From contig CAYPSS010000004.1 of the NCBI GenBank assembly GCA_964413735.1, forward strand, positions 39,538-103,537: a DNA stretch of 64,000 nt, written 5' to 3'. Source of the DNA: an uncultured Gammaproteobacteria bacterium (lineage in GTDB: Bacteria; Patescibacteriota; Patescibacteriia; UBA11705). A program made the translations under genes and the position numbers. Within the stretch, counting starts at the first letter, position 1. Every line of letters starts with the position of its first letter. A model generated the notes under the pieces. It did no database searches. It worked only from the letters and a program-made list of their open reading frames with translations, and was not told the DNA's origin. Shown here one piece after another: positions 1 to 64,000 of this stretch.

Positions 1-558
1 TTTTTAATTCTTGAAAAATTTTTCTTAAGGGTGTGGTTTTGTCAATGAATTTGTTGTTATAAAAATCTTGTTTGGTGCCGATGGCATATTCATGATTGCC
101 GGTGACCGCGTAAGTGGGAAAAATTTTTGTAGCCGATGCAAGACCTTTTAAATAATAAACATTATTTTCATCGCCTAAAATATAATCGCCGGTTAGCACA
201 ATAATATCTGGGTTTAAATCAATGATTTTTTGGGCCACTTTTTCAAAATAAGAGATTTTTTTATAGCCTCCGGCATGTAGATCGGATAATTGAACTATTT
301 TTAATTGTTCGGTCGTGGATGTTTGGTTAAAATTGAGTTTTATGTTAGTGGTTTTAATTAAATGTGGTTCAATCAAACTGCCGTAAACCAATATAATTAA
401 AGCTATGATTAAAAAAGCCCCGAGGATCAGCTTGAGGTTTGTTTTTTGGCGATTGTTCTTCGACCAATTTTTGATTAAACTTTTAAAGTTTAAGTAAATG
501 GCCAAGGAAATAATAAACGCCAATGATATGATTTGGTAGTCCCAAAATAAATTGGACA
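1..558 (-). CDS. Calcineurin-like metallophosphoesterase, membrane-anchored (3' end truncated by window edge)
   Basis: Own translation of the minus strand from the ATG at 556-558 gives MSNLFWDYQIISLAFIISLAIYLNF... with an N-terminal TM helix. Motifs LSDLHAGG, ITGDYILGD and GNHEYA are typical of metallophosphoesterases. It is absent from the ORF track because it runs off the window. Confidence 0.6.
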
Positions 559-569
559 TGTGTTTAATT

Positions 570-646
570 TGGTAGCAGGGGTGGGGATCGAACCCACGGC
601 CTAGGGGTTATGATTCCCTCGCTCTAACCAACTGAGCTACCCTGCC
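570..646 (-). tRNA. tRNA with CAU anticodon (elongator Met or Ile2-lysidine type)
   Basis: The minus strand reads GGCAGGGTAGCTCAGTTGGTTAGAGCGAGGGAATCATAACCCCTAGGCCGTGGGTTCGATCCCCACCCCTGCTACCA. It has a 7-bp acceptor stem, a GTTCGATCC T-arm, a U33-CAU-A37 anticodon loop and an encoded CCA. Confidence 0.7.
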
Positions 647-799
647 ATAATAAATTATAAAGTAAAAATTCTAATCCCATACTTTTACAAAGTAAATAGT
701 GGGGGTTAACCTGACATAAAAAAATTCTAAATTCTAAATTTTAAATTCCAAGTTATACTTAGGTTTAGAATTTATAATTTAAAATTTAGAATTTATTTT

Positions 800-1054
800 T
801 GGTTGCGGAGGCCGGATTCCTTTCGCGCGACTCGATTTTTCATTAAGGTGCTCAGGATAAACTTCTCATCCGGCACGATTAGTTTGGTTGCGGAGGCCGG
901 ATTTCCTTCGCGCGATTCGATTTTTCATTAAGGTGCTCAGGATAAACTTCTCATCCGACACGATTAGTTTGGTTGCGGAGGCCGGATTCCCTTCGCGCGA
1001 CTCGATTTTTCATTAAGGTGCTCAGGATAAACTTCTCATCCGGCACGATTAGTT
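800..1054. repeat. Tandem array of three 85-bp direct repeats, each holding a copy of the last ~21 nt of the adjacent tRNA-fMet plus 64 nt of its downstream flank
   Basis: Units run 800-884, 885-969 and 970-1054 and begin with tggttgcggaggccggatt, the reverse complement of the tRNA 3' end ...AATCCGGCCTCCGCAACCA. Units are over 95% identical and lie head-to-tail directly against the intact tRNA at 1055. Confidence 0.85.
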
Positions 1055-1129
1055 TGGTTGCGGAGGCCGGATTCGAACCGGCGACCTTCTGGTTATGAGC
1101 CAGACGAGCTGCCTCTGCTCTACCCCGCG
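1055..1129 (-). tRNA. Initiator tRNA-fMet (CAU)
   Basis: The minus strand reads CGCGGGGTAGAGCAGAGGCAGCTCGTCTGGCTCATAACCAGAAGGTCGCCGGTTCGAATCCGGCCTCCGCAACCA, near-identical in layout to E. coli tRNAfMet. It has the hallmark C1:A72 mismatch, CAU anticodon, G:C pairs at the base of the anticodon stem and an encoded CCA. Confidence 0.8.
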
Positions 1130-1222
1130 TCAGAATTATACTATAAAAGTTTATTTTTTGCAAGAGTTGATGAAAATAAAACTCCTGATGAAAAAATCAG
1201 AAGTTTTAGTGGTATATTTAGG

Positions 1223-1948
1223 TTATTGGATTATCCAGCCACCATCGACGGTAATTATTTGACCGGTAATGTAATCAGCATCCGCTGAAGCCAAAAAGGC
1301 GACCGCGCCGGCAATATCGGCTGGTTGCCCCATTCTTTTCAGCGGGATGATATTGATTGTTTGTTTGGTTTCTTCTTCAGAAGATCCTTGGCTGGCGCCC
1401 GGAGTTTCAATGGCACCAGGAGCTACGGCATTAACCGTAATTTTTTGCGGTGCCAGCTCCAAGGCTAAGGCTCGAACAAAACCATTCATCCCGCTTTTTG
1501 AAGCGCAATAATGTGTTAAAGAGGGAAAACCAACCATGGAAGCAATTGAAGATATATTAATTATTTTTCCGCCTTTTGTCATAACTTTGGCGGCTGCTTG
1601 AGAAGTGAAAAAAATACTTTTCAGATTAACATTCATCACTTTATTCCAATCTGATTCTTGCATTTGCATAAAAGGCACAAAAGGAAAAATCCCGGCGTTG
1701 TTAACTAAAATATCCAGTTTGCCGAACTTATTAATCGTATGTTTAATTAGTTTGTTAACTTGAACTTGATTGGAAACATCACATTTGATGAATATTGCTT
1801 TGTTTTTAAATTTTTTTACTAACGCTTCACTACCTTTGATATCAGAGAAAATTACTTTAGCTCCTTCATTTAATAATTTTTCCGCGATACCGTAGCCAAT
1901 TCCCATGGCTGCCCCAGTGACAATGGCCACTTTGTTTTTTAGGCGCAT
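1223..1948 (-). CDS. Short-chain dehydrogenase/reductase (FabG-like SDR oxidoreductase)
   Basis: 241 aa. Rossmann motif TGAAMGIGYGIA, NNAGI, and catalytic YCASKSG (YxxxK). Confidence 0.8.
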   Translation of the reverse strand: MRLKNKVAIVTGAAMGIGYGIAEKLLNEGAKVIFSDIKGSEALVKKFKNKAIFIKCDVSNQVQVNKLIKHTINKFGKLDILVNNAGIFPFVPFMQMQESDWNKVMNVNLKSIFFTSQAAAKVMTKGGKIINISSIASMVGFPSLTHYCASKSGMNGFVRALALELAPQKITVNAVAPGAIETPGASQGSSEEETKQTINIIPLKRMGQPADIAGAVAFLASADADYITGQIITVDGGWIIQ

Positions 1949-2041
1949 ATTTTTTTTATTTTATTAATTATTTGTAATATTTATTATACCATATTTTGTT
2001 TGGTAATAAAACAAAAAATACCAGTTAACTGGTATTATTAA

Positions 2042-2126
2042 TGGTGCCGAAGGAGAGAATCGAACTCTCATGAGCAAAGCCCACACGATTTTGAGTCGTG
2101 CGCGTCTACCAATTCCGCCACTTCGG
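2042..2126 (-). tRNA. tRNA-Leu (CAA)
   Basis: The minus strand reads GCCGAAGTGGCGGAATTGGTAGACGCGCACGACTCAAAATCGTGTGGGCTTTGCTCATGAGAGTTCGATTCTCTCCTTCGGCACCA. It has a long variable arm (class II), a CAA anticodon flanked by U33/A37, and a GTTCGATTC T-arm. Confidence 0.8.
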
Positions 2127-2254
2127 CAAGGTATAAAAAACAAGTTTAACAACCATATAATAGCAAGGTTTTTTATTATTGTCAAAACCGGTTAAATACA
2201 GTATAATGAAACTGATAAAATCTCACTAGGAGATCATTTATTGAATTTAAAAAT

Positions 2255-3037
2255 ATGGCTCATATAATCAGTATTGTTAATCAAAAGGGCGGGGTAGGGA
2301 AAACCACGACAGCTGTGAATTTGGGTGCTTATTTGGCTGAACATGGTAAATATGTTTTATTGGTGGATTTGGATCCGCAAGCCAATGCTTCTTCCGGTTT
2401 GGGAATCGAATATCAAACTTTGGACAGAGGGATATATGAAGCTTTAGCCGGGAGTCATTTGGTCCGAGAAATTGTGATGCCCAGTGGTATTCATGGTTTT
2501 CGCGTCGCTCCATCAACTCCTGCTTTGGCTGGAGCTAATGTGGAATTGGTTGATTTACCGCGTCGAGAATTCAGATTGTCTGATGCTTTGCTGGAAGTGA
2601 AAAGTGATTATGATGTTATTCTAATTGATTGTCCGCCTTCACTTGGCATTTTGACTATTAATGGTTTGGTGGCGGCCGATAATATTTTAATTCCGGTGCA
2701 AGCGGAATATTATGCTTTGGAGGGTTTAGGACAATTATTAAATACGATTTCATTAGTTAAAGAGAATATTAAAGCAGAACTCGAAGTTTTAGGGGCGGTG
2801 ATTACCATGTTTGATAAAAGAACCAGATTATCTTCTCAAGTGATGGAAGAACTATACCGCTATTTCCCGGACAAAATTTTTCGATCAGTAATTCCGCGTA
2901 GCGTTCGATTGTCAGAAGCGCCGAGTCACGGTAAGGCGATTTCACATTATGACCCGGAATCAAAAGGCGCTCGAGCATACTCAAAGTTAGCACGTGAATT
3001 GATTGATTTGTTAGATGAACGGTCGGGAAAAATTTAA
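2255..3037 (+). CDS. parA: Chromosome partitioning ATPase ParA/Soj
   Basis: 260 aa. Deviant Walker A KGGVGKTTTAVNL, and overall ParA pattern (DLDPQAN, IDCPPSLG). Confidence 0.9.
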   Translation: MAHIISIVNQKGGVGKTTTAVNLGAYLAEHGKYVLLVDLDPQANASSGLGIEYQTLDRGIYEALAGSHLVREIVMPSGIHGFRVAPSTPALAGANVELVDLPRREFRLSDALLEVKSDYDVILIDCPPSLGILTINGLVAADNILIPVQAEYYALEGLGQLLNTISLVKENIKAELEVLGAVITMFDKRTRLSSQVMEELYRYFPDKIFRSVIPRSVRLSEAPSHGKAISHYDPESKGARAYSKLARELIDLLDERSGKI

Positions 3038-3057
3038 TTAAATAAAAATAAAATATT

Positions 3058-3930
3058 ATGAGCGGATTAGGTCGTGGCTTGGGATCGTTGATTCCCAATA
3101 AAAAGGTGATTGATCAAGCAATTAGTGAAGAATATAAACCATTATTAGTTGATGACAATAAACAAGTTATAGAATTACCGGTGGAGAAAATTGATGTTAA
3201 TCCTCATCAACCGCGTCAAGTTTTCAATCATGCTGATTTGGAAGATTTGATAAATTCAATTCGTGATTATGGGATTATTCAACCATTAATCGTGACCAAG
3301 CAAGATAATCGTTATGAATTGATTGCCGGAGAAAGACGATTACGTGCCGCTAAAATTTTGGCTTTGAAAACCGTTCCTTGCTTGATTCGCGAAGCTGATG
3401 AACAGCAAAAATTGGAATTGGCAATTATTGAAAATGTGCAACGGGCAAATTTAAATCCCATTGAAGAAGCGATTGCTTATCAAAGATTAATGGATCAATT
3501 TAATTTAAATCAAGAACAGGTGGCGGATCGGGTGGGGAAATCTCGTTCTGCTATTGCCAATACGATTCGTTTACTTAATTTACCAGAACAGGTGCAAAAA
3601 GCCTTGGTGGACAAGAAAATCACCGAGGGCCATGCACGGGTGATTGCCGGAATTGACGATGAAAATGAACAGTTGACATTTTTAGCCAAAATATTAGAAT
3701 ATAATTTCACGGTTCGTGATGCGGAGCGAGAAAGCCGAAAATTGCAACCAGTGGTCAAGAGATCGGCGCGTGCCCCATTTGATCCGACTTTGGAATCAAT
3801 AAAGGAACGCTTGCGTTCCAGTTTGGCTACCAAGGTGGAAATAAAGAAAAAATCCGGTAAAGGGCAAATTATTATTAATTTTTATTCAGAGGAGGAATTT
3901 AATGATCTAGTAAATAAGATTTCCGATTAA
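3058..3930 (+). CDS. parB: Chromosome partitioning protein ParB/Spo0J
   Basis: 290 aa. ParB box GIIQPLIV...GERRLRAAK and an HTH region; immediately downstream of parA. Confidence 0.9.
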   Translation: MSGLGRGLGSLIPNKKVIDQAISEEYKPLLVDDNKQVIELPVEKIDVNPHQPRQVFNHADLEDLINSIRDYGIIQPLIVTKQDNRYELIAGERRLRAAKILALKTVPCLIREADEQQKLELAIIENVQRANLNPIEEAIAYQRLMDQFNLNQEQVADRVGKSRSAIANTIRLLNLPEQVQKALVDKKITEGHARVIAGIDDENEQLTFLAKILEYNFTVRDAERESRKLQPVVKRSARAPFDPTLESIKERLRSSLATKVEIKKKSGKGQIIINFYSEEEFNDLVNKISD

Positions 3931-3931
3931 T

Positions 3932-4504
3932 ATGAAAAAAGCAATTTTATTAAGTTTATTGTTAGTGGGGGTGATGATTTTTTCCGGCTGTGTGAAAAAT
4001 AATGTTCCGGAAGATTATGGTCAACCAACGGTCCAATCTTCTTTGATTTTGGATCAAGAAAAAGTTAAGGAAAATGTTGATGGATGGGTGGTTTTTACCA
4101 ATCCGCAATTTCGTTATGAATTGCGTTATCCGAAAAATTGGACTTACAGTTTGGATGATGAAGGAGCTAAGATCTCGGTTCTTTATCCCAAAAATAAACA
4201 GTTGAGTGAAGAATATTTTGGCGCCATGATTGTTCAGGGAATTGTTAATTGGAAGAACAGTTATTCAATTCCGGAATATTATGCTATGGAAGCTTTAAAT
4301 AATTACTATGAGCTTGGTTTTGAGGCGAGATCCTTTATACTCAATGATTACAAGGCTGTGTGGTTTCCCAATGTGGATGGTTTGTATGGAGAATTGCCGG
4401 TACAAGTGGTAGCCATTGATCTTAATGATCGTTTGCTGGAGATTCATTTATTTACCACTGACGAAGAAACTTTGACGGTATTGAACAGTTTAAAATTTTA
4501 TTAG
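3932..4504 (+). CDS. Hypothetical lipoprotein
   Basis: 190 aa. N-terminal signal peptide with lipobox FSGC; no recognisable catalytic motifs. Confidence 0.5.
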   Translation: MKKAILLSLLLVGVMIFSGCVKNNVPEDYGQPTVQSSLILDQEKVKENVDGWVVFTNPQFRYELRYPKNWTYSLDDEGAKISVLYPKNKQLSEEYFGAMIVQGIVNWKNSYSIPEYYAMEALNNYYELGFEARSFILNDYKAVWFPNVDGLYGELPVQVVAIDLNDRLLEIHLFTTDEETLTVLNSLKFY

Positions 4505-4526
4505 AGCTTAAATATTTTTTAAAGTG

Positions 4527-4558
4527 AAAAACGATACGCATTGCGTATCGTTTTTTCT
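4527..4558. terminator. Bidirectional rho-independent terminator
   Basis: Perfect hairpin acgatacg-cattg-cgtatcgt, flanked by an A-run on the 5' side and a T-run on the 3' side. It lies between the convergent genes 3932..4504(+) and 4560..5288(-). Confidence 0.7.
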
Positions 4559-4559
4559 T

Positions 4560-5288
4560 TCAGCGCGGGAGAATGACCACCCGCACCATCTGTGCCTCGG
4601 CGTTTTCCAGCATTTGCAGTTGGAGCATGCCAGAGGCAAAAGCGGCGCGTGGTCGGCCACAGAACTTAGGATGGATTGTTGACCAGCCGATCGGTTCCGT
4701 AGCGTCCGGGTCATTCACACGGTCCTTTAGGATCGGCTTGTCACAGGTTTCCCACAACACCACGAACTGCGTGGCATCGTCTCGGGATCCCGTGACCTCG
4801 GCCAGGTCAACCCGCTGACCCGGCTCAACGCGCCCGTGGAAAATTTCAGTTCCCCCGAATTGCTCGAGGGAACCGGTCGGGATTTGGCCCACGGTGCCAA
4901 ATCCCTGAATGGAGGTGGCTGTTGGAGTCAGTGGCTGGCTGGCCACGTCGACAAAATGTCGACAGCCATCCACCACCATCCCCGCAATAATCACGATTGC
5001 CGTGATCATCACGAGGAAAGCGATCAGCCCCCCTATCATTCCCACCTTTTCCCATGTGGTCATGGGGGCGGGGGGTGTTCCGGCGGGCGGGGTGCCGGCC
5101 GGAGGGCAGGCACCCCCACCAGTGGGTGGGGTCGTCGTTCCACGACTCGCCCGCTGAATCAGCCTGGCGATGCTGATTACCAATACCATCCCCAGCACAA
5201 TACCTACGGACCAGTGGATCCACCAGCCGGCGAGGACCGCGCCCGCGATCCCCAGCAGGAACAGGACAACGATCATGACTGAGCCCAT
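4560..5288 (-). CDS. Hypothetical membrane protein encoded by a GC-rich, GC3-rich island (2-3 TM helices, Pro/Thr/Gly linker, about 130-aa C-terminal domain)
   Basis: The 242-aa ORF spans the whole high-GC patch. A canonical SD AAGGAGG sits 7 nt upstream of the ATG, followed by a terminator. Other-frame ORFs here are artifacts of high GC, which leaves few stop codons. Confidence 0.6.
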   Translation of the reverse strand: MGSVMIVVLFLLGIAGAVLAGWWIHWSVGIVLGMVLVISIARLIQRASRGTTTPPTGGGACPPAGTPPAGTPPAPMTTWEKVGMIGGLIAFLVMITAIVIIAGMVVDGCRHFVDVASQPLTPTATSIQGFGTVGQIPTGSLEQFGGTEIFHGRVEPGQRVDLAEVTGSRDDATQFVVLWETCDKPILKDRVNDPDATEPIGWSTIHPKFCGRPRAAFASGMLQLQMLENAEAQMVRVVILPR

Positions 5289-5375
5289 TTGGGCCTCCTT
5301 GTTTAAAAGAACTTGTTATTATAGCACACTTTGGAATAAAAATCAAGGAGTATGGCTCTTTTTGCTTTATTTTAA

Positions 5376-5408
5376 GCAAAAAAAATAACCTCAGATTTAC
5401 TGAGGTTT
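5376..5408 (-). terminator. Rho-independent terminator for the SPFH gene
   Basis: Minus-strand hairpin aacctcag-taaat-ctgaggtt followed by a U-run (complement of the A8 run at 5378-5386). Confidence 0.6.
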
Positions 5409-5416
5409 AATTAGTA

Positions 5417-6562
5417 TTACTTTTTCTTGGGGTGCCTGGAACCGGCCTCGGGCGCCACGCTATCCATTACTCTGTCAACCGCTCTTTGGCTTAATCCACG
5501 GCCCAGGTTATGAGCCACGATTGCCCAAGGGCTCACACCTTGTTTAGTCAAGTCTTTCATCTGATCAGTGAAAACTTGTTCTCGTTGGGCGGTCCCTTCC
5601 GCTTCCGCTTGCCGAATTTGTCTGGTCGCATCAGCTTGGGCCGCACCTTTCTTGCGAATGGCTTCGGCTTCACCGTCAGCGCGAATTTTCATTGCTTCTG
5701 ATTCAGCGCTTGCTTTCTTGGTTTCTACTTGCAGTCTTTGTTCGGCTTCAATGACATCAGCATTGGGTTGAATATCAATTACGGTAACCAGCGAAGCTTG
5801 ACAGCCGGTTTGATCAATGAATGATTTATTCAACAGCAAACGGCGAGCACCATCAGAAAAATGACATTCAGCCAACAAGTTAGCCAGTCGTTGATTTGCA
5901 CCTTGGATAATATAGGTATTTCCAAAGGATACTACCATGTTGGGGTCATCAATATCTTCGTTGAAAAGCAATTCCAAGCGCGCTTTGAGTTCCTTCATTT
6001 TTTGATCTTTGTTATTTCGGAGATCTTCATATGTGTATTTGCTGATCATTTCTCTGGCAATATCTAGAGCGCGTTGTCGCGTTAGGCCTTCAAGCTGTTC
6101 TCTGGTTTCTAAATATCGTGACATTCTCATCACTCGGGTTTCCTGATCTTCGTCTAAAACAATTTGATGGTTAACTTCCATTTTTACGGTTACTTGAATT
6201 TCATCTTTACTGGAAAACTCGCCTACGATATCTTTTACAATTACGGGTGCCAAGCTGACTTCTTCGCCTTCTTGAATACCAGGAACAATCAGGCTGGGTC
6301 CGGCATCGCGGACTTCCTTCAGTTTCCCAAATACTTTTACCAGCAAAATGTTTGGCTGTTTGACATCACGCACAAAGGCGGAGAAAAACAAATACACCAG
6401 TGATCCAAGAAAACCGATAATCAGCAAAGCGCCAAGGCCGGCTTCCCATCCACCAATCAACCATGAAATTAAGGAAATGACGATGGTAGCGGTAACTCCG
6501 ATTATCCATGTCAAAGGTTTAGTTAAATAGTCAATCAATTTTTGTAAATTGGTATTGGCCAT
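5417..6562 (-). CDS. SPFH/band-7 (flotillin/YqiK-like) membrane protein
   Basis: 381 aa. N-terminal TM helices, a PHB-like core, and an Ala/Glu/Gln-rich coiled-coil C-terminus (EAEAIRKKGAAQADATRQIRQAEAEG) typical of flotillin-like proteins. Confidence 0.65.
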   Translation of the reverse strand: MANTNLQKLIDYLTKPLTWIIGVTATIVISLISWLIGGWEAGLGALLIIGFLGSLVYLFFSAFVRDVKQPNILLVKVFGKLKEVRDAGPSLIVPGIQEGEEVSLAPVIVKDIVGEFSSKDEIQVTVKMEVNHQIVLDEDQETRVMRMSRYLETREQLEGLTRQRALDIAREMISKYTYEDLRNNKDQKMKELKARLELLFNEDIDDPNMVVSFGNTYIIQGANQRLANLLAECHFSDGARRLLLNKSFIDQTGCQASLVTVIDIQPNADVIEAEQRLQVETKKASAESEAMKIRADGEAEAIRKKGAAQADATRQIRQAEAEGTAQREQVFTDQMKDLTKQGVSPWAIVAHNLGRGLSQRAVDRVMDSVAPEAGSRHPKKK

Positions 6563-6685
6563 TTTTCCCTCCCTTAGGGATTAAGAGCTAAGTCAAGGAA
6601 CATTCGCACCTTTTAAATTAACATAAATTATAAAAAAAGTCAATGGCAAAAACCACTGACTGATTATTTGGGATTAAAATGAATA

Positions 6686-7543
6686 TTAGTCAATACTTTG
6701 AGCCGCATCAATGATAAAGCGAATTATAATATAACTGCTGAAAATAATTGCTAGTCCAATGATCGCTGATATCATGGCGGCTCGGCCTTTTTTCACATAA
6801 TCTGGTCGACCAGCTGAGATCATCCACATTGCTCCTCCAATAATAAATACCACCAGTGCCACTGAGCCAGAAATGCCAATAATATATTTCACAATTCGAC
6901 CAAGAATAATATTAATGTTGGTTTCTCCTAAAGGATTGGGCAAAGATTGAGTAGTGGGGGCCCCAGTATTGGTATTGGGGTCACCGGTGTTGGTATTGGG
7001 GTCACCGGTGTTGGTATTGGGGTCTCCGGTATTGGTTAATGGGCTGTTAGGATCAGCAATACAAAAGTCTTGAGAACAAATATTACTGATACATTCATAA
7101 TTTTCTGTGCATGGACTACCGTCGGATTCTTTGGGATTACAAATTGACGGGCTTAGTGATAAGTTACAAAATTGATTATCAGGGCAAGCAGTTTGAGAAG
7201 TACAGCTGACAGTACCGGTTCCGGCAACTAACTCGCATTTTTGTGTTTGAGAATTACATTCACCTTGCAAACATTGGCCATCACCATCACAAGTACCACC
7301 TAAAGGAATTTTAAGGGTACATGATTGAGAAAAATCAGTAGGATTTAATTTGCAAAAATAACCATTTGGACATTGTGAGTCATATTCACATGAGGCACTA
7401 CCACAATAACCCAAACTAGTACAAAATTCCCCTGTTGAACAATCAGCATTGGTCGAACAAGGAGTTTGTTGAGCAAAAATAGTTGTAGGAATGATAAGAA
7501 GTGAAAATAGAATAAAGAAGAGAAAAAAGTGTTTGATTTTCAT
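6686..7543 (-). CDS. Secreted cysteine-rich repeat protein with C-terminal pilin-like (VirB2/TrbC-like) two-helix membrane module
   Basis: 285 aa. Signal peptide; at least five C-x-C-rich modules; internal 21-nt tandem repeat encoding TGDPNTN x4. The C-terminus ...VALVVFIIGGAMWMISAGRPDYVKKGRAAMISAIIGLAIIF is paralogous to the N-termini of ORFs 23264 and 25472. Confidence 0.6.
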   Translation of the reverse strand: MKIKHFFLFFILFSLLIIPTTIFAQQTPCSTNADCSTGEFCTSLGYCGSASCEYDSQCPNGYFCKLNPTDFSQSCTLKIPLGGTCDGDGQCLQGECNSQTQKCELVAGTGTVSCTSQTACPDNQFCNLSLSPSICNPKESDGSPCTENYECISNICSQDFCIADPNSPLTNTGDPNTNTGDPNTNTGDPNTNTGAPTTQSLPNPLGETNINIILGRIVKYIIGISGSVALVVFIIGGAMWMISAGRPDYVKKGRAAMISAIIGLAIIFSSYIIIRFIIDAAQSID

Positions 7544-7545
7544 AT

Positions 7546-9009
7546 TTATTTTTTAGTGAACTTGGTTAAAATATCTTTCCAAGTTTTATTTTTAAAAGCT
7601 GATATTCGTTGTTTGGCAGCGCGCGTTTTTACAAAGTTGAGCCATTCGGGGTTTGGTCCTTTACGATTTTTGTCCGGAATAATTTGAATTACATCACCGT
7701 TTTTCAGTATAGTATCCAGGCTGACATGTTGGTTGTTCACGAGCGCGCGATGACATTGATCGCCTAAGTTGGTATGAATATGATATGCAAAATCTACCGG
7801 TGTTGCGCCTTCCGGTAAATCCAGCACTTCACCTTGTGGCGTGAAAACAAAAATTCGATTTTGGAAAACATCAATTTTCGCACCTTCCAGGAATATATCA
7901 TTATCTTTTATGTCTTTTAACCATTTTACCAGATCTTGAACCCAGGCAACATCTTTTTTCGCTTTGTTTTGGTCTTTTAAGTTTTCTTTGTAACCCCAAT
8001 GAGAGGCAATACCGAATTCCGCTTGTTCATTCATTTCTTTGGTGCGAATTTGGAATTCCACGATTTCATGATTTTCACCAAAAACCGAAGTATGTAGTGA
8101 TTGATAACCATTGGGTTTTGGTTGGGCGATATAATCTTTGATGCGCCCTTTGACCGGTTTCCATAAACTATGGATTATTCCCATGACCGCATAACAATCG
8201 GCTAAATTATTAACAATAACACGAATGGCGACCAAATCATAAATTTGGTTGATATTGCGATTAAATCGTAATAATTTTCGATACAAACTGAAATAATGTT
8301 TATTGCGTCCGTAAATATCTACAATTTCTATTTCTTCATTTTGTAATTTACGAGATAAAGTCTTAATCATGGAGTTCAAAGTTTTCTCTTTACCCGGCGT
8401 TTGTTGTTTGATTAATTGCTCTACCCAGGTATATTCTTCCGGATAGGCATATTTAAACGCCGTATCCTCCAATTGAGCTTGGAGTTCTCCGATACCTAAG
8501 CGATTGGCAATCGGGGCGTAGATTTCCAAGGTTTCCAGGGCAATACGTTGTTGTTTATTGGCCGGAAGGGCATAAAGAGTGGATAGATTATGTAATCGAT
8601 CAGCAAACTTAATGATAATTACACGAATATCCTCGGCCATGGCAACAAACATTTTTCGTAAGTTTTCAATATAACGATCCATGCCTCGATATTTGATATT
8701 GCTTAACTTCGTGATACCACGAACAATTTGGGCGACTTCAGTGCCAAATTGATTTTCAATTTCTTCTAAGGTAATAGCGGTATCTTCCGGTACATCGTGA
8801 AGTAATCCGGCGATAATCATGTTGGTCGGTAAGCGCATTTCCGCCAAAGTTTGAGCGGTGGCTACTGAGTGAGTAATATAATTTTCACCGGTGGCGCGTT
8901 TTTGTCCTTGATGTGCTTTTTCCGCAAAATCATAAGCTAGCCTGATCATATCCAGATCAGCTTTGGGATTATTATTTTTGACTGTATTGAGTAATTGATT
9001 CAAGGACAT
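7546..9009 (-). CDS. rel: (p)ppGpp synthetase/hydrolase Rel (short form: HD + synthetase + TGS, no ACT/RRM domain)
   Basis: 487 aa. HD motif HDVPEDT, synthetase motifs (DLVAIRVIV, RIKDYIAQPKPNGYQSLHT), and a TGS domain FVFTPQGEVLDLPEGATPVDFAYHIH. Confidence 0.85.
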   Translation of the reverse strand: MSLNQLLNTVKNNNPKADLDMIRLAYDFAEKAHQGQKRATGENYITHSVATAQTLAEMRLPTNMIIAGLLHDVPEDTAITLEEIENQFGTEVAQIVRGITKLSNIKYRGMDRYIENLRKMFVAMAEDIRVIIIKFADRLHNLSTLYALPANKQQRIALETLEIYAPIANRLGIGELQAQLEDTAFKYAYPEEYTWVEQLIKQQTPGKEKTLNSMIKTLSRKLQNEEIEIVDIYGRNKHYFSLYRKLLRFNRNINQIYDLVAIRVIVNNLADCYAVMGIIHSLWKPVKGRIKDYIAQPKPNGYQSLHTSVFGENHEIVEFQIRTKEMNEQAEFGIASHWGYKENLKDQNKAKKDVAWVQDLVKWLKDIKDNDIFLEGAKIDVFQNRIFVFTPQGEVLDLPEGATPVDFAYHIHTNLGDQCHRALVNNQHVSLDTILKNGDVIQIIPDKNRKGPNPEWLNFVKTRAAKQRISAFKNKTWKDILTKFTKK

Positions 9010-9149
9010 GTATTTTTCTTAATGTTTATATTATAACATTATTTGTAATTTTAGCAATTTTAAGGAAATTTACAAATAAAAATGGTTATTTTAAAACCAA
9101 TATATTTTTAAAAAATTAATGATAAATATGAAGATTAATATTCTAAAGG

Positions 9150-9178
9150 TTGACAAAACAAAATATTTTTGCTATAAT
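9150..9178 (+). promoter_or_regulatory. Perfect sigma70 consensus promoter (TTGACA-17-TATAAT)
   Basis: ttgacaaaacaaaatatttttgctataat has an exact -35 and -10 with a 17-nt spacer. No protein-coding ORF lies downstream on the plus strand. Confidence 0.6.
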
Positions 9179-9184
9179 GGCGAT

Positions 9185-9250
9185 GTTGATGATAGGGACG
9201 AAAGTCTCAATTACCAGAAAGGCCTTGGGTTTCCGAGGTTTTTCTGTTTT
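9185..9250 (+). ncRNA. Candidate small RNA (about 66 nt) between the consensus promoter and an intrinsic terminator
   Basis: Predicted TSS is about 7 nt after the -10. Hairpin ccttgg-gttt-ccgagg is followed by uuuuucuguuuu at 9222-9250. Identity unknown; no match to tRNA, SRP, 6S or RNase P patterns that I can recognise. Confidence 0.2.
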
Positions 9251-9528
9251 AAACAAGAATTTTGATATAATAGTTCATAGTTTGTTGAAAATTATTTGAC
9301 ATTTTATTTATTATTATTTACATTTAAATTAAGATAGGTAAGACTTTTAACCTTACCGCACCAATAATCCGACAGTAATGTCGGATTTTGGTTTGGTGAT
9401 TGCTTTTTTATATAATAATGTTATGTTGTATTGGTAGGGTCCAGTGATACCCTATCATCAACAATGTAATTGGGGTTTCAATCCTGGCCCTACAAAAACA
9501 GTCCGTTGCGGATTGTTTTTTTGTAAGT

Positions 9529-9557
9529 AAAAAAATAGCCCGAAGGCTATTTTTTCG
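9529..9557 (-). terminator. Bidirectional terminator downstream of topA
   Basis: Hairpin atagcc-cgaa-ggctat flanked by an A7 run upstream and a T6 run downstream, immediately 3' of the topA stop (9566). Confidence 0.65.
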
Positions 9558-9565
9558 AAGATCTT

Positions 9566-11761
9566 TTATTGGCAATCAGGATTGGAGCATTTGGTTTTAT
9601 CTTTGCCGGCGACCATTAAAAGCGAATTACACTTCGGACATTTGTCCCCGGTGGGACGATTCCAGAGAACAAATTTACATTTGGGATAATTATTGCAAGC
9701 ATAAAATTGTTTGCGGGCTTTGGAAAAACGAGAAACAATTTCGCCGGTGCCACATTGCGGACAAGTTACGCCGGTACCATATTCTTTTTTCTTGATATAT
9801 TTACATTCCGGATAATTAGAACAACCAATGAATTTACCATAGCGTCCGGATTTTTCTACCAGACCGGCGCCACAATCAGGACACTTTTCATCCAAGGTAG
9901 TGGGCGGAATGATTTCGCCATTTTCATTTTTGGTTTCTTCGGCGAGGTTACGGGTATTTTTACAATCCGGATAATTTGAACAAGCTAGGAAGCGACCATA
10001 GCGTCCGGTTTTAATGACCATCGGTGATTGACATTTATCACAAATTTCATCGGTTGCTTCTTCGGTCAATTCTTTTTTTGTTAGTGATTTGGTTTTTTCT
10101 TCTAGGTTTTTAATAAATGGCGTATAAAATTCTTTGATTATGGGTTGCCATTTTTTCTCACCGTCTTCAATGCGGTCCAAGTCGCGTTCCATTTCCGCCG
10201 TAAAATCATAATCAACAATATCCGGGAAATGTTCCACTAAAATGTCATTAACCAGCATGCCCATTTCCGTGGGTTTGAGCGCCTTGCCTTCTTTGGTAAC
10301 ATAATCGCGTTCTTGAATCGTGGCAATGGTCGGCGCATAAGTGGAGGGTCGCCCAATGCCTTTTTCTTCCATGGCTTTGACCAATGTGGCTTCCGTATAT
10401 CGTGCCGGTGGTTCGGTAAAATGTTGGTTTGGTGTAATGGAATTATTTTTCACGGCATCGTTTTCTTTTAATTCCGGTAAATAATTTTCTTTTGTTGCGC
10501 TATAAACTTTTTGGAAACCATCAAATTTAACTGTTTGGCCGGTGGCGCGGAAAATATATTTATTTGAATTATCAACAATATCAACCGCGGTGGCCGCAAT
10601 AATGGCCGGAGTCATCTGACAAGCCAAAGTGCGTGACCAAATTAATTTGTAAAGTTTATATTGTTTTTCATCTAAATAGGGTTTAACCGATTCCGGTGTT
10701 TTTTCAATATGCGTGGGTCGAATGGCTTCATGAGCTTCTTGCGCACCCTTGGATTTGGTTTTATAAAAAATCGGTTTTGCCGGAGCATATTGGTCACCGT
10801 AAGTTTGTTTAATGAAATCATGAGTGGCACTCAAAAATTGAGCGGACAAATTCATGGAATCAGTTCGCATGTAGGTAATTAAACCAACAGCTTCACCGCC
10901 CAGTTTAATACCTTCATACAATTGCTGGGCCACCATCATGGTTTGTTTGGCGCCCATGTTTAATTTATTGTTAGCCGCTTGTTGTAAAGTGGAAGTGGTA
11001 AAAGGTGTAGGAGGGTTTTTCTTTTGATCTTTAATTTCAATTTGAGAAATTTTATAAGTGGCAGATTTTAAATCAGTTAAAATTTTATCAGCTTGTTCTT
11101 GATTTTTAATGGATAGTTTTTTCAAAGTTTTTCCATCAACCGCATGAAGTTTAGCTTCAAAAGTCGCTTCATCCTTGGCGAAAAGCGCATCAATGGTCCA
11201 ATACTCATCTTTTTTAAAAGTCTCGCGTTCGCGTTCACGTTCAACAATTAAGCGCACGGCTACACTTTGAACACGTCCGGCTGACAATCCTTTGGCCACT
11301 TTTTTCCAGAGAAAAGGCGAAAGTTTATAACCAACCAAGCGATCCAAAATGCGACGCGCTTGTTGAGCGTCAATTAAATTCATATCCAAATCACGAGGAT
11401 TACTCAGCGCTTTCTCGATTGCACTTTTGGTGATTTCGTGAAAAGTAATGCGTTGATATTTTTTTGGTTTCAAAACCTCTCGTAAATGCCAAGAAATCGC
11501 TTCTCCTTCGCGGTCTTCGTCAGTGGCAAGAATGATATTATCAGCTTTGCTGGCGAGTGATTTTAATTTCATTACTTGTTTTTTGGCTTTAACTGGGATG
11601 ACATATTTTGGCTCAAAGTTATTATCCACATCAACGCCCAGTTCCTTTTGTGGTAAATCCGAAATATGGCCGAATGATGATTCGACTTTATAATCACGAC
11701 CGAGAAACTTAGTAATGGTCTTGGCTTTGGTGGGTGACTCAACAATGACGAGATTATACAT
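9566..11761 (-). CDS. topA: DNA topoisomerase I
   Basis: 731 aa. N-terminal TOPRIM (IVESPTKAKTI), the topo IA core, and multiple C-terminal C4 zinc ribbons (CxxC...CxxC repeated). Confidence 0.9.
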   Translation of the reverse strand: MYNLVIVESPTKAKTITKFLGRDYKVESSFGHISDLPQKELGVDVDNNFEPKYVIPVKAKKQVMKLKSLASKADNIILATDEDREGEAISWHLREVLKPKKYQRITFHEITKSAIEKALSNPRDLDMNLIDAQQARRILDRLVGYKLSPFLWKKVAKGLSAGRVQSVAVRLIVERERERETFKKDEYWTIDALFAKDEATFEAKLHAVDGKTLKKLSIKNQEQADKILTDLKSATYKISQIEIKDQKKNPPTPFTTSTLQQAANNKLNMGAKQTMMVAQQLYEGIKLGGEAVGLITYMRTDSMNLSAQFLSATHDFIKQTYGDQYAPAKPIFYKTKSKGAQEAHEAIRPTHIEKTPESVKPYLDEKQYKLYKLIWSRTLACQMTPAIIAATAVDIVDNSNKYIFRATGQTVKFDGFQKVYSATKENYLPELKENDAVKNNSITPNQHFTEPPARYTEATLVKAMEEKGIGRPSTYAPTIATIQERDYVTKEGKALKPTEMGMLVNDILVEHFPDIVDYDFTAEMERDLDRIEDGEKKWQPIIKEFYTPFIKNLEEKTKSLTKKELTEEATDEICDKCQSPMVIKTGRYGRFLACSNYPDCKNTRNLAEETKNENGEIIPPTTLDEKCPDCGAGLVEKSGRYGKFIGCSNYPECKYIKKKEYGTGVTCPQCGTGEIVSRFSKARKQFYACNNYPKCKFVLWNRPTGDKCPKCNSLLMVAGKDKTKCSNPDCQ

Positions 11762-11982
11762 AATAGATAAATAAATTTAATTAATTTAATTTTTGTTTTT
11801 GAGTGTAAAATATAAAACTAACAAAATTATACAATAGTGTCAACTTATTGACAAATATTTAGTAAAATGATAATTTGTAATTCCTGACTTGGTGGATGCC
11901 AAGAATGGGAGCGTTTTTGGAACGTGAGGTCAAGAGGAGAATTTTGGTATTCAACAAAAACCCTTTTTAAGTGGAGGCGATT

Positions 11983-12465
11983 ATGGAATTTGTTGAACTG
12001 TGCGTGGTTGAAGATGCTGGTGTTAAATCTTTTCATTTGAAAGACGATTGGGGCCGTGAGATCAATTTAACTAGATTTTATCCGTATGAAGACTGTGATT
12101 TTGGTTGTATCTTGTTTCGTCGTGGTGCTGAAAATTTTGGCTACGTCGGTGTTGGTGAAAACGAATGGACTGCCCGAGTTTTTATCCTATATGGTCCTGA
12201 GAGGTTATGTCAATATGATTTAATCAGCGTTGATATGTTTGAGGTTGGTGATCGTGTTATCTTCTGGTTTCACAATTATTCGGAGGGAAATCCCTTGTCA
12301 TTTTTTGAGACTTACGCGGATATTGAAGTCCAGATTTTGAAACAGCGTGCGGTGGATCCTGATAATTTACAAATGAAAACTTTTCTTAAATATCTTGTCG
12401 ATAATATTGATGCTCGATTTGGTCAGCGTGAATCTAAAATCGAAGATGAGAAAGATGGGAATTAA
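11983..12465 (+). CDS. Hypothetical protein
   Basis: 160 aa from the ATG at 11983. The track ORF begins at GTG 11971, but GGAGG at 11974-11978 gives good SD spacing to 11983. No recognisable motifs. Confidence 0.45.
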   Translation: MEFVELCVVEDAGVKSFHLKDDWGREINLTRFYPYEDCDFGCILFRRGAENFGYVGVGENEWTARVFILYGPERLCQYDLISVDMFEVGDRVIFWFHNYSEGNPLSFFETYADIEVQILKQRAVDPDNLQMKTFLKYLVDNIDARFGQRESKIEDEKDGN

Positions 12466-12580
12466 GTCTTTGATATTTGGGAATCAATTTTTCATTTGAT
12501 TATGTTGATACTGTCGATGGTTTCTGTGATGCGGTGATGCAGTTGCTGAAGAATAACGGATTGTCGGTTAAGAAATCATA

Positions 12581-12613
12581 AAAAAATAACACAGCCAACG
12601 GCTGTGCTTTTTT
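12581..12613. terminator. Bidirectional rho-independent terminator
   Basis: Hairpin cacagcc-aacg-gctgtg with an A-run before and a T-run after; it lies between convergent genes. Confidence 0.65.
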
Positions 12614-12625
12614 AATAGGGGAAAA

Positions 12626-13876
12626 TTATTTTTTGGGGAAGTTGGTTTGCTTTTCCAATTGAGAGATTTCCGGAATCCAGTGCGAACGCAAATCCGAACA
12701 CAAGAAAAATGAGCCGGTAATTAAAATCAGGTCATTTTTCTTTGGTTTGTTGAGAGCAACGCGAAGCGCATCATGAGGGTCGATAAAAACATTTTTTGTT
12801 TTAAAATAATTAGCCAATTTTTGTGGCGCGAGCGCAGCCCGAAAAGGATTGAGAAAGCGGGTACAATAAACTTCTTGGGCCAGTGGTTTTAATGGTTTGA
12901 AAATTTCCTTGGGGTCACGATTTTCCGTTAAAGCGCAAATTAATTTCAAATTATATTTTGACAAGTCAAATGTTTCCTTTAATTTTTGTGTTAAAAATTT
13001 TATTTTATCAATATTATGCGCGCCATCAAGAATCACGATAGGTTTATTTTGCATGATTTCAAAGCGAGCGGGAATTGATAATGGTTGCTGCAAACTTTTG
13101 ATAATGGTTTTGTCGTTAATCCCCAAATGCTGAGCAAGATGCGTGGCAATCGCTTGATTAGGATCATCGGTAGTGAAAATCATTTCCAGCGATGCTTGGC
13201 GGCGATCAGCGACGCGTTGAATTATTTTTAAGGCATCGGGGTTACAAGTGGTGGTGATAACTGTCCCATGGGGTGGAATGATGCCCGCTTTTTCAAAAGC
13301 GATTTCCTCAATTGTGTCGCCTAAAATATGTTGATGATCAAGGCCAATATCAGTGATAATGGTAAACTCTTTTTTGCTAATGGCATTGGTGGCATCAAAG
13401 CGACCACCACAACCGGTTTCCAGAACTACCCAATCAACTTTTTGTTCTTTGAAGTAGAGTAAAGCGGCCATGGCCCAAGTTTCCGAATAAGCCGGCGCTC
13501 CATATTTTTGAGCCAATTTTTCGATCGTTGGTTTTAATTTTTCGGTTAAAGAAATAAATTGATTTACTGAAATGAATTTGGAATTAATTTGAATTTTTTC
13601 CGTTGGTACGGAAACAAAAGGGGAATAGTGCGTTCCGACTTTGAAACCAGCATTTTGTAAGATAGTGGAAATGTATTTGGCGGTTGAACCTTTGCCACTG
13701 GTGCCGGCAATATGAATTATATTGTAGGCTTGATCGGGATGGCCCAGCAGTTGTAAAAATTTTTTGGCGCGTTTGAAAGATTGGTGCGGATGGCGATTGA
13801 TATTTGGTGAAATATTGCTTAATGATTCGTAGAAATGAGTGGCATCTAAATATTTTTGATATAAATTTAAATTCAT
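12626..13876 (-). CDS. folC: Mur-ligase family folylpolyglutamate synthase/dihydrofolate synthase-like
   Basis: 416 aa. P-loop HIAGTSGKGST, Mur-ligase central and C-terminal pattern (DGAHN). Confidence 0.75.
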   Translation of the reverse strand: MNLNLYQKYLDATHFYESLSNISPNINRHPHQSFKRAKKFLQLLGHPDQAYNIIHIAGTSGKGSTAKYISTILQNAGFKVGTHYSPFVSVPTEKIQINSKFISVNQFISLTEKLKPTIEKLAQKYGAPAYSETWAMAALLYFKEQKVDWVVLETGCGGRFDATNAISKKEFTIITDIGLDHQHILGDTIEEIAFEKAGIIPPHGTVITTTCNPDALKIIQRVADRRQASLEMIFTTDDPNQAIATHLAQHLGINDKTIIKSLQQPLSIPARFEIMQNKPIVILDGAHNIDKIKFLTQKLKETFDLSKYNLKLICALTENRDPKEIFKPLKPLAQEVYCTRFLNPFRAALAPQKLANYFKTKNVFIDPHDALRVALNKPKKNDLILITGSFFLCSDLRSHWIPEISQLEKQTNFPKK

Positions 13877-15027
13877 ATTGATTTTTGGTGAGAATTTTTA
13901 ATAAAGTTCATGTTGCCAACATTGGTGACTTTGTTATTTAATTCCATAATCGTTAAAGTGGCATTAATCGTGGGAGCCGGTAAACCGGATAACGTGACGA
14001 TTTTATCAATGTGAGTCGGAGTATTGGTTAAAATATTTAGAATTTTTGCCTCAATTTCATTGCTCGGTTTGATTTCTTGTTTTGGGGTAAATAAAGTTGG
14101 TGGTGTTAGATTGAAAATTTCCACAATATCTTGAATTGAGGTGACCATTTTTGCCCCTTGTTTGATTAAATTATTGGTCCCAAGTGAATTATAACTGGAA
14201 ATATTACCGGGAATAGCCAAGACTTCACGATTTTGTTCCAAAGCATAATGAGCGGTAATTAAAGCTCCCGATGTTTCTCCGGCTTCGATGACCAAAACGC
14301 CCTTTGATAAACCGGAAATCAAGCGATTACGAATCGGGAAGTGATGTTTGAGGGGAAGAGTACCAATGGGAAATTCGGAAACAAGCAATCCGTTTTTTTC
14401 AATGATATTTTTTGCTAATTGACGATTATTACTGGGATAAATATTTTTTTCATCTAATCCCGAACCTAAAACCGCCACAGTGGTTAATTTGTTTTTTAAA
14501 GCAATAAGATGAGCTTGGGTATCTACTCCCAAAGCTAAGCCACTGATAATGTTAATGTTGTAATTGGTTAAGTCGTTTAGGAGTTCTTCAATTATTTGTT
14601 GTCCGTAAGAAGTCATGTGCCGCGTTCCAACAACGGCCAATGATTGTTCGTGATAGTTATTGAGGTTGCCTTTGATAAATAATACGGCGGGAGCGCCATA
14701 AATTTGTTTTAATAAAAAAGGATAATGGTCATCTTTAATGGTAATGGCTTGAACATTGTTTTGTTGTAATAATTCCAGTTCATGATTTGGATCGATATTT
14801 TTTCTTTTTAACAAAAAATCCTCAGCGAAATTTTCTTCCCAACCCGCTTCGATTAAATCACTGATGGTGGCTTGTTCCCAGGCGGTTTTCATGTCCGGGA
14901 AAAAATTGTACAGTTTTTTGAACCGAACAGCACCAATCTTGGGATTGCGGACAATGGCCAGCCAATATTTTAAATCAGTAGTCATAAATAATATGTTTAT
15001 TTTAGGTTTGATCAACGATTTTGTCAA
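13873..15027 (-). CDS. dprA: DNA processing protein DprA (Smf)
   Basis: 384 aa. Rossmann-like DprA core AVVGTRHMTSYG...ISGLALGVDTQAH...VLGSGLD. Overlaps folC by 4 bp. Confidence 0.85.
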   Translation of the reverse strand: MTKSLIKPKINILFMTTDLKYWLAIVRNPKIGAVRFKKLYNFFPDMKTAWEQATISDLIEAGWEENFAEDFLLKRKNIDPNHELELLQQNNVQAITIKDDHYPFLLKQIYGAPAVLFIKGNLNNYHEQSLAVVGTRHMTSYGQQIIEELLNDLTNYNINIISGLALGVDTQAHLIALKNKLTTVAVLGSGLDEKNIYPSNNRQLAKNIIEKNGLLVSEFPIGTLPLKHHFPIRNRLISGLSKGVLVIEAGETSGALITAHYALEQNREVLAIPGNISSYNSLGTNNLIKQGAKMVTSIQDIVEIFNLTPPTLFTPKQEIKPSNEIEAKILNILTNTPTHIDKIVTLSGLPAPTINATLTIMELNNKVTNVGNMNFIKNSHQKSI

Positions 15028-15100
15028 TGAAAAAGATAGTCGCTTGACATAATTTTTTTATTAAAATAACATTTTAGGGCAAAAGAATGGGGGGCCGTTT

Positions 15101-15487
15101 ATGACTGAGTTGATTGTTCAATCGTTTGAAGCACTGTGTTTCTTGGAGCCAGGGACTTTGGTGGAGTGGAAAAAAGGGACGAAAAGCTTGGGTTTTGCAA
15201 TTGTGATTTCGCCACTTCATTCCGTAGATCAAGATCGGCCGGAAAGTGAAAAACCAAACAAGTGTTTTCATCTGCAACAAAATTTTTGTTCAGCTAATAC
15301 TTTTGTTGAGGGTAGTTTTGTTCAGTTTGGGGTTGTACCAATTGTTCGGACAGTGAAGATCTCTCGTGATAATTTTCTTCAATTGGGAACATTTAAAATC
15401 GTTGGAAATAAGGCAAATATGTTGTCGTCATTTATTTCTTATGGAATTTGTAGATTGGAACATATGAATATAATTGACAATAAATGA
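15101..15487 (+). CDS. Hypothetical protein
   Basis: 128-aa ORF preceded by a TTGACA-17-TAACAT promoter-like sequence at 15041-15069. No motifs; could be spurious. Confidence 0.3.
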   Translation: MTELIVQSFEALCFLEPGTLVEWKKGTKSLGFAIVISPLHSVDQDRPESEKPNKCFHLQQNFCSANTFVEGSFVQFGVVPIVRTVKISRDNFLQLGTFKIVGNKANMLSSFISYGICRLEHMNIIDNK

Positions 15488-15708
15488 GGTGAAATTTTTT
15501 AGAGCATTAACAATGCTCTATTTTTGTATAAAAAATTTGTTCGTTTAGTGCACTTGACATAAATTGGATATTTGTTAAGTTATTAAGGCAATATTGGACA
15601 AGTTAATGCTTATCAGCTGGGAGAGGCTAGTATCCCCCTCCTATGCTAGTCCAGTACCCACAGTCAAACCTTTTGGTTTGCGCTGGTAAGCAGTAATTTG
15701 TTTAATAC

Positions 15709-15741
15709 GAAAAAAAACAGGCGATTTAGCCTGTTTTATAT
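15709..15741. terminator. Rho-independent terminator (serves the minus gene 15742..16071, possibly also plus-strand transcripts)
   Basis: Hairpin aacaggc-gattta-gcctgtt with A8 upstream and a T-run downstream. Confidence 0.6.
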
Positions 15742-16071
15742 TTAAAGATCAAGGTATAAAGTGGTAATACTCATGACGATTAAATAAATAAAAGCCATAA
15801 GCGCATTGAACCAAATGCAATCACGCGAATAAATAATATGATTATGCTTGCCACCCTTGGTAAAAATCAATGCCAGTAGCGAAGTTCCCAAATGCATGCT
15901 GAGTAAGTATGCCCACAAAAAATATTTTAGTTTAATCCATGGGAGATGGAAAATCAAACCAGTAAAAATGCTTGATAAAATTAACAGAGAAATGCTGGCG
16001 ATAAACCAATTGCGATGAGTTGATGATTGAAAATGTATTGTTTCAAAAGTCTTTGCTCTTACTTTAGTCAT
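15742..16071 (-). CDS. Hypothetical small membrane protein (3 TM)
   Basis: 109 aa, three hydrophobic helices; no motifs. Confidence 0.45.
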   Translation of the reverse strand: MTKVRAKTFETIHFQSSTHRNWFIASISLLILSSIFTGLIFHLPWIKLKYFLWAYLLSMHLGTSLLALIFTKGGKHNHIIYSRDCIWFNALMAFIYLIVMSITTLYLDL

Positions 16072-16206
16072 TTTGGCCTCGTTGTAAAAGAATACTAATT
16101 TATAATATTTTTTTATAATTTTGTCAATTGATTTTTGGGGAAATATAAGATAAGGTAACTTTATGATCTTTACAAAATATTTTTTTCCCCAAACAGGAGG
16201 ATTAAT

Positions 16207-16824
16207 ATGAATGTTTTGCTCGGTGTAAGCGGTTCAATGATTGGATTTTATTTAAATGAATTGATTGATATTTTGGATACGGCCGGTCATAATGTTAAGG
16301 TGGTGATGACGGCTGGAGGCGATGCCTTTTCTTTGCGAGAACATTTGTCGATTGATGTTTACAAGGATGAAAATATTTATAAATTGCCTTTTGAGTCGGG
16401 AAATGTTTTATTGCCATTAACTTTGGTTGATTGGGCTGATGTTTTGGTTCTTGTTCCCATGTCCGCCAATACCTTGGCGAAAGTTTCAACCGGTATTGCC
16501 GATAATTTGTTGACTATGGTAGTGCGTGATTGGGATCGGGAAAAACCATTGGTCTTGGTCCCTTGTATGAGTAAAAATGCTTGGAAAAATCCTTTGACCA
16601 GAGAACATCTTGAGGTCATTCGTCGTATTTTCAAAGTTAGAGTAATTGAGCCTCAAATTCATCCTCTGGGCCCCGGTTATATTGTTTTTGGTGATTTACA
16701 AGCGATTGTTTTGGCAATTAAACCGTTTACTTTAGAGGAAGATTGTGCGTTGCATGGTTGTCAGTGGCAAAAAGGCGATGATGGTTATTTTTGCGCTCGT
16801 TGTTTGCGGAAAATGAATTCTTGA
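16207..16824 (+). CDS. Flavoprotein of the HFCD family (CoaC/PPC-decarboxylase-like) with C-terminal Cys4 zinc-ribbon tail
   Basis: 205 aa. Flavin-binding fold with the PMSANTLAK signature (PASANT motif of CoaC/EpiD-type flavoproteins). C-terminal CALHGC...CARC. SD caggagga upstream. Confidence 0.65.
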   Translation: MNVLLGVSGSMIGFYLNELIDILDTAGHNVKVVMTAGGDAFSLREHLSIDVYKDENIYKLPFESGNVLLPLTLVDWADVLVLVPMSANTLAKVSTGIADNLLTMVVRDWDREKPLVLVPCMSKNAWKNPLTREHLEVIRRIFKVRVIEPQIHPLGPGYIVFGDLQAIVLAIKPFTLEEDCALHGCQWQKGDDGYFCARCLRKMNS

Positions 16825-16881
16825 AAAATAAATCCAATCTATAATAGTAGATTGGTTTTTTTATTTTTCTTCAAGTTAGTT

Positions 16882-17421
16882 TTATAAAAGAGTTTTTATT
16901 TGTTCAATGATTTGATTTTTCAGTGAGCGCAGTTTTAATTTTTCCATAATCGAGAAGTTATGCAAAACGAAATTTTCGGTTTTGCCTTGTTTTTCTTTAT
17001 CTTGCTTGCCAATACCGATACGCACCCGATGAAACATTTGAGTACCCAGCAGTTCAATGATTGATTTTATACCATTATGACCGGCGCTACTGATATCTTT
17101 TTGAAATTTATATTTCCCAATTGGCAAATCCAGATCATCATGAATAATAATAATATCGAGTGGAGCTAATTTGTAATAAGCGGCTAGCGCTTGAACGGCG
17201 CGACCCGATTCATTCATAAAGGTCAATGGTTTAGCTAAAATGATTTTATCATCATTAAATGTTCCGGTACTGATTTCCGCTTGGAATTTACTGTTTTTTT
17301 GCCAAGTTGAAAAATCAAAATCAGATTCTTTTTGAATAAGATCAATAATTTGAAAGCCGATATTATGGCGGGTGGTGGAATATTTTTTCCCCGGATTGCC
17401 CAAACCAACAATAAGTTTCAT
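16882..17421 (-). CDS. pth: Peptidyl-tRNA hydrolase
   Basis: 179 aa. N-terminus MKLIVGLGNPGKKYSTTRHNIGF is the canonical Pth signature. Confidence 0.9.
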   Translation of the reverse strand: MKLIVGLGNPGKKYSTTRHNIGFQIIDLIQKESDFDFSTWQKNSKFQAEISTGTFNDDKIILAKPLTFMNESGRAVQALAAYYKLAPLDIIIIHDDLDLPIGKYKFQKDISSAGHNGIKSIIELLGTQMFHRVRIGIGKQDKEKQGKTENFVLHNFSIMEKLKLRSLKNQIIEQIKTLL

Positions 17422-17430
17422 ATGAATAGA

Positions 17431-18810
17431 TTATTTGTTCAAATATACTTTACCTTTGATTTTTGCCACATCGGTAATTACCAATTTAATGCCGACGCCA
17501 GCTAATTGGTAGCGTTCACGTAAATTATTTTTAATAAATCGTAAATAAGAAAAATGAATGTTTTCCGGTTGGTTGGTAATAATTTCAAATGTTTGAGGCG
17601 CAGTATTGATTTGTCTGATTTGATGAATGAACGGTGGTTTAGTGCCTTTGGTTTTTCGGGGTGATTGTCTTTTGATAATGTATTTAAGAAAATCATTTAA
17701 TTCCGTTTGAGCGATTTCCAAGTGTTGTTTGGTATAAACTTCTAGAATCAAATCAACCAGACGATTAATTTTAAATCCTGTTTTGGCCGATAAGAAAACA
17801 ACCGGAGCCCAAGTAAGATAGGGGAAATGAGCATAAACATGATCAATAAATTTTTTGTCACTATGTTCATCTTTGTCTTTTACCAAATCCCACTTATTGA
17901 CGACAAAAATCAAGCTTTGACTTCGTTCCAGAATTTCTCTCGAAATATTTTTGTCTTGCATGGTAATATCTTCGTTGGCATCAAGCATTAGAAGTGTAAG
18001 GTCAGCGCGTCTGATGGCATTTAAGCTTTGTTCGACGCTTTCTTCCTCAATGGCGTTGTCAATTTTTCTTTGTTTGCGAATTCCCGCCGTATCAATGAAA
18101 TTCAATAAAACTTTTTCGCCTTGATAATCGGTTTCAATCCCAAAATCTTGACTATCGCGGGTGGTGTGCGCCACGCTACTGACAATTGATCGTTCTTCGC
18201 CGGCGATTTTATTTAGAAGTGATGATTTGCCAACATTGGGTTTGCCGATTATGGCGATATCGATTTTTTTCAATTTTGATTCCTTGGTTTTTGGTGCTTT
18301 TGTCTTTAGAATCTTTAATATTTTGTCGAGCAAATCACCGGTGCCGGCGCCGGTAACCGCGGAAATCATTTCCCAATCCTTAATCCCCAAAGTTAAAAAG
18401 TCATTAACTTCTGCAATTTGTTTCGGGCCATCTACCTTGTTGATAACCAAGAAAAACGGCACATTAAGTCCGCGAAGCATTTTGGCATATTCTTTGTCTT
18501 GGGGGAGAATCCCTTGTTTGCCGTCCACCACCAAAAGGTTTAAAGCGGAATTTTGGGCGGTTGATTTGGCTGCCCGAACCGCTTCTTTGTCAATTTTTTC
18601 TACTGTGGAAACATCTAGGCCGGCGGTATCGGTAAGCTTGAAAGATCGTCCATTCCAGCGACATTCACCGTCTTTGCGATCGCGAGTGGTGCCGGGAATT
18701 TTTGAGACAATAGCGCCTTTTTCTTCAGTTAAACGATTAAAAATCGTAGATTTTCCGACATTGGTGCGTCCGATCAAAGCTACTTGAGGGAGTTTTTTGT
18801 TTGAAGTCAT
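17431..18810 (-). CDS. der: Ribosome-associated GTPase Der/EngA
   Basis: 459 aa. Two tandem GTPase domains (GRTNVGKST..DTAG; GKPNVGKSS..DTAG) plus a C-terminal KH-like domain. Confidence 0.9.
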   Translation of the reverse strand: MTSNKKLPQVALIGRTNVGKSTIFNRLTEEKGAIVSKIPGTTRDRKDGECRWNGRSFKLTDTAGLDVSTVEKIDKEAVRAAKSTAQNSALNLLVVDGKQGILPQDKEYAKMLRGLNVPFFLVINKVDGPKQIAEVNDFLTLGIKDWEMISAVTGAGTGDLLDKILKILKTKAPKTKESKLKKIDIAIIGKPNVGKSSLLNKIAGEERSIVSSVAHTTRDSQDFGIETDYQGEKVLLNFIDTAGIRKQRKIDNAIEEESVEQSLNAIRRADLTLLMLDANEDITMQDKNISREILERSQSLIFVVNKWDLVKDKDEHSDKKFIDHVYAHFPYLTWAPVVFLSAKTGFKINRLVDLILEVYTKQHLEIAQTELNDFLKYIIKRQSPRKTKGTKPPFIHQIRQINTAPQTFEIITNQPENIHFSYLRFIKNNLRERYQLAGVGIKLVITDVAKIKGKVYLNK

Positions 18811-20222
18811 ATTGATTGATTGATAAAGGGAATGGCGCTTTGTCCCAGAATTATATAATAATCAGTGGTTAATTCCGCGTCGGTCTTTACCCATTCGGGA
18901 ACATCAGTCACAATATCGGCTGGGAAAAGTTTTGATAGTTTCTCCAGTTCCGTTTGATTTTTTTGCGCCGTTAAATCGTAAATTATGGTTTGCGAAAGAT
19001 TTTGTTCCGGTGCATTGCCGATTTTCAAAATTTTATAACCATATTTTTTTAATATTTCCGAACTGCGAAAGGCTAATCCATTTTCCGGCGTACCATTCAT
19101 AATTTCCAGATTTAACGGTTGGGTAACCGTTTCTATTGCCGGGCTAAAGAAAATATTTTTAAGTGAAAATTGAATTTGTGAAAAATCTCCGCCTTTTGGT
19201 TGAAGAACATAGGCACCATTTACAGATCCTGAATATAGGTAACCGTTGGGGCTATCATCTAATACTAGGCTTTTAGCATTTTCCAAATCAATATCTTTAA
19301 TTAAAGTGTAAAATGCCAGAGCTTCGGAAATTTCCATATTGGTTTTTACATGATCATCCATAGCAGCAAGTAGTTTGTTTAATTTTTTGGGATTAAATAA
19401 GGTAGAGTAAGATAGGGCGCGATCTTTGATCGCCATGATAACTTTTTGTTGACGCTCACTGCGGGCGAAATCTGAGCCTTCACCATTGTTGCCATGACGG
19501 GATCGAACATATTTCAATGCGGTATCACCATCCATTGTTTGCCAGCCTTTTTCAAAAGAAATAACTTGATATTTATAATCATCGGTGGGATATTGATAAT
19601 CCACGAAATCTTTTTCAACAAAAATTTTAATACCACCAAGATCATCAATCAATTTCTCAAAACCAGTGAAATCAACGCGGACATAATAGTGGATCGGAAG
19701 ATCTAAAATATTGGCAACCACTTGAGAGGCTAATTCACCGCCGTTACCTTTTTTCTTTAATTCGCCGAAGTGGTTGGCATTGTTAATTTTCCACATTCCT
19801 TGTTCGGGGATATTGACCAATAAATCGCGGGGAATAGAGATGAAAGCGATTTTTTTTGTTGAGGGTTGAATGCTGGCTAAAATTATGGTATCGGTTAAAT
19901 TGGGACCATCATGACCGGCTCCGCCAATGCCCAGAAGTAAGACATTGATGCGATCTTCTTTTATGCCGGCTAAATCTTCATCATTACCCCAAGCTAAATT
20001 GGTCAATTGCTTGAAAATACTGATTTTACCGCCAAATGAATCAACAAAACTGTTTTGAGTGAAAAGCACTTGGTAGGTAAAAATAAAAAAAGTAATGGTT
20101 AAAACTGAAAATAAATAGATAATGAATTTACTGACTTGGAATATTTTTTTGCCTTTGGGACGGAGATTGTCAGTGTGATCCAAGAGATTGATTTTATTGT
20201 CGTGAATATTATTGATAAACAT
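18807..20222 (-). CDS. LytR-CpsA-Psr (LCP) family cell-envelope phosphotransferase with LytR_C domain
   Basis: 471 aa. N-terminal TM helix; LCP core (INVLLLGIGGAGHDGPNLTDTIILASIQP...ISIPRDL). Overlaps der by 4 bp. Confidence 0.8.
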   Translation of the reverse strand: MFINNIHDNKINLLDHTDNLRPKGKKIFQVSKFIIYLFSVLTITFFIFTYQVLFTQNSFVDSFGGKISIFKQLTNLAWGNDEDLAGIKEDRINVLLLGIGGAGHDGPNLTDTIILASIQPSTKKIAFISIPRDLLVNIPEQGMWKINNANHFGELKKKGNGGELASQVVANILDLPIHYYVRVDFTGFEKLIDDLGGIKIFVEKDFVDYQYPTDDYKYQVISFEKGWQTMDGDTALKYVRSRHGNNGEGSDFARSERQQKVIMAIKDRALSYSTLFNPKKLNKLLAAMDDHVKTNMEISEALAFYTLIKDIDLENAKSLVLDDSPNGYLYSGSVNGAYVLQPKGGDFSQIQFSLKNIFFSPAIETVTQPLNLEIMNGTPENGLAFRSSEILKKYGYKILKIGNAPEQNLSQTIIYDLTAQKNQTELEKLSKLFPADIVTDVPEWVKTDAELTTDYYIILGQSAIPFINQSI

Positions 20223-20441
20223 AATGGATAAAAATAAAAATACCGCTATTAAACAAGCTTTAACTTGATTGATTATACAATGAATTTGCGGTTAGAGCAA
20301 GAGGGGGTAAAAAATAAAATATTTGCGTTTGTTTTAGGAAAAAGATATACTGTGCTTATGTTTTATATTTACGTTATTTGATTTTTTGGTGATTTTGTAG
20401 TATAATTTTTTTGATATTTCTGGGGGTTAATTTTTTTATCT

Positions 20442-21071
20442 ATGTTTAATCGTAATTCAGAAAAATACGATTTGATCAATGACCATGAGGATTTGAGTTT
20501 TGGTAAACGAGCGATTTATTTTGTCTGGGATTTGGTCAAGGTGGTCTTTGTTTCTTTGGCGATTATTATCCCGATTCGTTATTTTTTAATTCAACCTTTT
20601 TATGTTAAAGGGGCTTCAATGGAGCCAAGTTTTTATGATCATGAATATTTGATTATCAATGAAATCACTTATCGTTTCGGTCAGCCGGAAAGAGGGGATA
20701 TTGTGGTTTTCAAATATCCCAAGGATCCATCGCAGTTTTTTATCAAGAGAATTATCGGGTTGCCCGGTGAAAAGGTGGAAGTAAAAAACGGATTTGTGTT
20801 TATTTATACGGACAATGGGAAAAAGAAATTTTTATTAGATGAGTATTCTTATTTGGAGGCGGAAGTGAAAACTCAAGGAGAAAAAATTTGGGTTTTGGGT
20901 GAAAATGAGTATTATGTAATGGGTGATAATCGTGAACACAGTTTTGACTCGCGTTCTTTTGGTCCGGTAGATAAGGATTTAATAATTGGAAAAGTATGGT
21001 TTCGTGGTTGGCCACTTAATCGTTTAACTTTATTTAAGGGAATAGATTACGGTTCTATAAATAATCAATAA
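20442..21071 (+). CDS. lepB: Signal peptidase I
   Basis: 209 aa. TM helix, catalytic-Ser box GASMEPSF, Lys box KRIIGLPGE, and GDNREHSFDSR. Confidence 0.85.
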   Translation: MFNRNSEKYDLINDHEDLSFGKRAIYFVWDLVKVVFVSLAIIIPIRYFLIQPFYVKGASMEPSFYDHEYLIINEITYRFGQPERGDIVVFKYPKDPSQFFIKRIIGLPGEKVEVKNGFVFIYTDNGKKKFLLDEYSYLEAEVKTQGEKIWVLGENEYYVMGDNREHSFDSRSFGPVDKDLIIGKVWFRGWPLNRLTLFKGIDYGSINNQ

Positions 21072-21093
21072 TGCAAAATTCAAATAAAAAATT

Positions 21094-22422
21094 ATGCCAA
21101 GAAGAAAAAAAATTGAAGAGCCAATGGAACAAATAAAAAGAATTAAATCTCCGGCTTTGGTTAAAGGGATGAAAGATCTTACCGCCGGGGAAAGTCGTTA
21201 TTGGCAATTTGTTTATGATCGTTTCATGTCCTTGGCCGAAGACTTTGGTTTTGCCAAAATTGATACGCCGATTTTGGAAAAATATGAATTATTTTCTCAT
21301 ACTTTGGGGCGTAATCATTCATTGATCAAAAAGGAAGCCATTGTTTTTCAGGAAAAAAACGAAAAAGTCATTATGCGTCCTGATTATACGCCGGCTGTGG
21401 CTCGTGCTTATGTGGAACATGGCGTATTTAATCAAACACCACCGATAAAATTTTGTTATCATGGATCGGTTTTTTCTCAGGGTGATTTTTATCAATCAAA
21501 ATTCAATGAATTACGTCAATTGGGATTGGAAGTATATAATGTTCCATCTCCGGCGGTGGACGCGGAACTGGTGGTTTTGATGGTCCAAATGTTTGAAGAT
21601 TTAGGATTAGCGCCTCACGTGCGAATTAATAGTAGCGGTTGTTTGTCTTGTCGTACCGAGTATCTAAAGGCATTGTCGATTTATATTAAAAGTAAACGAA
21701 CGGCGGTTTGCGCTTCTTGTCGTGCCTCAGCTACCAAAGATCCAATGAAATTTTTGCAATGTGCTAATCAGAAATGTCAAAAGAATTTTGAAGATGCGCC
21801 ACAAGTGGTTGATTATTTATGTGAAAAATGCCACACCCATTTATTCAAATTTTTGGAAGCTTTGGATGAAGTTAAGGTTGATTATCAGCTTGATGGTTCT
21901 TTGAGTCATGATGCTCATTATTATAATGGTACGATTTATTCCATTTATCATCGATCGGAAGATAAAACTTTGGACTTGGTTCATTTGGCTGATGGTGGTC
22001 GATTTAATTATTTGGTAGAAATGTTGTCCGGACCGGAAACACCGGCGGTTGGTATTAAGTGTATTATGGAAAAGGTAGTGGCCGCGTTAAAAGAAAACAA
22101 AATCGAAGTCCCGCGTTATCGCGCTCCTCATGTTTATTTTGCTCAATTGTCTGAGCAGGCTAAGCGTGAAGCCATGAAATTTGTGGCGGAATTGCGTCGT
22201 GAAGATTTTCGGGTAATGGCTAATTTTTCGAAAGATTCATTACGGTCTCAACTGGAAGTGGCTCAAAAGGCCGGGGCCAAGATAATTTTGATTTTAGGTC
22301 AACGTGAAGTGGTTGACGGTACTATTCTAATGCGTGATGTGGAAAGTGGAATTCAGGAAGTGGTAAATCGTAAGAAGGTGATAAGTGAAATCAAGAAAAG
22401 GTTGCAAGATTCTAAAAAATGA
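21094..22422 (+). CDS. hisS: Histidine--tRNA ligase (class II) carrying an inserted Cys-rich zinc-ribbon segment
   Basis: 442 aa. The N-terminal half aligns by eye to E. coli HisS (GMKD...RPDYTPAVARAY...HGSVFSQGDFY...QLGLEVY), and the C-terminal anticodon-binding domain matches. Insertion with CLSC...CASC...CEKC at about 21640-21840. HisZ cannot be excluded. Confidence 0.7.
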   Translation: MPRRKKIEEPMEQIKRIKSPALVKGMKDLTAGESRYWQFVYDRFMSLAEDFGFAKIDTPILEKYELFSHTLGRNHSLIKKEAIVFQEKNEKVIMRPDYTPAVARAYVEHGVFNQTPPIKFCYHGSVFSQGDFYQSKFNELRQLGLEVYNVPSPAVDAELVVLMVQMFEDLGLAPHVRINSSGCLSCRTEYLKALSIYIKSKRTAVCASCRASATKDPMKFLQCANQKCQKNFEDAPQVVDYLCEKCHTHLFKFLEALDEVKVDYQLDGSLSHDAHYYNGTIYSIYHRSEDKTLDLVHLADGGRFNYLVEMLSGPETPAVGIKCIMEKVVAALKENKIEVPRYRAPHVYFAQLSEQAKREAMKFVAELRREDFRVMANFSKDSLRSQLEVAQKAGAKIILILGQREVVDGTILMRDVESGIQEVVNRKKVISEIKKRLQDSKK

Positions 22423-22491
22423 GTATAATGTAATTTGATCCTTTAAGGAAAGATAAAATAATAGCTAATCTAGAAAGAGAGGTGTTCTTCT

Positions 22492-22731
22492 ATGGTGGAA
22501 TGTAAACGAAAAAAAGGCGAAACATTTGAGTCATTTCTTCGTCGCTTTAATAAGCGAATCATTCAAAGCGGAAAGGTCTTGCAGTTCAAAAAAGTGCAAT
22601 TCCATGCCAAAGATCCTAATAAGAATTTGGTGAAAAAATCCACTTTGAAAAGACAGCAATTAAAGAAACAATACGAATTTTTGACCAAGGTGGGTCGCTT
22701 AAAAGAAGAACCAAAAAAAAGACGGCGCTAG
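22492..22731 (+). CDS. rpsU: 30S ribosomal protein S21
   Basis: 79 aa, basic. It carries the ...SFLRRFNKRI... signature of bS21; a terminator-like hairpin gctag-gcaa-ctagc plus a T-run follows. Confidence 0.85.
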   Translation: MVECKRKKGETFESFLRRFNKRIIQSGKVLQFKKVQFHAKDPNKNLVKKSTLKRQQLKKQYEFLTKVGRLKEEPKKRRR

Positions 22732-22823
22732 GCAACTAGCCCGTTTTTTTATTGTGGGTAAAAAATGCGTAAAAATATTTGGCGATCATAAAAAACAGTG
22801 GTATAATATGAGCATAAAAATAT

Positions 22824-23267
22824 ATGACTCTTCAAGAAAAAATTGAAAAAGATTTTTTGGTTTCTTATCGCACTCGGGAAAAAGATACGGTGGCGGTTTT
22901 AAGGATGTTGAAATCAGCGATCAAGAATCGAGAAATTGATAAAAAAGAACCATTAACCGACGAAGAAGTATTGCAAACGATTCGCGGTGAAATTAAAAAG
23001 CGTAAAGAATCAATTGAAAATTATCAGACTGGTAATCGTCCGGATTTGGTGGCAATTGAACAAAAAGAAATTGAGATTTTGTCTGTTTATTTACCGGCAG
23101 AATTAAGCGAAGTGGAACTGGAGCAAAAAATATTGACGGTTCTGGCTGATTTGGGCGGAAAAGAAAAAGTGAATTACGGACAATTAATGGGTGCCAGTAT
23201 GAAAGCACTAAACGGACAAGTAGACGGCAAAAGAGTGGGGGAGGCAGTAAAAAAAATCTTAAGTTGA
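22824..23267 (+). CDS. GatB/YqeY domain protein
   Basis: 147 aa. C-terminal GatB/YqeY signature ...VNYGQLMGASMKALNGQVDGKRVGEAVKKIL. Confidence 0.8.
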   Translation: MTLQEKIEKDFLVSYRTREKDTVAVLRMLKSAIKNREIDKKEPLTDEEVLQTIRGEIKKRKESIENYQTGNRPDLVAIEQKEIEILSVYLPAELSEVELEQKILTVLADLGGKEKVNYGQLMGASMKALNGQVDGKRVGEAVKKILS

Positions 23268-25435
23268 TTTTATTTTATTATCATAAAAACAAAAAAATGT
23301 TGAAAAATAAATATCGATCTCATAATATTTCCTACTTAATTTACGGATTATTTTTCTCCTTGGTAATTGGTATTATAATTGGAGGATTTTTTGTTTCAGT
23401 GCCGACCGGCTTTGCTCAAGGTTCAGAGATTATTGAAACAACTGATCAAGCCTTGGAAGTAACGCCATTGGGGAAGGAAGATCCTCGGGTGATTGTGGCG
23501 CGAATTATTCAAATTTTCTTAGGTTTTTTGGGTGCGGTGGCTTTGGTCTTGATAATTTATGCCGGATATTTGTACATGACTTCCGGTGGAGATAATACTA
23601 AGGTTGAAAAAGCGAAAAAAATAATAATCAATGCAGTTATTGGTTTGGCGATCATTATGTTGTCATTTGCCATTGTGACTTTTATTCTCAATCAATTGAG
23701 TAAAGCTTTGGGGATCGGTCAGGGTGGAACACAATATGAATATTATCCGCCGGGGTTGGGCAGTGGCAGTTTAGGGCGTGTAATTCAAGATCATTTTCCC
23801 GGGAATAATGCGGTTGTCCCACGTAATACAGTGATTTTGGTGACTTTCATTGAACCGATTTGGCCGGTGAGTGTGATTAAAAGCGATACGATTTCTTGTT
23901 TTGATCAAGATAATAAAAATATTTGTACTGGTGGTGATTGTAAGATTGGGGAAATTAGACCAAATGAAAATATGATTTGTCGGGGACAATTGGATATTCA
24001 AGCCATGAAAGTTTATCGTGCATGTGATTCTGTTTATGCTCCAGGTGTAGTATTGCCGGAAGATTATTCCGAGGCGAATCGTAATACGCCCAATATTTGT
24101 AATGATTGGACCGGTGATCCACCGACCGATGATTTATTGGTGGGTGGTGATGATAATTTGGAAATAACCATTACTCCGGACTTTAAAACAATAGTTTTTA
24201 ATCCTTATGGATTAAGTGAAGACGAACATTTGGGGTCAGCGTTGTTTGATACCGGATATTTGGTGCAATTGACCAATAATATTATTAATTTGAATCGTAA
24301 TGCCGGAGTTTTTTCCAATGAAACTTCCAGATCATATACTTGGCAATTTACAACTGATACGACTTTGGATTTAACCCCGCCTTTTGTGACCGGTGTTTAT
24401 CCAGTGGAATTGGATGCCAACGGTCAACCGATTAACCCTAGTGATAATGTGGCTAATAATGGTTATCCGCGAAATACGCGTGTGCGCGTGGATTTTTCCG
24501 AACCGGTGATTCCACCGATTTATACCAAATTTTCCGCCGGAGCAATTGCCGGTTATGAAAATGCGGAAATATTGGTCTATTATGGCGATACGATGATCGA
24601 GGGCCAATTGCTAACCGGGATAAATAATTATCGTTCAGTGGTTTTTAAATCTTTGAGTCCCTGTGGTGCTGATGTACCTCAATTTAATTCTTGCGGTGAT
24701 TTGCTCACTTGTTTGCCGGCTTTGGAAACTATTGTGGGTCAGGTAAATTCTGTGCCGGTAGAAAATTTAATCAATGGAAATGGTCCGACGGCATCAATTT
24801 TCCCGGCCGGGGGAATTGTGGATGCGGCGTTAAATGCGCTTGATACCAATGGCCGGTTAGGCATAGCAGATGGTATTACCAGTGGAAGAGCGGGTGATAA
24901 TTTTGTTTGGCGGTTTAAAACTTCCAATGAAGTTGATTTGAGTGCTCCATTGGTAGTGAGTAAAACCCCAAGTATTGAAGGTGAGGTTTTAGTGAATGCT
25001 TTAGTGACCGCTACCTTTACCAAATCTTTGGATCCATCAACCACAATAAATAAAAATATGGGAATTATTTCCGATTCGTGGGATGGGTGGTATACCGGGA
25101 GTTTATTATGTCCCGAGCAAATTGGAGCTGATGGTTCAAAGTTTTGTTTTACTAATGATAAAGTGGCGCAAATCAACCATAGTAATTTTTCACCAGCCAA
25201 AGAAGGGGAAGTGCCTTTGTTTTATCCGCTGATTACTTCCGGAGTTCAAGATATGATGGGGAATTGTTTTAATCCCGGTGGAGAAGCAGGTTCGGAATTT
25301 AATCCTTTAGACCCTAACCCTAAAGGATATTGTAATGGACAAGAAATGGATCAAGGGCAATCTTGTTGCGCAATTTATAACGGCGATGGTGCGGGACAAA
25401 TGGAGATTGTTAATCAAGAGACTTGCCCTTATTAA
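23264..25435 (+). CDS. Large surface protein with N-terminal pilin-like (VirB2/TrbC-like) membrane module and Ig-like/beta-rich ectodomain
   Basis: 723 aa. N-terminus ...RVIVARIIQIFLGFLGAVALVLIIYAGYLYMTSGGDNTKVEKAKKIIINAVIGLAIIML is paralogous to that of the next gene. The true start may be the M at 23297. Confidence 0.7.
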   Translation: MILFYYHKNKKMLKNKYRSHNISYLIYGLFFSLVIGIIIGGFFVSVPTGFAQGSEIIETTDQALEVTPLGKEDPRVIVARIIQIFLGFLGAVALVLIIYAGYLYMTSGGDNTKVEKAKKIIINAVIGLAIIMLSFAIVTFILNQLSKALGIGQGGTQYEYYPPGLGSGSLGRVIQDHFPGNNAVVPRNTVILVTFIEPIWPVSVIKSDTISCFDQDNKNICTGGDCKIGEIRPNENMICRGQLDIQAMKVYRACDSVYAPGVVLPEDYSEANRNTPNICNDWTGDPPTDDLLVGGDDNLEITITPDFKTIVFNPYGLSEDEHLGSALFDTGYLVQLTNNIINLNRNAGVFSNETSRSYTWQFTTDTTLDLTPPFVTGVYPVELDANGQPINPSDNVANNGYPRNTRVRVDFSEPVIPPIYTKFSAGAIAGYENAEILVYYGDTMIEGQLLTGINNYRSVVFKSLSPCGADVPQFNSCGDLLTCLPALETIVGQVNSVPVENLINGNGPTASIFPAGGIVDAALNALDTNGRLGIADGITSGRAGDNFVWRFKTSNEVDLSAPLVVSKTPSIEGEVLVNALVTATFTKSLDPSTTINKNMGIISDSWDGWYTGSLLCPEQIGADGSKFCFTNDKVAQINHSNFSPAKEGEVPLFYPLITSGVQDMMGNCFNPGGEAGSEFNPLDPNPKGYCNGQEMDQGQSCCAIYNGDGAGQMEIVNQETCPY

Positions 25436-25471
25436 ACTGATAAATTATAAATTCAACATAAAAATAAAAAA

Positions 25472-28400
25472 ATGATAACCACAAGAACAAATAAGATCGC
25501 TCTCATTCTGTTTGTTTTGATTATAGGCATATTTTTGTATGGGGGTGGTTTGGTTTTAGCTCAAGAAAATAATGTTATTAATGAAGGATTGCAAGCTTTT
25601 GGTAATGAAACTATTTTAGGGCAAGAAGATCCCAGAGTGATAATTGCGCGGGTGATTCGAATTTTACTTGGCTTTTTAGGGACCGTGGCTTTGGCGATTG
25701 TCATGTATGGCGGTTTTTTGTATATGACTTCCGGTGGTTCCGAGGAGCGCGTTGGCAAGGCCAAAAAATGGTTGATTAACGGAATTATCGGAATGGTGAT
25801 TATTATGTCAGCTTTTGCTTTGACTTCTTTTATTATTGGCGCTTTGAGCGATGCGACCGGAATTACCAATGGAAGCGGAACTAATACCGGAACAGGTACC
25901 GGACCGATTGGTGGTGAGAGTGGTTATACGGTTGGAATTTCACCGGTGGGTGAGAATAAACCGGTAAATGTGGTGATCAAAATTCAATTTCCATATGGGC
26001 ATTTGCCGGCATCAGTGGAAAATGCTCAGCAAAGTATCAAGGTTTATCAATTATCAGGGGAAGAAAAAACCGAGGTGGAAGTGCCCGGTACTTTTGGTAT
26101 TTCCGGACGAACGGTTACTTTTACCCCCAGTGGCGCATGTCCGGCCGGTTGTGAAGCGGAAAATTGTTTTGCAATAAATACTGAATATCGAGTTAAAATC
26201 AATGATTTGCAAGATTCTAATAATGAGCGAATTATTTGTCCCAACCCCATGCTTGGTTATTGTAAAATGGTGGAGTTTTCTACTAGTGGGGTTTGTGATT
26301 TGTCCGGTCCGGATATTGCTATTTCTCAGATTGCTCCGCAACCATTAAAACAAAATAATTTGTTTAGTACTTTTGTGGGAGCAAGAGATAATGGTGGAAT
26401 TTTTGCTTTGGAGTTATGTCCCGGTTGGCAGGCGGATGGTCCAAATGTTTGTCGTGAATATTTACCGGAAAACAACCCAACCGCTTTGGATTATGCTTTT
26501 TATAATTTAGATAGCAGTGAAGCGGGATTTAATTTAAGTTTAGGATGGCATGATGTTAAATTGTTTGGTGAGGATGTGGTGGGCTATAAAAGTGAAGTGA
26601 CCAAAAGAATGTTAGTAGCCTCCGAAGCTTGTTTTGATGATAATGATGAATTTAATTGCAGTTTAGCCGGTTGCGAAGTTCCTTGCGATGAATGTCAAGA
26701 TGAGGAAAATTGTGAATATTATTGTGTGGAAAATGAAACCGGAGAAACGGTTTGTTCTCCATGGCCATATCCGATTATTGATTTGATTTTGCCTCATTAT
26801 GGTCCCAGAAATAGTTTTATTACTATTCAGGGAAGAAACTTTGGAGCGTTTGGTCCTAAGAGTAATGTGAAAATGGATAATGTGGTGGCCGGATTGGCCT
26901 GTGGTGGTGGCGCCAATAGTTGGAATAATAATCAGGTGATTGTAAAAGTGCCGGAAGGTGCTAGTGATGGATGGATTCGGTTAACTGATGCGGACGGTTA
27001 TTATAATGATACCAGTGATCCCAATTCTCCGGGGTGGAAGGATAATTTTTTGATTCAACAAGAACTGAGTAATTGGATTGGTTTATGTGCGCTTGATCCA
27101 ACCGAAGGAGCACCAGGAACATTGGTTGATGCTTCCGGTGAAAATTTTGGGGAATCAGGAAGTGTTTATTTTAATCAATATACTGGCACTTCGCCGGACA
27201 GTTGGAGTAGTACTAATATTTCTAATATTCGAGTACCGAATTTGGCTGCCGGTTATGTAAATGTTCAAATCAGTCATAATGGGGTGACGGATAATGTTTT
27301 TAGTAATCCGGTGCGATTTAAAATTTTACCAGTAGAAGATAATTTGGAAATTTTTAGTGTGACGCCGGGAGATGGCCCGCAAAAGCAACTGATTACCATT
27401 AAAGGCCGTAATTTCGGGACTTCAGGAACGGTCAGTTTTATTAGTGGCGCTGATAGTTATTTGGCACAATTTCCTTGTGATGGCAGTTGGAGAGACACGG
27501 AAATTATTGCTCAGGTGCCTGAGGATGCTCCTGATGGTATTTATACTTTACAGGTAACGGGTATTAAAGGTACCGACTCAGTTGATTTTAATATTAATAA
27601 TGATCCTTTGGTTCCGGGGATTTGCAGTATGACCCCCAATAATGGTCAGCCGGGAACAAAAGTTAATTTTATTGGGGCAGCTTTTGGTGATGATTATGGT
27701 ATGGTGAGATTTACCGGTCAAAGTGGCGTGGCTCAAAATATTGAGTCCGGTGCTTTGAAGGTGCAAAAGGTTGATTGGCAAGATACCAAAATTGTTGGTG
27801 TTCAAGTTCCTCCGACAGCGGTTAGTGGTGATGTTAAAGTGATTGTTGATGGTGAGGAAAGTAATCCGGCTTATTTTAAGGTGGGGAAATGTTCATCTGA
27901 TTCTCAGTGTGGTACTGGTGAAATTTGTTGTGAAAAATCTTATTGTTCTACGGTAGATCAATGTAAACCACGAATAACGAGTAGTGCTTATGGTTGGTAT
28001 TTTAGCACCGGTTTAATGCCTCAAATTCCAAAGGTTTTGGAACGTGAATGTGTTTTGGGGGAATATGATGAATCCACTTCGCCAAGTAATAATGAACAAA
28101 TGGCTTGTCCGAACGGTTTAATTAGTTTTACTTTTAACATGAAGATGCAAACCGCTGAATTTTTAGACTTAGAAAATCAAGTGGAGATTAAACATTGTAC
28201 TGATAGTGGGCGACAATGTAATTTAGTGGAATGTACGAGCGAAGGTGGTTGTTTGGCGGAAAATTATACATTTGAATCAATTGGTAATGATTTGGAGGGC
28301 AATCCGATTATTAATGAGATTCAAGATAGTGTTTATAATAACAGGGAAGTAACGCAAGTTGTTTTGTCTGATTATGATTTAACTCCCGATACTTGGTATC

Positions 28401-31400
28401 AGGTGGTGGTGCCGGCCGGTTTTCGTGCCAAAGATGATCGCGGTCGTGATGTATATATGCCTGATGAATATGTTTGGACTTTTCATACCGGGACGGAGGA
28501 TTGTGATATAGAAGATGTTTTGGTCAATCCGGCGGAAGGAGTGATTGCCGAGGTTTATGAAACCCAAACTTACAAAGTTAGTGGACAAGCAGCCAATTGT
28601 GCGATTTTGGATGTTTCCGGCTATAGTTGGAATTGGACTTTGAATAAATATACGGATCATTTGGAAAAAGTAAATGATGAAAATGTTAAAGCGGAATTTG
28701 GTTTGAAATCCGCGTCGCAAACCGGGGCGTTTGAAACTCCGATTGATGATCCGGCACTGGTTAACGCCTCTACGGTTATTTCCGGTGCAAACAAAAGTGA
28801 TGAGGCCAAATTAGCGGTTAAGTTTAATAATCCACGGGTGGTTTCATATTGGCCGAATTGTGATGAAGCTTGTCGTAATGCGGAAATCGGGGCGCAATTT
28901 AATACTTACATGAAGAAAACAGAGATTGAAAATTTGGCGGTAAGTAATAGCTTGGCGCAAGTATTTAAATGTGATGATCAGGATTGTTTGTCAGTAGTGG
29001 GGAAACAAAATGTTCTTTCAAACGATTCTCAAGTGGAATGTGTTTCTACTACCGGATTAATCAGTCTGGGGCAAGGAGCAAATGCAATTGATGTTTGTAA
29101 TCAATTACGGATTTTCCCCGATCCGGTTTTGGATCCGTCTTCTTTTTATCGCGTCGTATTAAATGAAAATATTAAAAGTGTTAGCAATAAAACTTTAACT
29201 GGTTTGAATTTTGTCAGTACGGCTCAAACAATTGGGTTTTGCGGAAATGGATTAATTGAAGGGGAGGAACAATGTGAAGCTATTTGTCGGGATAAAAACT
29301 CCGGTTCATTGTGTATTTATGATGAGAATAGTCCAAATTGTGTTTGTAATTTAGCCAATAATCCTTATTGTGATAATGAATGTCAATTTAAGGCCTTCCC
29401 TGTTTGTTCTGCTACGCAAACCATTAATTGTTGTGGTAATGGCGTTGAAGAAACTTATACCGGTAATTACAATGTATCGTTGACGGAACAATGTGAAGCT
29501 GATTGTCGTCGTATAGTTGAAGAAAAGTTTGTGGGTGAAAATGCCAATGCTACTTGTACCACGGCTTTTAATGATTTGACTTTAGAACAACGTGCTTCGA
29601 CCGGTTGTAGTTGTTCAATTCCTCAAACTTGTGAGGCCGGAGAAAAAGTTTGTGCCAGCTATTGTTCCAATGATGTTAATCGAAAGTGTACGCAAGATTC
29701 AGTTGATTGTACTTGTATTGAACCGAAAATTTGCCAGGAAGCATTTAATGCTAACGGTCAAATTAAATATTGTACCGGCAATGAACCGGGCGCTTGTACT
29801 TGTGTACCGGAAAAAGCTTGTTTGTTATTGGATGGTGGGGTAGGTAATTCTTGTTCCGCCAGTACGGAGAATTGTGATTGTCGGGAATCTGGATATTATC
29901 AGTTCGCGCCAACGGAAAAATGTTTTGTGGATGCGGTTAATGATCCAAACACTCCGGAAGATGAAACGCAAACTAAGGGTACTTGTGTGAAAAAGTCTTT
30001 TTGTACGGAAAATCCTACTGAACAATGTACCGCTGATCGTTCGGCTTGCACTTGTGTGCCTTTGACATCAATAGCGACCGCCTCTTGTCCGGCTGGTGAT
30101 TTGGTATGTGAGCAAGTATGTACTTTCCAAAATGTGGAAACTTGTTTATCCGGTGAACCGGGATGTATTTGTTCTATGCCTAACGGTTGTACCAATTGTG
30201 TGGTAAATTCAACTTCAGCTGACGAAGAAGAAACAATTTTTGACGCATTTAGTTGGATTTTCAAGGTTCGTGATGGTGAAGCTTATTGTCGACCGGAAAA
30301 AGTGGAAGTGATGCCGGCAAATTATATTGCCACCATTTCCGGGCAAAAGGTGATTTACAGTGGTGTACCTTATACCAAACCGGATGTTTGCAGTGTAAAT
30401 GGTCAACGATTAAATATTTATGATTATGAATGGGATTGGGATTCTAATCCGGAAGATCGTTCCGTGAAAATAGAATTTGGGACATCTTTAAATTTATTTA
30501 ATTCGGCGCATCAAAAGTTAGTGGCTTTATTCAAGCAAACTTTTGCGGTCAGTAGCCAGCCGGGTTGCGGTGATAATTGTTTGAATTTAGGATCCTTAGT
30601 TTATGGCTCGGTTTGCGGTAATGGGATCGTGGAAAAAGGGGAGGAGTGCGATTCTAACTTATATTGTGATGGCAATTGTTTGCATGCCGGAACGCCGGCT
30701 TGTTTTGGCACTTCGGTTTCCGATGCGGGGGCGATTTGTTGTGGTAATGGGGTGGTAAATTCCGGAGAAGATTGTGATGGTGGTGCCGGTTGCAGTGATC
30801 GATGCTTGAAATTAGGATCAAATGCCAGTGGTTATACTTGTGGTAATGGGATCAAAGAGCCGGGTGAAGATGAAGATTATGGTAACTCGACATTAAATAC
30901 AAAATATGGTTTGAATGCCAATTGTTTATTGGTTGGTAGTGATTATCCCAAGCAAATTGTTAATGGTAACTTGCAGGAAATTGAATCAGCGGTTTGTGGC
31001 AATGGTAAATTGGAAGCCGGAGAAGAATGTGAACCGCGGTTATTAAATTGTCAAAAACCGAATGGTACAAGTTGTAACCCATATTCTGATGAGAATTGTG
31101 TTTGTGAAAAATATGAAGATCAATATTGCAGTAATAAATGTTTATTAAAACCGTTTGTGGCGTGTGGAACGATTAAAGTTTGTCAGGAAGATCAGACAAA
31201 ACAGTGTACCAATACAATTAATAAGTGTACTTGTGAGACTGAGTTTGGAAGTTCTCAGGGAGTTTGTGAGGAAGATGGAGTAACAAAATGTACTGGTGAT
31301 ATTCCGCCTTGTACTTGTATTACAAAAGAAATTAATCAAAATTGTTGTGGTAATGGTATTTTGGAACAAGTTGCGAGTTATGATGTTAATGGTAAACAAA

Positions 31401-34400
31401 TTGCTATTAAAGAAGAGTGTGAAGTTCAATGTGAAAATCCGGTTGGTTATTTTGCCTTTAACGAAGGTTCGGGAACAACAACAAAAAATTCAGTTACCGG
31501 GCAGTTGTTTTCAATTGCTAATCGAGTATGGGCAGAAGGACAAAGCGGTACAGCTTTGCAATATAATAATAATGGATGGATAAACTTGAAAAACACTTTT
31601 GATTGGCAGACTACCGATGGTGCGATTTCTTTGTGGTTTAAGACATCAGATCAAATAACCCGAACCTTGATTTCAAAAATTATTGATTCTTCTTCTTATT
31701 ATCAACCGGGAATGTATACTATAAACTTGGTTAATGGTCAGGTACAACTTCGTTTCATTGATGCTAATAAGGCAGTAGTTACAAATTTTGGGATTAAAAA
31801 TTATAATGATAATAAGTGGCATCATTTAGCGTTAATTTTTGATCGTGATAGTCATTTATCTCTTTATGTAGATGGTAACTTGGAATTACGCAATACAACT
31901 CAAGCCTTGAATATGAAGGATTTGGATTTAAGAAATAATGGCGTTGTTTTATTGGGAGCGAGAGGTTTATTGAACGAACAAGGAGGGAGTATGTTTGTTG
32001 GTTCAATTGATGAATTGAAGTTTTTCCGTAGTGCTTTAACTATTGAAGATATCAATCGTTTGATTAGTGGGGCACCTTGTGCTAATAAATTGCCGGTTGG
32101 TTGTACTCCTGGTTGTTTAAATGCCGGCGTGAATCCCAATTTTTCGGGAGAAAGTTATTGCGGAAATGGAGTAGTAGAACCGGGTGAAGATGCCTTGTGT
32201 GAAGCTAATCGAGGTAGTCAAATGGGTGCTCCATATATGAACTTGCAAGTTTTGGGTTATCTTCAGGGCAGTGTTTTGAGTGAAACGCTAAATGTTGTGG
32301 GTAAAATTAAAAGTAATGTTTCCTTTGCGGAGAGAGATGCCGGAGTAACCGGAGGGACGATGATTAGTGGTAATGGTAAATTTACTTATGTTTATACCGG
32401 AAATGGACCGGTGCCGGCTGGTTGTGATTTGAACAATCCGCCCAAAGGAATTTTGACCAGTCCGACGCAATTTAATGCTTGTCCCAATGGTGCGATTGTG
32501 ATTGATTATGACCAAACTTTGGAGTTTTTTGCTGAGCCGGCTATTCTGAATAATTTGACTTCTTATGTTAAACTGGAATATTTGGAATCGTCCGATAAAT
32601 GCAATTCCGTCGCAATCAATTCAAATTCACTATTTTCTAAATTAGCGCAAAAAGTAAAAGATATTTTCCATAGTTTGACGGGCAATGATGTGGTGGCGCA
32701 ACAATCCAGTCCTACACCAGTTGATTTGGTTTGGTGTTCGGAAACAAACTATTCTGTTAGTATTAGTTCAGGTCAAGGCGAAGGTGATTATAATGGTTCG
32801 CGGATTACCATTTTAACCAATGGAGAATTGTTAAAAACCAAGAATTATCGTGTGCGGTTATTACAAATGAAAAACAATTGTGACATGAATATGGGTGATC
32901 AACAATTCACCTTTAATGTAAAGGCTGATGTTTGTCAGTTGGATGGTATTAAAGTTTTGCAGGAAGACGAAGAAAACAGTGAAAAAGTTTGGGTGCCGGA
33001 TAAAATTGCCACTGAAAGAAATGAAGATTGGGAGACGATTCATTATCCATTGTCCGGATTAACAATTCTCCAGCCGGTTAAAGGTTATAATTGGGAATGG
33101 AAAGCCGGGATTAATGCTTCTACGACGACGGAGTGGTCAACGGCTGATGCTTCGTTAATATCCTTTGATTTGGGGGCAGCAACAACTGATCCGGATCAAG
33201 TGGAAATTAATAATAAAATCGGTCGAACGACCATTACTGCTTATGCGACAATTACCGAAGATTATTTTTACGGTAAAGTAGGAACCGTGATTCAGGGCTC
33301 GGGAACGGTTGATGTTTTCTTGTGTGAAAATCCTTGGTCAATCAGTCCCAGTGCTCTTGGTTGGACGGAAAATCAATATCATATCAGATTAATGTATTGT
33401 CGTGATGCCGGTAATATTAATGCCACAGATGATGATTTGCCGGATTTGCGCGTGGTGGAGGGGCCCTCAGCTTCCGGTTCTTTATTAAAGGAATATTTCT
33501 TCTTGCGCTCTGATTTGGATGCACAAACCGATGGTTCAGGCGATGCGATTGCTTTGCGAGTATATGCCAACCCTAATCATTTATCCGCCGGGGAATGGTT
33601 TATGCAAAATGTTCCTAATATTGAAAATTCAACTTTGTCGCCGATGAAGGTGGCTTGTGATACTCATCCATATTATGGTACGGAAGTTTGTTATTATGGG
33701 GTGCGAGATGGTAATACGATTTATATTGTAGCCGGTAATTTAAATAATAATGTTTTGTACGACAATATTTATATTTTGGCTTATAATTTGGAAGCTAATA
33801 GTACGACGACCGGAATTTATTCACAAATGCTCAATTATTTGACTTTTAATATCAACGTTGGTAATTCTAATGAAAGATGGAAAATTCAACGAGATATGAA
33901 GCGGGTAGTGGATATTTCCATGTTAAAACGCTTCTTAGCTTCTTATTTTCAAGATAAAGGTTCTTTGCCTGAAATTTCAAGCGGTTCGTATTTGCGAGGG
34001 ATGTCACTTAGCAGTTGGTTAAGTTGGAACTCTGTCTTGCAAGTTGATTTACGAGAGTATTTGCAGTCTGACGCCAGTTATCGCGGACAAATTCCCGAAG
34101 ACCCGATCAATTATTTTGAGCAATATGATCCCAGTACTAATTATAGCGGAACCAGATGTGCTGAAGATAGTCGTAGTTGTTTAACTGGTAATCATCAATG
34201 TTTTGCAGCGAAAAATTCATCGGTTTGTTCGGTTTGTGCTCCGGGGTCGGATCCTTTGACTTGTTATGATTCCACCACTTTGCAAGTTACCATTCCACCG
34301 GCCGATATTTTTAGCAGTAATAGTTATTTATATGGTTATCAGTATATGACTTATAATAGTGCTTTATTATATTATAATTTAGAAGGTAATTATTCGGTTA

Positions 34401-34435
34401 ATAATCAGCCGGAAAGTTCCTTATACATTGATTAA
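25472..34435 (+). CDS. Giant (2987 aa) cell-surface adhesin-like protein: pilin-like membrane module, IPT/TIG repeats, LamG/ConA-like domain, multiple CGNG-x3-GEECD cysteine-rich repeats
   Basis: Single uninterrupted ORF; antisense ORFs inside it are spurious. TIG-like ITIQGRNFG/ITIKGRNFG motifs. LamG-like region at about 31440-32050 (LSLYVDGNL...GSIDELKFF). At least six copies of CGNGxxExGEECD, a Myxococcus-type Cys repeat. Confidence 0.8.
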   Translation: MITTRTNKIALILFVLIIGIFLYGGGLVLAQENNVINEGLQAFGNETILGQEDPRVIIARVIRILLGFLGTVALAIVMYGGFLYMTSGGSEERVGKAKKWLINGIIGMVIIMSAFALTSFIIGALSDATGITNGSGTNTGTGTGPIGGESGYTVGISPVGENKPVNVVIKIQFPYGHLPASVENAQQSIKVYQLSGEEKTEVEVPGTFGISGRTVTFTPSGACPAGCEAENCFAINTEYRVKINDLQDSNNERIICPNPMLGYCKMVEFSTSGVCDLSGPDIAISQIAPQPLKQNNLFSTFVGARDNGGIFALELCPGWQADGPNVCREYLPENNPTALDYAFYNLDSSEAGFNLSLGWHDVKLFGEDVVGYKSEVTKRMLVASEACFDDNDEFNCSLAGCEVPCDECQDEENCEYYCVENETGETVCSPWPYPIIDLILPHYGPRNSFITIQGRNFGAFGPKSNVKMDNVVAGLACGGGANSWNNNQVIVKVPEGASDGWIRLTDADGYYNDTSDPNSPGWKDNFLIQQELSNWIGLCALDPTEGAPGTLVDASGENFGESGSVYFNQYTGTSPDSWSSTNISNIRVPNLAAGYVNVQISHNGVTDNVFSNPVRFKILPVEDNLEIFSVTPGDGPQKQLITIKGRNFGTSGTVSFISGADSYLAQFPCDGSWRDTEIIAQVPEDAPDGIYTLQVTGIKGTDSVDFNINNDPLVPGICSMTPNNGQPGTKVNFIGAAFGDDYGMVRFTGQSGVAQNIESGALKVQKVDWQDTKIVGVQVPPTAVSGDVKVIVDGEESNPAYFKVGKCSSDSQCGTGEICCEKSYCSTVDQCKPRITSSAYGWYFSTGLMPQIPKVLERECVLGEYDESTSPSNNEQMACPNGLISFTFNMKMQTAEFLDLENQVEIKHCTDSGRQCNLVECTSEGGCLAENYTFESIGNDLEGNPIINEIQDSVYNNREVTQVVLSDYDLTPDTWYQVVVPAGFRAKDDRGRDVYMPDEYVWTFHTGTEDCDIEDVLVNPAEGVIAEVYETQTYKVSGQAANCAILDVSGYSWNWTLNKYTDHLEKVNDENVKAEFGLKSASQTGAFETPIDDPALVNASTVISGANKSDEAKLAVKFNNPRVVSYWPNCDEACRNAEIGAQFNTYMKKTEIENLAVSNSLAQVFKCDDQDCLSVVGKQNVLSNDSQVECVSTTGLISLGQGANAIDVCNQLRIFPDPVLDPSSFYRVVLNENIKSVSNKTLTGLNFVSTAQTIGFCGNGLIEGEEQCEAICRDKNSGSLCIYDENSPNCVCNLANNPYCDNECQFKAFPVCSATQTINCCGNGVEETYTGNYNVSLTEQCEADCRRIVEEKFVGENANATCTTAFNDLTLEQRASTGCSCSIPQTCEAGEKVCASYCSNDVNRKCTQDSVDCTCIEPKICQEAFNANGQIKYCTGNEPGACTCVPEKACLLLDGGVGNSCSASTENCDCRESGYYQFAPTEKCFVDAVNDPNTPEDETQTKGTCVKKSFCTENPTEQCTADRSACTCVPLTSIATASCPAGDLVCEQVCTFQNVETCLSGEPGCICSMPNGCTNCVVNSTSADEEETIFDAFSWIFKVRDGEAYCRPEKVEVMPANYIATISGQKVIYSGVPYTKPDVCSVNGQRLNIYDYEWDWDSNPEDRSVKIEFGTSLNLFNSAHQKLVALFKQTFAVSSQPGCGDNCLNLGSLVYGSVCGNGIVEKGEECDSNLYCDGNCLHAGTPACFGTSVSDAGAICCGNGVVNSGEDCDGGAGCSDRCLKLGSNASGYTCGNGIKEPGEDEDYGNSTLNTKYGLNANCLLVGSDYPKQIVNGNLQEIESAVCGNGKLEAGEECEPRLLNCQKPNGTSCNPYSDENCVCEKYEDQYCSNKCLLKPFVACGTIKVCQEDQTKQCTNTINKCTCETEFGSSQGVCEEDGVTKCTGDIPPCTCITKEINQNCCGNGILEQVASYDVNGKQIAIKEECEVQCENPVGYFAFNEGSGTTTKNSVTGQLFSIANRVWAEGQSGTALQYNNNGWINLKNTFDWQTTDGAISLWFKTSDQITRTLISKIIDSSSYYQPGMYTINLVNGQVQLRFIDANKAVVTNFGIKNYNDNKWHHLALIFDRDSHLSLYVDGNLELRNTTQALNMKDLDLRNNGVVLLGARGLLNEQGGSMFVGSIDELKFFRSALTIEDINRLISGAPCANKLPVGCTPGCLNAGVNPNFSGESYCGNGVVEPGEDALCEANRGSQMGAPYMNLQVLGYLQGSVLSETLNVVGKIKSNVSFAERDAGVTGGTMISGNGKFTYVYTGNGPVPAGCDLNNPPKGILTSPTQFNACPNGAIVIDYDQTLEFFAEPAILNNLTSYVKLEYLESSDKCNSVAINSNSLFSKLAQKVKDIFHSLTGNDVVAQQSSPTPVDLVWCSETNYSVSISSGQGEGDYNGSRITILTNGELLKTKNYRVRLLQMKNNCDMNMGDQQFTFNVKADVCQLDGIKVLQEDEENSEKVWVPDKIATERNEDWETIHYPLSGLTILQPVKGYNWEWKAGINASTTTEWSTADASLISFDLGAATTDPDQVEINNKIGRTTITAYATITEDYFYGKVGTVIQGSGTVDVFLCENPWSISPSALGWTENQYHIRLMYCRDAGNINATDDDLPDLRVVEGPSASGSLLKEYFFLRSDLDAQTDGSGDAIALRVYANPNHLSAGEWFMQNVPNIENSTLSPMKVACDTHPYYGTEVCYYGVRDGNTIYIVAGNLNNNVLYDNIYILAYNLEANSTTTGIYSQMLNYLTFNINVGNSNERWKIQRDMKRVVDISMLKRFLASYFQDKGSLPEISSGSYLRGMSLSSWLSWNSVLQVDLREYLQSDASYRGQIPEDPINYFEQYDPSTNYSGTRCAEDSRSCLTGNHQCFAAKNSSVCSVCAPGSDPLTCYDSTTLQVTIPPADIFSSNSYLYGYQYMTYNSALLYYNLEGNYSVNNQPESSLYID

Positions 34436-34449
34436 TAACAAAAAAACTT

Positions 34450-35124
34450 ATGTTTGATGATGTGTCAACTGCCAAAAACAATCAAGATCAAGTAAATGAT
34501 GAACCAATTGTCACTATGCCGGGAATGGGGCAACCGGTGCCACCTAATTCAGAGAATAAAGGTAATGCTAATGTTTCTATGCCAAATAACGCAACTGTTT
34601 CCCCCAATATTCCTGATAATAATCCGGCTTTCCCTCCGGTAGGTGGGGTAGAGCATAAAAGTAATGTTTTGTTATATGTTTTGATTGCAGTCTTGGTGGT
34701 TATTGTTTTGGGTGTAGGTGGGTATATTGCTTATAATTATTTTATGACACCACCGGTTGATGAGGAGCTCTTGCCAATTAACAATATGATCAATGAAAAT
34801 CCGGCACCAATCAATCAAGTCCCGGAAGAACCGCAATTACCAATCAATGAACCGGAAGAAATTCCCGGCGCGGTTATTAATTTACCACCTACGGACACGG
34901 ATGCTGATGGTTTGACCGATCAGGAGGAAATAATTTTAGGGACTTCTATTAATTTGGCAGATACTGATCGTGATGGGTTAAATGATTTTGATGAAGTACG
35001 GGTTTATTTAACTGATCCGAACAATCCCGATACCGATGGTGACAGCTTTCTTGATGGTGAAGAAGTAACTCATGGGTATGATCCCAAGGGACCGGGCAAA
35101 TTATTAAATTTACAAATTGAATAA
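34450..35124 (+). CDS. Membrane-anchored protein with thrombospondin type-3-like Asp-rich calcium-binding repeats
   Basis: 224 aa. Internal TM helix, a Pro-rich spacer, then DTDADGLTDQEE / DTDRDGLNDFDE / DPNNPDTDGDSFLDGEE repeats. Confidence 0.6.
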   Translation: MFDDVSTAKNNQDQVNDEPIVTMPGMGQPVPPNSENKGNANVSMPNNATVSPNIPDNNPAFPPVGGVEHKSNVLLYVLIAVLVVIVLGVGGYIAYNYFMTPPVDEELLPINNMINENPAPINQVPEEPQLPINEPEEIPGAVINLPPTDTDADGLTDQEEIILGTSINLADTDRDGLNDFDEVRVYLTDPNNPDTDGDSFLDGEEVTHGYDPKGPGKLLNLQIE

Positions 35125-35130
35125 TGATTC

Positions 35131-36159
35131 ATGACGGAAAATAATAATCAACAAAATTCAAATAATTCCAACGATAATTTGTCGGGTTTTAGTGATCGGG
35201 TGGTTTCGATGCCGGAATCTTTTTATGGTACCAAGGAAAATCTCACTCGTCCGCAAGATTTGAAAGTTCAGTATCAGCCATCTGTTTCTCCGGAAGTGCC
35301 TAAAAAACTAATGAGTCAAAAGCCAACGAAAATTGTTTCCAAAACCACGTATTTGATTATTGGGATTGGGGTTTTGTTATTATTGGGACTGGTTGGTTAT
35401 CTGATATATTTGATGTATTTTTCCAACCCGCAAACACTCGAACAATTACCGGGAACTATTGAAGTGGAAAATTCTTCCGTCCCCCCGATAATAAATGAAC
35501 CTGAAATTGAATTACCATCGGAAACTGAACCGCCGGTCGTGGAAGAGCCACCGATTATTGAAGAACCAATACCTCGAATTTTGAGTTTAATGCATGATAT
35601 CGACACGGATGGTGATTTACTAACTGATAATGAAGAATATGTGTTAAAAACCAATGCGGCGGAAAAAGATACTGATGGTGATGGATATATTGATGGGCAA
35701 GAGTTTATCAATTTTTTCAATCCCATTGCCAGCGAGCCGGCAGAACTGGAGTTTTCCGGTTTGGTGGTGACTTATGTTAATCCGATTTTTGCGTATAATG
35801 TTTTTTATCCGATTGGTTGGTTTGCTCGTTCGGTTGATCAAGCGGCCAGTGAAGTGATTATTACCTCAATTGCCGGTGAATTTGTCAGTATTAAGGTTTT
35901 GGAAAATTCATTGCGTCAGCCGGTCGATGTTTGGTATTTGAGTACTTTTTCGCAAATAACCAGTAATGAAATTAAAATTTATTCCAATCGACAGGGTGAT
36001 AAAGTGGTGCAATCTCCTGATGAATTTACCTCTTACTTGGCAAAAAATGATCTGATTTATGAAATTAAATATGATATTGGAGCGCGAGAAAAGGCCAGTT
36101 ATCCAAATATTTACCAAATGATGGTTAATGGTTTTATTTTTACCAATAACGGTCTTTGA
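35131..36159 (+). CDS. Membrane-anchored TSP3-like Asp-repeat protein with C-terminal globular domain (paralog of the preceding gene)
   Basis: 342 aa. TM helix, a Pro/Glu spacer, DIDTDGDLLTDNEE and DTDGDGYIDGQE repeats. Confidence 0.6.
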   Translation: MTENNNQQNSNNSNDNLSGFSDRVVSMPESFYGTKENLTRPQDLKVQYQPSVSPEVPKKLMSQKPTKIVSKTTYLIIGIGVLLLLGLVGYLIYLMYFSNPQTLEQLPGTIEVENSSVPPIINEPEIELPSETEPPVVEEPPIIEEPIPRILSLMHDIDTDGDLLTDNEEYVLKTNAAEKDTDGDGYIDGQEFINFFNPIASEPAELEFSGLVVTYVNPIFAYNVFYPIGWFARSVDQAASEVIITSIAGEFVSIKVLENSLRQPVDVWYLSTFSQITSNEIKIYSNRQGDKVVQSPDEFTSYLAKNDLIYEIKYDIGAREKASYPNIYQMMVNGFIFTNNGL

Positions 36160-36163
36160 TTTT

Positions 36164-36583
36164 ATGATTAAGTATGATTTAAATAAACAAGTTGCCTTTC
36201 GCTTTCCTCATTTAACAGTGAAAAAATTGTTTGTTCGTTGCCAAAAAATAATGAAACTCTCAGGGGAATATCAAGTATCAATTGTTTTGGTGGGTGAGTC
36301 AGCCATTAAAAAATTAAATCGTATTTATCGGGGGAAAAATAAGGTAACCGATGTTTTGTCTTTTGGGGTTAATGAAAAACAAGGCAAACAAATTTTTTTG
36401 GGAGAGATTATTGTTTGTGTTCCTCAAATGAAACGACAAGCGTTGCAATACAGTCCCAGTGTTAATCGTGAATTATTGTGGCTTTTGACGCATGGTTTTT
36501 TACATTTATTAGGTTTTGATCATGAAAAAAAATCTCAGGCTATGGAAATGGAGATTTTGGAACAGAAAATATTGAACGATTAA
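36164..36583 (+). CDS. ybeY: rRNA maturation endoribonuclease YbeY
   Basis: Zinc-binding motif HGFLHLLGFDHE. Start chosen at the ATG at 36164 (MIKYDLNK), just after the upstream stop; the track ORF extends to 36128 and overlaps the previous gene. Confidence 0.85.
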   Translation: MIKYDLNKQVAFRFPHLTVKKLFVRCQKIMKLSGEYQVSIVLVGESAIKKLNRIYRGKNKVTDVLSFGVNEKQGKQIFLGEIIVCVPQMKRQALQYSPSVNRELLWLLTHGFLHLLGFDHEKKSQAMEMEILEQKILND

Positions 36584-36587
36584 TATT

Positions 36588-36941
36588 ATGTCAATAAAAA
36601 AAATTTTTAACAGTTTTCGTTCCGCTTGGCGGGGGATCATGACCGTATTTAATACAGAAAGAAATTTTCGGTTTCAGATTATTGCGGCCTTGTTTGTTAT
36701 TGTTGCTGGTTTTGTTTTTAATTTGCGATCATGGGAGTGGTTAATTATAATTTTCATGATTTTGTTGGTGCTATTGCTGGAAATGTTGAACACCGCTTTT
36801 GAACGCCTTGTGGATATGTTAAAACCTCGCATCCATTTATTTGTATATGATATAAAAAATATTACCGCCGGCATGGTCTTGATTACCGCAATTTCAGCCA
36901 TTATTATCGGGATAATTATTTTTGGTTCGCGTTTTTGGTAA
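36588..36941 (+). CDS. dgkA: Prokaryotic diacylglycerol kinase / undecaprenol kinase family protein
   Basis: 117 aa, three TM helices; DgkA signature EMLNTAFE. Confidence 0.75.
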   Translation: MSIKKIFNSFRSAWRGIMTVFNTERNFRFQIIAALFVIVAGFVFNLRSWEWLIIIFMILLVLLLEMLNTAFERLVDMLKPRIHLFVYDIKNITAGMVLITAISAIIIGIIIFGSRFW

Positions 36942-37043
36942 TACAATATTTAAATCTTGAAAGTTGAGTTATTTTTTTGTTCACTAGCATTTCAAAACTC
37001 ACCTTTTTATTTTATAATGAATATGAAACTAGTTTCAAAATTT

Positions 37044-38291
37044 ATGTCAGAGACTCTAATAACCGGATTGGATATCGGATCGGCCAACATTCGAATTGTG
37101 GTCGGTCAGTTGGCCAAGAGCCAGGAAAACGAACAACTCAATATTATTGGGGTAATTGAAGTCCCGTCTCAAGGAATCAGCAAAGGTTCGGTGGTTAGTA
37201 TTGAGGATACAGTGTCGAGTATTTCTACGGCTTTGGAAAAAGCGGAACGCATGATTGGAATGAATATTGAAAATGTCTGGATGTCCATTGGCGGAACACA
37301 TATTGGATCCCAGGAAAGCAAAGGCGTGATTGCCATTACCAGAACTATGGGAGAGATCCAAGATGATGATATCGCCCGGGTGGTGGAGGCAGCGCGATCG
37401 GTGGCCGCCCCGGTTAATTATGAAGTTTTGCATGTTATCCCTAAATCTTTTTCCGTAGATGATCAAACCGGAGTAAAAGATCCGGTGGGAATGACTGGTA
37501 TTCGTTTGGAAGTGACCACTCAGGTAATCCGTGGTTTAAGTTCGCAAATTAAAAATTTAACTAAGTGTGTTTATCGTACCGGACTGGATATTAATGATTT
37601 GGTGTTATCAATGCTCGCCGGCGCGGAAACGGTCTTGTCGGTGCGACAAAAGGAATTGGGAGTGGCTTTGGTGGATATTGGTGCGGCGACGACAAATATT
37701 TTGGTTTTTGAAGAGGGAAATGTGATTCATGCCGCGGTTTTACCGCTTGGTTCAAATCATATTACCGCTGATTTGGCTTTGGGATTGCAAACTTCCGTGG
37801 AAGTGGCGGAAAGAGTCAAGTTAGAGTATGGTCATGCCAGTTTGGAAAAGGTGAATAAAGAGGAAACTGTTAATTTGCGTGAATTTGGTGGTGATGATCA
37901 ATCTTTTAGTAAAAAATATATTACGGAAATTATTACCGCGCGTGTGGAAGAAATTTTTGAAAAAGTGGATAATGAATTACAAAAAATTAATCGTTCTGGA
38001 TTGTTACCTGCCGGACTCGTCTTGGTTGGTGGTGGAGCAAAATTACCGGGTATGATTGAGGTGGCGAAAAAAAGAACTCTATTACCGGTGACCATCGGTG
38101 CGGTTCAAAGATTTAATACGGCGGTTGATAAAGTAAATGATATTACTTATGTTAATGCTTTGGGGTTGGTTTTATGGGGTTATCAAGCCATGAGTCAAAA
38201 TAGTAATAAAGTTAATTTGTCCGGTCGTTTGAATGGCGTGAAGGATATGGCGTCCGGAGCAATTAAATGGTTAAAGTCTTTAATATCATAA
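37044..38291 (+). CDS. ftsA: Cell division protein FtsA
   Basis: Actin-like ATPase with LITGLDIGSANIRIVVG and VDIGAATTNILVF. Start placed at the ATG at 37044 (MSETLITGLDIGS); the track ORF starts at 36957, which would add an implausible 29-aa leader. Confidence 0.85.
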   Translation: MSETLITGLDIGSANIRIVVGQLAKSQENEQLNIIGVIEVPSQGISKGSVVSIEDTVSSISTALEKAERMIGMNIENVWMSIGGTHIGSQESKGVIAITRTMGEIQDDDIARVVEAARSVAAPVNYEVLHVIPKSFSVDDQTGVKDPVGMTGIRLEVTTQVIRGLSSQIKNLTKCVYRTGLDINDLVLSMLAGAETVLSVRQKELGVALVDIGAATTNILVFEEGNVIHAAVLPLGSNHITADLALGLQTSVEVAERVKLEYGHASLEKVNKEETVNLREFGGDDQSFSKKYITEIITARVEEIFEKVDNELQKINRSGLLPAGLVLVGGGAKLPGMIEVAKKRTLLPVTIGAVQRFNTAVDKVNDITYVNALGLVLWGYQAMSQNSNKVNLSGRLNGVKDMASGAIKWLKSLIS

Positions 38292-38364
38292 TTAGTGTTA
38301 ATTATTAAACTCTAAAAATAGCGAGGGGGAGAGCTGTCAAATATAACAGTTTAAGATAATAATA

Positions 38365-39591
38365 TTGTATTATATGCCAGAAATAAAACCGGAGATTCAA
38401 ACTTTCGCTAAAATAAAAGTGGTTGGTGTTGGTGGTGGTGGTGGCGCGGCGGTCAATCGAATGATTGAAGCCGGAGTCAAAGGAGTGGAATTTGTTGCCA
38501 TTAATACTGATTTACAAGCTTTACAAAACAGTTTAGCTGATTATAAAATTCATATTGGTCGAACAACCACCAGAGGTTTGGGTGCGGGGATGGATCCTTC
38601 TTTGGGGCGAAAATCAGCCGAGGAATCACAAAATGAATTGCGGGAGATGTTAAAAGGCACTGATCTTTTGTTTATTACCTGCGGTTTGGGTGGTGGAAGC
38701 GGGACCGGTGCTTCACCGATTGTGGCGGAATTGGCCAAGGAAATGGGGATTTTAACCATTGCCGTGGTGACCAAACCATTTCAGTTTGAAGGTGGTCCGC
38801 GTCGTCGAATTGCCGAAGAAGGATTAAAGGATTTGAGCAGTAAAGTGGATACCATGATTACTATTCCCAATGATCGGATTTGGCAAATTATTGATAAAAA
38901 AACACCATTAATCGAAGCTTTTCGAGTTGTAGATGAAGTTTTACGTCAGGGAGTTCAAGGAATTTCCGAGTTAATTACTTTGCCGGGATTGATCAATGTG
39001 GACTTTGCTGATGTAAAGGCGATTATGCGTTCCAGTGGTTCAGCTTTGATGGGTATGGGTATTTCCAGTGGTGATAACCGTGCGGTCGAGGCGGCTAAGG
39101 CGGCGATTTCCAGTCCGCTATTGGAAATTTCCATTGAAGGAGCCAAGGGAATTTTGTTTACCATTGCCGGTGGTCCGAATTTAACCATGTATGAAGTTAG
39201 TGAAGCGGCAAAAATTATTACCGAGTCAACCGATTCGGATGCGAAAATTATTTTTGGTGCGGTGACCGATGAAAAATTAAAAGAAGAAATTAAAATTACA
39301 GTGGTGGCAACCGGATTTGATAATCGTGAAGTTAAAGAGAATTTATTGAAAATAAAACATGAACCGGTAAATTATTTTCAAGCGCCAATCAGACGAGAGG
39401 AACCGGAACCGGTTGTTGTTAATAATAGTTATGAAGAAGATCGAAAAACATCTAATCCTGTTAATCGATCGGTAAACGCTACCGGATTACCAAAAGTGGA
39501 TATTAATCAATCGGTGGTTTCTGATGAGGAAGCGACTATGGACCCTGATGATTTGGATATTCCGACTTTTTTACGTCGAAAAATGATGTAA
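38365..39591 (+). CDS. ftsZ: Cell division GTPase FtsZ
   Basis: 408 aa. Tubulin signature GGGTGSG (here GLGGGSGTGASP), T7 loop, C-terminal conserved peptide DIPTFLRR. Confidence 0.9.
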   Translation: MYYMPEIKPEIQTFAKIKVVGVGGGGGAAVNRMIEAGVKGVEFVAINTDLQALQNSLADYKIHIGRTTTRGLGAGMDPSLGRKSAEESQNELREMLKGTDLLFITCGLGGGSGTGASPIVAELAKEMGILTIAVVTKPFQFEGGPRRRIAEEGLKDLSSKVDTMITIPNDRIWQIIDKKTPLIEAFRVVDEVLRQGVQGISELITLPGLINVDFADVKAIMRSSGSALMGMGISSGDNRAVEAAKAAISSPLLEISIEGAKGILFTIAGGPNLTMYEVSEAAKIITESTDSDAKIIFGAVTDEKLKEEIKITVVATGFDNREVKENLLKIKHEPVNYFQAPIRREEPEPVVVNNSYEEDRKTSNPVNRSVNATGLPKVDINQSVVSDEEATMDPDDLDIPTFLRRKMM

Positions 39592-39692
39592 ATATATTAA
39601 TTAAATATAAAAACAGGGGTTTAAATGCCCCGGTTTTTATTTTATGTTTTATCCATATTTTATGGTATAATTTTAACATTAGATTAAATTAT

Positions 39693-40850
39693 ATGCTCGA
39701 ACTATTCTCCCAAAAATTAAAAGCCAACTTCACCCCTGAACAGCAGGATTATTACTTGCAATTGGAAAATGAATTAAAAGAACTTTTGGGCGGTCAAACG
39801 CAGGAGGAAGTACTTGCCAGTGGCGATCCGGAAATTATCCAACAAATTTTGAAGATCAAGCAAGAAATGCTTAATTTTGTGTTAACCAAGAAGACTAGGG
39901 AAATGGTTAGGCAGGAGGAAGCGATGAACCAAAGATTGTTAAAACAAAACGAAGAACAGCTGGAATATGAACAACAAATAGCAATCTTAGACAACATAGA
40001 AATAAAGCATAATGCCGGACAGCAATTAACAGAAAGTGAATTAAAGTTTTTGTATCGACTTGATGGTTTGGGATTGCCTTTTGATGTTAATGATAAAGAA
40101 CAAAAAAGGTTGGATTCTATTATTTTCAATCGTAATTTTAATCAGGAGGTAGCGAATCTTTTGGGTTGTCGAGAGGATCAGGTATGTCTTCTTCAAAATG
40201 AAGGTTTTGATAATGGAGATATGGTTTATCATCTTGGGGATATTGATCTACCAGATGTGACTCAAGTTGACGATCTTGTTTTGCCGAAAATAATTAATGG
40301 CGGAGTGTTTTTAAGAGATTTAATTTTTCCGGAAGGTTTACAATTACCTCAAACGGTGGTCGGACACTTGGATTTATTTCTATTGGCCAGTGTCGATGAT
40401 TTGAGTTTCCCTGATTTTGTGGCTGGTGATGTGAATTTAAGAAGTTTGCTTAAAGCCAAGGATTTACGTTTGCCTAAAGTAATTGGCATGGATGTTAATT
40501 TAAATGATTTGGAGGAAGTGGACAAGTTGATTTTTCCGGATCAGGTTCCAGGGAATGTTAATTTGTCAAAGTTAAAAAATTTCAAAAATTTAATTTTGCC
40601 ACGAAGTATTGGGGGTAATTTGGATTTAAGATCTTTGTCCAGTCCTGACGGATTGGTTTTACCACGGTTTATTGGTGGTAGTCTTGATTTGAGTGGATTA
40701 CAAACTTTGGAAGGATTGATTATCCCATTGGGAATTAAAAAAGTGGATTTAAGTCATTTTTCTGATGAAGAAATGGAAAAAATAAGAGAGAAATTCCCTC
40801 ATGTGGAATTTGCCAATTATCAAAATTCGTTTTCTTCAAGTATAATTTAA
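39693..40850 (+). CDS. LRR-like repeat protein, paralog A (conserved 75-aa N-domain + coiled coil + ~22-aa L-x-L-P-x-x-I-G-G-x-L-D-L repeats)
   Basis: 385 aa. N-terminal domain MLELFSQKLKANFTPEQQDYYLQLENELKELL... is about 90% nucleotide-identical to genes 47832 and 49030. About 10 degenerate repeats of the type LRLPKVIGMDVNLNDLEEVDKLIF; shared C-terminus EKIREKFPHV. Confidence 0.7.
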   Translation: MLELFSQKLKANFTPEQQDYYLQLENELKELLGGQTQEEVLASGDPEIIQQILKIKQEMLNFVLTKKTREMVRQEEAMNQRLLKQNEEQLEYEQQIAILDNIEIKHNAGQQLTESELKFLYRLDGLGLPFDVNDKEQKRLDSIIFNRNFNQEVANLLGCREDQVCLLQNEGFDNGDMVYHLGDIDLPDVTQVDDLVLPKIINGGVFLRDLIFPEGLQLPQTVVGHLDLFLLASVDDLSFPDFVAGDVNLRSLLKAKDLRLPKVIGMDVNLNDLEEVDKLIFPDQVPGNVNLSKLKNFKNLILPRSIGGNLDLRSLSSPDGLVLPRFIGGSLDLSGLQTLEGLIIPLGIKKVDLSHFSDEEMEKIREKFPHVEFANYQNSFSSSII

Positions 40851-40868
40851 ATTTACAATAATATCATT

Positions 40869-41882
40869 ATGAAAATGCAATTGAAAACCAGAGTTTTGAT
40901 TTTACTGCTGATTTTGGTTTTGGAAATTGCCATTTTAACGGTTTTATTAACTTTGAAAGATTATGGGGAAAATAATAAACCGATTATTGGCGTGACTTTT
41001 TCTAAGGTTTACGTGGAAAATGATTTGGGTTTGGATTGGCGACAAGCTTATTTGGCAATTTTGGATGATTTGCAAATCAAAAATATCAGAATTGCGGTAC
41101 CATGGAATAAAATTGCGCCAACCTTTGGTCAATATGAGTTTCAAGATTATGATTGGATGATGGAGATGGCCGATGAAAGAGGCGTTAAAGTGATTTTAGC
41201 TATTGGACATCGCACCCCACGGTGGCCGGAATGCCATACACCTGATTGGTTAAGAGATTTAACGACGGAAAAAGCGGACCTAGAACAACAACAAATGATT
41301 GCCGATGTAGTGACACATTTTAAAAAATATTCCGCTTTGTGGTGGTGGCAAATTGAAAATGAACCTTTTTTGGATTCATTTGGCGAATGTCCCCCCATGT
41401 CAATTGAACAATTAAAAAAAGAAATTGCCATTGTCAAAAGTTTGGATTCGCGTCCAATCCTGATTACCGATAGTGGTGAGTTAAGTTTTTGGTTCAAAAC
41501 CGGTCATTTGGGAGATAAGTTTGGTCATACTTTGTATCGGGAAGTTTATAATCAATATTTGGGATTTTTCCGTCATGTTTTCCCACCTTCATTTTATTGG
41601 TTAAAGGCGCGAATGGTAAATTTGGCGCCAAGTGATGTGATTGTAGCGGAGTTGCAAGCTGAACCTTGGGTACCCTATGGTTATAATTTAACTTTTGATT
41701 CTGATCAGTTGAAGAAAATGATGACCGCGGAAAAGTTATCCTCTAATTTTGAATTTGCTCGTCGAACCGGTGCACGGGAAATTTATTTTTGGGGGGTGGA
41801 GTGGTGGTATTGGTTAAAGGAAAAACAAAATGATCCATCGTTGTGGCAAGAAGCCAAAAAAATAATAAATCAATATAAATAA
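40869..41882 (+). CDS. Membrane-anchored glycoside hydrolase, clan GH-A-like (GH5/GH113-type)
   Basis: 337 aa. N-terminal TM helix; the WQIENEP motif is the conserved Asn-Glu-Pro acid/base catalytic triplet of clan GH-A TIM-barrel hydrolases; candidate nucleophile region AELQAEPW. Confidence 0.5.
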   Translation: MKMQLKTRVLILLLILVLEIAILTVLLTLKDYGENNKPIIGVTFSKVYVENDLGLDWRQAYLAILDDLQIKNIRIAVPWNKIAPTFGQYEFQDYDWMMEMADERGVKVILAIGHRTPRWPECHTPDWLRDLTTEKADLEQQQMIADVVTHFKKYSALWWWQIENEPFLDSFGECPPMSIEQLKKEIAIVKSLDSRPILITDSGELSFWFKTGHLGDKFGHTLYREVYNQYLGFFRHVFPPSFYWLKARMVNLAPSDVIVAELQAEPWVPYGYNLTFDSDQLKKMMTAEKLSSNFEFARRTGAREIYFWGVEWWYWLKEKQNDPSLWQEAKKIINQYK

Positions 41883-41884
41883 AT

Positions 41885-42436
41885 ATGAAAAAAATTATTT
41901 TGGTCATAATAATGATGGTTATGCTCGCGCCTTTTGTTGTTAATGCTCAAAGCGGATATTTTTTGCGCCCCGGTATTTTGCCGGATTCAAAGGTTTATTG
42001 GTTGGATTTGTGGGGCGAGGAAGTGAGATATTTTTTCACTTTTGGGGAAATAAATAAGGCGGATTACAAAATCAGGGTAGCCAAAGAACGACTAAGTGAA
42101 TTGAAACGACTTTACGAATTGGGTGTAACCAGCTACACTGATATGTTGCTGACAAAATATGAAAATGAAATTGAAATTGCCTTGGCGCTGTATGCTCAAG
42201 CCAAAATCGATTCAGCGGAAAAAATCAAGGAACTGCAAAATTATACGGAAGAGCAAATTATTTTAAATGAGGGTGATGTAAAAAATTATTTGATCAATAC
42301 TGTCCCTGATGAATATGATTCGGCGGTCAATCAAACTATGGGAGCGATCGGTTATGGCTTCCAGCAATTATTAATTCATTTGGAACAGAAAAACAAGGAA
42401 ATTCAACAGAAAAAAGCTGATTTGGGGGTTAAATAA
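41885..42436 (+). CDS. Hypothetical secreted coiled-coil protein
   Basis: 183 aa. Signal peptide ...FVVNAQS; alpha-helical, charged. Confidence 0.45.
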   Translation: MKKIILVIIMMVMLAPFVVNAQSGYFLRPGILPDSKVYWLDLWGEEVRYFFTFGEINKADYKIRVAKERLSELKRLYELGVTSYTDMLLTKYENEIEIALALYAQAKIDSAEKIKELQNYTEEQIILNEGDVKNYLINTVPDEYDSAVNQTMGAIGYGFQQLLIHLEQKNKEIQQKKADLGVK

Positions 42437-42494
42437 AATTTTCAATTGTAGTTAATTTTTGTTATAATGAAATATCAATATTCAATGATTTTAT

Positions 42495-45011
42495 ATGAAT
42501 TTTGAAACGCCCGTAGTTGGGCAAAAAAAATTGGAAGTGGCGGTGGCCAAAAATATTCCCCAAAAACATCAGAAATATTTGGAAAGAGCCAAGCAGTTTT
42601 TGGAACAACGCCAAGCGGTTTTGACTGATATTGCCGGTGATCGATCACTTCGTTATTCCATTGGTAAGGGTTTTTTTATAAATTTAGAGGAGGGGATTAT
42701 CAATGTTGATATTGGGTTTTGGGAAAAGCAAGAAAAATATGGTTGGAGCGATGAACAAATGTTTTGGGCGGTGTGTCATGAAATTGCGCATTTTTGGGAT
42801 TTACGGGAGGATCCGGAAGGGATGCTGGCTAACTTTGAATACATGAAACACAAAGGGATTGAAGTGGCGGAAGTGGTGGAACAAATTTTAAGGCGGAAAT
42901 ATCCCCAATTACCGGAATATTTAACGAAAAAAAAGCACAAGATCAGTAAACGTGATCCACGTCGGTATTCCGGCTTGGAAGTATTTATTATAAAACGATT
43001 TCGAGAATTTTATAATTGTTTGGATGATATTTATGTTAATAAAAGAGTCGGCCGAAAAGTTCTTCCGTTTTTAATTGAAGAAAGTAGTTTAAGTGATCTG
43101 CGCATCAGTTCGGTGGTGGAGGATTTGTATCGTGAACATTTATTTCCTGCTTCAGAAAAAAAGGATAAACCGGGTGAACGAATGGATTTTTATCATTTGG
43201 AAGATAGTGCCAAGCATACTCAGTTAATGTATTATTTATTACGCAAAAGAATGGTGCCTGACCAACCAATTATTGTGGATGATGAAGTTAAGGATATTTT
43301 ACAAAGCACTGATTTGGGTGGCGTGCCATTTGAGACATTTGTGGATTTGTTGGTAACGCCGGGTATTGCAGGTACAAAAAGTGATAGTCGGGCGGGAATC
43401 AGATATCAGAAAATTAGACAGTTTGTTGAACCGGTTTTTATCAAATTATTATTGCAAGATATGGAAAATGAAGAAATTCCTCCGGAATCAGAAACCAAAC
43501 CGGAGGGCGGTGCAGGTGGTGAAGGTGGTGATTCGAGTGGTGAACCTTCTGAACCGCAAGATTCAGATGATTCTTCAGGCGAGCCAGGTTCAAGTGATCA
43601 ATTGCCACAGCCCGATGGTAATAAATCGGAAAAAGATGATGATGAGGATGATGATGGAGAAGATGGCGATGAAGGTAAAGATGGCGATAAGGATAAAGAT
43701 AAAGATGGTAGTGGTGAAGGGAAAGATGGTGATAAAGATCAGGGCAAGGATAAAGATGGCGGTGATGGTAAAGAGGGCGATAAAGATCCCAAAGATGGGA
43801 AAGAACCAAAGAGTGGTAAAGAATCAAAGAGTGGTAAAGAATCATCTGACGGTAAAAAGAAAAAAACCAATCCATGGAAATCACCCGGGAGTAAAGAGCA
43901 ACAACAGATTAATGAAGATACGGTTCGTGATTTCCTTGATTCCAAAAGAAAAAAAGAAAGTCAAGAAAAACGAGACAAGAAAAAGGCCCGAAGACTTGAT
44001 ACCCCGCAAGCGCGTCAACGTGAAATGCTCGAAGTAGCGGATCAAGAATTTTCTCAAACGCATAATGTTCCGGTTGAGGCGATTAAAAAGTATCGTTCAA
44101 TTGCCAATGAAGTTTGGCCGTTTCAAATGGAAATGGCACAGGTTTTTGAATTAATCAGTCGAAAAATTCGCAGTCAAGTTTCCATGGTTTGGGATCGTTA
44201 TTATCATAGTGGTCGCTTGGATGTGCAAAAGTTTATTCGTAAGTACGGTCATTTCTTGCAAGAAGGAGCGGTGGACTTTATTCCGTTTGATGCGTTATCT
44301 TCTTATGAAAAAAAACAATTTTTGGAAAAACTGATCATTAAACCGGATGAATTTCGTTTGCGTTTGGTGATTGACAGTTCAGGGTCAACTAATGGTGCGG
44401 TGATGGAAACAATGTTGCGCGTGATTGTATTGTATTTGGAATCACTGGCAACTTTTGAAGACAAAATTACCCGAATGTTCAAGGAAGAATCGCTGACTAT
44501 TCCGCCCTTAAAAATTAACACGCAGTTGATTCAGTTTGGTGATACGGCCAAAGTTTTGAAGCCTTTGCATTTAACACGGGTTATTCCTCAGGCGCAAGAA
44601 CGAGCGGAACGAATTAACGGGGTTTATTCCATTGCTGTTGGTGGAAGTACTTATGATGATACGGCTTGGGCGGAGGTTTTGAGAACTCGTAACCCGGGTG
44701 ATGAGGAAAAGATCAAACAGGGTGATTTGTTGGATTTGGCGATTGAAATTACCGATGGTGCTTCATCTAATCCCGAAGGTACGGCGCAAATGGTGGATCA
44801 GGTGCATGAATCCGGAATTTTGGCGCGGGCGATTCAGATTAATTTAGGCGATGGCCCAGAGGCTCAAAATGCTCAACAAATATTTGAGGGCATTTGGGGG
44901 GAAGAGGGTGAAAGTATTCGTACTCTTAGTGATTTGGTGCCGGCTATGTATAATTTATTAAAACAAGCCATTGAGCAAATTGATTTTGTGGTGGAAATGG
45001 TGGATGAATAA
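42495..45011 (+). CDS. Zincin-like (HExxH) domain - acidic disordered linker - von Willebrand factor A (vWA, MIDAS) domain fusion protein
   Basis: 838 aa. N-terminal HEIAHFWD (HExxH). A 170-aa D/E/K/G low-complexity linker; frame-shifted ORFs inside it are artifacts. C-terminal vWA with MIDAS LVIDSSGSTNG (DxSxS) and ITDG motifs. Confidence 0.7.
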   Translation: MNFETPVVGQKKLEVAVAKNIPQKHQKYLERAKQFLEQRQAVLTDIAGDRSLRYSIGKGFFINLEEGIINVDIGFWEKQEKYGWSDEQMFWAVCHEIAHFWDLREDPEGMLANFEYMKHKGIEVAEVVEQILRRKYPQLPEYLTKKKHKISKRDPRRYSGLEVFIIKRFREFYNCLDDIYVNKRVGRKVLPFLIEESSLSDLRISSVVEDLYREHLFPASEKKDKPGERMDFYHLEDSAKHTQLMYYLLRKRMVPDQPIIVDDEVKDILQSTDLGGVPFETFVDLLVTPGIAGTKSDSRAGIRYQKIRQFVEPVFIKLLLQDMENEEIPPESETKPEGGAGGEGGDSSGEPSEPQDSDDSSGEPGSSDQLPQPDGNKSEKDDDEDDDGEDGDEGKDGDKDKDKDGSGEGKDGDKDQGKDKDGGDGKEGDKDPKDGKEPKSGKESKSGKESSDGKKKKTNPWKSPGSKEQQQINEDTVRDFLDSKRKKESQEKRDKKKARRLDTPQARQREMLEVADQEFSQTHNVPVEAIKKYRSIANEVWPFQMEMAQVFELISRKIRSQVSMVWDRYYHSGRLDVQKFIRKYGHFLQEGAVDFIPFDALSSYEKKQFLEKLIIKPDEFRLRLVIDSSGSTNGAVMETMLRVIVLYLESLATFEDKITRMFKEESLTIPPLKINTQLIQFGDTAKVLKPLHLTRVIPQAQERAERINGVYSIAVGGSTYDDTAWAEVLRTRNPGDEEKIKQGDLLDLAIEITDGASSNPEGTAQMVDQVHESGILARAIQINLGDGPEAQNAQQIFEGIWGEEGESIRTLSDLVPAMYNLLKQAIEQIDFVVEMVDE

Positions 45012-45039
45012 AATTAAATAAATAATTTAATATAACAAT

Positions 45040-47811
45040 ATGACAAAAGAGCAAATGCCTCGAAGAATTTATACCAAGGTTGAGGATCTATCAGCCCAAG
45101 AAAAATCAACTTTGGATTTACAAGAAAATGAAGTGAAAGAAATTTATCGTCGGCGAGAAGAACTTTTCACGCGTTGGCGTAATATTTCGAAATTTTTTCG
45201 AAAAAAAGTGGAACAACAAGTTAGAACCAAACTCGGCAAAGGAAAAAAATCCGAAAAAGCAGGAATGGAAATTATAGAAAGACCTTTGCGTTTAATGGGG
45301 CTTGATGAAATGGGGTTGGAGGCTATTATGGCTTGTGTTGATCGTGAAGCGGTTTTGAAAGATCAGCAAAAAAATAATCCGCATAGCCGTAATTGGGAAC
45401 AAGATGCGGATCGTTTTATTACTCGCAATTTAACCATGGATGTTAAAGGTATTTTACAGGATTTACGAGCTTTGAAACAAGGTGATGAAGATGCTGATTT
45501 TCATCCGGAGCGTTCGGCGGATTTTTATGAAGAAAACTTGCACGATTTACATGTTGCCCGAGAAAAATTGAAAAAATTTCAACAAGAATTGGATGCTTTG
45601 CTCTTGGATATTAATATGGCGAAAAAAGCCGGACAAAAGCGCTTGGTGAAAAGATTTGGTGAGGAGTATCATGAAAAAGAGCGAGAATATTTGGATTATA
45701 TTAGAACTGATCGACTAGCTTTTTTGGTTGTTCAAGCTAAGCGATTGCGACAAATGAAGGAAACTTTTGATAAAAATGGTCGCATTGTGGAAACCCCATA
45801 TGTTCAACAAATGATGGCGCGTATTGAAGATGTGATTGATGGTAATCGGCCGGTTTTTATTCATGGTGAATTGGGGAGCGGTAAAACCGCTTTGGCTAAA
45901 CATTTGTGTGTGTCTAGAATATCCAGTGAATATTTGGATCGTTGGGAGCAGGGTAATGAAGAGTTGGGCTTAAAACCGCATCCGCGACCGGTTCGTGGTT
46001 CTTTGTCGCGTTTGGAATATGAAAAACAAATGGAAGAATGGGAAAATCTGCGACGAAATGCAGCGGAACCGATTTTAATTTCCGGGCACAAAGAAATTGA
46101 AGTGGAAACATTTATTGGTGGGTTTAAGATTGAACGAATGAAAAAAATGACACCCCAAGAACAGGTGGAATTTATTAAGGAAGAAAAAAGAAAATACCAA
46201 GAAAAATATAAGACTGAATCTGATCCCGATCAATTAAAGAAAGATTTGCAATTATTGGAACGAAGTTTAATGCAGTCTTTTGATACGGCGGTGGAAACAA
46301 CCGCTTATTTGGGAAAGTTTTATCGGGCCATGTATGAAGGTCGTCCGATAATTATTGATGAAGTTAATGCGATCCCACACCATGTTTTGATTATGCTTAA
46401 TGAGTTGTTGACTCTAAAACCGGGGGATACGGTCAATCCGGCGGTGGATAATTTGCCGTCTTTCAAGGTGGCTAAAGGTTTTTCGGTGATATTGACCGGT
46501 AACTGGCGTCCGGGTAGTAATAAATTATATGTTGGCCGTCAACAAATGGACGCCGCCTTTTTGTCTCGTTTGGCGATTATTCCTTATGATTTCTTGCCTA
46601 ATGCCACTGATGCCAGTGCTTTTATCAATGAACCGACAACGCCGGAAGAAGAACAGGAGAGACGAGAGCAGTTGGCTGGTAATGAATTAACGCAAATGTT
46701 GGTTGTTCGTTTAATGGATAGTCCCGGATCCGGATTTGAAGCGCCGGAAGATGCTTTTCAGAAAATCAATCGTTTAGCGATTGTTGCTCGTGGTATAGAA
46801 AATGTTTTGTCCAAAAATGACGTGGATCGCGAATTTTTCCCGGCTAATGCCAATGTGACCACTAATCCTAAGGATATTTTAAGTGAAAACGTTTTGTCTT
46901 TGCGTCATTTGATTCCCATTATTGAAGAATGGCGAGCTAACGGTTATTCGCGTGATTTGGATGAATATTTATTTTTGCATTATGTTGAACGATCACAACA
47001 GCGGCCGGAAGAGTTTGCTTACCTATATGAAATTTTGCAACGCGTTGGTGGTTTTTTCCCAACTTCAAAAGGTTGGCCAACAGCCGGGGCGTCTGATCTT
47101 TTGAAATTACTTGAAGAATTTAATGTTTCTAAGAAAATGTATGGTGCGATGGAATCAGGCGATCGTCGACAATCAGCTTTGTCAGCCGTTGATACGGAAG
47201 TGGCTCCACTCAAACATTATTCCATGGTGGAGGTGGTGGAACAATTATTCGGTAAATTGCCGGAACGTAAACGCGTGGGGAAATTAATTAAGCCAATAAA
47301 ACCCGAAGAAGTGGAAATTGATCCTTTGGTAGAAGCTCAGCGGAGATTATTAGCCGAGCAAATAGCGGAAATCGATCGTAAACTCTTTGAAAATTTAGAG
47401 GGAGATAGAGAGGCTATTACCAAAAAAGATTTGGCTCAATTTCATAAATGTCGTGAAGATCAGGTGAGTTTAACAAAAGAAGAATTTTTGGCCGGAAGAG
47501 ATATTGTCTTTCATTATGGAAATCTTGATTTGGGAGAATTTGTTAATCCGGAAGGATTGATTTTACCAAGTCAAATTGCCGGTGATCTGGATTTAAGTGG
47601 TTTGCAAACCATCGAAGGTTTGAAATGGCCTGATAGCGTGATAGGAGTGGTGTACTTGAATAATATAACTTCGGCTAAGGGATTGTTTGAATTACCGGTG
47701 GGTATTCGAACTATAGTTTTTGGAAAAGATATGCCAGATTCAGAGATTGAAAAACTACAAAAACATTATTCCGAAGATCTTAAGAAAACTTTTAAAAAGG
47801 CTACAGCTTAA
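45040..47811 (+). CDS. MoxR-like AAA+ ATPase with N-terminal coiled-coil region and C-terminal LRR-like module shared with the adjacent paralog family
   Basis: 923 aa. Walker A HGELGSGKTALAKH; MoxR-type Walker B/box IIIDEVNAIPHHVLIMLNELL (cf. DEINRAPPKTQSALLEAMQE); sensor-1 VILTGN; Arg-finger-region FLSRL. The C-terminus CREDQVSLTKEEFLAGRDIVFHYGNLDLGEF... matches the LRR paralogs. Confidence 0.75.
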   Translation: MTKEQMPRRIYTKVEDLSAQEKSTLDLQENEVKEIYRRREELFTRWRNISKFFRKKVEQQVRTKLGKGKKSEKAGMEIIERPLRLMGLDEMGLEAIMACVDREAVLKDQQKNNPHSRNWEQDADRFITRNLTMDVKGILQDLRALKQGDEDADFHPERSADFYEENLHDLHVAREKLKKFQQELDALLLDINMAKKAGQKRLVKRFGEEYHEKEREYLDYIRTDRLAFLVVQAKRLRQMKETFDKNGRIVETPYVQQMMARIEDVIDGNRPVFIHGELGSGKTALAKHLCVSRISSEYLDRWEQGNEELGLKPHPRPVRGSLSRLEYEKQMEEWENLRRNAAEPILISGHKEIEVETFIGGFKIERMKKMTPQEQVEFIKEEKRKYQEKYKTESDPDQLKKDLQLLERSLMQSFDTAVETTAYLGKFYRAMYEGRPIIIDEVNAIPHHVLIMLNELLTLKPGDTVNPAVDNLPSFKVAKGFSVILTGNWRPGSNKLYVGRQQMDAAFLSRLAIIPYDFLPNATDASAFINEPTTPEEEQERREQLAGNELTQMLVVRLMDSPGSGFEAPEDAFQKINRLAIVARGIENVLSKNDVDREFFPANANVTTNPKDILSENVLSLRHLIPIIEEWRANGYSRDLDEYLFLHYVERSQQRPEEFAYLYEILQRVGGFFPTSKGWPTAGASDLLKLLEEFNVSKKMYGAMESGDRRQSALSAVDTEVAPLKHYSMVEVVEQLFGKLPERKRVGKLIKPIKPEEVEIDPLVEAQRRLLAEQIAEIDRKLFENLEGDREAITKKDLAQFHKCREDQVSLTKEEFLAGRDIVFHYGNLDLGEFVNPEGLILPSQIAGDLDLSGLQTIEGLKWPDSVIGVVYLNNITSAKGLFELPVGIRTIVFGKDMPDSEIEKLQKHYSEDLKKTFKKATA

Positions 47812-47831
47812 TATTTGATTTGTAGAATAAA

Positions 47832-49028
47832 ATGCCCGAACTATTTCCCCAAAAACTAAAAGCCAATTTCCCCCCTGAACAGCAGGATTATTATTTACGA
47901 TTGGCAAATGAATTAAAAGAACTTTTGAATGGTCAAACGCAGGAGGAAGTGCTGGCCAGTGGCGATCCGAAAATTATCCAAAAAATTTTGAAGATCAAGC
48001 AAGAAATGCTGAATTTTGTGTTAACCAAGAAAACTAGGGAAATGGTAAAACAAGAAGAAAAAGAACAAGAAGAAAGAATATTGAGACAAAGAAAAGAGCA
48101 ATTGGAAAAAGAAAGACAAACAGTAGGTTTAGATGAAATTGAAAGAAAACAAAAGGCGGGTGAAGAATTAACTGATAATGAATTGAAGTTTTTGTATCGG
48201 ATTGATGGACTTGGTTTGTCTTTTTCATCTAGTAATGAAGATAAAAAACGAGTAGAAGATATTATAAATCAACGAAATATTAAGGAAGATGTTTCTTATG
48301 TTTTAGGTTGTTCAGAAGATCAAGTGAGTTTAACAACACAAGAGTTTTTAGCTGGGACAGACATTGTTTATCATTTTGGATTTCTTGATTTAAGAAGTTT
48401 AACGAACATTGAAGGAGTAAAATTACCGCAAATTATTGGTGGGGGTCTTTATTTAGGCAGTCTAACGAGCGCTGAAGGATTACAATTACCGCAAAGTATT
48501 GCAGGAAGTCTTTATTTAAGCCGTCTAACGAGCGCTGAAGGATTACAATTACCGCAAATTATTGGTGGAAGTCTTGATTTAGAAAGTATAACGAGCGCTG
48601 AAGGATTACAATTACCGCAAAGTATTGGAGGGTGGCTTGATTTAAGTAGTATAACGAGCGCTAAAGGATTACAATTACCACAAAGTATTGGCGAAGATCT
48701 TTATTTAAACAGTTTAACGAGCGCTGAAGGATTACAATTACCGCAAATTATTGCAGGAAGTATTTATTTAGGCAGTCTAACGAGCGCTGAAGGCTTACAA
48801 TTACCGCAAAGTATTGGTGGAAATCTTGATTTAAGCAGTCTAACGAGCGCTGAAGGATTACAATTACCGCAAAGTGTGGGAGGAAATCTTAATTTAAACA
48901 GTCTAACGAGCGTTGAAGGATTAGAAATCCCTTTGGGTATTAAATCACTTTGTTTTGAAAAAATGTCAGATAATGAAATTGAAAAATTAAAACAAAAATA
49001 TCCGCATATAACAGTAACAAAAGAATAA
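47832..49028 (+). CDS. LRR-like repeat protein, paralog B, with 9 near-identical 21-aa repeats (LTSAEGLQLPQSIGGNLDLSS)
   Basis: 398 aa. Same N-terminal domain as paralogs A and C; the repeat block is encoded by 63-bp tandem DNA repeats. Confidence 0.75.
   Translation: MPELFPQKLKANFPPEQQDYYLRLANELKELLNGQTQEEVLASGDPKIIQKILKIKQEMLNFVLTKKTREMVKQEEKEQEERILRQRKEQLEKERQTVGLDEIERKQKAGEELTDNELKFLYRIDGLGLSFSSSNEDKKRVEDIINQRNIKEDVSYVLGCSEDQVSLTTQEFLAGTDIVYHFGFLDLRSLTNIEGVKLPQIIGGGLYLGSLTSAEGLQLPQSIAGSLYLSRLTSAEGLQLPQIIGGSLDLESITSAEGLQLPQSIGGWLDLSSITSAKGLQLPQSIGEDLYLNSLTSAEGLQLPQIIAGSIYLGSLTSAEGLQLPQSIGGNLDLSSLTSAEGLQLPQSVGGNLNLNSLTSVEGLEIPLGIKSLCFEKMSDNEIEKLKQKYPHITVTKE
48386..48930 (+). repeat. About 8.6 copies of a 63-bp in-frame tandem repeat (VNTR) inside LRR paralog B
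   Basis: Unit ctaacgagcgctgaaggattacaattaccgcaaagtattggtggaaatcttgatttaagcagt is repeated head-to-tail with only a few substitutions per copy. Confidence 0.85.
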
Positions 49029-49029
49029 T

Positions 49030-49809
49030 ATGCCCGAACTTTTTTCCCAAAAATTAAAAGCCAACTTCACCCCTGAACAGCAGGATTATTATTTACAATT
49101 GGAAAATGAATTAAAAGAACTTTTGGGCGGTCAAACGCAAGAGGAAGTACTTGCTAGTGGCGATCCGGCAATTATCCAACAAATTTTGAAGATCAAGCAA
49201 GAAATGCTGAATTTTGTGTTAACCAAAAAGACTAGAGAAATGACTAGACAAGAGGAGAAAGAAAGATTGAAACAAGAAAAACGATCAATTAGTTTGGATG
49301 AAATTGAGAGAAAACAAAAAGCCGGAGAAGAATTAACAGATAATGAATTGAGGTTTTTGTATCGGATTGATGGGTTTGGATATTTTTACTCTGAATATTC
49401 AAATGAAAGGAGAGTGTTAGATATAATAAAAAAAAGAAATGTTAAACAAGATGTCTCGTATCTTTTGGATTGTGATGAAGAGCAGGTAAGTTTAACTGAA
49501 GAAGAATTTTTAAATAACAAAGATATTTTGTATCATTGTAATAATCTTATTCTTCCTACTACTAATATGGCACAATTGAAATTACCTAAATATGTGCGGG
49601 GTATTCTTCAATTACCTGGAGTGACAAATGCCACTGGATTAATATTTCCTGAGGTTTTTCAAGTTCATTTACCAAATTTACAATCTACAGTAGGTTTGGA
49701 ATTTCCTGATTCCATTAAATTTGTGGCGGTGGATGCAAGAATGCCAGATAAGGAATTCAATAATTTGAGAATCAAATATCCTCAGATTCTTTTTACAAAG
49801 TTTACATAA
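49030..49809 (+). CDS. LRR-like repeat protein, paralog C (short; few degenerate repeats)
   Basis: 259 aa. The N-terminal 75 aa is nearly identical to paralogs A and B; the start is 2 bp after the stop of paralog B. Confidence 0.7.
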   Translation: MPELFSQKLKANFTPEQQDYYLQLENELKELLGGQTQEEVLASGDPAIIQQILKIKQEMLNFVLTKKTREMTRQEEKERLKQEKRSISLDEIERKQKAGEELTDNELRFLYRIDGFGYFYSEYSNERRVLDIIKKRNVKQDVSYLLDCDEEQVSLTEEEFLNNKDILYHCNNLILPTTNMAQLKLPKYVRGILQLPGVTNATGLIFPEVFQVHLPNLQSTVGLEFPDSIKFVAVDARMPDKEFNNLRIKYPQILFTKFT

Positions 49810-49925
49810 ATTAATAAAATTAAGACTTGAGTTTTTTCTATAGTTACTAGGAGTCATGATTGACTTTTTTTTGTTAATATATTAAATTAATTGCACTAGT
49901 ATGAGTCCTTTTTACCGGAGGAGCT

Positions 49926-50723
49926 ATGAATTTCGAGGGTGTTCTTTTTACGGATATTGATGGAACTTTTAAACGGCGCAGTATGTTTCTGGATATTTTG
50001 GAAGCTTTGATTGCCGGTGGGTTGATTGATTTGACGGTAAAACAGGAAATTGATTGTTTGGAAAGTTTGTGGCAAAAACGTCAAGGTTCTTTTGATGAGT
50101 ATATTGGTCGGGCGGTGAAATTGTTTGAAAAATCATTGGCCGGATTGCCGGAGCAAGAAGTTAACTCCATTATTGAACAAACGGTTGATGAAAAATGTTC
50201 GCAGGTTTATGCTTTCACGCGTGAGTTGATTAAGAAAAAGCGAGATCAAGGTTGGCTGGTTTGTGCGATCAGCGCTTCGCCTTATTTGGGCGTACAGCGA
50301 TTTTGCCAGTATTGGGGAATTTCGTTTTTTATTGGTACGCACATGGAAGTACGGGATGGTTATTTCACCGGTAAACGCGATGTGGTAGATGGTAAGAGGA
50401 AAGTTGATTTTATGCAGGATTTGCTTACTCGGCCGGATTTGGCTCGTTTACCTATTGGTAATGTTTGGGCGATTGGCGATACTTTGGGTGACATGCCGAT
50501 GTTGCAAAATGCAGGAACACCAATTGCTTTTAACCCGTCGGCGGACTTGCTGAGTGCTTGTCGTAAAGAATTGCCCGGTACCACGGTGGTTGTGGAAAGA
50601 AAAGATGTGGTGGTGGAAATGTATCATGCGGAGATTTGTTTGTGGCGCGTGTTGTCTGACGGTTCATTACAGTTTCTGAATAGTTCCGCTAAACCGAATT
50701 TCGTTAGTATTTTGGATTATTGA
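49926..50723 (+). CDS. HAD-superfamily hydrolase (HAD-IB/phosphoserine-phosphatase-like)
   Basis: 265 aa. Motif I FTDIDGTF (DxDxT); motif IV GDTLGDMPM. Confidence 0.7.
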   Translation: MNFEGVLFTDIDGTFKRRSMFLDILEALIAGGLIDLTVKQEIDCLESLWQKRQGSFDEYIGRAVKLFEKSLAGLPEQEVNSIIEQTVDEKCSQVYAFTRELIKKKRDQGWLVCAISASPYLGVQRFCQYWGISFFIGTHMEVRDGYFTGKRDVVDGKRKVDFMQDLLTRPDLARLPIGNVWAIGDTLGDMPMLQNAGTPIAFNPSADLLSACRKELPGTTVVVERKDVVVEMYHAEICLWRVLSDGSLQFLNSSAKPNFVSILDY

Positions 50724-50755
50724 AAATTGACCGAGGAAATAGGCCTCGGTTTTTT
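50696..50755 (+). repeat. Direct repeat copy A (3' end of the HAD gene + terminator), partner at 53941-54000
   Basis: 60 bp with 55/60 identity to copy B; it includes ...SILDY* and the hairpin accgagg-aaatagg-cctcggt plus a T-run. Confidence 0.85.
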
Positions 50756-50756
50756 C
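50728..50756 (+). terminator. Rho-independent terminator of the HAD gene
   Basis: Hairpin accgaggaaataggcctcggt followed by TTTTTT. Confidence 0.7.
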
Positions 50757-50880
50757 TTAGAAAGAGATATCTTAATGAGCAAAAATTAATGTTGGAATTG
50801 TTTGACATTAATTGTTGTTTTTGGTAAATTAGTTTGTTGGTGTTCTTTACAATTTAATTTTCTCACAACAGGAGGAACAG

Positions 50881-51414
50881 ATGAATAATGTGGATGTTTT
50901 TAATGATATGGATCATGATATTAGCCATAAGGCAAGGGAAATAGTTGATTTCTTGAAATCTCAAGGGATAAATTTCACTTCCGGTGTCCCGTGTGGTGTT
51001 TTGCGTGATTTAATTCGTTGTTTAACAAATGATTCTGAAATAATGTTTGTTCCAGCGACAAGGGAGTCAGAGGTTGTTGGTTTAGCTGCAGGAGCGACTT
51101 TTGCAGGTAAAAAGGTGGTTGTCTTTATGCAAAATTCTGGCTTATTTTTAGCTTCGAATGATATTGCCTCTTTACTCCTCCCATATGAATTACCGGTATA
51201 TTTTTTGGTCACTTATAGAGGGTGTCCGGATGAAGATGCTATTCAACATAAATACACAGGTCAAGCCACTGAAGCACTTCTTAAATCTTTAGATATTGAA
51301 TATCTTATTTATAATTCAAAAAATGGTTTAAATGATGTTCAATATTTATATTCACGAATGGTGGATACTGGTTTGCCGGTTGTTCTATTGTTAAAACGGG
51401 GGTGGGATAAATGA
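50881..51414 (+). CDS. TPP-dependent decarboxylase, alpha (Pyr-domain) subunit - sulfopyruvate/phosphonopyruvate decarboxylase family
   Basis: 177 aa. Size and pattern match ComD-like alpha subunits (GVPCGVL...VPATRESEVVGLAAGATFAGKK). Confidence 0.6.
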   Translation: MNNVDVFNDMDHDISHKAREIVDFLKSQGINFTSGVPCGVLRDLIRCLTNDSEIMFVPATRESEVVGLAAGATFAGKKVVVFMQNSGLFLASNDIASLLLPYELPVYFLVTYRGCPDEDAIQHKYTGQATEALLKSLDIEYLIYNSKNGLNDVQYLYSRMVDTGLPVVLLLKRGWDK

Positions 51415-51989
51415 AAAGAGCGGACTCATTACAGGAGATTTTCGATCTATTTGATAACAATGACATTGTTGTTTCCACGACGGGTTTGATAAGTAGAGAA
51501 ATTTTTGAGAAATTTGATTCAGAACGCAATTTGTATTTTCCTGGGTCTATGGGTTTAGTTGCGTCTGTTGGTTTGGGATTATCCTTATGTCGGACCGATA
51601 GAAGAGTTATTGTTATCGATGGTGATGCAAGTTTATTAATGAACTTGAATTCTCTTATGTTGATTGGGACGCAGTTACCACCTAATTTAATCCATTTTGT
51701 GTTGGATAATGAAGCGTATGGTTCGTGCAGTGAAGAAAAATCATTGTCAGATCAAGTAAACTTGGAAGGACTGGCAAAATTTTTTGGTTATCGATATACT
51801 TATGTTGTTACAGAAAGCGGTATTTTAAGATCGATTTATGGGCAAATAAAAGATGGTCCAGCATTAATAGTAGTAAAAATTCAACTTGGCGGACGGCGTG
51901 ATTTTGTCAGACCAAATAATTTACCACAAATCAAAAACCGTTTTTATCGATTTTTATCAATAACCCCAAAAGAAAGGAGAAAATTATGA
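51411..51989 (+). CDS. TPP-dependent decarboxylase, beta (PP-domain) subunit - sulfopyruvate/phosphonopyruvate decarboxylase family
   Basis: 192 aa. TPP-binding motif IDGDASLLMNLNSL...LDNEAYGS (GDG-x24-27-N). 4-bp overlap with the alpha subunit. Confidence 0.65.
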   Translation: MKRADSLQEIFDLFDNNDIVVSTTGLISREIFEKFDSERNLYFPGSMGLVASVGLGLSLCRTDRRVIVIDGDASLLMNLNSLMLIGTQLPPNLIHFVLDNEAYGSCSEEKSLSDQVNLEGLAKFFGYRYTYVVTESGILRSIYGQIKDGPALIVVKIQLGGRRDFVRPNNLPQIKNRFYRFLSITPKERRKL

Positions 51990-52810
51990 TGTTCAAAGGT
52001 CAAAAAATTTTTAATGCTTCGTTTGACATTTATGCAAAGAATTATCATAGCGCTCGTCCATCATATCCACAACAATTGTTTATTGATCTACATGATATTT
52101 GTGGTTTGACACCAGAAAGTTCTATTTTGGAATTGGGAGCTGGAAGTGGTATAGCAACGCGCGAACTGGGGAAATTTGGATGTCGTGTCGTAGGAATTGA
52201 GCCAGGGGCAAATTTGGTTAGTATTGCCAAGGAACAAACTGCTGATCAGCCTCATGTTGAAGTTTTAGAGGCAACATTTGAAAACTTGGAAACAAGGGAA
52301 AAATTTGATGCTGTGACGGCTTTTACTATGTTTCATTGGTTAAAAGATGATGATAAATACAGTAAGTTGGTTGATTTATTGAAAGATGATGGAAATTTAG
52401 TTATTGTTTGGAATAGTTTTTTTCAAAGTCAAGATCCGGTTGTGGCTGAGATTAATGCGCTTTATTCGAGAATTTTAAGCGAAGTATATGAAACAAGTAG
52501 TGGAGTAAATGAGGCAGTCTTGGCAAAGTTACGTAATCGTGAAATTGAATTGATGCAGAATGAGCATTTTGTTGTTTATGATTTACGGCGCTATGTTGTT
52601 GTTTATCACTATGATAGTGAGACATATCCCAATTTGCTTAACACTTTTCCTAAGATCATTAATCTTGAAGATGTAAAACGGCAAGAATTTTTATCTCAAG
52701 TGGCGGATGTTGTGAAGCGACACGGAACAATTTCAGTGCCAGTAATGACCACGTTATTGGTCTGCAAAAAAAGAGGTTTTTTTCTTTCGGCAATGGCGAC
52801 AACCAAATAA
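51986..52810 (+). CDS. Class I SAM-dependent methyltransferase
   Basis: 274 aa. Motif I ILELGAGSGIATREL; an acidic residue at the end of beta2 (VVGIEP). Confidence 0.7.
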   Translation: MMFKGQKIFNASFDIYAKNYHSARPSYPQQLFIDLHDICGLTPESSILELGAGSGIATRELGKFGCRVVGIEPGANLVSIAKEQTADQPHVEVLEATFENLETREKFDAVTAFTMFHWLKDDDKYSKLVDLLKDDGNLVIVWNSFFQSQDPVVAEINALYSRILSEVYETSSGVNEAVLAKLRNREIELMQNEHFVVYDLRRYVVVYHYDSETYPNLLNTFPKIINLEDVKRQEFLSQVADVVKRHGTISVPVMTTLLVCKKRGFFLSAMATTK

Positions 52811-52822
52811 AAGAGGTGGGGC

Positions 52823-53917
52823 ATGATTAATAAACAAAGAATTGAAGCTTTAGTGGAAAAATATAATATTCCTTTCGAAGACATTTTGTTTATTGCTTTG
52901 AATTATTATGGGATAGATTTTTATTGTTCATTTAACCGAATGAGGATGGGTTTATTATTAAGTGAAGATCCGTTATTTAGTTTTGCCCACAGCTTGGGAG
53001 AAAATAATTATTATTTTGCTTTGGCTGTGAATTGTTTAAGCCCATTTAGAATTGAAGGAAAATTTTTGACATTTGATCATTTGGTTGTCGGGCAAGTAAT
53101 TGAGCCTTCGGAAGATTTTTGTGATTCGAATTATCCAAGAAGAAATGGAACAGTCTTAAATTTTAACCCGAATTCACGAACATCTTGTCGTGGTTGTAAG
53201 TTTTGTTATACTGGATATCAAGTATCGCGAGACAGGAAAAAAGTTGCTTGTCGTGAGGAAATGCGCGTGTTTATAGAAAAATGGATGGAATTGAGTAGCT
53301 TTGATGATTTGTCTCATTTGATTCAAGTTGCTGTTGTGACGGGATGTTATGATAACGAATCTGAATTATTAAATTTTTTGTTGGTTTTTAATGAAGTTTT
53401 ATCCGTTTATAATTTTAGTGGAGAATTGTTTTATTTAGGATCTCAAATTACTAAATTAGATTCATTGCAAATATTACGAGAAATTAAAAATTTTGCTTAT
53501 TGTGTTTCTCTTGAGTGTTTTGATCGAAGAGAAGAACTTTTGCGTGAAAATAAGAGCAGTTTTTCACTTAACCAGGCACGGCAATTAATGATAGCAGCAA
53601 AAGACATGGGGTTTAGAATAAACTTTTCTTATATTGTTGGATTGGAATCCTTAGAAACGATTGCGCGAGGTTTTGGCGAAATGTTAGGTTGTACCAACAG
53701 TTTCCCAGTCGTGAATATTATGCAAAGACACGTTTATCATTCTAAAGAAATTTTGGATCCACTGGCTAATGATATAGAATATTTTTTACAGGCACGGAAG
53801 ATACTTGAAAGTGTTTTTGTTGAACAGTTATGGCGTCCTAGGGTTTGGGAGAATTATCGAAGCTTATGGTATCTAAAATTTGGCGAAGAAGTGTTAACGG
53901 GAATTAGAACCCCTTAA
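52823..53917 (+). CDS. Hypothetical protein with Cx2Cx2C cluster, possibly a non-canonical radical-SAM-like enzyme
   Basis: 364 aa. The TSCRGCKFCYTG triad has the spacing Cx2Cx2C rather than the canonical Cx3Cx2C; a later YIVGLESLET resembles the radical-SAM GxIxGxxE motif. Assignment uncertain. Confidence 0.45.
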   Translation: MINKQRIEALVEKYNIPFEDILFIALNYYGIDFYCSFNRMRMGLLLSEDPLFSFAHSLGENNYYFALAVNCLSPFRIEGKFLTFDHLVVGQVIEPSEDFCDSNYPRRNGTVLNFNPNSRTSCRGCKFCYTGYQVSRDRKKVACREEMRVFIEKWMELSSFDDLSHLIQVAVVTGCYDNESELLNFLLVFNEVLSVYNFSGELFYLGSQITKLDSLQILREIKNFAYCVSLECFDRREELLRENKSSFSLNQARQLMIAAKDMGFRINFSYIVGLESLETIARGFGEMLGCTNSFPVVNIMQRHVYHSKEILDPLANDIEYFLQARKILESVFVEQLWRPRVWENYRSLWYLKFGEEVLTGIRTP

Positions 53918-53940
53918 ACATGTTGTTACATAGCTGGGTC

Positions 53941-54000
53941 GGATTTTGTCAGTATCTTGGATTATTAAAAATTGACCGAGGAAATAGGCCTCGGTTTTTT
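53941..54000 (+). repeat. Direct repeat copy B (degenerate duplicate of the HAD 3' end + terminator)
   Basis: 55/60 identical to 50696-50755. It still encodes ...SILDY-stop in frame, but without an upstream gene body; the track ORF 53920..54117 is a remnant, not a gene. Confidence 0.85.
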
Positions 54001-54191
54001 TATTTTTTGAAAAAGTATAATGTTTCACGTATAACGTATAACGTATATATCTATAGCCTTATATTTTCATACCTAATACGTTATACGAATTCCAGATGTT
54101 ATCCACAAGTGAGGTGAAAAAAACGGTTTGATAATTTACGACGCTTTTGTTTTCCCAAATTTTAGAGTAAAAAAAACAAAATTATGAATAT

Positions 54192-54251
54192 TTGCTCGTG
54201 CGTAGATATAGTGGTATAATTAAGTCATATTATACTATATATTGTATTTTG
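54192..54251 (+). promoter_or_regulatory. Putative nrdR-nrdDG promoter (TTGCTC-17-TATAAT, extended TG) overlapped by two AT-rich 16-bp palindrome-like NrdR-box candidates
   Basis: -35 at 54192-54197 and -10 at 54215-54220. Box candidates are gtagatatagtggtat (54203-54218) and atactatatattgtat (54232-54247), about 29 bp apart. Confidence 0.35.
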
Positions 54252-54267
54252 CCAATAAAAGCATATT

Positions 54268-54753
54268 ATGAAATGTCCAGTTTGTTACCATGAAGATACC
54301 AAAGTATTGGATTCTCGTCCGGCCGCCGATGGTTTTGCGATCAGACGGCGTCGAGAATGCAATAAATGCGGTTTTCGTTTTTCCACTTATGAGGAAGTGG
54401 AAATTTTAGAGCTGATGGTGGTGAAAAGAGATGAACGACGCGAATCATATGACCGGGAAAAGTTGGAATCAGGATTGAAAAAAGCCTTAGAAAAACGACC
54501 GGTTGATCATGATCGTTTCCGTCAATTGGTGAATAATATTGAACGAGATATTCAGGTGGAGGTGAAAAATCAAAAAAGCGGTAATGAAATTGCCAGTGAT
54601 AAAATCGGACAATTGGCAATGGAAAATTTGAAAAAGGTTGATAAGGTGGCGTATATTCGTTTTGCTTCGGTTTACAAGGCTTTTGAAGATGCGGAAGAGT
54701 TTATGAAAGAAATACAGGAGTTGGTAAAGAAGCGCAATGGCGGTGATAAATAA
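54268..54753 (+). CDS. nrdR: Transcriptional repressor NrdR (zinc ribbon + ATP-cone)
   Basis: 161 aa. MKCPVCYHEDTKVLDSRPA...RRRECNKCGFRFSTYE is the canonical NrdR N-terminus. Confidence 0.9.
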   Translation: MKCPVCYHEDTKVLDSRPAADGFAIRRRRECNKCGFRFSTYEEVEILELMVVKRDERRESYDREKLESGLKKALEKRPVDHDRFRQLVNNIERDIQVEVKNQKSGNEIASDKIGQLAMENLKKVDKVAYIRFASVYKAFEDAEEFMKEIQELVKKRNGGDK

Positions 54754-54790
54754 AAAATAAATAATAATTAAGCGGTTTAGCTTTTAATCT

Positions 54791-56848
54791 ATGTTTGCAG
54801 GCAACAAACTGATCCAAATTCGCAAGCGTGATGGTCGTATTGTTGATTTTACTCAAGAGAAAATCAATACGGCGATTTTCAAGGCGCTTCAAGCAACCAA
54901 TTCCGGAAGTAAAGAAGATGCGGAAAAATTGGGAGACTTAGTGGTCAAAAAATTAAATGAAAAATTTCATGAACGAACCATTCCGGCGGTGGAAGAAATT
55001 CAAGATATGGTGGAAGACGCCATGATTGAAAATCACTTTATCAAAGCGGCCAAGTCTTATATAATTTATCGCGATCAACATGCGAAAATGCGTGACATTG
55101 ATGCGATGATCAATTCCGATCAATTAATGGAAAGTTATTTGAATAGTACCGATTGGCGTGTCAAAGAAAATTCCAACATGGATTATTCTTTGCAAGGTTT
55201 GAATAACTATGTGGCGTCTACGATTAGTTCTCATTATTGGCTTAATAAAGTTTATCCGCCAAATATCAAAGAAGCGCATGTGGAAGGTGATATTCATATT
55301 CATGATTTGCAATTATTATCCGCTTATTGTTGCGGTTGGGATTTGCACGATATTTTATTGCGCGGTTTTGGTGGTGTGCGTGGCAAGGTAACCAGTAAAC
55401 CACCGAAACATTTTCGTACCGCACTCGGACAATTGGTAAATTTTTTCTATACTTTGCAGGGTGAATCAGCCGGGGCGCAAGCGGTTTCCAGTTTAGATAC
55501 TTATTTAGCGCCATTTATTCGTTATGACAAATTGGAATACAAAGAGGTCAAACAAGCATTGCAAGAATTTCTTTTTAATATGAATGTTCCGACTCGCGTC
55601 GGGTTCCAAACTCCGTTTACCAATGTGACTTTGGATTTGTTTGTACCGGAAAATGTGAAGAACGAAGCGGTGATCATCGGTGGTCAACCGCAACCGGAAA
55701 AATATGGTGAATTTCAAAAAGAAATGGATATTTTTAATGAAGCGTTTGTGGATGTGATGCTCGATGGTGATAGTCATGGTCGCGTTTTCGGTTTTCCCAT
55801 TCCTACTTATAATGTAACGCCGGATTGGAATTGGGATGATCATATTATTATGAAAATTATGGAAATGACCGCCAAATATGGTATTCCGTATTTTTCCAAT
55901 TTTATTAATTCTGACATGAAGCCCGAGGACGCACGCAGTATGTGTTGTCGCTTACGTTTGGATAATCGTGAATTGCGCAAACGCGGGGGAGGATTATTTG
56001 GTGCTAACCCGTTGACCGGTTCAATCGGCGTGGTGACTTTGAATTTACCGCGAATCGGATTTTTGGCCAAAGATAAAGATGAGTTTTTTAAGCGGGTTGC
56101 CGATTTAATGGATATTGCCAGGCAATCACTTGATATTAAACGTAAAGTATTGGAAGAATTTACGGAATCAGGGTTATATCCATATTCTCGATTTTACTTA
56201 AGTACTATCAAGGAAAGATTTGGTGAATTTTGGAAGAATCATTTTAATACCATTGGATTAAATGGGATGAATGAAGCGGCGTTGAATTTATTGGGGCAAG
56301 ATATTACTACGGTGGAGGGTCATAAATTTGCGCGTCAAACTCTTGATTTTATGCGTGATCGATTGATGGATTATCAAAATGAAACCAATCAGCTTTTTAA
56401 CTTGGAAGCAACGCCGGCCGAAGGGACCTCATATCGTTTTGCGCGTCTTGATAAAAAGAAATTTCCGGATATTATTGTGGCTAATGAAAAACAAGTTCAG
56501 GAAAACGGTGCCGAACCTTACTATACCAATTCATCACAATTACCGGTGGGTTATACCGATGATGTGTTTGAAGCCTTGAAATTGCAAGATGATTTACAAA
56601 CCAGATATACGGGCGGTACGGTATTGCATGGTTTTATTGGGGAGAAAATGCCCTCGGCGGAAAGTACCAAATCTTTGGTCAAGAAAATAGCGGAAAATTT
56701 CCGTTTGCCGTATTTTACCATTACTCCGACCTTTAGTATTTGTCCCAAACATGGTTATATTGCCGGTGAACATGAATATTGCCCTCGTTGTGATGAGGAG
56801 ATGGGTTATGTGTCCGGTTCTTCTTTGGAACAGCAACTTCAGGGATAG
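54791..56848 (+). CDS. nrdD: Anaerobic ribonucleoside-triphosphate reductase NrdD (class III), body lacking the canonical C-terminal glycyl-radical segment
   Basis: 685 aa. N-terminal ATP-cone (KRDGRIVDF); the class III RNR core; C-terminus CPKHGY...CPRCDEEMGYVSG ends before the usual RVxGY...NxGKxxE tail. Confidence 0.85.
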   Translation: MFAGNKLIQIRKRDGRIVDFTQEKINTAIFKALQATNSGSKEDAEKLGDLVVKKLNEKFHERTIPAVEEIQDMVEDAMIENHFIKAAKSYIIYRDQHAKMRDIDAMINSDQLMESYLNSTDWRVKENSNMDYSLQGLNNYVASTISSHYWLNKVYPPNIKEAHVEGDIHIHDLQLLSAYCCGWDLHDILLRGFGGVRGKVTSKPPKHFRTALGQLVNFFYTLQGESAGAQAVSSLDTYLAPFIRYDKLEYKEVKQALQEFLFNMNVPTRVGFQTPFTNVTLDLFVPENVKNEAVIIGGQPQPEKYGEFQKEMDIFNEAFVDVMLDGDSHGRVFGFPIPTYNVTPDWNWDDHIIMKIMEMTAKYGIPYFSNFINSDMKPEDARSMCCRLRLDNRELRKRGGGLFGANPLTGSIGVVTLNLPRIGFLAKDKDEFFKRVADLMDIARQSLDIKRKVLEEFTESGLYPYSRFYLSTIKERFGEFWKNHFNTIGLNGMNEAALNLLGQDITTVEGHKFARQTLDFMRDRLMDYQNETNQLFNLEATPAEGTSYRFARLDKKKFPDIIVANEKQVQENGAEPYYTNSSQLPVGYTDDVFEALKLQDDLQTRYTGGTVLHGFIGEKMPSAESTKSLVKKIAENFRLPYFTITPTFSICPKHGYIAGEHEYCPRCDEEMGYVSGSSLEQQLQG

Positions 56849-56940
56849 TTTGTGGATAAATCAAGGGTTTAAATCTTATTTAAAAAGTAATAAAATATAA
56901 ATAACAAATAATATTTATTCATATAATCGCGTTTGATTAC

Positions 56941-57126
56941 ATGAATAAAAAAAAGAAAAATAAAAGTATGTCATCAAAACAACTGGAAAGACAGAAGTGC
57001 GAAATTTACTCCCGCGTGGTAGGGTATTTAAGTCCGGTTAATCGTTGGAATAAGGGTAAACAAGCGGAATTCGGTGACCGTCGCGAATTTGATAAAATGT
57101 TGACCGTTAGCGGTGATAATCTTTAA
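56941..57126 (+). CDS. Stand-alone NrdD C-terminal glycyl-radical segment (61 aa)
   Basis: The peptide ...CEIYSRVVGYLSPVNRWNKGKQAEFGDRREF matches the NrdD glycyl-radical motif (RVCGYLGSP...NAGKQEE in E. coli). It is separated from the nrdD body by about 90 bp with stops in all frames. Confidence 0.55.
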   Translation: MNKKKKNKSMSSKQLERQKCEIYSRVVGYLSPVNRWNKGKQAEFGDRREFDKMLTVSGDNL

Positions 57127-57189
57127 TCTTATTTAATTACAGCTTAACATATCGAACCCCGATTTCGGGGTTCTTTAATCAAGAGAAAT

Positions 57190-57888
57190 ATGATGATTGG
57201 CGGTTTACAAAAAACAACTTTACTTGATTATCCGGGCAAAGTGGCGGCCACGGTTTTTACCGCCGGTTGCGGTTTCCGTTGTCATTTTTGCCATAATCCG
57301 GAATTGGTTTTGCCGGAAATGGTAAAAAAAGCCAAGTTAATTGCCGAAGAAAAGTTCTTTGAATTTTTGAAATCACGCCATAAGTTATTGGATGCGGTTT
57401 GCATTACCGGTGGTGAACCGACTTTGCATAAAGATTTGGAAGAGTTTATCATTAAAATTAAAAGTTTTGGATTATTGGTAAAATTGGATACCAATGGTAC
57501 GGCACCGCAAATTATTGAAGGATTATTGGCTAAAAATTTATTGGATTATTTGGCCATGGATATCAAAGCTCCTTGGGGAAAATATCATACGGTGGTTGGA
57601 CTTAACCCTGATTTGGCGAAGTTGCAACAAAGTGTTAAAATAATAATAGAAAGTGGAATTGATCATGAGTTTCGTTCAACGGTTTTGCCATCTTTGCATT
57701 CGCGCGAGGATATTATGACGATGGCTGAGCAGGTGATAGGTGCGCGTGCTTATTATTTGCAACAATTTCGTCCTACGGCTAAGCTGGTTAATGGTCAGTA
57801 TGTTAGAGAGAAAAAATATTCCGTGCGTGAATTGGAAGAAATTTGTCAAAGTTTAAGTTCCATATTTAAAATTTGTAAAGTGCGATAA
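57190..57888 (+). CDS. nrdG: Anaerobic RNR activating enzyme NrdG (radical SAM)
   Basis: 232 aa. Canonical Cx3Cx2C CGFRCHFCHNPE. Confidence 0.85.
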   Translation: MMIGGLQKTTLLDYPGKVAATVFTAGCGFRCHFCHNPELVLPEMVKKAKLIAEEKFFEFLKSRHKLLDAVCITGGEPTLHKDLEEFIIKIKSFGLLVKLDTNGTAPQIIEGLLAKNLLDYLAMDIKAPWGKYHTVVGLNPDLAKLQQSVKIIIESGIDHEFRSTVLPSLHSREDIMTMAEQVIGARAYYLQQFRPTAKLVNGQYVREKKYSVRELEEICQSLSSIFKICKVR

Positions 57889-57895
57889 AAATTTT

Positions 57896-58204
57896 ATGAT
57901 GTCACAAGGAGGTGAGGAATTAAAAAATATCGAACAAATTGTTCGTCAAAATTTAAGTTTAACGCGAGAAATTTTGGAAAGCGTAGAAAAAACACGAAAA
58001 TATATTTTGTGGTTGCGCATTTTGAGTATTGTAAAGCTGGTGGTGATTTTATTACCGATTGTTTTGGCTCTAATTTATTTACCACCGATTTTCACCCGCG
58101 CTTTTCAGCAATATAGTGATATTTTCGGTCAAATGCAAAGTTTACAGCAGGGCAATATCGGTGATATGGACCCGAATTTGATGAAGGGCATTTTAAATCG
58201 TTGA
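57896..58204 (+). CDS. Hypothetical small membrane protein
   Basis: 102 aa, one TM helix; no motifs. Confidence 0.4.
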   Translation: MMSQGGEELKNIEQIVRQNLSLTREILESVEKTRKYILWLRILSIVKLVVILLPIVLALIYLPPIFTRAFQQYSDIFGQMQSLQQGNIGDMDPNLMKGILNR

Positions 58205-58268
58205 AATACGAAAAACAAGTCCGTGGGCTTGTTTTTTATTGGAAAAAATATTATGATGATACCGCTAT

Positions 58269-59363
58269 ATGAATGATTTGAAATCACAATTGGTGGAATT
58301 GCAAGAACGCTTTGAAAAAGCGTATTTTTTGTTAAATTTACCGGAAATTAAAAGTGAAATAATTGAAAAAGAAAATCAGATGACCCAGCCTGATTTTTGG
58401 CAGGATCAACAACGCGCCAAGCAAATCGCGCAAGAATTAAGTGATTTGAAGCGCGAAGTGACGCAGTGGGAAGATTTCAAAAAACAATTGTTTGATATGA
58501 GTGAAATACTGGAATTGGATTTGGATGATCAAAGTGTTAATTTGCGAGAAGATTTTATGACCCAATTGCAAACCTTGGAAAAACAATTTAATCAAATGGA
58601 ATTGGATTTGCTTTTGGGCGGAGAATATGACAAACAATCGGCGGTTATCAGTATTTATGCCGGAACCGGTGGAACCGACGCGCAGGATTGGGCGGAAATG
58701 CTCTTACGTATGTATTTGCGTTTTTGTGAACAAAGAAATTGGAAAACGGAAATTATCAATATTTCCGAAGGTAATGAAGCGGGTATCAAAAGTGTACAAA
58801 TTGAAGTGGTCGGTCGTTATGCTTACGGTTATTTGAAATCCGAAGCCGGAGTGCATCGTTTGGTTCGTATTTCACCGTTTGATGCGGAAAAGATGCGTCA
58901 CACTTCGTTTGCCATGGTGGAAGTTTTGCCTTTGTTTGATGCCGAAGTGGTAATTGATATTAATCCGGAAGATTTGAAAATTGATACTTTTCGGGCTGGT
59001 GGTCATGGCGGTCAAAGTGTGAATACTACAGATTCGGCGGTACGCATTAAACATGAACCAACTGGTATTGTGGTGCAATGCCAAAATGAGCGATCGCAAA
59101 TGCAAAACAAGGAAAAAGCTTTGAAAATTTTGCAGGCTAAACTTAAACAATATTATGAAACTGAAGTGGAAGAAGAACGTCAAAAACTGCGCGGAGAATT
59201 TACCGAAGCGGCTTGGGGTAATCAAGCGCGTTCTTATGTCTTGCATCCTTATAAAATGGTAAAAGATCATCGCACCGATGCGCAAACCGCGGATGTGGAA
59301 CGAGTTTTAGACGGAGATTTGATTTTATTTATCGAGGCTTACTTGAGGCAATTGCAAAAATAG
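58269..59363 (+). CDS. prfB: Peptide chain release factor 2 (contiguous frame, no +1 frameshift site)
   Basis: 364 aa. SPF tripeptide (RISPFDA) and GGQ (GGHGGQSVN). The N-terminal region is in the same frame, so no programmed frameshift is needed. Confidence 0.85.
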   Translation: MNDLKSQLVELQERFEKAYFLLNLPEIKSEIIEKENQMTQPDFWQDQQRAKQIAQELSDLKREVTQWEDFKKQLFDMSEILELDLDDQSVNLREDFMTQLQTLEKQFNQMELDLLLGGEYDKQSAVISIYAGTGGTDAQDWAEMLLRMYLRFCEQRNWKTEIINISEGNEAGIKSVQIEVVGRYAYGYLKSEAGVHRLVRISPFDAEKMRHTSFAMVEVLPLFDAEVVIDINPEDLKIDTFRAGGHGGQSVNTTDSAVRIKHEPTGIVVQCQNERSQMQNKEKALKILQAKLKQYYETEVEEERQKLRGEFTEAAWGNQARSYVLHPYKMVKDHRTDAQTADVERVLDGDLILFIEAYLRQLQK

Positions 59364-59364
59364 T

Positions 59365-60471
59365 ATGTGGAAAAAAATTCTTTTAATTTTCTTGCTGGCT
59401 TTTATGAGTGTGGGGGCGGCTTCGGCCTTGGCTTTTTGGTTTACGCAAGAAAAAACTTTGGAAATTGTTCCAAATGATATGGAGGTTGAATTATCAACCG
59501 TGGATTTTTCTGTGTGGCGGGAAAAGGAACAAGAGCAAATTTTGCAAATGCAATTAAAGGCGCGTCAAATCGCCACGGTTTTCATGGTGGGGGATATAAT
59601 GTTATCTCGCGCGGTGGAAAGAACCATGATCGCCAAAAATGATTTTATGTATTGTTTGGCGGATATGCGGAAGACAGTTCAAGGTGCGGATTTGGCTTTC
59701 GGAAATTTGGAAAGTCCGATAATTGCCGGTCAACCGGTAGAAGATGATTCGTTTGTTTTTCGTGCTCATCCTGAATCTGCTAAAGCTTTGCAATTGACCG
59801 GTTTTGATATTTTGGGGTTAGCCAATAATCATATTGGTAATTATGGGACGGCCGGTTTGAATAAGACTTTTGAATATTTGAGGGCCCAAGGGATTGATTG
59901 GGTGGGGGCGGGGGAAAATATGGCCCAAATGGTTAATCCTTTAATTAAACAAGTACGAGATTTGAAAATCGCTTTTTTGGCATATGCCTATGGACCGACC
60001 GGTTATGGCGCGACAAATACGCGACCGGGAATGGCGTTAATCAATTCAGAACAGTTATTGGTGGACATTCAAGAAGCTAAAGATTTGGGAGCGCAAGTAA
60101 TAATTATGACTATGCATGCCGGGGTGGAATATGAAATTGAGCCGACGAATCAACAACGAGAATTGGCGCATTTAGCCATTGATAATGGAGTTGATTTGGT
60201 GGTTGGTCATCACCCTCATGTGGTGCAACGACGAGAAGTTTATCAGGGTAAACCGATTTATTACAGTTTGGGAAATTTTGTTTTCGATCAAATGTGGAGT
60301 TTGGAAACTCGTCAAGGTTTGGGTGTGATGTTTACCATCGATCAAAGCGGTGTGATTGATACGCAATTGGTTCCGGTGATGATTGAGAATTATTGTCGTC
60401 CGCGAATCGCCATGGATGATGAGGCTAATGAAATAATTGCGCGTTTGGATAAAGAAAAAATATCAAATTAA
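59365..60471 (+). CDS. CapA/PGA_cap family metallophosphatase-like protein
   Basis: 368 aa. N-terminal TM helix, and GDIMLSR...GNLESP...LANNHIGNYG...VGHHPHVVQ motifs of the CapA family. Confidence 0.8.
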   Translation: MWKKILLIFLLAFMSVGAASALAFWFTQEKTLEIVPNDMEVELSTVDFSVWREKEQEQILQMQLKARQIATVFMVGDIMLSRAVERTMIAKNDFMYCLADMRKTVQGADLAFGNLESPIIAGQPVEDDSFVFRAHPESAKALQLTGFDILGLANNHIGNYGTAGLNKTFEYLRAQGIDWVGAGENMAQMVNPLIKQVRDLKIAFLAYAYGPTGYGATNTRPGMALINSEQLLVDIQEAKDLGAQVIIMTMHAGVEYEIEPTNQQRELAHLAIDNGVDLVVGHHPHVVQRREVYQGKPIYYSLGNFVFDQMWSLETRQGLGVMFTIDQSGVIDTQLVPVMIENYCRPRIAMDDEANEIIARLDKEKISN

Positions 60472-60479
60472 TATAATGT

Positions 60480-61301
60480 ATGATTGATGTTTTAGCGATT
60501 GTAAAAAAATACGGATTATCGCCTCGTCGTGAAGTGGGTCAAAATTTTTTAATTGATCATCAAGTTTTGCAAAATATTATTAAGGTAGCTGATTTAACGG
60601 GGCGGGAAAATGTTTTGGAAGTGGGGCCGGGTCCAGGAGTATTAACCGCGGAATTGGTGAAACAGGCGAAAAAGGTGATGGCGGTGGAATTGGATTCAAC
60701 CATGCTTTATGCTTTAAAAAAAGAATTTCGTACGGTCAATAATTTATTGTTGGTCAAAGATGATATTCTAAAATTAGGTTTTGATTTTATTTCGGAACAT
60801 TTTGACAATCAACCTTATCAAGTGATCGCCAATTTGCCGTATAATATTACCAGTCATTTTATTCGTCGTTTTTCTGAGGCGGATTATGCCCCAACGCGGA
60901 TGATTTTGATGATTCAAAAGGAAGTGGCGGAGCGTATTACCGCCACTCCGGGGGAAATGAGTTTGTTGGCTTTAGCGACCCAATTTTATTTTGAAGCGCA
61001 CATTGTTTTCCCGGTTGGCAAAAAATCTTTTTTTCCGTCTCCAAAAGTTGATAGTGCGGTTATTGAACTGGTACGCCGAAAAAAATTACCGACGATTGAT
61101 CAAAAAGAATTTTTCCGTTTATTGAAAATCGGATTTTCCGCCAAACGCAAACAACTGCAAAATAATTTGGCCAATGGTTATCATGTCCCACGAATTAAAT
61201 CTATTGAATGGTTGGAAAAGGCGGGAATTTCAATTGAGGCGCGCGCTCAAGAATTAAGTCAAACAGATTGGGAGAAATTATTAGCTCAAGTGGAAAAATA
61301 A
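60480..61301 (+). CDS. rsmA: 16S rRNA (adenine1518/1519-N6)-dimethyltransferase RsmA/KsgA
   Basis: 273 aa. GQNFLID and SAM motif VLEVGPGPGVLT. Confidence 0.9.
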   Translation: MIDVLAIVKKYGLSPRREVGQNFLIDHQVLQNIIKVADLTGRENVLEVGPGPGVLTAELVKQAKKVMAVELDSTMLYALKKEFRTVNNLLLVKDDILKLGFDFISEHFDNQPYQVIANLPYNITSHFIRRFSEADYAPTRMILMIQKEVAERITATPGEMSLLALATQFYFEAHIVFPVGKKSFFPSPKVDSAVIELVRRKKLPTIDQKEFFRLLKIGFSAKRKQLQNNLANGYHVPRIKSIEWLEKAGISIEARAQELSQTDWEKLLAQVEK

Positions 61302-61591
61302 ATTATATATAAAAGATATTGCTTTTGGCAGTATTTTTTTATTTTCTTAGAAGATTATGGCTTAGGTAATAAAGCTGTAATATGTAACAAAAAACTATGC
61401 TTTCACTCTGAATTTATTTCAGAGTCTGAGCTGTAGAATTAAGAAAGTGATAAGCAAGACAGGGGGGGGATTGGCTAGTATTTAAGTGAAAAGTAAAATA
61501 TAAAATACGTAATACGTTGGACATTATTATAAATGTGTATAAAAACCTTGGGCATTGGTGATGGTTTATGGTATAATTAAAAAAAATAACC

Positions 61592-62395
61592 ATGAATTTC
61601 ATGGATCAAGATCGCCAATCATTTGAACCGCGATCCTCTTTTGACAGTAAGTTAAAAGAGAGTTTTAGCGTTGAAAAAAATAATCATCAAACAGATGGTT
61701 TGTCCGGCTTAAATCGTCAGCAAAAATTTTTAATTTTTGTGCTTTTGTTTTTGTTTGGTTTTGTCGTGATTTTTGTTTTGGTTTCTCTTGATGACTTCTT
61801 ATATGTACCGGTTCCGCAGAATAATGAACCGTCAATGGTTGACAGTTCAACAACTACGCAACAAACACGAACCGAGGAAGATTTGCGTTCTTCTGATACG
61901 GACAAGGATGGCTTAAGTGATTATGATGAATTATATATTTGGAAAACCAGCCCATATTTACCAGATACTGACAGTGATAGTTTGTCGGATTTTGTGGAAG
62001 TTTCATCCGGCACTGATCCCAATTGTCCCCAAGGAAAGCAGTGTTTTGGTTTAACGCCCACCACGCCTGAGACAGGTGATTCCAGTTTAACTGATCAAAC
62101 GGTTATGCCCACCGCCCCGGAAATTCGTGCTTTAATTTTATCTCAAGGATTATTAACTTCCGAAGAATTAGCGTCCTTGACCGATGAGCAATTATTAACT
62201 TTGTATATTGAGGTTTCCGCCAAGCAAAATCAAAATCCAGATACCACGCAACCGCCAACTTTGGAAGCCGAATATACGCCGGAAAAAATTCGAGCATTGT
62301 TGATTGAATCCGGGATTCCGGCTCAAGACTTACAAGATTTAACTGATGATGAGTTAATGACTTTTTTCCGTGAAGCAATTAAAACCATTCAATAA
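61592..62395 (+). CDS. Membrane-anchored TSP3-like Asp-repeat protein with duplicated C-terminal 35-aa helical repeat
   Basis: 267 aa. TM helix; DTDKDGLSDYDE / DTDSDSLSDFVE repeats; two copies of ..IRALIL..G....DL..LTDDEL.T.. in the C-terminal half. Confidence 0.6.
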   Translation: MNFMDQDRQSFEPRSSFDSKLKESFSVEKNNHQTDGLSGLNRQQKFLIFVLLFLFGFVVIFVLVSLDDFLYVPVPQNNEPSMVDSSTTTQQTRTEEDLRSSDTDKDGLSDYDELYIWKTSPYLPDTDSDSLSDFVEVSSGTDPNCPQGKQCFGLTPTTPETGDSSLTDQTVMPTAPEIRALILSQGLLTSEELASLTDEQLLTLYIEVSAKQNQNPDTTQPPTLEAEYTPEKIRALLIESGIPAQDLQDLTDDELMTFFREAIKTIQ

Positions 62396-62419
62396 TAAAA
62401 TTTCTAAATACCAATATTT

Positions 62420-64000
62420 ATGATGATCAATCCACTTGGTCCCAAACGAAAAATATTTATTTTTTTCATTATTTTTTGGTTGACTTTTTCCGGATTTTTA
62501 ATTACTTTGGGCATCCCTCGGGTCGCGCAGGCAACTTTGCCGGTGGCTGACGCTCCATCTTTGGGGGCTTATATTGGTATGGAAACCAAAGCGGCGGTGA
62601 CCAAACAAGTTTCAGAAGTTAAAACCACGATTTTAAATCGAATAATGAAAAGTTTGACTTTGATTGGAGCGCAAGCTTTGAAAAGTTTATCGCTGAAATT
62701 AACGCAATATATCAGTTCGGGCGTGATGAATTTAATGCAGTCCGGTTCTTGGGGGCAGGAAGCCATGTGGGAAACCGCTACTTGGGAAGAGTGGGGCAAA
62801 CAATTGGGTGGCACGGTTTTGTCAGAAGTAATGTCGGAAATCAGTACTGGTGGTCCATGGGCCAATTATTTTGATATTTGTGAACCGAGTGCGGAATTGA
62901 AATTAAATATTTTGGCTACATTGGAAACAGGTGCATTGCGCGATTCATTAATGACTGATCAAATGAAGAATAGTCGTTGTTCTTGGGATCGAGTGAAAAA
63001 TAATTGGGAAGGATTTATTGAAGATCAAATTGATTATTTTTCCGGGCAAGCGGAGTTGGCTTCTTATGTGACCATGAATGTGGCGATTCGCGGTTTTGAA
63101 CCGCAACAAAGTGAAATCGGTCAATTTTTGTGGGCGGTAGACCTGGCCAAATCAGAAGCAAAAAAATTGGAAGAATTGAAGAAAGAACAACGAGTAGAAG
63201 GTGAAGGTTATAAACCGGATGGTGAAAATATTACCGGGACTGAGCAACAAAATCCACCGGGAACAGCCAAGTCCATTCAAGAAGAAAATTTACGTAAACA
63301 AACTAATCAACAACAATCCGAGCAAGATCAAGCTTTGGCCGTGTTAACGGAAATTCCCGAGCAAATTGCGGTGACATTTTTGAAATCAGTGGTTTCTCAA
63401 CAATTTGTCACTTCATTGTTTGATTTGGTGAAAAAAGGTTTTAGTCGCAGTCCGTCGGCGTATAATCCATCACAACAAGTTTTTGATTATCAAGCGCAAA
63501 CAGCCGGTCAGATTGCCAAAATCAATGAAATTAAAGTTTCGTTTAATCAAAAAGAAGTGGATTTTTTGACCGATTTTGTGAATTGTCCCAATATTAATAA
63601 TAATATTCAGCAAAATAATATAAATAATTGCGTGATTTATAAGGAATTTGCCGATGCGGTGCGTGAAGCTGATTATGGTAATCCTTTGACGGTGCAACAA
63701 GCTTTGGAAACCGGACAAATCAAAGATTTGATTTTTATTGATGATACGGTAACCAGTGATCAAGTGGATTGTTTGAATGGTGCTTATTGTTATTCCAATT
63801 TAGTGAAATTACGCAAAGCGCGAATTATTCCGATTGGTTGGGAATTGGCAGCCAAACAAGTGGGTAGTGCGCAAAATGTGAAATTGTCTACCTTGTTGTC
63901 TTGTTTTGTGAACCCATATGAGGCGGGAAGTGCGGATTATCAAATGTTCCAAAATCAATGTGTGGTTGATGATAAAAAATATGAAGGGTTGGTTGATCCT
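62420..64000 (+). CDS. Hypothetical secreted protein (5' partial; continues past window end)
   Basis: Own translation from the ATG at 62420 gives MMINPLGPKRKIFIFFIIFWLTFSGFLITLGIPRVAQA..., a signal peptide; it stays open for at least 526 codons to the window edge. It is absent from the ORF track because it has no stop in the window. Confidence 0.5.
   Translation, partial: MMINPLGPKRKIFIFFIIFWLTFSGFLITLGIPRVAQATLPVADAPSLGAYIGMETKAAVTKQVSEVKTTILNRIMKSLTLIGAQALKSLSLKLTQYISSGVMNLMQSGSWGQEAMWETATWEEWGKQLGGTVLSEVMSEISTGGPWANYFDICEPSAELKLNILATLETGALRDSLMTDQMKNSRCSWDRVKNNWEGFIEDQIDYFSGQAELASYVTMNVAIRGFEPQQSEIGQFLWAVDLAKSEAKKLEELKKEQRVEGEGYKPDGENITGTEQQNPPGTAKSIQEENLRKQTNQQQSEQDQALAVLTEIPEQIAVTFLKSVVSQQFVTSLFDLVKKGFSRSPSAYNPSQQVFDYQAQTAGQIAKINEIKVSFNQKEVDFLTDFVNCPNINNNIQQNNINNCVIYKEFADAVREADYGNPLTVQQALETGQIKDLIFIDDTVTSDQVDCLNGAYCYSNLVKLRKARIIPIGWELAAKQVGSAQNVKLSTLLSCFVNPYEAGSADYQMFQNQCVVDDKKYEGLVDP

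What the first reader, a model, noticed from the sequence alone, without database searches (positions are those of the whole stretch)
23264..34435. Tandem pair of giant surface proteins (723 aa and 2987 aa) with pilin-like membrane module and eukaryote-like adhesion domains
Both ORFs begin with the same module, ...RVI(V/I)ARII(Q/R)I(F/L)LGFLG(A/T)VAL...YM(T)SGG...(E/G)KAKK...IG(L/M)(A/V)IIM.., and are followed by a huge, Cys-rich ectodomain.
The 2987-aa protein contains IPT/TIG-like modules (ITIQGRNFG), a LamG/concanavalin-like domain, dozens of disulfide-type Cys pairs, and at least six CGNGxxExGEECD repeats, a repeat type best known from Myxococcus.
It occupies 9 kb (14% of the window) as one uninterrupted ORF in an otherwise tiny-gene genome. 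Proteins of this kind are candidate host-attachment structures in episymbiotic CPR bacteria.
Basis: partly seen in the sequence, partly recalled or inferred. Interest (0 to 1): 0.6.

Follow-up and report, generated by a model that had tools for sequence, protein, structure and literature searches.

The report
Giant adhesins built on conjugative-pilin modules
Two adjacent genes of an ultra-small (CPR/Patescibacteria) bacterium encode a 712-aa and a 2,987-aa surface protein, each built on a small conjugation-type (VirB2/TrbC-like) pilin module; the pair is conserved across a whole bacterial class, and the giant carries a lectin-like domain that is swapped between near-identical strains, which points to host attachment.

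Summary
Both ORFs are intact, and the giant is identical or ≥99% identical in independent assemblies. Both proteins begin with a signal peptide followed by a two-helix PF18895 'T4SS_pilin' module. The giant also has TIG, Big_5 and LamG domains and eight CGNG-type Cys repeats.

New findings:
- The pair is part of a conserved cassette: yqeY, a ~600–1,000-aa pilin fusion, a 1,550–3,500-aa pilin fusion, TSP3 membrane protein(s), a ~330–440-aa protein, then ybeY-dagK-ftsA-ftsZ. It occurs in Falkowbacteria, Magasanikbacteria and Uhrbacteria, and 59 of 80 species-representative loci show the pair.
- The giant's conserved C-terminal region defines about 1,800 clusters at 50% identity.
- The module is a paralogue (35–60% identity) of the small pilins in arrays in a sister genome, and family members nearly reach the TrbC/VirB2 Pfam cut-off.
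- Two strains that are ~98% identical over 24 kb carry LamG alleles only 28.6% identical. This is a swapped lectin cassette.

Best reading: a modular VirB2-type pilin adhesin pair. It is unresolved whether the module works only as an anchor or enters a pilus. No T4SS genes lie in the window, and the fold search on the module was uninformative.

Verdict: a new variant of a known kind; interest about 0.6.

The parts
23297..25435 (+). Small partner ('S'): a 712-aa modular pilin. It has a Sec signal peptide, a VirB2-like two-helix module, a Gly-rich linker, two Big_5 Ig-like stretches and a Cys-containing C-terminal region.
   Evidence: The ATG start is confirmed by the 100%-identical NCBI protein P0096. 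At least 120 homologues of 544-1,113 aa are listed, nearly all with PF18895 plus Big_5, and several are named 'pilin' by NCBI.
23450..23713 (+). Pilin module of the small partner (aa 63-150 in the 723-aa numbering; the Pfam match is aa 79-141).
   Evidence: PF18895 at 36.3 bits, cut-off 26.6. Two hydrophobic helices. 51% identical to the giant's module.
25472..34435 (+). Giant partner ('G'): a 2,987-aa modular pilin/adhesin, one uninterrupted ORF.
25472..25564 (+). Sec-type signal peptide of the giant (aa 1-31, ending ...VLA|Q). The cleavage site is inferred.
   Evidence: Hydrophobic segment at aa 2-32. Helix 6-31 in the AF2 model. The 'A-Q' is conserved in the alignment of 24 family members.
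25598..25861 (+). VirB2/TrbC-like pilin module of the giant: helix 54-86, loop 87-90 followed by a Lys-rich stretch (KAKK), helix 91-129. The predicted topology is N-out/C-out.
   Evidence: PF18895 at 34.0 bits. AF2 hairpin with pLDDT above 90. 53-58% identical to small 127-130-aa pilins. Family members P0008 and P0056 hit PF04956 TrbC at E 7.6e-6 and 1.5e-5.
25862..26761 (+). Gly-rich linker plus Cys-containing, Big_5-like Ig region (aa ~131-430).
   Evidence: Weak Big_5 hit. Shared by 54-71 of 92 homologues.
26771..27871 (+). IPT/TIG Ig-like repeats (aa ~434-800). The part at 27000-27600 is a strain-level hot-spot (87-90% DNA identity).
   Evidence: TIG at 66 bits, 3 stretches. Shared by about 90 of 92 homologues. 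Hot-spot.
27872..29221 (+). Conserved Big_5-containing region (aa ~800-1250).
   Evidence: Big_5. Shared by 60-77 of 92 homologues.
29240..31423 (+). Cys-rich region with CGNG-type repeats (aa ~1257-1984; 10-13 Cys per 100 aa in most bins). The part at aa 1300-1600 is found only in the closest orthologues.
   Evidence: It is sub-threshold for PF13948 here, while homologues carry PF13948.
31424..32065 (+). LamG/ConA-like lectin cassette (aa ~1985-2198). It is replaced by a 28.6%-identical allele in a strain that is otherwise ~98-100% identical. It is absent from the Falkowbacteria orthologues P0002, P0005 and P0006.
   Evidence: Laminin_G_3 at 66 bits. Insertion relative to orthologues. Allelic replacement.
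32789..34432 (+). Conserved ~540-aa region (aa 2440-2987) with no Pfam family: Ig-like beta domains, a PsbP/Mog1-like alpha/beta domain, a 31-residue helix and a Cys-rich end.
   Evidence: AF2 pLDDT 79.7, pTM 0.75. Foldseek finds nothing at E<1e-3. No Pfam or PDB sequence match. The profile finds 1,776 50%-identity representatives at E<=1e-10.
34450..35124 (+). Cassette partner 3: a 224-aa single-pass membrane protein with three extracellular TSP3-type Ca-binding repeats (DxDxDGLxDxEE).
   Evidence: PF18884 at E 3.1e-8. Sequence. Conserved at this position in L001, L003 and L005-L007. Strain hot-spot at 34500-34800.
35131..36159 (+). Cassette partner 4: a 342-aa single-pass membrane protein with two TSP3/EF-hand-like Ca-binding motifs and a C-terminal domain of unknown family.
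   Evidence: A 312-437-aa gene sits at this position in all related loci.
6686..7543 (-). Third pilin-module protein in the window (285 aa): signal peptide, a Cys-rich Dickkopf_N-like domain, a (DPNTNTG)x4 linker, and the pilin module at the C-terminus.
   Evidence: PF18895 at 35 bits and Dickkopf_N at 28.4 bits. Found by the module HMM; no further copy exists in the window.

Best explanation
The two genes encode a pair of 'modular' VirB2/TrbC-type pilins that act as a surface attachment fibre.

Proposed steps:
1. Each pre-protein is exported by Sec and its signal peptide is removed after the conserved ...A|Q (inferred).
2. The two long helices insert as a hairpin, with the Lys-rich stretch just after the turn (KAKK) in the cytoplasm and both ends outside. 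This topology is predicted from sequence and from the AF2 hairpin.
3. Everything C-terminal of the module, about 570 aa in the small partner and about 2,850 aa in the giant, therefore lies outside the single membrane of this monoderm cell.
4. The giant's ectodomain is a stalk of Ig-like domains (Big_5, TIG) and disulfide-rich CGNG repeats. The stalk carries a LamG/ConA-like lectin domain and a conserved ~540-aa terminal region.
5. The LamG domain is the ligand-specificity determinant, probably binding host-surface glycans. It is exchanged by recombination between strains.
6. The pilin module is a functional pilin module, not just a generic anchor. It is a close paralogue of the small pilins that sit in arrays in related genomes and it retains their invariant residues. 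I therefore infer that it interacts with the same partners, either the other pilins or the VirB4-type machinery found in sister genomes.

I cannot decide whether the fusion stays in the membrane pilin pool or is extracted to the tip or side of a T4SS-type pilus. My split is roughly even, leaning slightly towards pilus or tip presentation by analogy with the modular type IV pilins.

The two TSP3 membrane proteins encoded downstream are conserved partners, and I infer that they act as Ca-dependent accessory or stabilising factors.
For: Shown here:
- Intact, reproducible ORFs.
- PF18895 above cut-off in both proteins.
- Only three hydrophobic segments, all N-terminal.
- A confident helical hairpin, pLDDT above 90.
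- 92 of 93 homologues of the giant carry the module at aa ~40-135.
- The module is 53-58% identical to small 127-130-aa pilins. One of these lies in an array of eight small genes, seven of them PF18895 pilins, in the same genome as the giant's orthologue.
- Giant family members hit the TrbC/VirB2 profile over positions 9-96 of 98, at E 7.6e-6 and 1.5e-5, 1.4-2.3 bits below cut-off.
- Module residues Y39, G41, M45, T46, G49, K58, G67 and I70 are 93-100% conserved in 60 genomes in both partners.
- Within-genome partner-giant module identity is 64.5%, against 52-54% between genomes.
- The cassette is conserved in order in Falkowbacteria, Uhrbacteria and other lineages, and 59 of 80 species-representative loci carry the pair.
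- The giant (42%) and the small partner (47%) diverge faster than FtsZ (74%) and HisRS (60%).
- LamG allelic replacement: 24 kb is collinear at 97.9-98.5% DNA identity, except window 31424-32064, where identity is 55-65% with indels. The LamG alleles are 28.6% identical and both match PF13385; the variant also matches the neurotoxin receptor-binding lectin family.
- All five cassette genomes that could be checked are VirB4-positive in a published survey.

From the literature:
- VirB2-like pilin arrays are widespread in Patescibacteria and essential in S. epibionticum (PMC12102498, PMC10633639, PMC12857230).
- Modular type IV pilins with vWA or ConA-like lectin modules are tip-presented adhesins (PMC8179133, PMC9934059).
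Against: - No VirB4, VirB6 or VirD4 gene lies in the window or within 10 kb of the cassette in any related locus. The cassette sits among housekeeping and cell-division genes, not in a T4SS cluster.
- The VirB4 co-occurrence is weak evidence, because most genomes in that table are positive.
- No pilus built of these pilins has been seen in any monoderm, according to the reviews read.
- The fold search with the module returned only generic helical hairpins, and the profile found nothing in PDB sequences. The link to VirB2/TrbC therefore rests on Pfam profiles, and the TrbC hits are just below cut-off.
- A 2,850-aa appendage on every subunit is sterically incompatible with a homopolymeric pilus.
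- No ligand, expression or localisation data exist.
- The higher within-genome module similarity could reflect gene conversion rather than a shared partner.
Confidence: 0.55

Rival explanations
1. Passive anchor. The VirB2-like hairpin has been co-opted purely as a two-helix membrane anchor for large cell-surface adhesins. The proteins have no functional link to pilins, pili or a type IV secretion system and simply stay in the membrane.
For: The cassette is never next to T4SS genes and sits in a housekeeping/division gene cluster. The ectodomain is far too large for a repeating pilus subunit. No hydrophobic segment occurs outside the N-terminal ~150 aa, so the only evident anchor is N-terminal. 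A third protein in the window places its extra domain on the other side of the module, which fits use as a general display anchor.
Against: Simple anchors rarely keep sequence motifs across a bacterial class. Here the loop and helix residues typical of the small pilins are 93-100% conserved in both partners across 60 genomes. The giants score as well on PF18895 as bona fide small pilins do, 34-44 bits against 43-45 bits. The modules of the two partners track each other within genomes.
Confidence: 0.25
2. Envelope scaffold. The pair and its TSP3 partners form a structural cell-envelope layer (S-layer-like coat or division-associated scaffold), not a host-binding adhesin.
For: The position next to ybeY-dagK-ftsA-ftsZ is fixed across the class, possibly within one long operon: there is a terminator-like site before yqeY and another after ftsZ, with none strong in between. 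The C-terminal region is very widespread and conserved. Ca-binding TSP3 repeats and Ig-like domains are common in S-layer proteins (my own knowledge). The top Foldseek hit, which is not significant, was the S-layer protein SbsB (E 5.5e-3, TM 0.14).
Against: The lectin domain has been replaced by an allele only 28.6% identical in otherwise near-identical strains, and TIG domains show hot-spots. These are signatures of ligand recognition under diversifying selection, not of a lattice protein. The lineage-specific insertion or absence of LamG, VWA and FN3 modules points the same way. The promoter and terminator calls are consensus matches only.
Confidence: 0.12
3. Toxin or effector. The giant is a secreted or contact-dependent toxin (polymorphic-toxin-like, or a T4SS substrate), and the pilin module serves as an export handle.
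For: Giant multi-domain proteins with variable modules are typical of polymorphic toxins (my own knowledge). The variant LamG allele hits the clostridial neurotoxin receptor-binding family. T4SS loci in Patescibacteria generally lack relaxases and may export proteins.
Against: No toxin, peptidase, nuclease or Rhs/PT-type domain was found by Pfam, NCBIfam or PDB searches. The C-terminus is the most widely conserved part, not a variable toxin tip. No immunity-like small gene follows. The neurotoxin hit is to the lectin-fold binding domain, not to a catalytic domain.
Confidence: 0.04
4. Artefact. The 9-kb ORF is an assembly or annotation artefact, or a decaying pseudogene.
For: None found.
Against: The protein is identical or ≥99% identical in three independent assemblies. 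Intact syntenic orthologues at 25-45% identity occur in dozens of species. A run of 2,987 codons without a stop in a 38%-GC genome cannot arise by chance.
Confidence: 0.01

Closest known systems
VirB2/TrbC-like 'T4SS pilins' of Patescibacteria (PF18895; tandem pilin arrays, essential in Southlakia epibionticum)
   Same: Same module: a signal peptide plus a two-helix hairpin matching PF18895. It is 35-60% identical to the small pilins of an array in a sister genome. The genes are tandem and sequence-divergent, as described for pilin arrays. Same phylum, and the related genomes are VirB4-positive.
   Different: The published pilins are small proteins within or near T4SS clusters. Here the module carries a ~570-aa or ~2,850-aa ectodomain. 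The genes form a fixed pair with TSP3 partners in a housekeeping/cell-division neighbourhood, far from any T4SS gene. I found no mention of such fusions in the papers read.
Modular type IV pilins (Streptococcus sanguinis PilB with a vWA module and PilC with Ig-like plus ConA-like lectin modules; ETEC CofB)
   Same: Same design logic: a small pilin 'carrier' module with adhesive modules grafted onto its C-terminus. The grafted modules include the same domain families, ConA-like/Laminin_G_3 lectin and Ig-like here, and vWA in homologues of the giant. Two modular pilins occur together, as with PilB and PilC.
   Different: The pilin scaffold is unrelated. Type IV pilins have a class III signal peptide, a single N-terminal helix, prepilin-peptidase processing and a T4P machinery. 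These proteins have a Sec signal peptide and a VirB2-type helical hairpin. The appendage is 5-10 times larger than in known modular pilins (860 aa was the extreme case cited). Presentation by a filament has not been shown here.
Canonical conjugative pilins VirB2 (T-pilus), TrbC (RP4) and TraA (F)
   Same: A long leader, two hydrophobic helices joined by a short turn next to a basic stretch, and both termini predicted outside. Family members reach E ~1e-5 on PF04956 over nearly the whole profile. From my own knowledge, both termini of F-pilin lie on the pilus exterior, so a C-terminal fusion is topologically compatible.
   Different: The canonical pilins are 70-120 aa when mature, are encoded in T4SS operons of diderm bacteria and form pilin-phospholipid polymers. 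VirB2 and TrbC are cyclised, which is impossible with a C-terminal fusion. The proteins of this window are below the PF04956 cut-off, and the fold search could not confirm the relationship.
Large Ig-repeat surface adhesins, and the giant FhaB/DUF2341 proteins noted in ABY1 Patescibacterium danicum
   Same: Giant, fast-evolving, multi-domain surface proteins in the same bacterial class, proposed to act as adhesins. Ig-like repeats plus lectin-like modules.
   Different: A different family: no FhaB or DUF2341 domain here, and those proteins had no full-length homologues. The anchoring differs, using an N-terminal pilin module instead of a sortase/LPXTG, autotransporter or T1SS signal. This family is conserved and syntenic rather than lineage-unique.

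Membership tests
PF18895 T4SS_pilin (VirB2-like pilins of Patescibacteria and monoderms) | Sequence match to the family profile above Pfam's gathering score | tested here: met
   36.3 bits (small partner), 34.0 bits (giant) and 35.0 bits (third protein), against a cut-off of 26.6. The small pilins score 43-45 bits.
PF18895 T4SS_pilin (VirB2-like pilins of Patescibacteria and monoderms) | N-terminal signal peptide followed by two long hydrophobic helices joined by a short loop | tested here: met
   Three hydrophobic segments, all N-terminal. The AF2 model has a signal-peptide helix at 6-31 and a hairpin at 54-86 and 91-129 with pLDDT above 90. The 'A-Q' at the signal-peptide end is conserved.
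PF18895 T4SS_pilin (VirB2-like pilins of Patescibacteria and monoderms) | Small size (about 100-200 aa), i.e. the module makes up essentially the whole protein | tested here: not met
   712 and 2,987 aa. The module is 3-12% of the protein. This is why I call it a variant (a modular pilin) and not an ordinary member.
PF18895 T4SS_pilin (VirB2-like pilins of Patescibacteria and monoderms) | Encoded in or next to a T4SS cluster (virB4, virB6, virB3, virB8), or in a pilin array | tested here: not met
   No T4SS component lies in the 64-kb window or within 10 kb of the cassette in L001-L007 and L090. The two genes are tandem, but as a fixed pair. Sister genomes are VirB4-positive elsewhere in the genome.
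Canonical TrbC/VirB2 pilins (PF04956) | Sequence match to PF04956 above the gathering score | tested here: inconclusive
   The window proteins give no hit at E<=0.1. The giant homologues P0008 and P0056 give 26.5 and 25.6 bits (cut-off 27.9; E 7.6e-6 and 1.5e-5) over profile positions 9-96 of 98. The small paralogues give 21-24 bits.
Canonical TrbC/VirB2 pilins (PF04956) | Structural similarity to solved conjugative pilins | tested here: inconclusive
   Foldseek of the AF2 module against PDB gave no match below E=1 and only generic helical hairpins in the top 50. The profile against PDB sequences gave 0 hits. The fold is compatible but not diagnostic.
Canonical TrbC/VirB2 pilins (PF04956) | Polymerises with phospholipid into an extracellular pilus assembled by a T4SS | not testable with these tools
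   Needs filament purification, cryo-EM or cryo-ET.
Modular pilins (sensu Raynaud et al. 2021; defined for type IV pilins) | An N-terminal pilin module fused through a linker to domain(s) not specific to pilus biology | tested here: met
   Module, then a Gly-rich linker, then Big_5, TIG, Cys repeats and LamG. The definition is in PMC8179133.
Modular pilins (sensu Raynaud et al. 2021; defined for type IV pilins) | The pilin module is a type IV pilin (class III signal peptide, IPR012902) | tested here: not met
   No N_methyl or T2SSG match. The N-terminus is a Sec signal peptide followed by a helical hairpin. The design is analogous, but the protein is not a member of that family.
Modular pilins (sensu Raynaud et al. 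2021; defined for type IV pilins) | The extra module mediates adhesion to a ligand | not testable with these tools
   Indirect support only: the LamG cassette is swapped between near-identical strains.
DUF4215 / 'Myxococcus cysteine-rich repeat' proteins (PF13948, TIGR02232) | Repeat matches the family profile above cut-off | tested here: not met
   No hit for the window protein even at E<=10 on the isolated region. Eight CGNG motifs are present by pattern. Homologues do carry PF13948, so the repeats here are probably degenerate relatives.

The most novel reading that the evidence does not exclude
ABY1-class Patescibacteria build a VirB2-type (conjugative-like) pilus in a monoderm envelope. 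Its tip or initiation complex is this conserved pair of giant modular pilins. The pair takes the adhesin role that VirB5 or PrgB plays elsewhere, and the recombining LamG cassette sets host range. This would be the first example of modular T4SS pilins, and it would be a concrete molecular handle on how uncultured CPR bacteria choose and hold their hosts.
Probability: 0.3. Interest if true: 0.85.

Novelty: new variant of a known kind. Interest (0 to 1): 0.6.

Why it matters
How CPR/Patescibacteria recognise and hold their hosts is a central open question, and so is what the VirB2-like pilins of their unusual, relaxase-less T4SS are for. These organisms make up a large share of bacterial diversity and are mostly uncultured.

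This locus links the two questions. A class-wide conserved cassette fuses the pilin module to very large adhesin-like ectodomains, and one lectin-like domain is visibly exchanged between co-existing strains.

That yields testable predictions:
- surface or pilus localisation of the pair;
- glycan binding by the LamG alleles;
- correlation between LamG allele and host;
- dependence of display on VirB4.

It also provides a ready marker for host-range variation in metagenomes. In addition, it shows that the 'modular pilin' strategy, known for type IV pili, has arisen independently on the conjugative-pilin scaffold.

The family is large, about 1,800 clusters at 50% identity. It is currently annotated only as 'hypothetical', 'Ig-like domain-containing protein' or 'pilin'.

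Tried and rejected
1. Type IV pilin idea for the giant's C-terminal helix. I suspected that the conserved helix and motif (RDxxRxxD...G.YP...W.SW...DPxN, aa ~2795-2880) was a type IV pilin-like alpha1-C/head domain. This was not supported. Foldseek of the AF2 model listed no pilin. A sub-profile found nothing relevant in PDB sequences. Only 1 of 15 members touched T2SSG, at E=0.13.

2. Fold confirmation of the VirB2 relationship. The AF2 hairpin is confident, but Foldseek returns only generic hairpins and the profile against PDB finds nothing. The test is uninformative, neither for nor against.

4. DGR link. A diversity-generating retroelement (bAvd plus RT) lies beside the cassette in an Uhrbacteria genome. 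It is genuine, with adenine-specific TR/VR mismatches, but its variable region is in a separate 204-aa gene, not in the pilin fusions.

5. Silent donor cassettes. I looked for silent LamG donor copies of the pilS antigenic-variation type. There are none in the window or in L090.

6. Close relatives among species-representative genomes. Searching with the full-length giant gave none, and the C-terminal alignment was too divergent to make a DNA pattern. The module motif worked.

7. Source record. An exact look-up of the NCBI contig failed. Only the contig length, 115,554 bp, is known.

8. A short query with the module alone found only 2 proteins in the word-indexed database. I therefore did not obtain the length distribution of all module-bearing proteins.

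9. A sub-threshold CagE/TrbE/VirB hit on the 259-aa ORF at 49030-49809 (E 0.022, 39 aa). I judge it to be noise.

Full report
**1. The observation**

The window has ORFs at 23264..25435 (+) and 25472..34435 (+), exactly as reported (translations).

The first ORF most likely starts at the ATG at 23297, giving 712 aa. A protein called in an NCBI assembly (P0096) is 100% identical from that codon.

The 2,987-aa protein is identical to an NCBI protein on a 115,554-bp contig (P0218). It differs at only 17 scattered residues from a copy in an independent Logan assembly (P0001). A third assembly carries a 3,023-aa variant (P0219). The ORF is therefore neither an assembly artefact nor a pseudogene.

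The two proteins resemble each other only at the N-terminus, with 51% identity over 125 aa.

Pfam finds PF18895 'T4SS_pilin' in both, at 36.3 and 34.0 bits against a cut-off of 26.6. In the giant it also finds TIG (66 bits, three stretches), Laminin_G_3 (66 bits, aa 2033-2194) and Big_5.

The giant has 142 cysteines, concentrated at aa 1200-2000, and eight CG[ND]G repeats. In this protein the repeats do not reach any threshold for the DUF4215/'Myxococcus' repeat, but homologues do.

**2. The N-terminal module**

Each protein has three hydrophobic segments, all within the first ~150 residues.

An alignment of 24 family members shows three consecutive elements:
- a Sec-type signal peptide ending in a conserved A-Q;
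- a highly conserved two-helix unit, consensus ...LGFLG..A...I.YGGFLYMTSGG.EEKV..AKK.LIN..IGL.II.SAFAI..F;
- a Gly-rich linker.

AlphaFold2 models the unit as a helical hairpin (helices 54-86 and 91-129, with a four-residue turn) at pLDDT above 90. The Lys-rich stretch after the turn (KAKK) predicts that this end faces the cytoplasm and that both termini lie outside. The whole C-terminal extension would then be extracellular.

Foldseek returns only generic helical hairpins, and a profile search of PDB sequences returns nothing.

The relationship to conjugative pilins therefore rests on sequence:
- The module is 53-58% identical to ordinary 127-130-aa PF18895 pilins.
- One of these lies in an array of eight small genes, seven of them PF18895 pilins, in the same Falkowbacteria MAG that carries the giant's orthologue. 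Those pilins are 35-60% identical to the giant's module.
- Two giant family members match the canonical TrbC/VirB2 profile PF04956 over positions 9-96 of 98, at E = 7.6e-6 and 1.5e-5. That is 1.4-2.3 bits below the curated cut-off.

A third protein in the window, at 6686..7543 (-) and 285 aa, has the same module at its C-terminus, preceded by a Cys-rich Dickkopf_N-like domain. That arrangement also places the extra domain outside the cell.

**3. Context and conservation**

The window is chromosomal DNA of a Patescibacteria (CPR) genome related to Candidatus Falkowbacteria, GTDB class ABY1. FtsZ is 74% and HisRS 60% identical to GCA_002773615.1.

The gene order is S26 signal peptidase, hisS, an S21-like gene and yqeY; then the small partner, the giant, a TSP3 membrane protein and a 342-aa membrane protein; then ybeY, dagK, ftsA and ftsZ.

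The same order, with partners of the same sizes, is found in:
- two Falkowbacteria genomes;
- an Uhrbacteria genome, a 976-kb contig of another assembly and a further metagenomic contig;
- the strain variant L090.

A motif scan of one genome per GTDB species found at least 593 module-bearing loci. The best 80 break down as follows:
- 59 show the same tandem pair: a mid-size partner of ~465-995 aa followed by a giant. The 36 complete giants are 1,550-3,332 aa, median 2,265.
- 9 are arrays of small pilins.
- 12 are truncated or ambiguous.

Of the giant's 93 database homologues, 92 carry the module at aa ~40-135.

A profile of the giant's conserved last ~540 residues finds 1,776 representatives of 50%-identity clusters at E <= 1e-10, mostly 3,000-3,700 aa long.

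The giant (42% identity to the Falkowbacteria orthologue) and the small partner (47%) evolve faster than the neighbouring housekeeping genes.

Along the giant, conservation is uneven:
- The module, the TIG block, aa 800-1250 and aa 2500-2900 are shared family-wide.
- aa 1300-1600 and the LamG block are restricted to a few close relatives.
- LamG is an insertion relative to the orthologues P0002, P0005 and P0006.

No T4SS gene is in the window or within 10 kb of the cassette anywhere. All five cassette-bearing genomes listed in the published survey are VirB4-positive. This is weak evidence, since most genomes in that table are positive.

**4. Evidence on function: the lectin cassette**

I compared the window with the variant locus L090. 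The DNA is collinear at 97.9-98.5% identity over 24 kb, except for window 31,424-32,064. There BLASTN finds no alignment, and a global alignment gives 55-65% identity with indels.

This block is aa ~1985-2198, the Laminin_G_3 domain. The two alleles are 28.6% identical over 217 aa. Both match PF13385, at 66 and 61.9 bits. The variant also matches the receptor-binding lectin domain of clostridial neurotoxins (alignment).

Milder hot-spots lie in TIG domains 2-3 (27,000-27,600; 87-90%) and in the TSP3 partner gene (34,500-34,800; 86%). The pilin module and the first 460 residues are invariant among the three strains. No silent donor copy exists in the sequence available.

Replacement of a single lectin-fold domain in an otherwise near-identical gene is what one expects of a specificity-determining binding module under diversifying selection.

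**5. Evidence on the module's role**

In 60 genomes, the key module residues (Y39, G41, M45, T46, G49, K58, G67, I70 in the HMM numbering) are 93-100% conserved in both partners, and no position distinguishes the two classes.

The partner's and the giant's modules are on average 64.5% identical within a genome, but only 52-54% identical between genomes. Among close Falkowbacteria, however, orthologues (74-88% and 63-84%) exceed paralogues (59-63%).

So the two modules are distinct lineages that partly co-evolve. This goes beyond what a generic anchor needs, and it suggests a shared partner or co-assembly. Gene conversion cannot be excluded.

**6. Structure of the conserved C-terminal region**

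AlphaFold2 gives a good model for aa 2440-2987 (pLDDT 79.7, pTM 0.75). It contains Ig-like beta domains, an alpha/beta domain, a 31-residue helix and a Cys-rich end.

Foldseek against PDB finds nothing at E < 1e-3. The best partial matches are PsbP/Mog1/DcrB-like. Pfam and PDB sequence searches are empty.

My idea that the helix region is type IV pilin-like was tested and rejected. The function of this region remains unknown.

**7. Literature**

VirB2-like pilins (PF18895/PF04956) were reported in 1,948 Patescibacteria assemblies, with 441 tandem arrays of 2-11 divergent genes. Patescibacterial T4SS loci mostly lack relaxases (PMC12102498).

In Southlakia epibionticum the T4SS and its pilin array are essential for epibiotic growth (PMC10633639, PMC12857230).

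PF18895 dominates freshwater-specific structure clusters.

Other giant proteins in ABY1 (FhaB/DUF2341) have been proposed as adhesins (PMC11809585).

None of the papers I could search describes pilin-module fusions to giant ectodomains or this cassette. The library is incomplete, so this is not proof of absence. Databases already label some members 'pilin' or 'Ig-like domain-containing protein'.

The closest conceptual precedent is the 'modular pilin' of type IV pili. S. sanguinis PilB (vWA module) and PilC (Ig-like plus ConA-like lectin modules) are tip-located adhesins in which a bulky module is grafted onto a pilin carrier (PMC8179133, PMC9934059).

**8. Interpretation**

The best-supported explanation, at about 0.55, is a pair of modular VirB2-type pilins that form a surface attachment fibre:
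- Sec export and signal-peptide cleavage;
- hairpin insertion with both ends outside;
- an extracellular stalk of Ig-like and disulfide-rich repeats;
- a recombining LamG lectin head as the specificity determinant;
- a pilin module that still engages the pilin/T4SS system.

What is shown: the ORFs, the domains, the conservation, the paralogy to small pilins and the allelic swap.

What is inferred: the cleavage site, the topology, surface exposure, ligand binding and any pilus incorporation.

The rivals are:
- a purely passive anchor (0.25);
- an envelope or S-layer-like scaffold (0.12);
- a toxin or effector (0.04);
- an artefact (0.01 or less).

**9. Verdict**

It is a new variant of known kinds: VirB2-like pilins of Patescibacteria, modular pilins and large Ig/lectin adhesins. 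It is a member of a large, conserved family that is essentially undescribed in the literature I could search.

Interest is about 0.6. The value lies in linking the enigmatic patescibacterial pilins to host recognition, and in the concrete, testable LamG cassette polymorphism.

Noticed in passing
window 6686-7543 (-): A third pilin-module protein (285 aa) in which the PF18895 module is at the C-terminus. It is preceded by a signal peptide, a Cys-rich Dickkopf_N/DUF7107-like domain and a (DPNTNTG)x4 linker. Similar 'N-terminal extension' pilins (module at aa ~250-420 of proteins of 320-430 aa) occur inside small-pilin arrays of other genomes (L034, L062, L081).
   Followed up: partly
window 39693-49809 (+): A ~10-kb block between ftsZ and the HAD hydrolase gene that the syntenic Falkowbacteria loci lack. 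It holds a 385-aa unknown, a GH42/GH10-like 337-aa protein, a DUF5667 protein, an 838-aa protein with a weak VWA hit, a 923-aa AAA_5 (MoxR/dynein-like) ATPase, and 398-aa and 259-aa unknowns. It is probably a lineage-specific insertion, and the VWA plus AAA_5 pairing is reminiscent of MoxR-VWA systems.
   Followed up: partly
window ~4560-5290 (ORF 4560-5288, -): A sharply bounded island of 60-65% GC in a ~38% GC genome. It encodes a 242-aa membrane protein with a Pro/Thr/Gly-rich linker. It has no Pfam family and no Rfam match even at E<=1. It lies immediately downstream of an SPFH/Band_7 gene (5417-6562, -). It is probably a horizontally acquired gene in an NfeD-like position.
   Followed up: partly
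window 2255-3930 (+): parA (AAA_31/CbiA) and parB genes next to three tRNA genes (tRNA-Met x2 and tRNA-Leu at 570-2127, -). GC skew is positive throughout and strongest from about 12 kb onward. The window is probably close to the replication origin.
   Followed up: no
L006 5566-8071 (Uhrbacteria GCA_016188475.1, JACPHT010000007.1): A genuine diversity-generating retroelement inserted between yqeY and the cassette. It has bAvd (6662-7081, -), RT (7217-8071, +), TR at 6530-6663 and VR at 6058-6191, with adenine-specific mismatches. The variable region is in the C-terminus of a 204-aa gene, not in the pilin fusions.
   Followed up: yes
window 34500-34800 (+), within the TSP3 partner gene: A strain-level hot-spot (85.7% DNA identity against ~99% in the flanks) in the N-terminal, TM and linker part of the 224-aa TSP3 membrane protein. 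It suggests that this partner co-varies with the giant. I did not analyse it further.
   Followed up: no
loci L012-L077: Many GTDB species-representative MAGs that carry this Patescibacteria-specific cassette are titled 'uncultured Gammaproteobacteria bacterium' (binchicken/SRP co-assemblies). One is titled 'Nanoarchaeia archaeon' and one 'Udaeobacter'. These record titles are almost certainly wrong, or the contigs are mis-binned.
   Followed up: no
L009 6730-11075 (Falkowbacteria GCA_003518055.1, DOZJ01000001.1): An array of eight small genes (114-202 aa), seven of them PF18895 pilins. It has no VirB4 within 10 kb. It is flanked by an SBP_bac_1 solute-binding protein, a DUF2079 membrane protein and two ~500-550-aa proteins without Pfam families. 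Pilin arrays in this class are therefore not always next to the T4SS ATPase.
   Followed up: partly
window 20442-21071 (+): An S26 signal peptidase I gene sits four genes upstream of the cassette on the same strand in every related locus examined. This may be mere synteny, but it is the enzyme expected to process the pilin-type leaders.
   Followed up: no

Follow-up and report, generated by a model that had tools for sequence, protein, structure and literature searches.

The gene block between positions 39693 and 49809 of the window (the whole 64,000-nucleotide stretch of DNA analysed) is best read as a cytoplasmic, Patescibacteria-specific variant of AAA+/vWA ternary systems in which the receptor subunits are hypervariable. 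It is probably the Falkowbacteria-type version of a three-component cytoplasmic Patescibacteria module that consists of a motor, an HExxH-vWA partner and variable receptors, for which we infer a role in recognition. The architecture of this module is well supported: the ATPase and vWA genes are paired, a third part recurs and diversifies, this part is fused to the ATPase in some lineages, and the motifs of catalytic type are conserved.

All ORFs of the block are encoded on the forward strand with intergenic gaps of 1-116 nt. The co-oriented arrangement of a vWA protein, an ATPase and three repeat-protein paralogs that had been described in the sequence-only reading was thereby confirmed in ORFs, strand and coordinates. 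Within 42495-49809 a gene encoding for an HExxH domain, an acidic linker and a vWA domain is followed by the gene for an AAA_5 ATPase and by two repeat-protein paralogs, while the third paralog starts at 39693, apart from this run. The two genes reported between paralog A and the vWA gene are present as well. One encodes for a membrane-anchored protein resembling glycoside hydrolases of the GH-A clan type (40869..41882), with Pfam matches to GH42 (1e-7) and GH10 (1.7e-5) over part of its length and a TM segment at its N-terminus, the other for a secreted DUF5667 protein of 183 aa (41885..42436; DUF5667 2e-16) with a signal-like N-terminus. Among related loci only L016 carries them beside the module (60% and 50% identity, respectively), and we rejected them as module components and regard them as lineage neighbours. 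The block is flanked by ftsA/ftsZ and a HAD hydrolase, with neither an integrase nor a composition shift near it.

The 838-aa adaptor/effector protein (42495..45011) comprises an HExxH domain (aa ~20-330), a linker (333-458), a helical region (474-612) and a vWA/MIDAS domain (~615-830). Its HEIAH motif (aa 95-99; 42777..42791) lies on a helix (86-105) in predicted structures and is accompanied by a conserved partner motif, NCLDDIYVN (aa 174-182; 43014-43040). Among 164 non-identical family members H95 is kept in 163, and E96 and H99 in all. The N-terminal domain had been described as zincin-like; the HExxH motif on a helix stands, and the fold itself was recovered as a weak match, which together hint at a zincin-like domain. 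The disordered linker (43491..43868) is acidic, G/K/D/E-rich and of low complexity, with pLDDT <50, and its DNA contains short tandem repeats at 43632-43844. An intact MIDAS was found in the C-terminal vWA domain (44337..44984), as had been claimed, formed by D627-S-S629-G-S631 (DSSGS, 44373-44387), T719 (region 44640-44660) and T753-D754-G755 (ITDG, 44748-44759). These residues are near-invariant in the same 164 members (D627 in 164; S629, S631 and D754 in 163 each). The window protein scored 20.4 bits against Pfam VWA, under the gathering score of 23.8, and 10 of 15 relatives matched this family (best 1.9e-11). In fold comparisons of the vWA domain Midasin tied for best among solved structures, and a CobT profile matched the protein weakly (E 0.15).

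The 923-aa ATPase (45040..47811) matched Pfam AAA_5 with 33.4 bits, above the threshold of 22. It is composed of a variable helical N-region (aa 1-226), the AAA+ core and a helical C-domain. Within the core an insertion of ~100 aa separates Walker A (aa 276-283; 45865-45888) from Walker B (aa 437-441; 46348-46383), followed by sensor 1 (46492-46503) and GRQQMDAAFLSR (46534-46569). These motifs are near-invariant in the family alignment, with conserved columns N488, R500/R510 and R622. Midasin was the only significant sequence match of the family profile among solved structures (1.4e-6), with matches in several of its AAA modules that extend from Walker B as far as the Arg-finger region; NorQ, CbbQ and RavA were absent from the PDB profile matches. 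The Walker B box, previously taken as the MoxR signature, proved unspecific in view of the Midasin match and the absence of any AAA_3 match for the window ATPase. Profile placement assigns the protein to the AAA_5 branch of the MoxR-like group, not to MoxR proper, which does not refute the original idea.

The ATPase ends in a fused receptor module (aa 804-923; 47449..47811) in which three repeats of 21 aa lie between a pre-repeat cap (CREDQVSL...) and the C-terminal cap MPDSEIEKLQKHY, with caps as in the paralogs. Protein identity of 45-48% to paralog B and 82% DNA identity over 77 nt bear out the earlier observation that the ATPase carries the paralogs' repeats. Across 74 homologues this module is confined to the window protein and an 86%-identical relative.

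Variable-receptor paralog A (39693..40850, 385 aa) has no Pfam match, TM or signal segment; a helical constant N-domain (aa 1-75) is followed by a coiled-coil/linker, a pre-repeat cap from aa 159, about nine degenerate LRR-like repeats of 21-22 aa and the C-terminal cap FSDEEMEKIREKFPH. Paralog B (47832..49028, 398 aa) contains nine regular 21-aa repeats with the consensus LdLsSLTSAEGLQLPQsIGGs, encoded by a 63-bp x 8.6 tandem array at 48383-48923 (TRF score 737, 85% matches). Paralog C (49030..49809, 259 aa) shares the N-domain and has about three degenerate repeats and the cap. Overall identity among the three is 54-55%; DNA identity is 89-93% over their first 233 nt, of which 6 nt precede the ATG. 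The near-identical 75-aa N-domain is common to nine close paralogs across three NCBI contigs, a pattern of constant and variable parts that speaks for the three-component reading; six of these paralogs are located on other contigs away from the ATPase/vWA pair, which counts against it. The description as LRR-like paralogs was upheld for the repeats and the common N-domain, and not at the level of profiles, as no LRR profile matched the window repeats.

The genes for ATPase and vWA protein form an obligate pair. They adjoin in 45 of 66 distinct loci (same strand in 44 of the 45), and where related Patescibacteria loci have 4.5 kb or more of flank on each side, 27 of 28 show them adjacent. Either gene order occurs, and the housekeeping flanks vary by locus. 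These loci are spread patchily over Patescibacteria classes. This adjacency in related genomes does not refute the original idea either. The window LRR family is itself not co-conserved with the pair, and only analogous families are.

Most informative loci carry such an analogous third part, made up of 1-11 tandem paralogs in which a helical N-domain is combined with a variable C-domain. Same-strand arrays beside or between the pair comprise 8 copies at L010, 11 at L016, 6 at L019 and 10 at L063, with smaller ones at L011/L015 (2 copies) and in Saccharibacteria (1-5); third-part genes are situated between the two core genes at L034, L037, L042, L055, L058, L060, L062 and L063. Their C-domains contain LRR_1/LRR_4 (Pfam) in L016, 40-aa repeats in L019 and alpha-helices in L011, and others are C-type-lectin-like and rewritten by diversity-generating retroelements (DGRs). 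DGRs were found at nine loci, where 81-100% of the mismatches between template repeat (TR) and variable region (VR) fall at adenines of the TR. The VR is located in the ATPase C-terminus at L004, L041 (two copies) and L049, and in stand-alone third-part proteins at L029, L034 (two), L037 (one), L042 (two) and L046; a second VR of L037 lies at the contig edge without a called ORF. The window contains no RT or Avd gene. The N-terminal hairpin of stand-alone DGR targets and the beginning of the C-terminal tail of the ATPase are homologous (hhalign 93%, E 2.5e-7). The window receptor module likewise occurs both fused to the ATPase and free.

Paralog B aligns over residues 29-267 with a member of the L010 array that adjoins the pair (E 7.7e-12), and the window's C-terminal repeats and cap match this array at 95% probability. 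Comparison of the window N-domain with those of other third-part families yielded nothing significant (E about 0.04-0.5), so the equivalence is based on position, architecture and the L010 link. No third part was recognised in 37 of 66 loci, many of them on short contigs, with L003/L009/L012 having full flanks. The variable arrays in the same position in other lineages, together with the DGRs, provide independent support for the proposal that the repeat proteins diversify and confer specificity.

The sequence-only reading had likened the block to the vWA-MoxR ternary conflict systems, which include VMAP, iSTAND, FtsH and beta-propeller types (Kaur, Burroughs, Iyer & Aravind 2020, PMC7159879). 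The likeness holds for the architecture, i.e. a MoxR-like-group AAA+ ATPase, a MIDAS-vWA protein and a diversifying third component whose paralog copies differ in their variable domains and whose putative sensor is rewritten by DGRs, as well as for the presence of a peptidase domain (predicted in the window module). DGR-diversified sensors on MoxR-like ATPases have been described (PMC7159879, PMC10907252). The likeness does not extend to the third components, as VMAP, iSTAND and FtsH are absent, as are EAD adaptors and classical toxic effector domains. Moreover, the window ATPase is of AAA_5 type and nearest to Midasin and phage CobS-like proteins, whereas the published ones are AAA_3 MoxR, and its partner's vWA domain is C-terminal after HExxH domain and linker, whereas the published vWA is N-terminal to swappable effectors. 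We found the module only in Patescibacteria, which PMC7159879 does not mention, while enrichment in multicellular bacteria is reported for the published ones.

Midasin/Rea1 (MDN1), a eukaryotic ribosome-assembly AAA+ mechanoenzyme, likewise possesses AAA_5 modules and a disordered region rich in D/E, and has at its end a MIDAS domain that grips a ligand. Unlike its six fused modules, the window system uses two polypeptides with one AAA module per chain, and it has an HExxH domain and variable receptors and no evident link to ribosome assembly. Among DGR targets of CPR bacteria the commonest architecture is the CLec-AAA ATPase fusion (Paul 2017, as relayed by PMC10907252), and as far as that account goes, the long ATPases of L004/L041/L049, of the same family as the window protein and with a C-terminal VR, are exactly alike; the window ATPase differs in having LRR-like repeats in place of a DGR-diversified domain. 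UVR4 DGR targets with a 'Midasin' match were reported by Wu et al. 2017 (PMC5758913). Within the CPR DGR-target literature covered, in which Paul 2017 is represented through PMC10907252, neither an obligate HExxH-vWA partner nor stand-alone paralog arrays are described. Zincin protease and vWA occur in one chain in CLCA proteins (PMC3650047), but these are secreted, self-cleaving and without an AAA+ partner, and their N-domain showed no detectable sequence or profile similarity to that of the window protein.

The variable proteins might instead be substrates of an AAA_5/vWA chaperone or unfoldase, a reading we consider unlikely though worth weighing. The MIDAS site would capture the constant N-domain and the HExxH domain would remove it as a leader, so that variable adhesins or effectors, which an epibiont uses on its host, would be matured or exported independently of Sec. 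A constant N-domain with a variable C-domain indeed resembles leader-plus-cargo families, NorQ/NorD, CbbQ/CbbO and Midasin act on MIDAS-captured clients (PMC9976466, PMC13036017, PMC7159879), a host-interaction role of CPR DGR targets is a proposal relayed by PMC10907252, and the module is flanked by housekeeping genes and not by defence islands, which also counts against a defence reading. However, in five lineages (L004, L041, L049, L065 and the window) the ATPase and the variable domain form one covalent chain, which fits poorly with a client that is released. Signal peptides and TM segments are absent from all component types, and the neighbourhood contains no conserved secretion gene. The same fusions, with a tail homologous to free proteins, speak against an ordinary MoxR-type chaperone pair that matures a metalloenzyme or complex beside unrelated fast-evolving arrays and DGR targets, which we judge improbable. 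In its favour, MoxR-like/vWA pairs classically serve in maturation (PMC9976466), a third part went unrecognised in about half of the loci, and Patescibacteria genomes are generally rich in DGRs and paralog families (PMC10907252, PMC5758913). The genes adjoin as in NorQ/NorD, CbbQ/CbbO, CobS/CobT and BchI/BchD, and an acidic linker precedes the vWA domain, a feature found in BchD and CobT too, but the arrays share one strand with the core genes and frequently lie between them, the HExxH N-domain and the variable third component are additional, and no candidate client enzyme, metalloenzymes included, is conserved beside the pair. Origin as a prophage or mobile-element part, e.g. a phage CobS/CobT-like auxiliary module, is very improbable: the ATPase core matches phrog_249 (CobS-like, labelled 'porphyrin biosynthesis') at 1.9e-18 and the distribution is patchy, but the remaining components lack PHROG matches, 2.9 million viral contigs yielded one weak partial match, the surroundings, here and at other loci, are housekeeping genes, and the window shows neither an integrase nor a composition shift.

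For the three-component module we propose that the AAA_5 ATPase would act as motor and the MIDAS-vWA domain, tethered to the HExxH domain by the long acidic disordered linker, as its adaptor. One to many binding proteins, whose helical N-domain is constant and whose C-domain diversifies fast (in the window an LRR-like array of 21-aa repeats), would be displayed as receptors on the ATPase ring, either fused or docked via the N-domain. Ligand binding might then be passed on to the ring and MIDAS adaptor and trigger ATP-driven remodelling, which would activate or feed the putative HExxH protease, the sole enzyme-like output domain. PADLOC defence models gave no match to the module beyond faint P-loop ones. 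The module may be a conflict or recognition system rather than a housekeeping chaperone. It is kept in many classes of Patescibacteria, and its candidate role there would be the recognition of changing non-self targets such as phage proteins or host-cell molecules.

Every element listed for the 10-kb block in the sequence-only reading was found in the window, and the ATPase at its core required reassignment. This protein (923 aa, 45040-47811, +) scored 33.4 bits against the Pfam profile AAA_5 (cut-off 22), which was matched by 34 of the 35 members of its family (best 3.2e-16). It carries a Walker A motif GELGSGKT (aa 276-283) and a Walker B motif IIIDE (aa 437-441) with an insertion of about 100 residues between them. 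Columns G276, G279, G281, K282, D440, E441, N488, R510 and R622 were invariant and R500 was at least 90% conserved; these columns fit a sensor-1 Asn, an Arg finger and a sensor-2 Arg, roles that we infer for the individual residues. The Pfam profiles AAA_3 and CbbQ_C matched neither the window ATPase nor any of its 35 relatives, and MoxR, RavA and NorQ were absent among the PDB profile matches of the family. The designation as a MoxR-type ATPase was therefore abandoned: the protein belongs to the AAA_5 group, together with dynein, Midasin and CbbQ-NorQ-CobS, and is 'MoxR-like' in a broad sense only, not MoxR proper. Midasin was the sole significant PDB match of the family profile (1.4e-6), an affinity that is a lead and not proof, since the six modules of Midasin inflate the summed score. 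Its matches reached beyond the P-loop in several modules, whereas all other PDB matches covered the P-loop only. The core of the ATPase (aa 423-518) also matched phrog_249, a CobS-like family of phages that bears the label 'porphyrin biosynthesis' (1.9e-18), and this sequence similarity suggests a kinship with phage CobS/CobT pairs, in which an AAA_5 ATPase is combined with an acidic-linker vWA protein. All homologues of the ATPase came from Patescibacteria.

The partner protein (838 aa, 42495-45011, +) starts with an HExxH domain, followed by an acidic segment of 126 residues that is disordered in the AlphaFold model, a helical region and a vWA alpha/beta fold at the C-terminus. Conservation was counted over 164 non-identical full-length relatives, all of which have the vWA domain at the C-terminus. 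The MIDAS is kept (D627 in 164, S629, S631 and D754 in 163 each, T719 in 152), and so are the H, E and H of the HExxH motif (163, 164 and 164 members), which reads HEIAH in the window protein (aa 95-99) and sits in helix 86-105 of the structure models. A second motif, N174-x-x-D-D178-x-x-V-N182, was almost invariant. These near-invariant motifs are of catalytic type. The domain had been called a zincin, which agrees with a near-invariant HExxH on a helix but found no support from peptidase-family profiles: none matched the window protein in Pfam or NCBIfam, and Peptidase_M3_N at E 0.66 was the only Pfam match to such a family among 15 relatives. A Foldseek search of the PDB with the HExxH domain returned nothing significant. 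The structure 3cmn belongs to a zincin-like family. The domain is named 'HExxH, probably zincin-like' here and regarded as a putative peptidase. Among 1.84 billion proteins, a profile of the domain retrieved 186 representatives at E<=0.001. The 150 listed matches were mostly 620-980 aa long, plus shorter fragments, and among them the domain occurred in no architecture other than HExxH-vWA.

A survey of one genome per GTDB species yielded 64 loci, which span Falkow-, Uhr-, Moran-, Magasanik-, Azam-, Kaiser-, Taylor-, Pace-, Gracili- and Saccharibacteria, including Nanosyncoccus. When six-frame ORFs of all loci were searched with profiles of both core families, the HExxH-vWA gene adjoined the ATPase gene in 45 of 66 distinct loci, in either order and with a shared strand in 44 of the 45. 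Where at least 4.5 kb were available on both sides, the two genes were adjacent in 27 of 28 loci. The flanking genes were housekeeping genes that differed from locus to locus. ATPase and HExxH-vWA protein thus form an obligate two-gene pair. Co-conservation in related genomes holds for this pair, but the repeat family of the window is not conserved as such. The only fully flanked locus without a vWA partner (L051, 6643-9446) encodes a short ATPase of 599 aa with a hairpin protein of the DGR-target type directly before it and no RT within 7 kb. The module was also present in Saccharibacteria (loci L054-L071), the class to which the few Patescibacteria that are in culture and amenable to genetics belong.

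A variable third part beside the pair recurs in many lineages. Same-strand tandem paralogs were located next to or between the core genes, with 8 copies in L010, 11 in L016, 6 in L019 and 10 in L063; smaller arrays comprised two copies each in L011 and L015 and 1-5 in Saccharibacteria. These proteins all begin with a helical region, whereas their C-domain differs by lineage, namely classical LRRs of the form L.C..N.L..LP in L016 (Pfam LRR_1 above threshold), 40-aa repeats in L019, an alpha-helical domain in L011 and a beta-rich one in Saccharibacteria. On the complete 697-kb Paceibacterota chromosome of L063, the copies (about 200-240 aa) surround one ATPase/vWA pair, seven upstream on the opposite strand (3-4565, -) and three on the same strand (6803-10774, +). 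In three third-part families a cysteine occurs among the first 3-10 residues ('MSECQQLK', 'MNCNELRK', 'TCESLEQQY'), and after it come two helices joined by an (S/T)G turn; such N-termini were seen in L029, L034, L037, L042, L051, L055-L064 and L062/L063. The strict N-terminal motif M..C..L[KR] occurred in a few loci only and was discarded.

In some lineages the third part is diversified by diversity-generating retroelements (DGRs). A DGR reverse transcriptase was encoded in nine loci and an Avd gene in seven. An imperfect-repeat scan found TR/VR pairs of 113-124 nt with 81-100% of mismatches at TR adenines, and adenine-specific pairs were present in L004, L029, L034, L037, L041, L042, L046 and L049. 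In L004, L041 (two copies) and L049 the ATPase gene carries the VR at its 3' end; in L029, L034, L037, L042 and L046 the VR is carried, again at the 3' end, by genes for stand-alone proteins of 320-390 aa. A single template serves two VRs in L034, L037 and L042, one of them in a gene between the vWA and ATPase genes. In L004, a complete DGR directly follows the ATPase homologue P0066 (1101 aa), with VR at 13180-13298, TR at 13519-13637, Avd at 13684-14064 (-) and RT at 14130-15092 (+), and 21 of 26 mismatches fall on TR adenines. The same layout was found in L049 and in L041, where two ATPase copies have a DGR each.

Homology was found between the N-terminal hairpin of the stand-alone DGR targets and the beginning of the C-terminal tail in the long ATPases (hhalign 93%, E 2.5e-7); the hairpin was weakly similar to the Saccharibacteria and L062 families (47-56%). 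The variable module therefore exists either as part of the motor protein or on its own. Likewise, the LRR-like module of the window is both fused and free, as the C-terminal 120 residues of the ATPase (47449-47811) replicate the pre-repeat cap, three of the repeats and the C-terminal cap seen in the paralogs. Fusion to the ATPase thus recurs in several lineages. The ATPases of L005 and L028 share a C-terminal tail of about 170 aa, and this tail may likewise be a fused domain of variable or binding type.

No RT or Avd homologue was found in the window, where variation stems from paralogy and a recombination-prone repeat array. Paralogs A (39693-40850), B (47832-49028) and C (49030-49809), all on the + strand, are nearly identical over the first 75 aa (89-93% identity in the DNA of the first 233 nt), and at least nine close copies were found on three NCBI contigs. 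The nine 21-aa units of paralog B are encoded by a tandem array of 63 bp x 8.6, and the repeat unit is LxLxxLxxxxGLxLPxxIGGx, in which positions 2, 4, 5 and 17-21 vary. The window paralogs, to whose repeats an LRR character had been ascribed, had no LRR match in Pfam or the PDB; members of the L016 array match LRR_1 (26.2 bits against 20.6) and also LRR_4. The window repeat module matched the L010 array profile with 95% probability, driven mainly by one member with the same 21-aa repeats and cap, and the L010 and L016 arrays matched each other at 98%. Paralog B aligned to this L010 member over residues 29-267 (E 7.7e-12), which ties the window family to an array beside another ATPase/vWA pair. 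The 75-aa N-domain showed no significant similarity to N-domains of other third-part families in hmmsearch and hhalign (E 0.04-8), and a metagenome scan with it found no relatives. The ATPase insertion recurred as a sub-threshold match, which we discounted since the matching sequences are homologous to one another and hence not independent. The repeat module is not confined to this system: in the Firmicute-type protein P0194 (615 aa; L006/L007, 10001-11848), which occurs on more than 300 contigs, the linker known from the window ('ELT..ELKFLY.IDG..GFGY') is combined with 21-aa repeats (49% identical to paralog B), and its gene adjoins rmuC, away from any ATPase or vWA gene. Its 330-aa N-domain contains 'GWCTAAGENF'.

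The window is a stretch of Patescibacteria (CPR) chromosome with even GC content (about 0.37-0.40) and strongly co-oriented genes, so that the co-orientation of the block alone says little. Upstream are giant T4SS_pilin-domain proteins, ybeY, dagK, ftsA and ftsZ, the last followed by a terminator-like hairpin (39616-39631); downstream are a HAD-IB hydrolase, TPP-enzyme halves, a methyltransferase, nrdR/nrdD and prfA. Just before the vWA gene is a promoter-like site with an extended -10 (42439-42468). A phage origin was rejected, with the CobS-like family of the ATPase being the only PHROGs match and a viral-contig scan giving one weak partial match. The GH and DUF5667 genes between paralog A and the vWA gene (40869-41882 and 41885-42436, +) were rejected as module components, since they accompany the pair only in the related Falkowbacteria genome L016 and both have export signals; we treat them as lineage synteny. 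Proteins of 723 and 2987 aa (23264-25435 and 25472-34435) combine an N-terminal T4SS_pilin domain with Big_5, TIG and laminin-G domains and are followed by TSP3-repeat and EF-hand proteins; these genes upstream of ftsA/ftsZ look like a surface-filament or adhesin locus. At 4001-6000 the GC content reaches 0.48, compared with about 0.37 elsewhere, with overlapping ORFs on both strands (4560-5288, -; 4836-5282, +; 4846-5379, -) and no RNA family at the Rfam gathering threshold.

The resemblance to vWA-MoxR ternary conflict systems (Kaur et al. 2020) proposed earlier extends to the adjacent MoxR-like ATPase and vWA genes, but not to the defining third component or to effectors C-terminal to the vWA domain. 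Neither VMAP, iSTAND, an FtsH-type AAA+ nor a vWA-fused beta-propeller was detected in the window proteins with Pfam and PADLOC; the window module instead has different, analogous variable proteins. In those systems variable effectors are placed C-terminal to the vWA domain, whereas here the vWA domain itself is C-terminal in a constant architecture. By third component and vWA architecture the module stands outside the ternary systems, and it comes from another part of the bacterial tree. By analogy, it might work like these systems and their DGR-linked versions (PMC7159879, PMC10907252). The PADLOC search for known defence systems gave faint P-loop matches only. DGR targets described as 'CLec fused to AAA ATPase' have been noted before for CPR bacteria in PMC10907252 (citing Paul 2017) and PMC5758913, and the long ATPase forms appear to be these targets. 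The searched literature, which covers Paul 2017 second-hand, yielded nothing on the tandem receptor arrays, the LRR-type version or the obligate HExxH-vWA partner, and neither a Saccharibacteria genetics paper nor a Patescibacteria review mentions the module.

While the architecture is firm, its mode of action is conjectural. In analogy to Midasin and NorQ/NorD-type pairs (PMC9976466, PMC13036017, PMC7159879), the MIDAS domain would grip an acidic residue of a partner while the ATPase ring applies force. The logic of the fusions suggests that the variable modules sit on this ring as receptors. The main rival explanation is that the variable proteins are clients of the pair for maturation or export, against which their covalent fusions to the ATPase and the lack of export signals argue, though not conclusively; with no TM or signal segments, the module proteins are predicted to be cytoplasmic. 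If the variable modules are receptors, the most speculative step would be that ligand binding gates ATP-driven remodelling, activating or feeding the HExxH domain. As a whole we consider it possible, though rather doubtful, that the module is a split Midasin-like AAA_5/MIDAS mechanoenzyme with a receptor repertoire (constant N-domain combined with LRRs, other repeats or a DGR-rewritten lectin C-domain), and thus a germline-encoded or somatically diversified recognition system of ultra-small bacteria with an ATP-gated protease output.

Patescibacteria, with their tiny genomes and a life on other cells, account for much of bacterial diversity. Our analysis bears on the question of what they use diversification machinery for, as it unites the CPR 'AAA ATPase-CLec' DGR targets, an obligate HExxH-vWA partner and tandem variable arrays in a single conserved module whose motor/adaptor core is fixed. 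Should the Midasin affinity prove genuine, this pair would be the closest relative of the eukaryotic Midasin architecture among prokaryotes, and the resemblance that both core proteins show to Midasin bears on the origin of that eukaryotic machine. For the Patescibacteria themselves, the module provides a concrete testable unit with which to ask whether it serves these organisms as a receptor-repertoire system at all, be it against phages or for host recognition.

Follow-up and report, generated by a model that had tools for sequence, protein, structure and literature searches.

Genomic islands and islets at the 3' ends of tRNA or protein genes, bounded by attL and attR, consist of foreign, compositionally distinct DNA, their direct repeats duplicate the 3' end of the target, which stays intact, relatives retain an empty site, and the islands spread among related lineages via homologous recombination in the flanks. 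We describe here a locus that resembles these systems in each of these respects, in a stretch of 64 kb (hereafter the window; all features given below are on the + strand). It comprises a cassette of four genes with a conserved housekeeping gene on either side, namely that of a HAD-IB family hydrolase (49926–50723; PF12710, TIGR01488), whose 3' end is duplicated and whose nrdR neighbour is conserved, and nrdR itself (54268–54753; PF22811, PF03477), the first gene of a syntenic and conserved nrdR-nrdD-nrdG block 3' of the insertion. We consider it probable that the operon was inserted between HAD and nrdR with duplication of the HAD end and its terminator, and that it was later exchanged as a recombining unit. 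Two of the cassette genes bring in a second described system, since sulfopyruvate decarboxylase (ComD/ComE) and phosphonopyruvate decarboxylase are TPP-dependent decarboxylases of 3-substituted pyruvates, and share with the cassette a split alpha/beta architecture (best profiles TIGR03845, TIGR03846 and TIGR03297).

The cassette is bounded by a direct repeat in which, by local alignment and column count, 56 of 61 bases are identical between 50695–50755 and 53940–54000. The original prediction, a 60-bp repeat at 50696–50755 and 53941–54000 with 55 of 60 identities, was therefore right about the repeat and one base off in its coordinates; it was also right that the repeat holds the HAD 3' end, the stop codon and a hairpin, but the HAD codons are nine and not five. 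Copy 1 (50695–50755; alignment, hairpin call and fold) is formed by the last nine HAD codons (P N F V S I L D Y), the TGA stop and a putative terminator hairpin with T-run, and copy 2 (53940–54000; alignment, terminator call and the signature TCGGATTTTGTCA) reads S D F V S I L D Y and stop, a leftover HAD 3' end with no gene attached, followed by the same kind of hairpin and T-run. All five differences fall within the 30-nt coding part, the hairpin part being identical at 31 of 31 positions. Just after the stop codon, each copy has an 8-bp stem with five GC pairs, a 7-nt loop and then the T-run, with folding energies of -14.8 kcal/mol for the copy-1 hairpin (50729–50751, scored as terminator-like) and -13.7 kcal/mol for that of copy 2. 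Both copies match the pattern of an intrinsic terminator, a GC-rich stem-loop with T-run ending a transcription unit, and we regard both hairpins as putative intrinsic terminators, that of copy 2 probably serving the cassette.

It had also been asked whether this sequence recurs elsewhere, and it is not dispersed. A 44-nt core of the repeat occurs exactly twice in the window (0 expected in shuffles), as do the 27 nt of hairpin and T-run, even allowing three mismatches, and the 61-nt repeat was found in none of three public collections (species-representative genomes, JGI metagenomes and viral contigs). The many copies at unrelated intergenic sites that define REP- or MITE-like elements were not seen, the organism's own genome being represented in this search by the 64 kb of the window. 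Upstream of 50695 and 53940, only loose gapped alignments extend the repeat, and we do not find them convincing.

Between the repeats, the four co-oriented genes of the original prediction (TPP-decarboxylase alpha and beta, a SAM methyltransferase and a Cx2Cx2C protein) are present, as is the promoter-like TTGACA-17-TAAATT, a pattern match at 50802–50830 with a TG ahead of the second hexamer. The alpha (N-terminal TPP-binding) subunit (50881–51414) scores 113.6 bits with the sulfopyruvate decarboxylase alpha model TIGR03845 (cutoff 147.95) and 104.6 bits with the phosphonopyruvate decarboxylase model TIGR03297 (cutoff 312.5). The beta (C-terminal TPP-binding) subunit (51411–51989; PF02775) scores 151.7 bits with TIGR03297 (cutoff 312.5) and 138.7 bits with TIGR03846 (cutoff 221.5), and its nearest solved structure is 9iz3_B, a putative phosphonopyruvate decarboxylase beta subunit (E = 3.6e-26). 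Neither subunit reaches the curated NCBIfam cutoffs of the sulfopyruvate and phosphonopyruvate decarboxylase equivalogs, and neither PEP mutase nor coenzyme M genes were found among the annotated neighbours or recurrent neighbour families of cassette loci. The third gene (51986–52810; PF08241, PF13649) encodes a class I SAM-dependent methyltransferase that matches no equivalog at its NCBIfam cutoff. PADLOC returned nothing informative on the cassette proteins, its sole match being that of the methyltransferase to the methyltransferase-type model mad2, and no Rfam family, riboswitches included, was detected in or around the cassette.

The fourth gene (52823–53917) encodes a protein with no match to Pfam or NCBIfam, and a profile search with its family against PDB sequences matched no chain. 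An alignment of 25 diverse homologues showed the invariant C122-x2-C125-x2-C128, and the AF2 model (pLDDT 89, pTM 0.89) retrieved with Foldseek radical SAM enzymes in 33 of the 33 best matches (E down to 7.7e-8), with lipoyl synthase, biotin synthase, AprD4 and SuiB at the top. As judged from the model, the protein has a radical-SAM fold, a partial or full TIM barrel, and it does not have the CX3CX2C radical SAM motif. About 315 representative clusters make up this family, whose members are coupled to the SAM methyltransferase in every case and nearly always adjoin a TPP-dependent enzyme. Our literature search on sulfopyruvate or phosphonopyruvate decarboxylase in Patescibacteria, or on CX2CX2C radical SAM proteins, returned nothing relevant.

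About 20 other Patescibacteria genomes carry the same four-gene operon in other gene contexts; its gene order is kept in 17 of 24 species-representative loci, as well as in L007 and L009, and its neighbours always differ. No flanking direct repeats longer than 14 nt were found at 21 other cassette loci, and the cassette is absent from the viral contigs searched. A comparison of its composition with that of the flanks had been proposed, and the cassette genes do have a lower GC3, 0.249–0.274 against a window median of 0.33 and 0.34–0.41 in the flanking core genes; the four genes and two adjacent ones are the six lowest in GC3 of 46 ORFs. The view of the cassette as accessory is thus upheld by its patchy distribution, its GC3 bias and the empty sites described below.

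The window shares the gene order YbeY-DAGK-FtsA-FtsZ...HAD...NrdR-NrdD-NrdG-RF1 with cassette-free relatives of three lineages (L011/L012, L014 and L016/L017, the last a Candidatus Falkowbacteria assembly), whose NrdD and NrdR are 82–86% and 72–78% identical to those of the window. In these relatives the arrangement is FtsZ-HAD-[own terminator and junk or small ORFs]-NrdR, and the syntenic HAD upstream of nrdR has 38–42% amino acid identity (L011, L014 and L016), with a C-terminus and a terminator unrelated to the repeat. Since relatives with FtsZ-HAD-NrdR-NrdD synteny lack the cassette, empty sites, with HAD followed by nrdR as had been anticipated, exist. On the other side of the cassette, the sequence 3' of copy 2 contains the conserved blocks that precede nrdR in L011, L014 and L016 (TTATCCACA ... 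TTTACGACGC ... ATATAGTGGTATAATTA ... ATACTATATATTGTAT). This region (54097–54267), 95–100% identical among A-lineage contigs, appears to be the ancestral HAD-nrdR intergenic sequence, with a putative nrdR promoter; the conserved leader had no match in species-representative genomes, JGI metagenomes or viral contigs.

Both repeat copies are present wherever contigs of close relatives span both junctions (L002, L042, and L001 with L043, from one sample); L003, which begins within copy 1, has copy 2 in full, and no cassette-bearing contig without copy 2 was found. An old terminator duplication had been named as the alternative to insertion, and it is true that all complete close-relative contigs have both copies, yet cassette-free relatives exist; the duplication thus appears old at strain and species level and is not a fresh footprint. 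The signature TCGGATTTTGTCA is common to copy 2 of the two allele types X and Y and differs from every copy 1, which suggests that the duplication arose once, with a single origin. The hairpins at copy 1 and copy 2 are of types t1/t1, t1/t2 or t2/t2, depending on the genome, and a short downstream extension of the repeat (GTTAG...TTTG) is seen between t1-type copy 1 and Y-type copy 2. The hairpins of the window are probably identical because the repeat copies exchange sequence, and their perfect identity would be secondary, acquired via allele replacement or what may be gene conversion. The differences between copies, mostly at third-codon positions, first suggested that copy 2 had diverged while still coding in another lineage; this idea was dropped, as polarisation with the lineage-B HAD allele left only three changes private to copy 2, two at third and one at first positions, which is not significant.

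The close relatives also disagree on how the parts of the locus are related. The window is 85.9% identical to L002 in HAD, 99.9% in the cassette and 81.2% in nrdR, and the corresponding values against L001/L043 are 100% in HAD, 96.7% in the cassette and 100% in nrdR. Near-identity to L002 and L003 delimits a recombinant tract, the X allele, shared with lineage B (50951–54180): over 50951–53917, 2 of 2967 nt differ from L002 and 5 of 2967 from L003, over 53918–54180 2 of 263 and 0 of 262, respectively, and synonymous divergence from lineage B is 0, whereas the flanks of the tract are only 81–86% identical to that lineage. Between lineages A and B, synonymous divergence is 0.48 to >0.96 in the flanks, against 0.02–0.18 between X and Y cassettes. 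A second tract, Z (50756–50950), with the leader, the promoter-like site and the first 23 TPP-alpha codons, is private to the window, as judged by divergence from L001, L002, L003 and L042. With the copy-1 hairpin included (50722–50950), it is 89–91% identical to these four contigs, themselves 97–100% identical to each other over the matching region, and lacks 24 nt that they carry; no donor was identified among the compared contigs. The hypervariable AT-rich spacer (54001–54096), with CGTATAA-type short repeats and an imperfect inverted repeat (54028–54087), has three unrelated versions in conspecific contigs, namely X (window, L002, L003), Y (L042, L043) and W (L046, L048–L050). Most present-day breakpoints (about 50950 and about 54180) are outside the repeats, only the left edge of the low-divergence block of L002 (50703–50721) being within copy 1, and conspecific L051 matches the window at 98.7% identity as far as the T-run of copy 1 and then continues into unrelated DNA, in which a reverse-strand ORF fragment after the HAD terminator had no Pfam match. 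From these alignments, the locus appears as a recombination mosaic whose cassette alleles were swapped between related lineages, with the limit that the related contigs are short metagenomic assemblies and that chimeras of co-occurring strains could mimic part of it.

The insertion at the HAD 3' end/terminator put forward in the original prediction is largely supported by the empty sites, the distribution and GC3, while its route is one that we infer. An accessory, horizontally acquired operon with its own promoter would have entered the HAD-nrdR intergenic region once, in a Falkowbacteria-like Patescibacteria lineage, its predicted products being a split TPP-dependent 2-oxoacid decarboxylase, a SAM methyltransferase and a radical-SAM-fold enzyme. 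The part of the target duplicated by this event would measure about 61 nt, or perhaps as much as about 75 nt; since it holds the last nine HAD codons, the stop and the terminator, HAD would have stayed intact and terminated by copy 1, and copy 2 may have given the cassette a terminator that shields the downstream nrdR promoter, with its candidate NrdR box, from read-through. Whole-cassette alleles would later have been exchanged by homologous recombination between lineages whose flanks differ by 14–19%, and the two copies of the repeat would also have exchanged sequence with each other. A circular intermediate may have entered by a single crossover, or the operon may have arrived in a one-off illegitimate or template-switch event; neither a recombinase nor a transposase was found in the island and the annotated 10 kb upstream, and no circular form of the cassette was found. 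In a simple Campbell-type model, a circle integrates at the repeat, and copy 2 should have recipient-type sequence on its right; the block shared by L002 and the window runs to about 54180, and the present alleles therefore fit this model only imperfectly. We are doubtful of a more far-reaching version, in which the repeat is a working homology arm by which the promoter-bearing cassette loops out and re-enters related genomes by host recombination alone, its cargo being an undescribed TPP and radical-SAM-fold pathway with an invariant non-canonical CX2CX2C.

Other origins of the repeat were weighed against insertion with duplication. The cassette could have been inserted without any duplication, the HAD end and terminator being copied later to its 3' end and kept as terminator. 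The t1/t1, t1/t2 and t2/t2 states indicate that short-tract copying between the two sites does occur, and selection for a terminator before the nrdR promoter is plausible, but copy 2 also has 30 nt from the HAD coding region that are of no use there and bear a conserved signature of their own, unneeded if only a terminator was recruited, every cassette-bearing contig has copy 2, and two events are required, not one, so that we find this order of events rather unlikely. It seems to us unlikely that the repeats arose as the attL and attR of an integrative element with a site-specific integrase; such an element would have brought a copy of the HAD 3' end, by which the gene was restored upon integration, and its integrase would since have been lost or would act in trans. 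This origin would account for the classic geometry, with a target 3' end duplicated around compositionally distinct DNA and an empty site in relatives, and a tyrosine-recombinase gene does lie about 8 kb downstream of nrdR in L014; nevertheless, neither the 3.2-kb island nor the 10 kb that precede HAD contain an integrase or a transposase, the 21 other loci have no flanking repeats, viral contigs lack the cassette, and the repeat occurs at no other locus in the collections searched.

It is highly improbable that an ancestral cassette at this locus was lost by the relatives, for instance through recombination of the direct repeats and deletion of the DNA between them. Such recombination would remove the cassette precisely, so that the site looked empty, and the cassette-free lineages compared are only three, but their HAD C-termini and terminators bear no relation to the repeat, the GC3 values of the cassette are at the bottom of the range in the window, other Patescibacteria house the cassette at unrelated loci, and synonymous divergence between A and B is far lower in the cassette than in the flanks. 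We regard as effectively refuted that the two copies match by chance, represent a dispersed REP-like intergenic element or stem from faulty assembly: a hairpin as short as that of a terminator can recur, and Logan contigs often break near this region, but no match is expected in shuffles, the 64 kb hold only two copies and the three public collections none, the repeat reaches 30 nt into coding sequence, and independent assemblies from four other samples carry both copies.

With insertion and duplication as the preferred reading, we see in the locus a small genomic island, clear-cut though rather ordinary. The genomes of Patescibacteria are tiny, and little has been documented of gene flow among them; the locus offers a clean sequence-level example of how these candidate-phyla-radiation bacteria gain genes and of how an accessory operon is then exchanged homologously between lineages that differ at about the level of species. 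It also illustrates that a perfect-looking insertion footprint can stem from later homogenisation, and it draws attention to a small, uncharacterised protein family, with a predicted radical-SAM fold and CX2CX2C, unmatched by Pfam and NCBIfam models. If the repeat did act as a homology arm, accessory operons could move in reduced Patescibacteria genomes with no recombinase.

Compared with integrase islands, the locus has the direct repeats that duplicate the target and the empty site in relatives, but neither a recombinase on or beside it (four genes and 10 kb upstream) nor equivalent att repeats elsewhere. Unlike attL/attR islands, it has no mobility gene among its four genes or in the 10 kb upstream, it is only 3.2 kb long with four metabolic genes, and the same cassette occurs elsewhere without such repeats; its repeat, moreover, includes a complete predicted intrinsic terminator, and the two copies appear to be undergoing homogenisation. 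The TPP subunits, in contrast to sulfopyruvate and phosphonopyruvate decarboxylases, score below every curated cutoff, and their genes are always coupled to the methyltransferase and the radical-SAM-fold protein. The latter resembles the radical SAM superfamily in its predicted fold, which matches LipA, BioB, AprD4 and SuiB with a Foldseek probability of 1.0, and in three invariant cysteines that the model places in the loop from the first barrel strand to the first helix; it differs from this superfamily in its motif, CX2CX2C and not CX3CX2C, and from the partial TIM barrels of the LipA/BioB type in an extra N-terminal domain of about 100 residues.

The four genes located between HAD and nrdR are bracketed by a direct repeat of 61 nt, with copy 1 at 50695-50755 and copy 2 at 53940-54000 (56/61 identical positions, counted by column in a local alignment). 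Copy 1 is the 3' end of the HAD-IB hydrolase gene (49926-50723) and comprises nine HAD codons, a TGA stop, a hairpin with an 8-bp stem and a T-run. The repeat, described in the original prediction as 60 bp long and holding the last five HAD codons and the terminator, proved to be real, although shifted by one base and with nine codons instead of five; the second copy indeed has no gene body and reads only S D F V S I L D Y stop. All five mismatches fall within the 30-nt coding part, the 31-nt hairpin part being identical (31/31), and both hairpins are terminator-like, with folding energies of -14.8 and -13.7 kcal/mol. A search for further copies, which had been proposed, returned exactly two in the 64-kb window, both for the 44-nt repeat core and for the 27-nt hairpin plus T-run (none expected from shuffles). 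At 53915-53969, the HAD remnant in copy 2 is in frame with the radical-SAM-like gene of the cassette, and read-through of the TAA of this gene would add 16 residues ending in SDFVSILDY; this agreement in frame is probably meaningless, the chance expectation being 1 in 3.

As anticipated, a promoter-like sequence and four co-oriented genes are present between the copies. The former (TTGACA-17-TAAATT, with an extended-minus-10 TG) was identified by pattern match at 50802-50830. The genes overlap or abut and encode the alpha (50881-51414) and beta (51411-51989) subunits of a split TPP-dependent decarboxylase, a class I SAM methyltransferase (51986-52810) and a 364-aa radical-SAM-like protein containing CRGCKFC (52823-53917). 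The top models for the TPP subunits are sulfopyruvate and phosphonopyruvate decarboxylase, with scores under every curated cutoff; among solved structures, a putative phosphonopyruvate decarboxylase beta subunit is the closest. The methyltransferase is generic by its profile matches. No riboswitch was found in or around the cassette among Rfam families, nor any defence-system match in the cassette except a generic hit for the methyltransferase, and searches of the literature on sulfopyruvate/phosphonopyruvate decarboxylase in Patescibacteria and on CX2CX2C radical SAM proteins yielded nothing bearing on cassette function. Our working guess is a three-step small-molecule pathway, in which a 3-substituted pyruvate would be decarboxylated by the TPP enzyme, with a radical-SAM transformation and a methylation as the other steps.

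The radical-SAM-like protein has no match in Pfam or NCBIfam. Its AF2 model is confident (pLDDT 89), and the modelled fold matches the radical SAM enzymes LipA, BioB, AprD4 and SuiB. The invariant C-x2-C-x2-C is located in the loop that connects the first barrel strand (residues 111-114) to the first helix (144-157), the site of cluster binding in radical SAM enzymes. Compared with the canonical CX3CX2C of the superfamily, the motif lacks one residue; C100 and C175 are also invariant in the family alignment. More than 226 homologues were retrieved, with 46-58% identity and mostly from Patescibacteria, and the family forms 315 representative clusters among 1.84 billion proteins; it was not found in viral contigs. 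This uncharacterised CX2CX2C family of predicted radical-SAM fold, in an operon conserved in Patescibacteria, is the more unusual element of the locus.

The order TPP-alpha, TPP-beta, methyltransferase, radical-SAM-like is kept in 17 of 24 species-representative loci and in two further ones (L007 and L009), with different neighbours at each, and no flanking direct repeats were detected at 21 other cassette loci. Given this patchy distribution, the differing neighbours and the repeat-free loci, the operon is a conserved module without constant ends, and the repeat at the HAD-nrdR locus would thus be a one-off historical footprint and not a property of the cassette. L004-L006, like three gut MAGs labelled Clostridia, have only the pair formed by methyltransferase and radical-SAM-like protein. 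In the MAGs (L025, L028 and L040, at about 5065-9100), a TPP enzyme of the phosphoketolase family (687 aa; XFP_N, XFP) is encoded ahead of the pair; replacement of the split decarboxylase by an XFP-type enzyme suggests an obligatory coupling of the pair to some TPP enzyme. A second class I methyltransferase (about 270-325 aa) directly follows the radical-SAM-like gene at six loci (L022, L023, L027, L032, L033 and L041), and a NUDIX hydrolase is encoded near the cassette at four loci. In a distant genome with 63% identical NrdD (L019, 2104-9095), the cassette is 1.2 kb downstream of nrdD-nrdG, which may be a further link to the anaerobic ribonucleotide reductase operon or a coincidence.

We were able to identify the empty site in three cassette-free relatives, with NrdR 72-78% and NrdD 82-86% identical (L011/L012, L014 and, from an NCBI Candidatus Falkowbacteria assembly, L016/L017). 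They share the order YbeY-DAGK-FtsA-FtsZ-HAD-NrdR-NrdD-NrdG-p100-RF1-PGAcap, and their HAD-nrdR gap contains the HAD terminator and 0.2-1.2 kb of low-complexity DNA or small ORFs, nothing else. The window has the same backbone (YbeY 36164, FtsA 37044, FtsZ 38374, then HAD, NrdR, NrdD, NrdG, RF1 and PGAcap in order), with two additions: a region of about 10 kb that separates ftsZ from HAD, and the 3.2-kb cassette that separates HAD from nrdR. On the 3' side of copy 2 there are conserved blocks, namely TTATCCACA, a TTTCCCGACGC-like block, and ATATAGTGGTATAATTA with a palindromic ATACTATAT...-type box after it, which we take to be an NrdR box on the basis of the published consensus; the same elements precede nrdR in the cassette-free relatives. 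Copy 2 thus occupies the ancestral HAD-end/terminator position relative to nrdR. Composition, another proposed check, also sets the cassette apart: its genes have GC3 values of 0.249-0.274 (window median 0.33, HAD 0.41, nrdR and nrdD 0.36) and, together with two repeat-protein genes just upstream of HAD, make up the six lowest among 46 window ORFs. From these comparisons we interpret the cassette as an insertion between HAD and nrdR, and its original interpretation as accessory, inserted at the HAD 3' end/terminator and bracketed by a target duplication, holds.

Since the 10-kb region lies upstream and the cassette downstream, HAD is flanked by variable regions on both sides. The upstream region (39600-49900) is absent in L011 and L014, where HAD directly follows ftsZ. 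Its products are a glycosyl-hydrolase-like protein, a DUF5667 protein, a protein of 838 aa matching VWA weakly, an AAA_5/STAND-like NTPase of 923 aa and a pair of paralogous repeat proteins. The members of this pair (398 and 259 aa, adjacent at 47832-49809) have common N-terminal halves and no Pfam match, and their genes are at the bottom of the window in GC3 (0.22 and 0.26); the gene for the 398-aa protein contains eight tandem 63-nt (21-aa) repeats at 48321-49013. An ORF at 4563-5288 on the minus strand, with no Pfam match, has a GC3 of 0.70, well over the window median of 0.33, and may be a spurious antisense ORF.

The locus is covered, fully or in part, by contigs of independent samples (L001, L002, L003, L042, L043, L051 and L044-L050); the comparisons are all based on metagenomic contigs, in which some joins may be chimeric. 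Wherever both junctions are covered (L002, L042, and L001 plus L043 of one sample), the two repeat copies are found, with 53-56 of 61 positions matching between them; L003 begins inside copy 1 and has a complete copy 2. The signature TCGGATTTTGTCA occurs in copy 2 of two different cassette alleles and in no copy 1, which argues that the duplication arose once; it is old and shared. Two hairpin types were distinguished, t1 (CGAGGAAAATTCCTCG) and t2 (CCGAGGAAATAGGCCTCGG). Both copies are of type t1 at loci with cassette allele Y and of type t2 in the window; L002 and L003 combine t1 at copy 1 with t2 at copy 2. The bases bordering the copy-1 hairpin of the window are still copy-1-like. The simplest reading is short-tract gene conversion between copies, or import of an already converted allele; the hairpin identity would then reflect secondary homogenisation and not a recent insertion.

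Identities are strikingly discordant between the cassette and its flanks. Relative to the window, L001/L043, of the same flank lineage (A), is 100% identical in HAD and nrdR, 96.7% in the cassette and 83% in copy 2 plus spacer, with 57 additional gap columns. L002, of lineage B, is only 85.9% identical in HAD and 81.2% in nrdR, versus 99.9% in the cassette (2/2967 differences) and 99.2% in copy 2 plus spacer. Synonymous divergence between A and B is 0.48 for HAD, 0.96 for NrdD and saturated for NrdR; for the cassette, it is 0.02-0.18 between alleles X (window) and Y, and 0 between window and L002. The cassette pool is thus much younger than the A/B split, and the X allele (50951 to about 54180) appears to have recently crossed between lineages by homologous recombination. 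The low-divergence block of L002 extends from inside copy 1 (50703-50721) to about 54180, stopping roughly 90 nt short of nrdR. A tract at 50722-50950, which spans the copy-1 hairpin, the leader of the cassette and 23 initial codons of TPP-alpha, is private to the window: it differs by about 9-10% from all four related contigs and lacks 24 nt present in all four. It lies between a HAD sequence with 100% identity to L001 and a cassette with 99.9% identity to L002, and no donor of the tract was found. From 49344 to the copy-1 T-run, L051 and the window are 98.7% identical; beyond this point, L051 continues into unrelated DNA (1381-1684) with the 3' end of a reverse-strand ORF without Pfam match. 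This switch points to a conspecific strain whose content changes exactly where copy 1 ends on its right side. The insertion reading is refined accordingly: the duplication is old, shared and probably homogenised, and the locus is a recombination mosaic.

Contigs that encode identical NrdR differ in the spacer preceding nrdR, of which there are three unrelated versions (X, Y and W). This hypervariable stretch, from copy 2 to the conserved nrdR leader (window 54001-54096, L042 5035-5100, L048 1-90), is built of short motif repeats (CGTATAA, TAGGGT and TATAC-type), with an imperfect 28-nt inverted repeat at 54028-54087 in the window; comparable "junk" made of motif repeats is located downstream of the HAD terminator in L011 and L014. 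The seven Logan contigs L044-L050, which come from different runs and encode the identical NrdR, are all interrupted at 114-261 nt on the 5' side of nrdR; strain heterogeneity would be consistent with this, as would the direct repeat confounding short-k-mer assembly at this point.

Foreign DNA with its own predicted promoter is thus located between two copies of the target 3' end and terminator, at a site that is empty in relatives, and the island is exchanged among lineages. We hypothesize that the insertion event itself created the duplication. Transcription of HAD would end at copy 1 and that of the cassette at copy 2, which would also insulate the nrdR promoter. A 61-nt duplication would fit the integration, by one crossover (site-specific or RecA-mediated), of a circle with the HAD end on it, as well as a one-off illegitimate or template-switch event. 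A target-site duplication made by a transposase was rejected, 61 nt being too long, and no circle or att-like site was seen elsewhere.

Recruitment of the terminator copy only after the insertion is unlikely, copy 2 carrying HAD codons as well as the hairpin. An integrase-mediated island whose integrase has since been lost would also be bounded by such repeats, but there is no recombinase in the cassette or in the 10 kb upstream, and we give it slightly less weight still. It is quite improbable that the cassette is ancestral at this locus and was lost in the relatives, and hardly credible, with two occurrences in the window and none expected, that the repeat is a product of chance, a REP-like element or an artefact. 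We retain duplication upon insertion as the preferred reading. Small genomic islands with flanking direct repeats are a known class, of which the HAD-nrdR cassette is a member.
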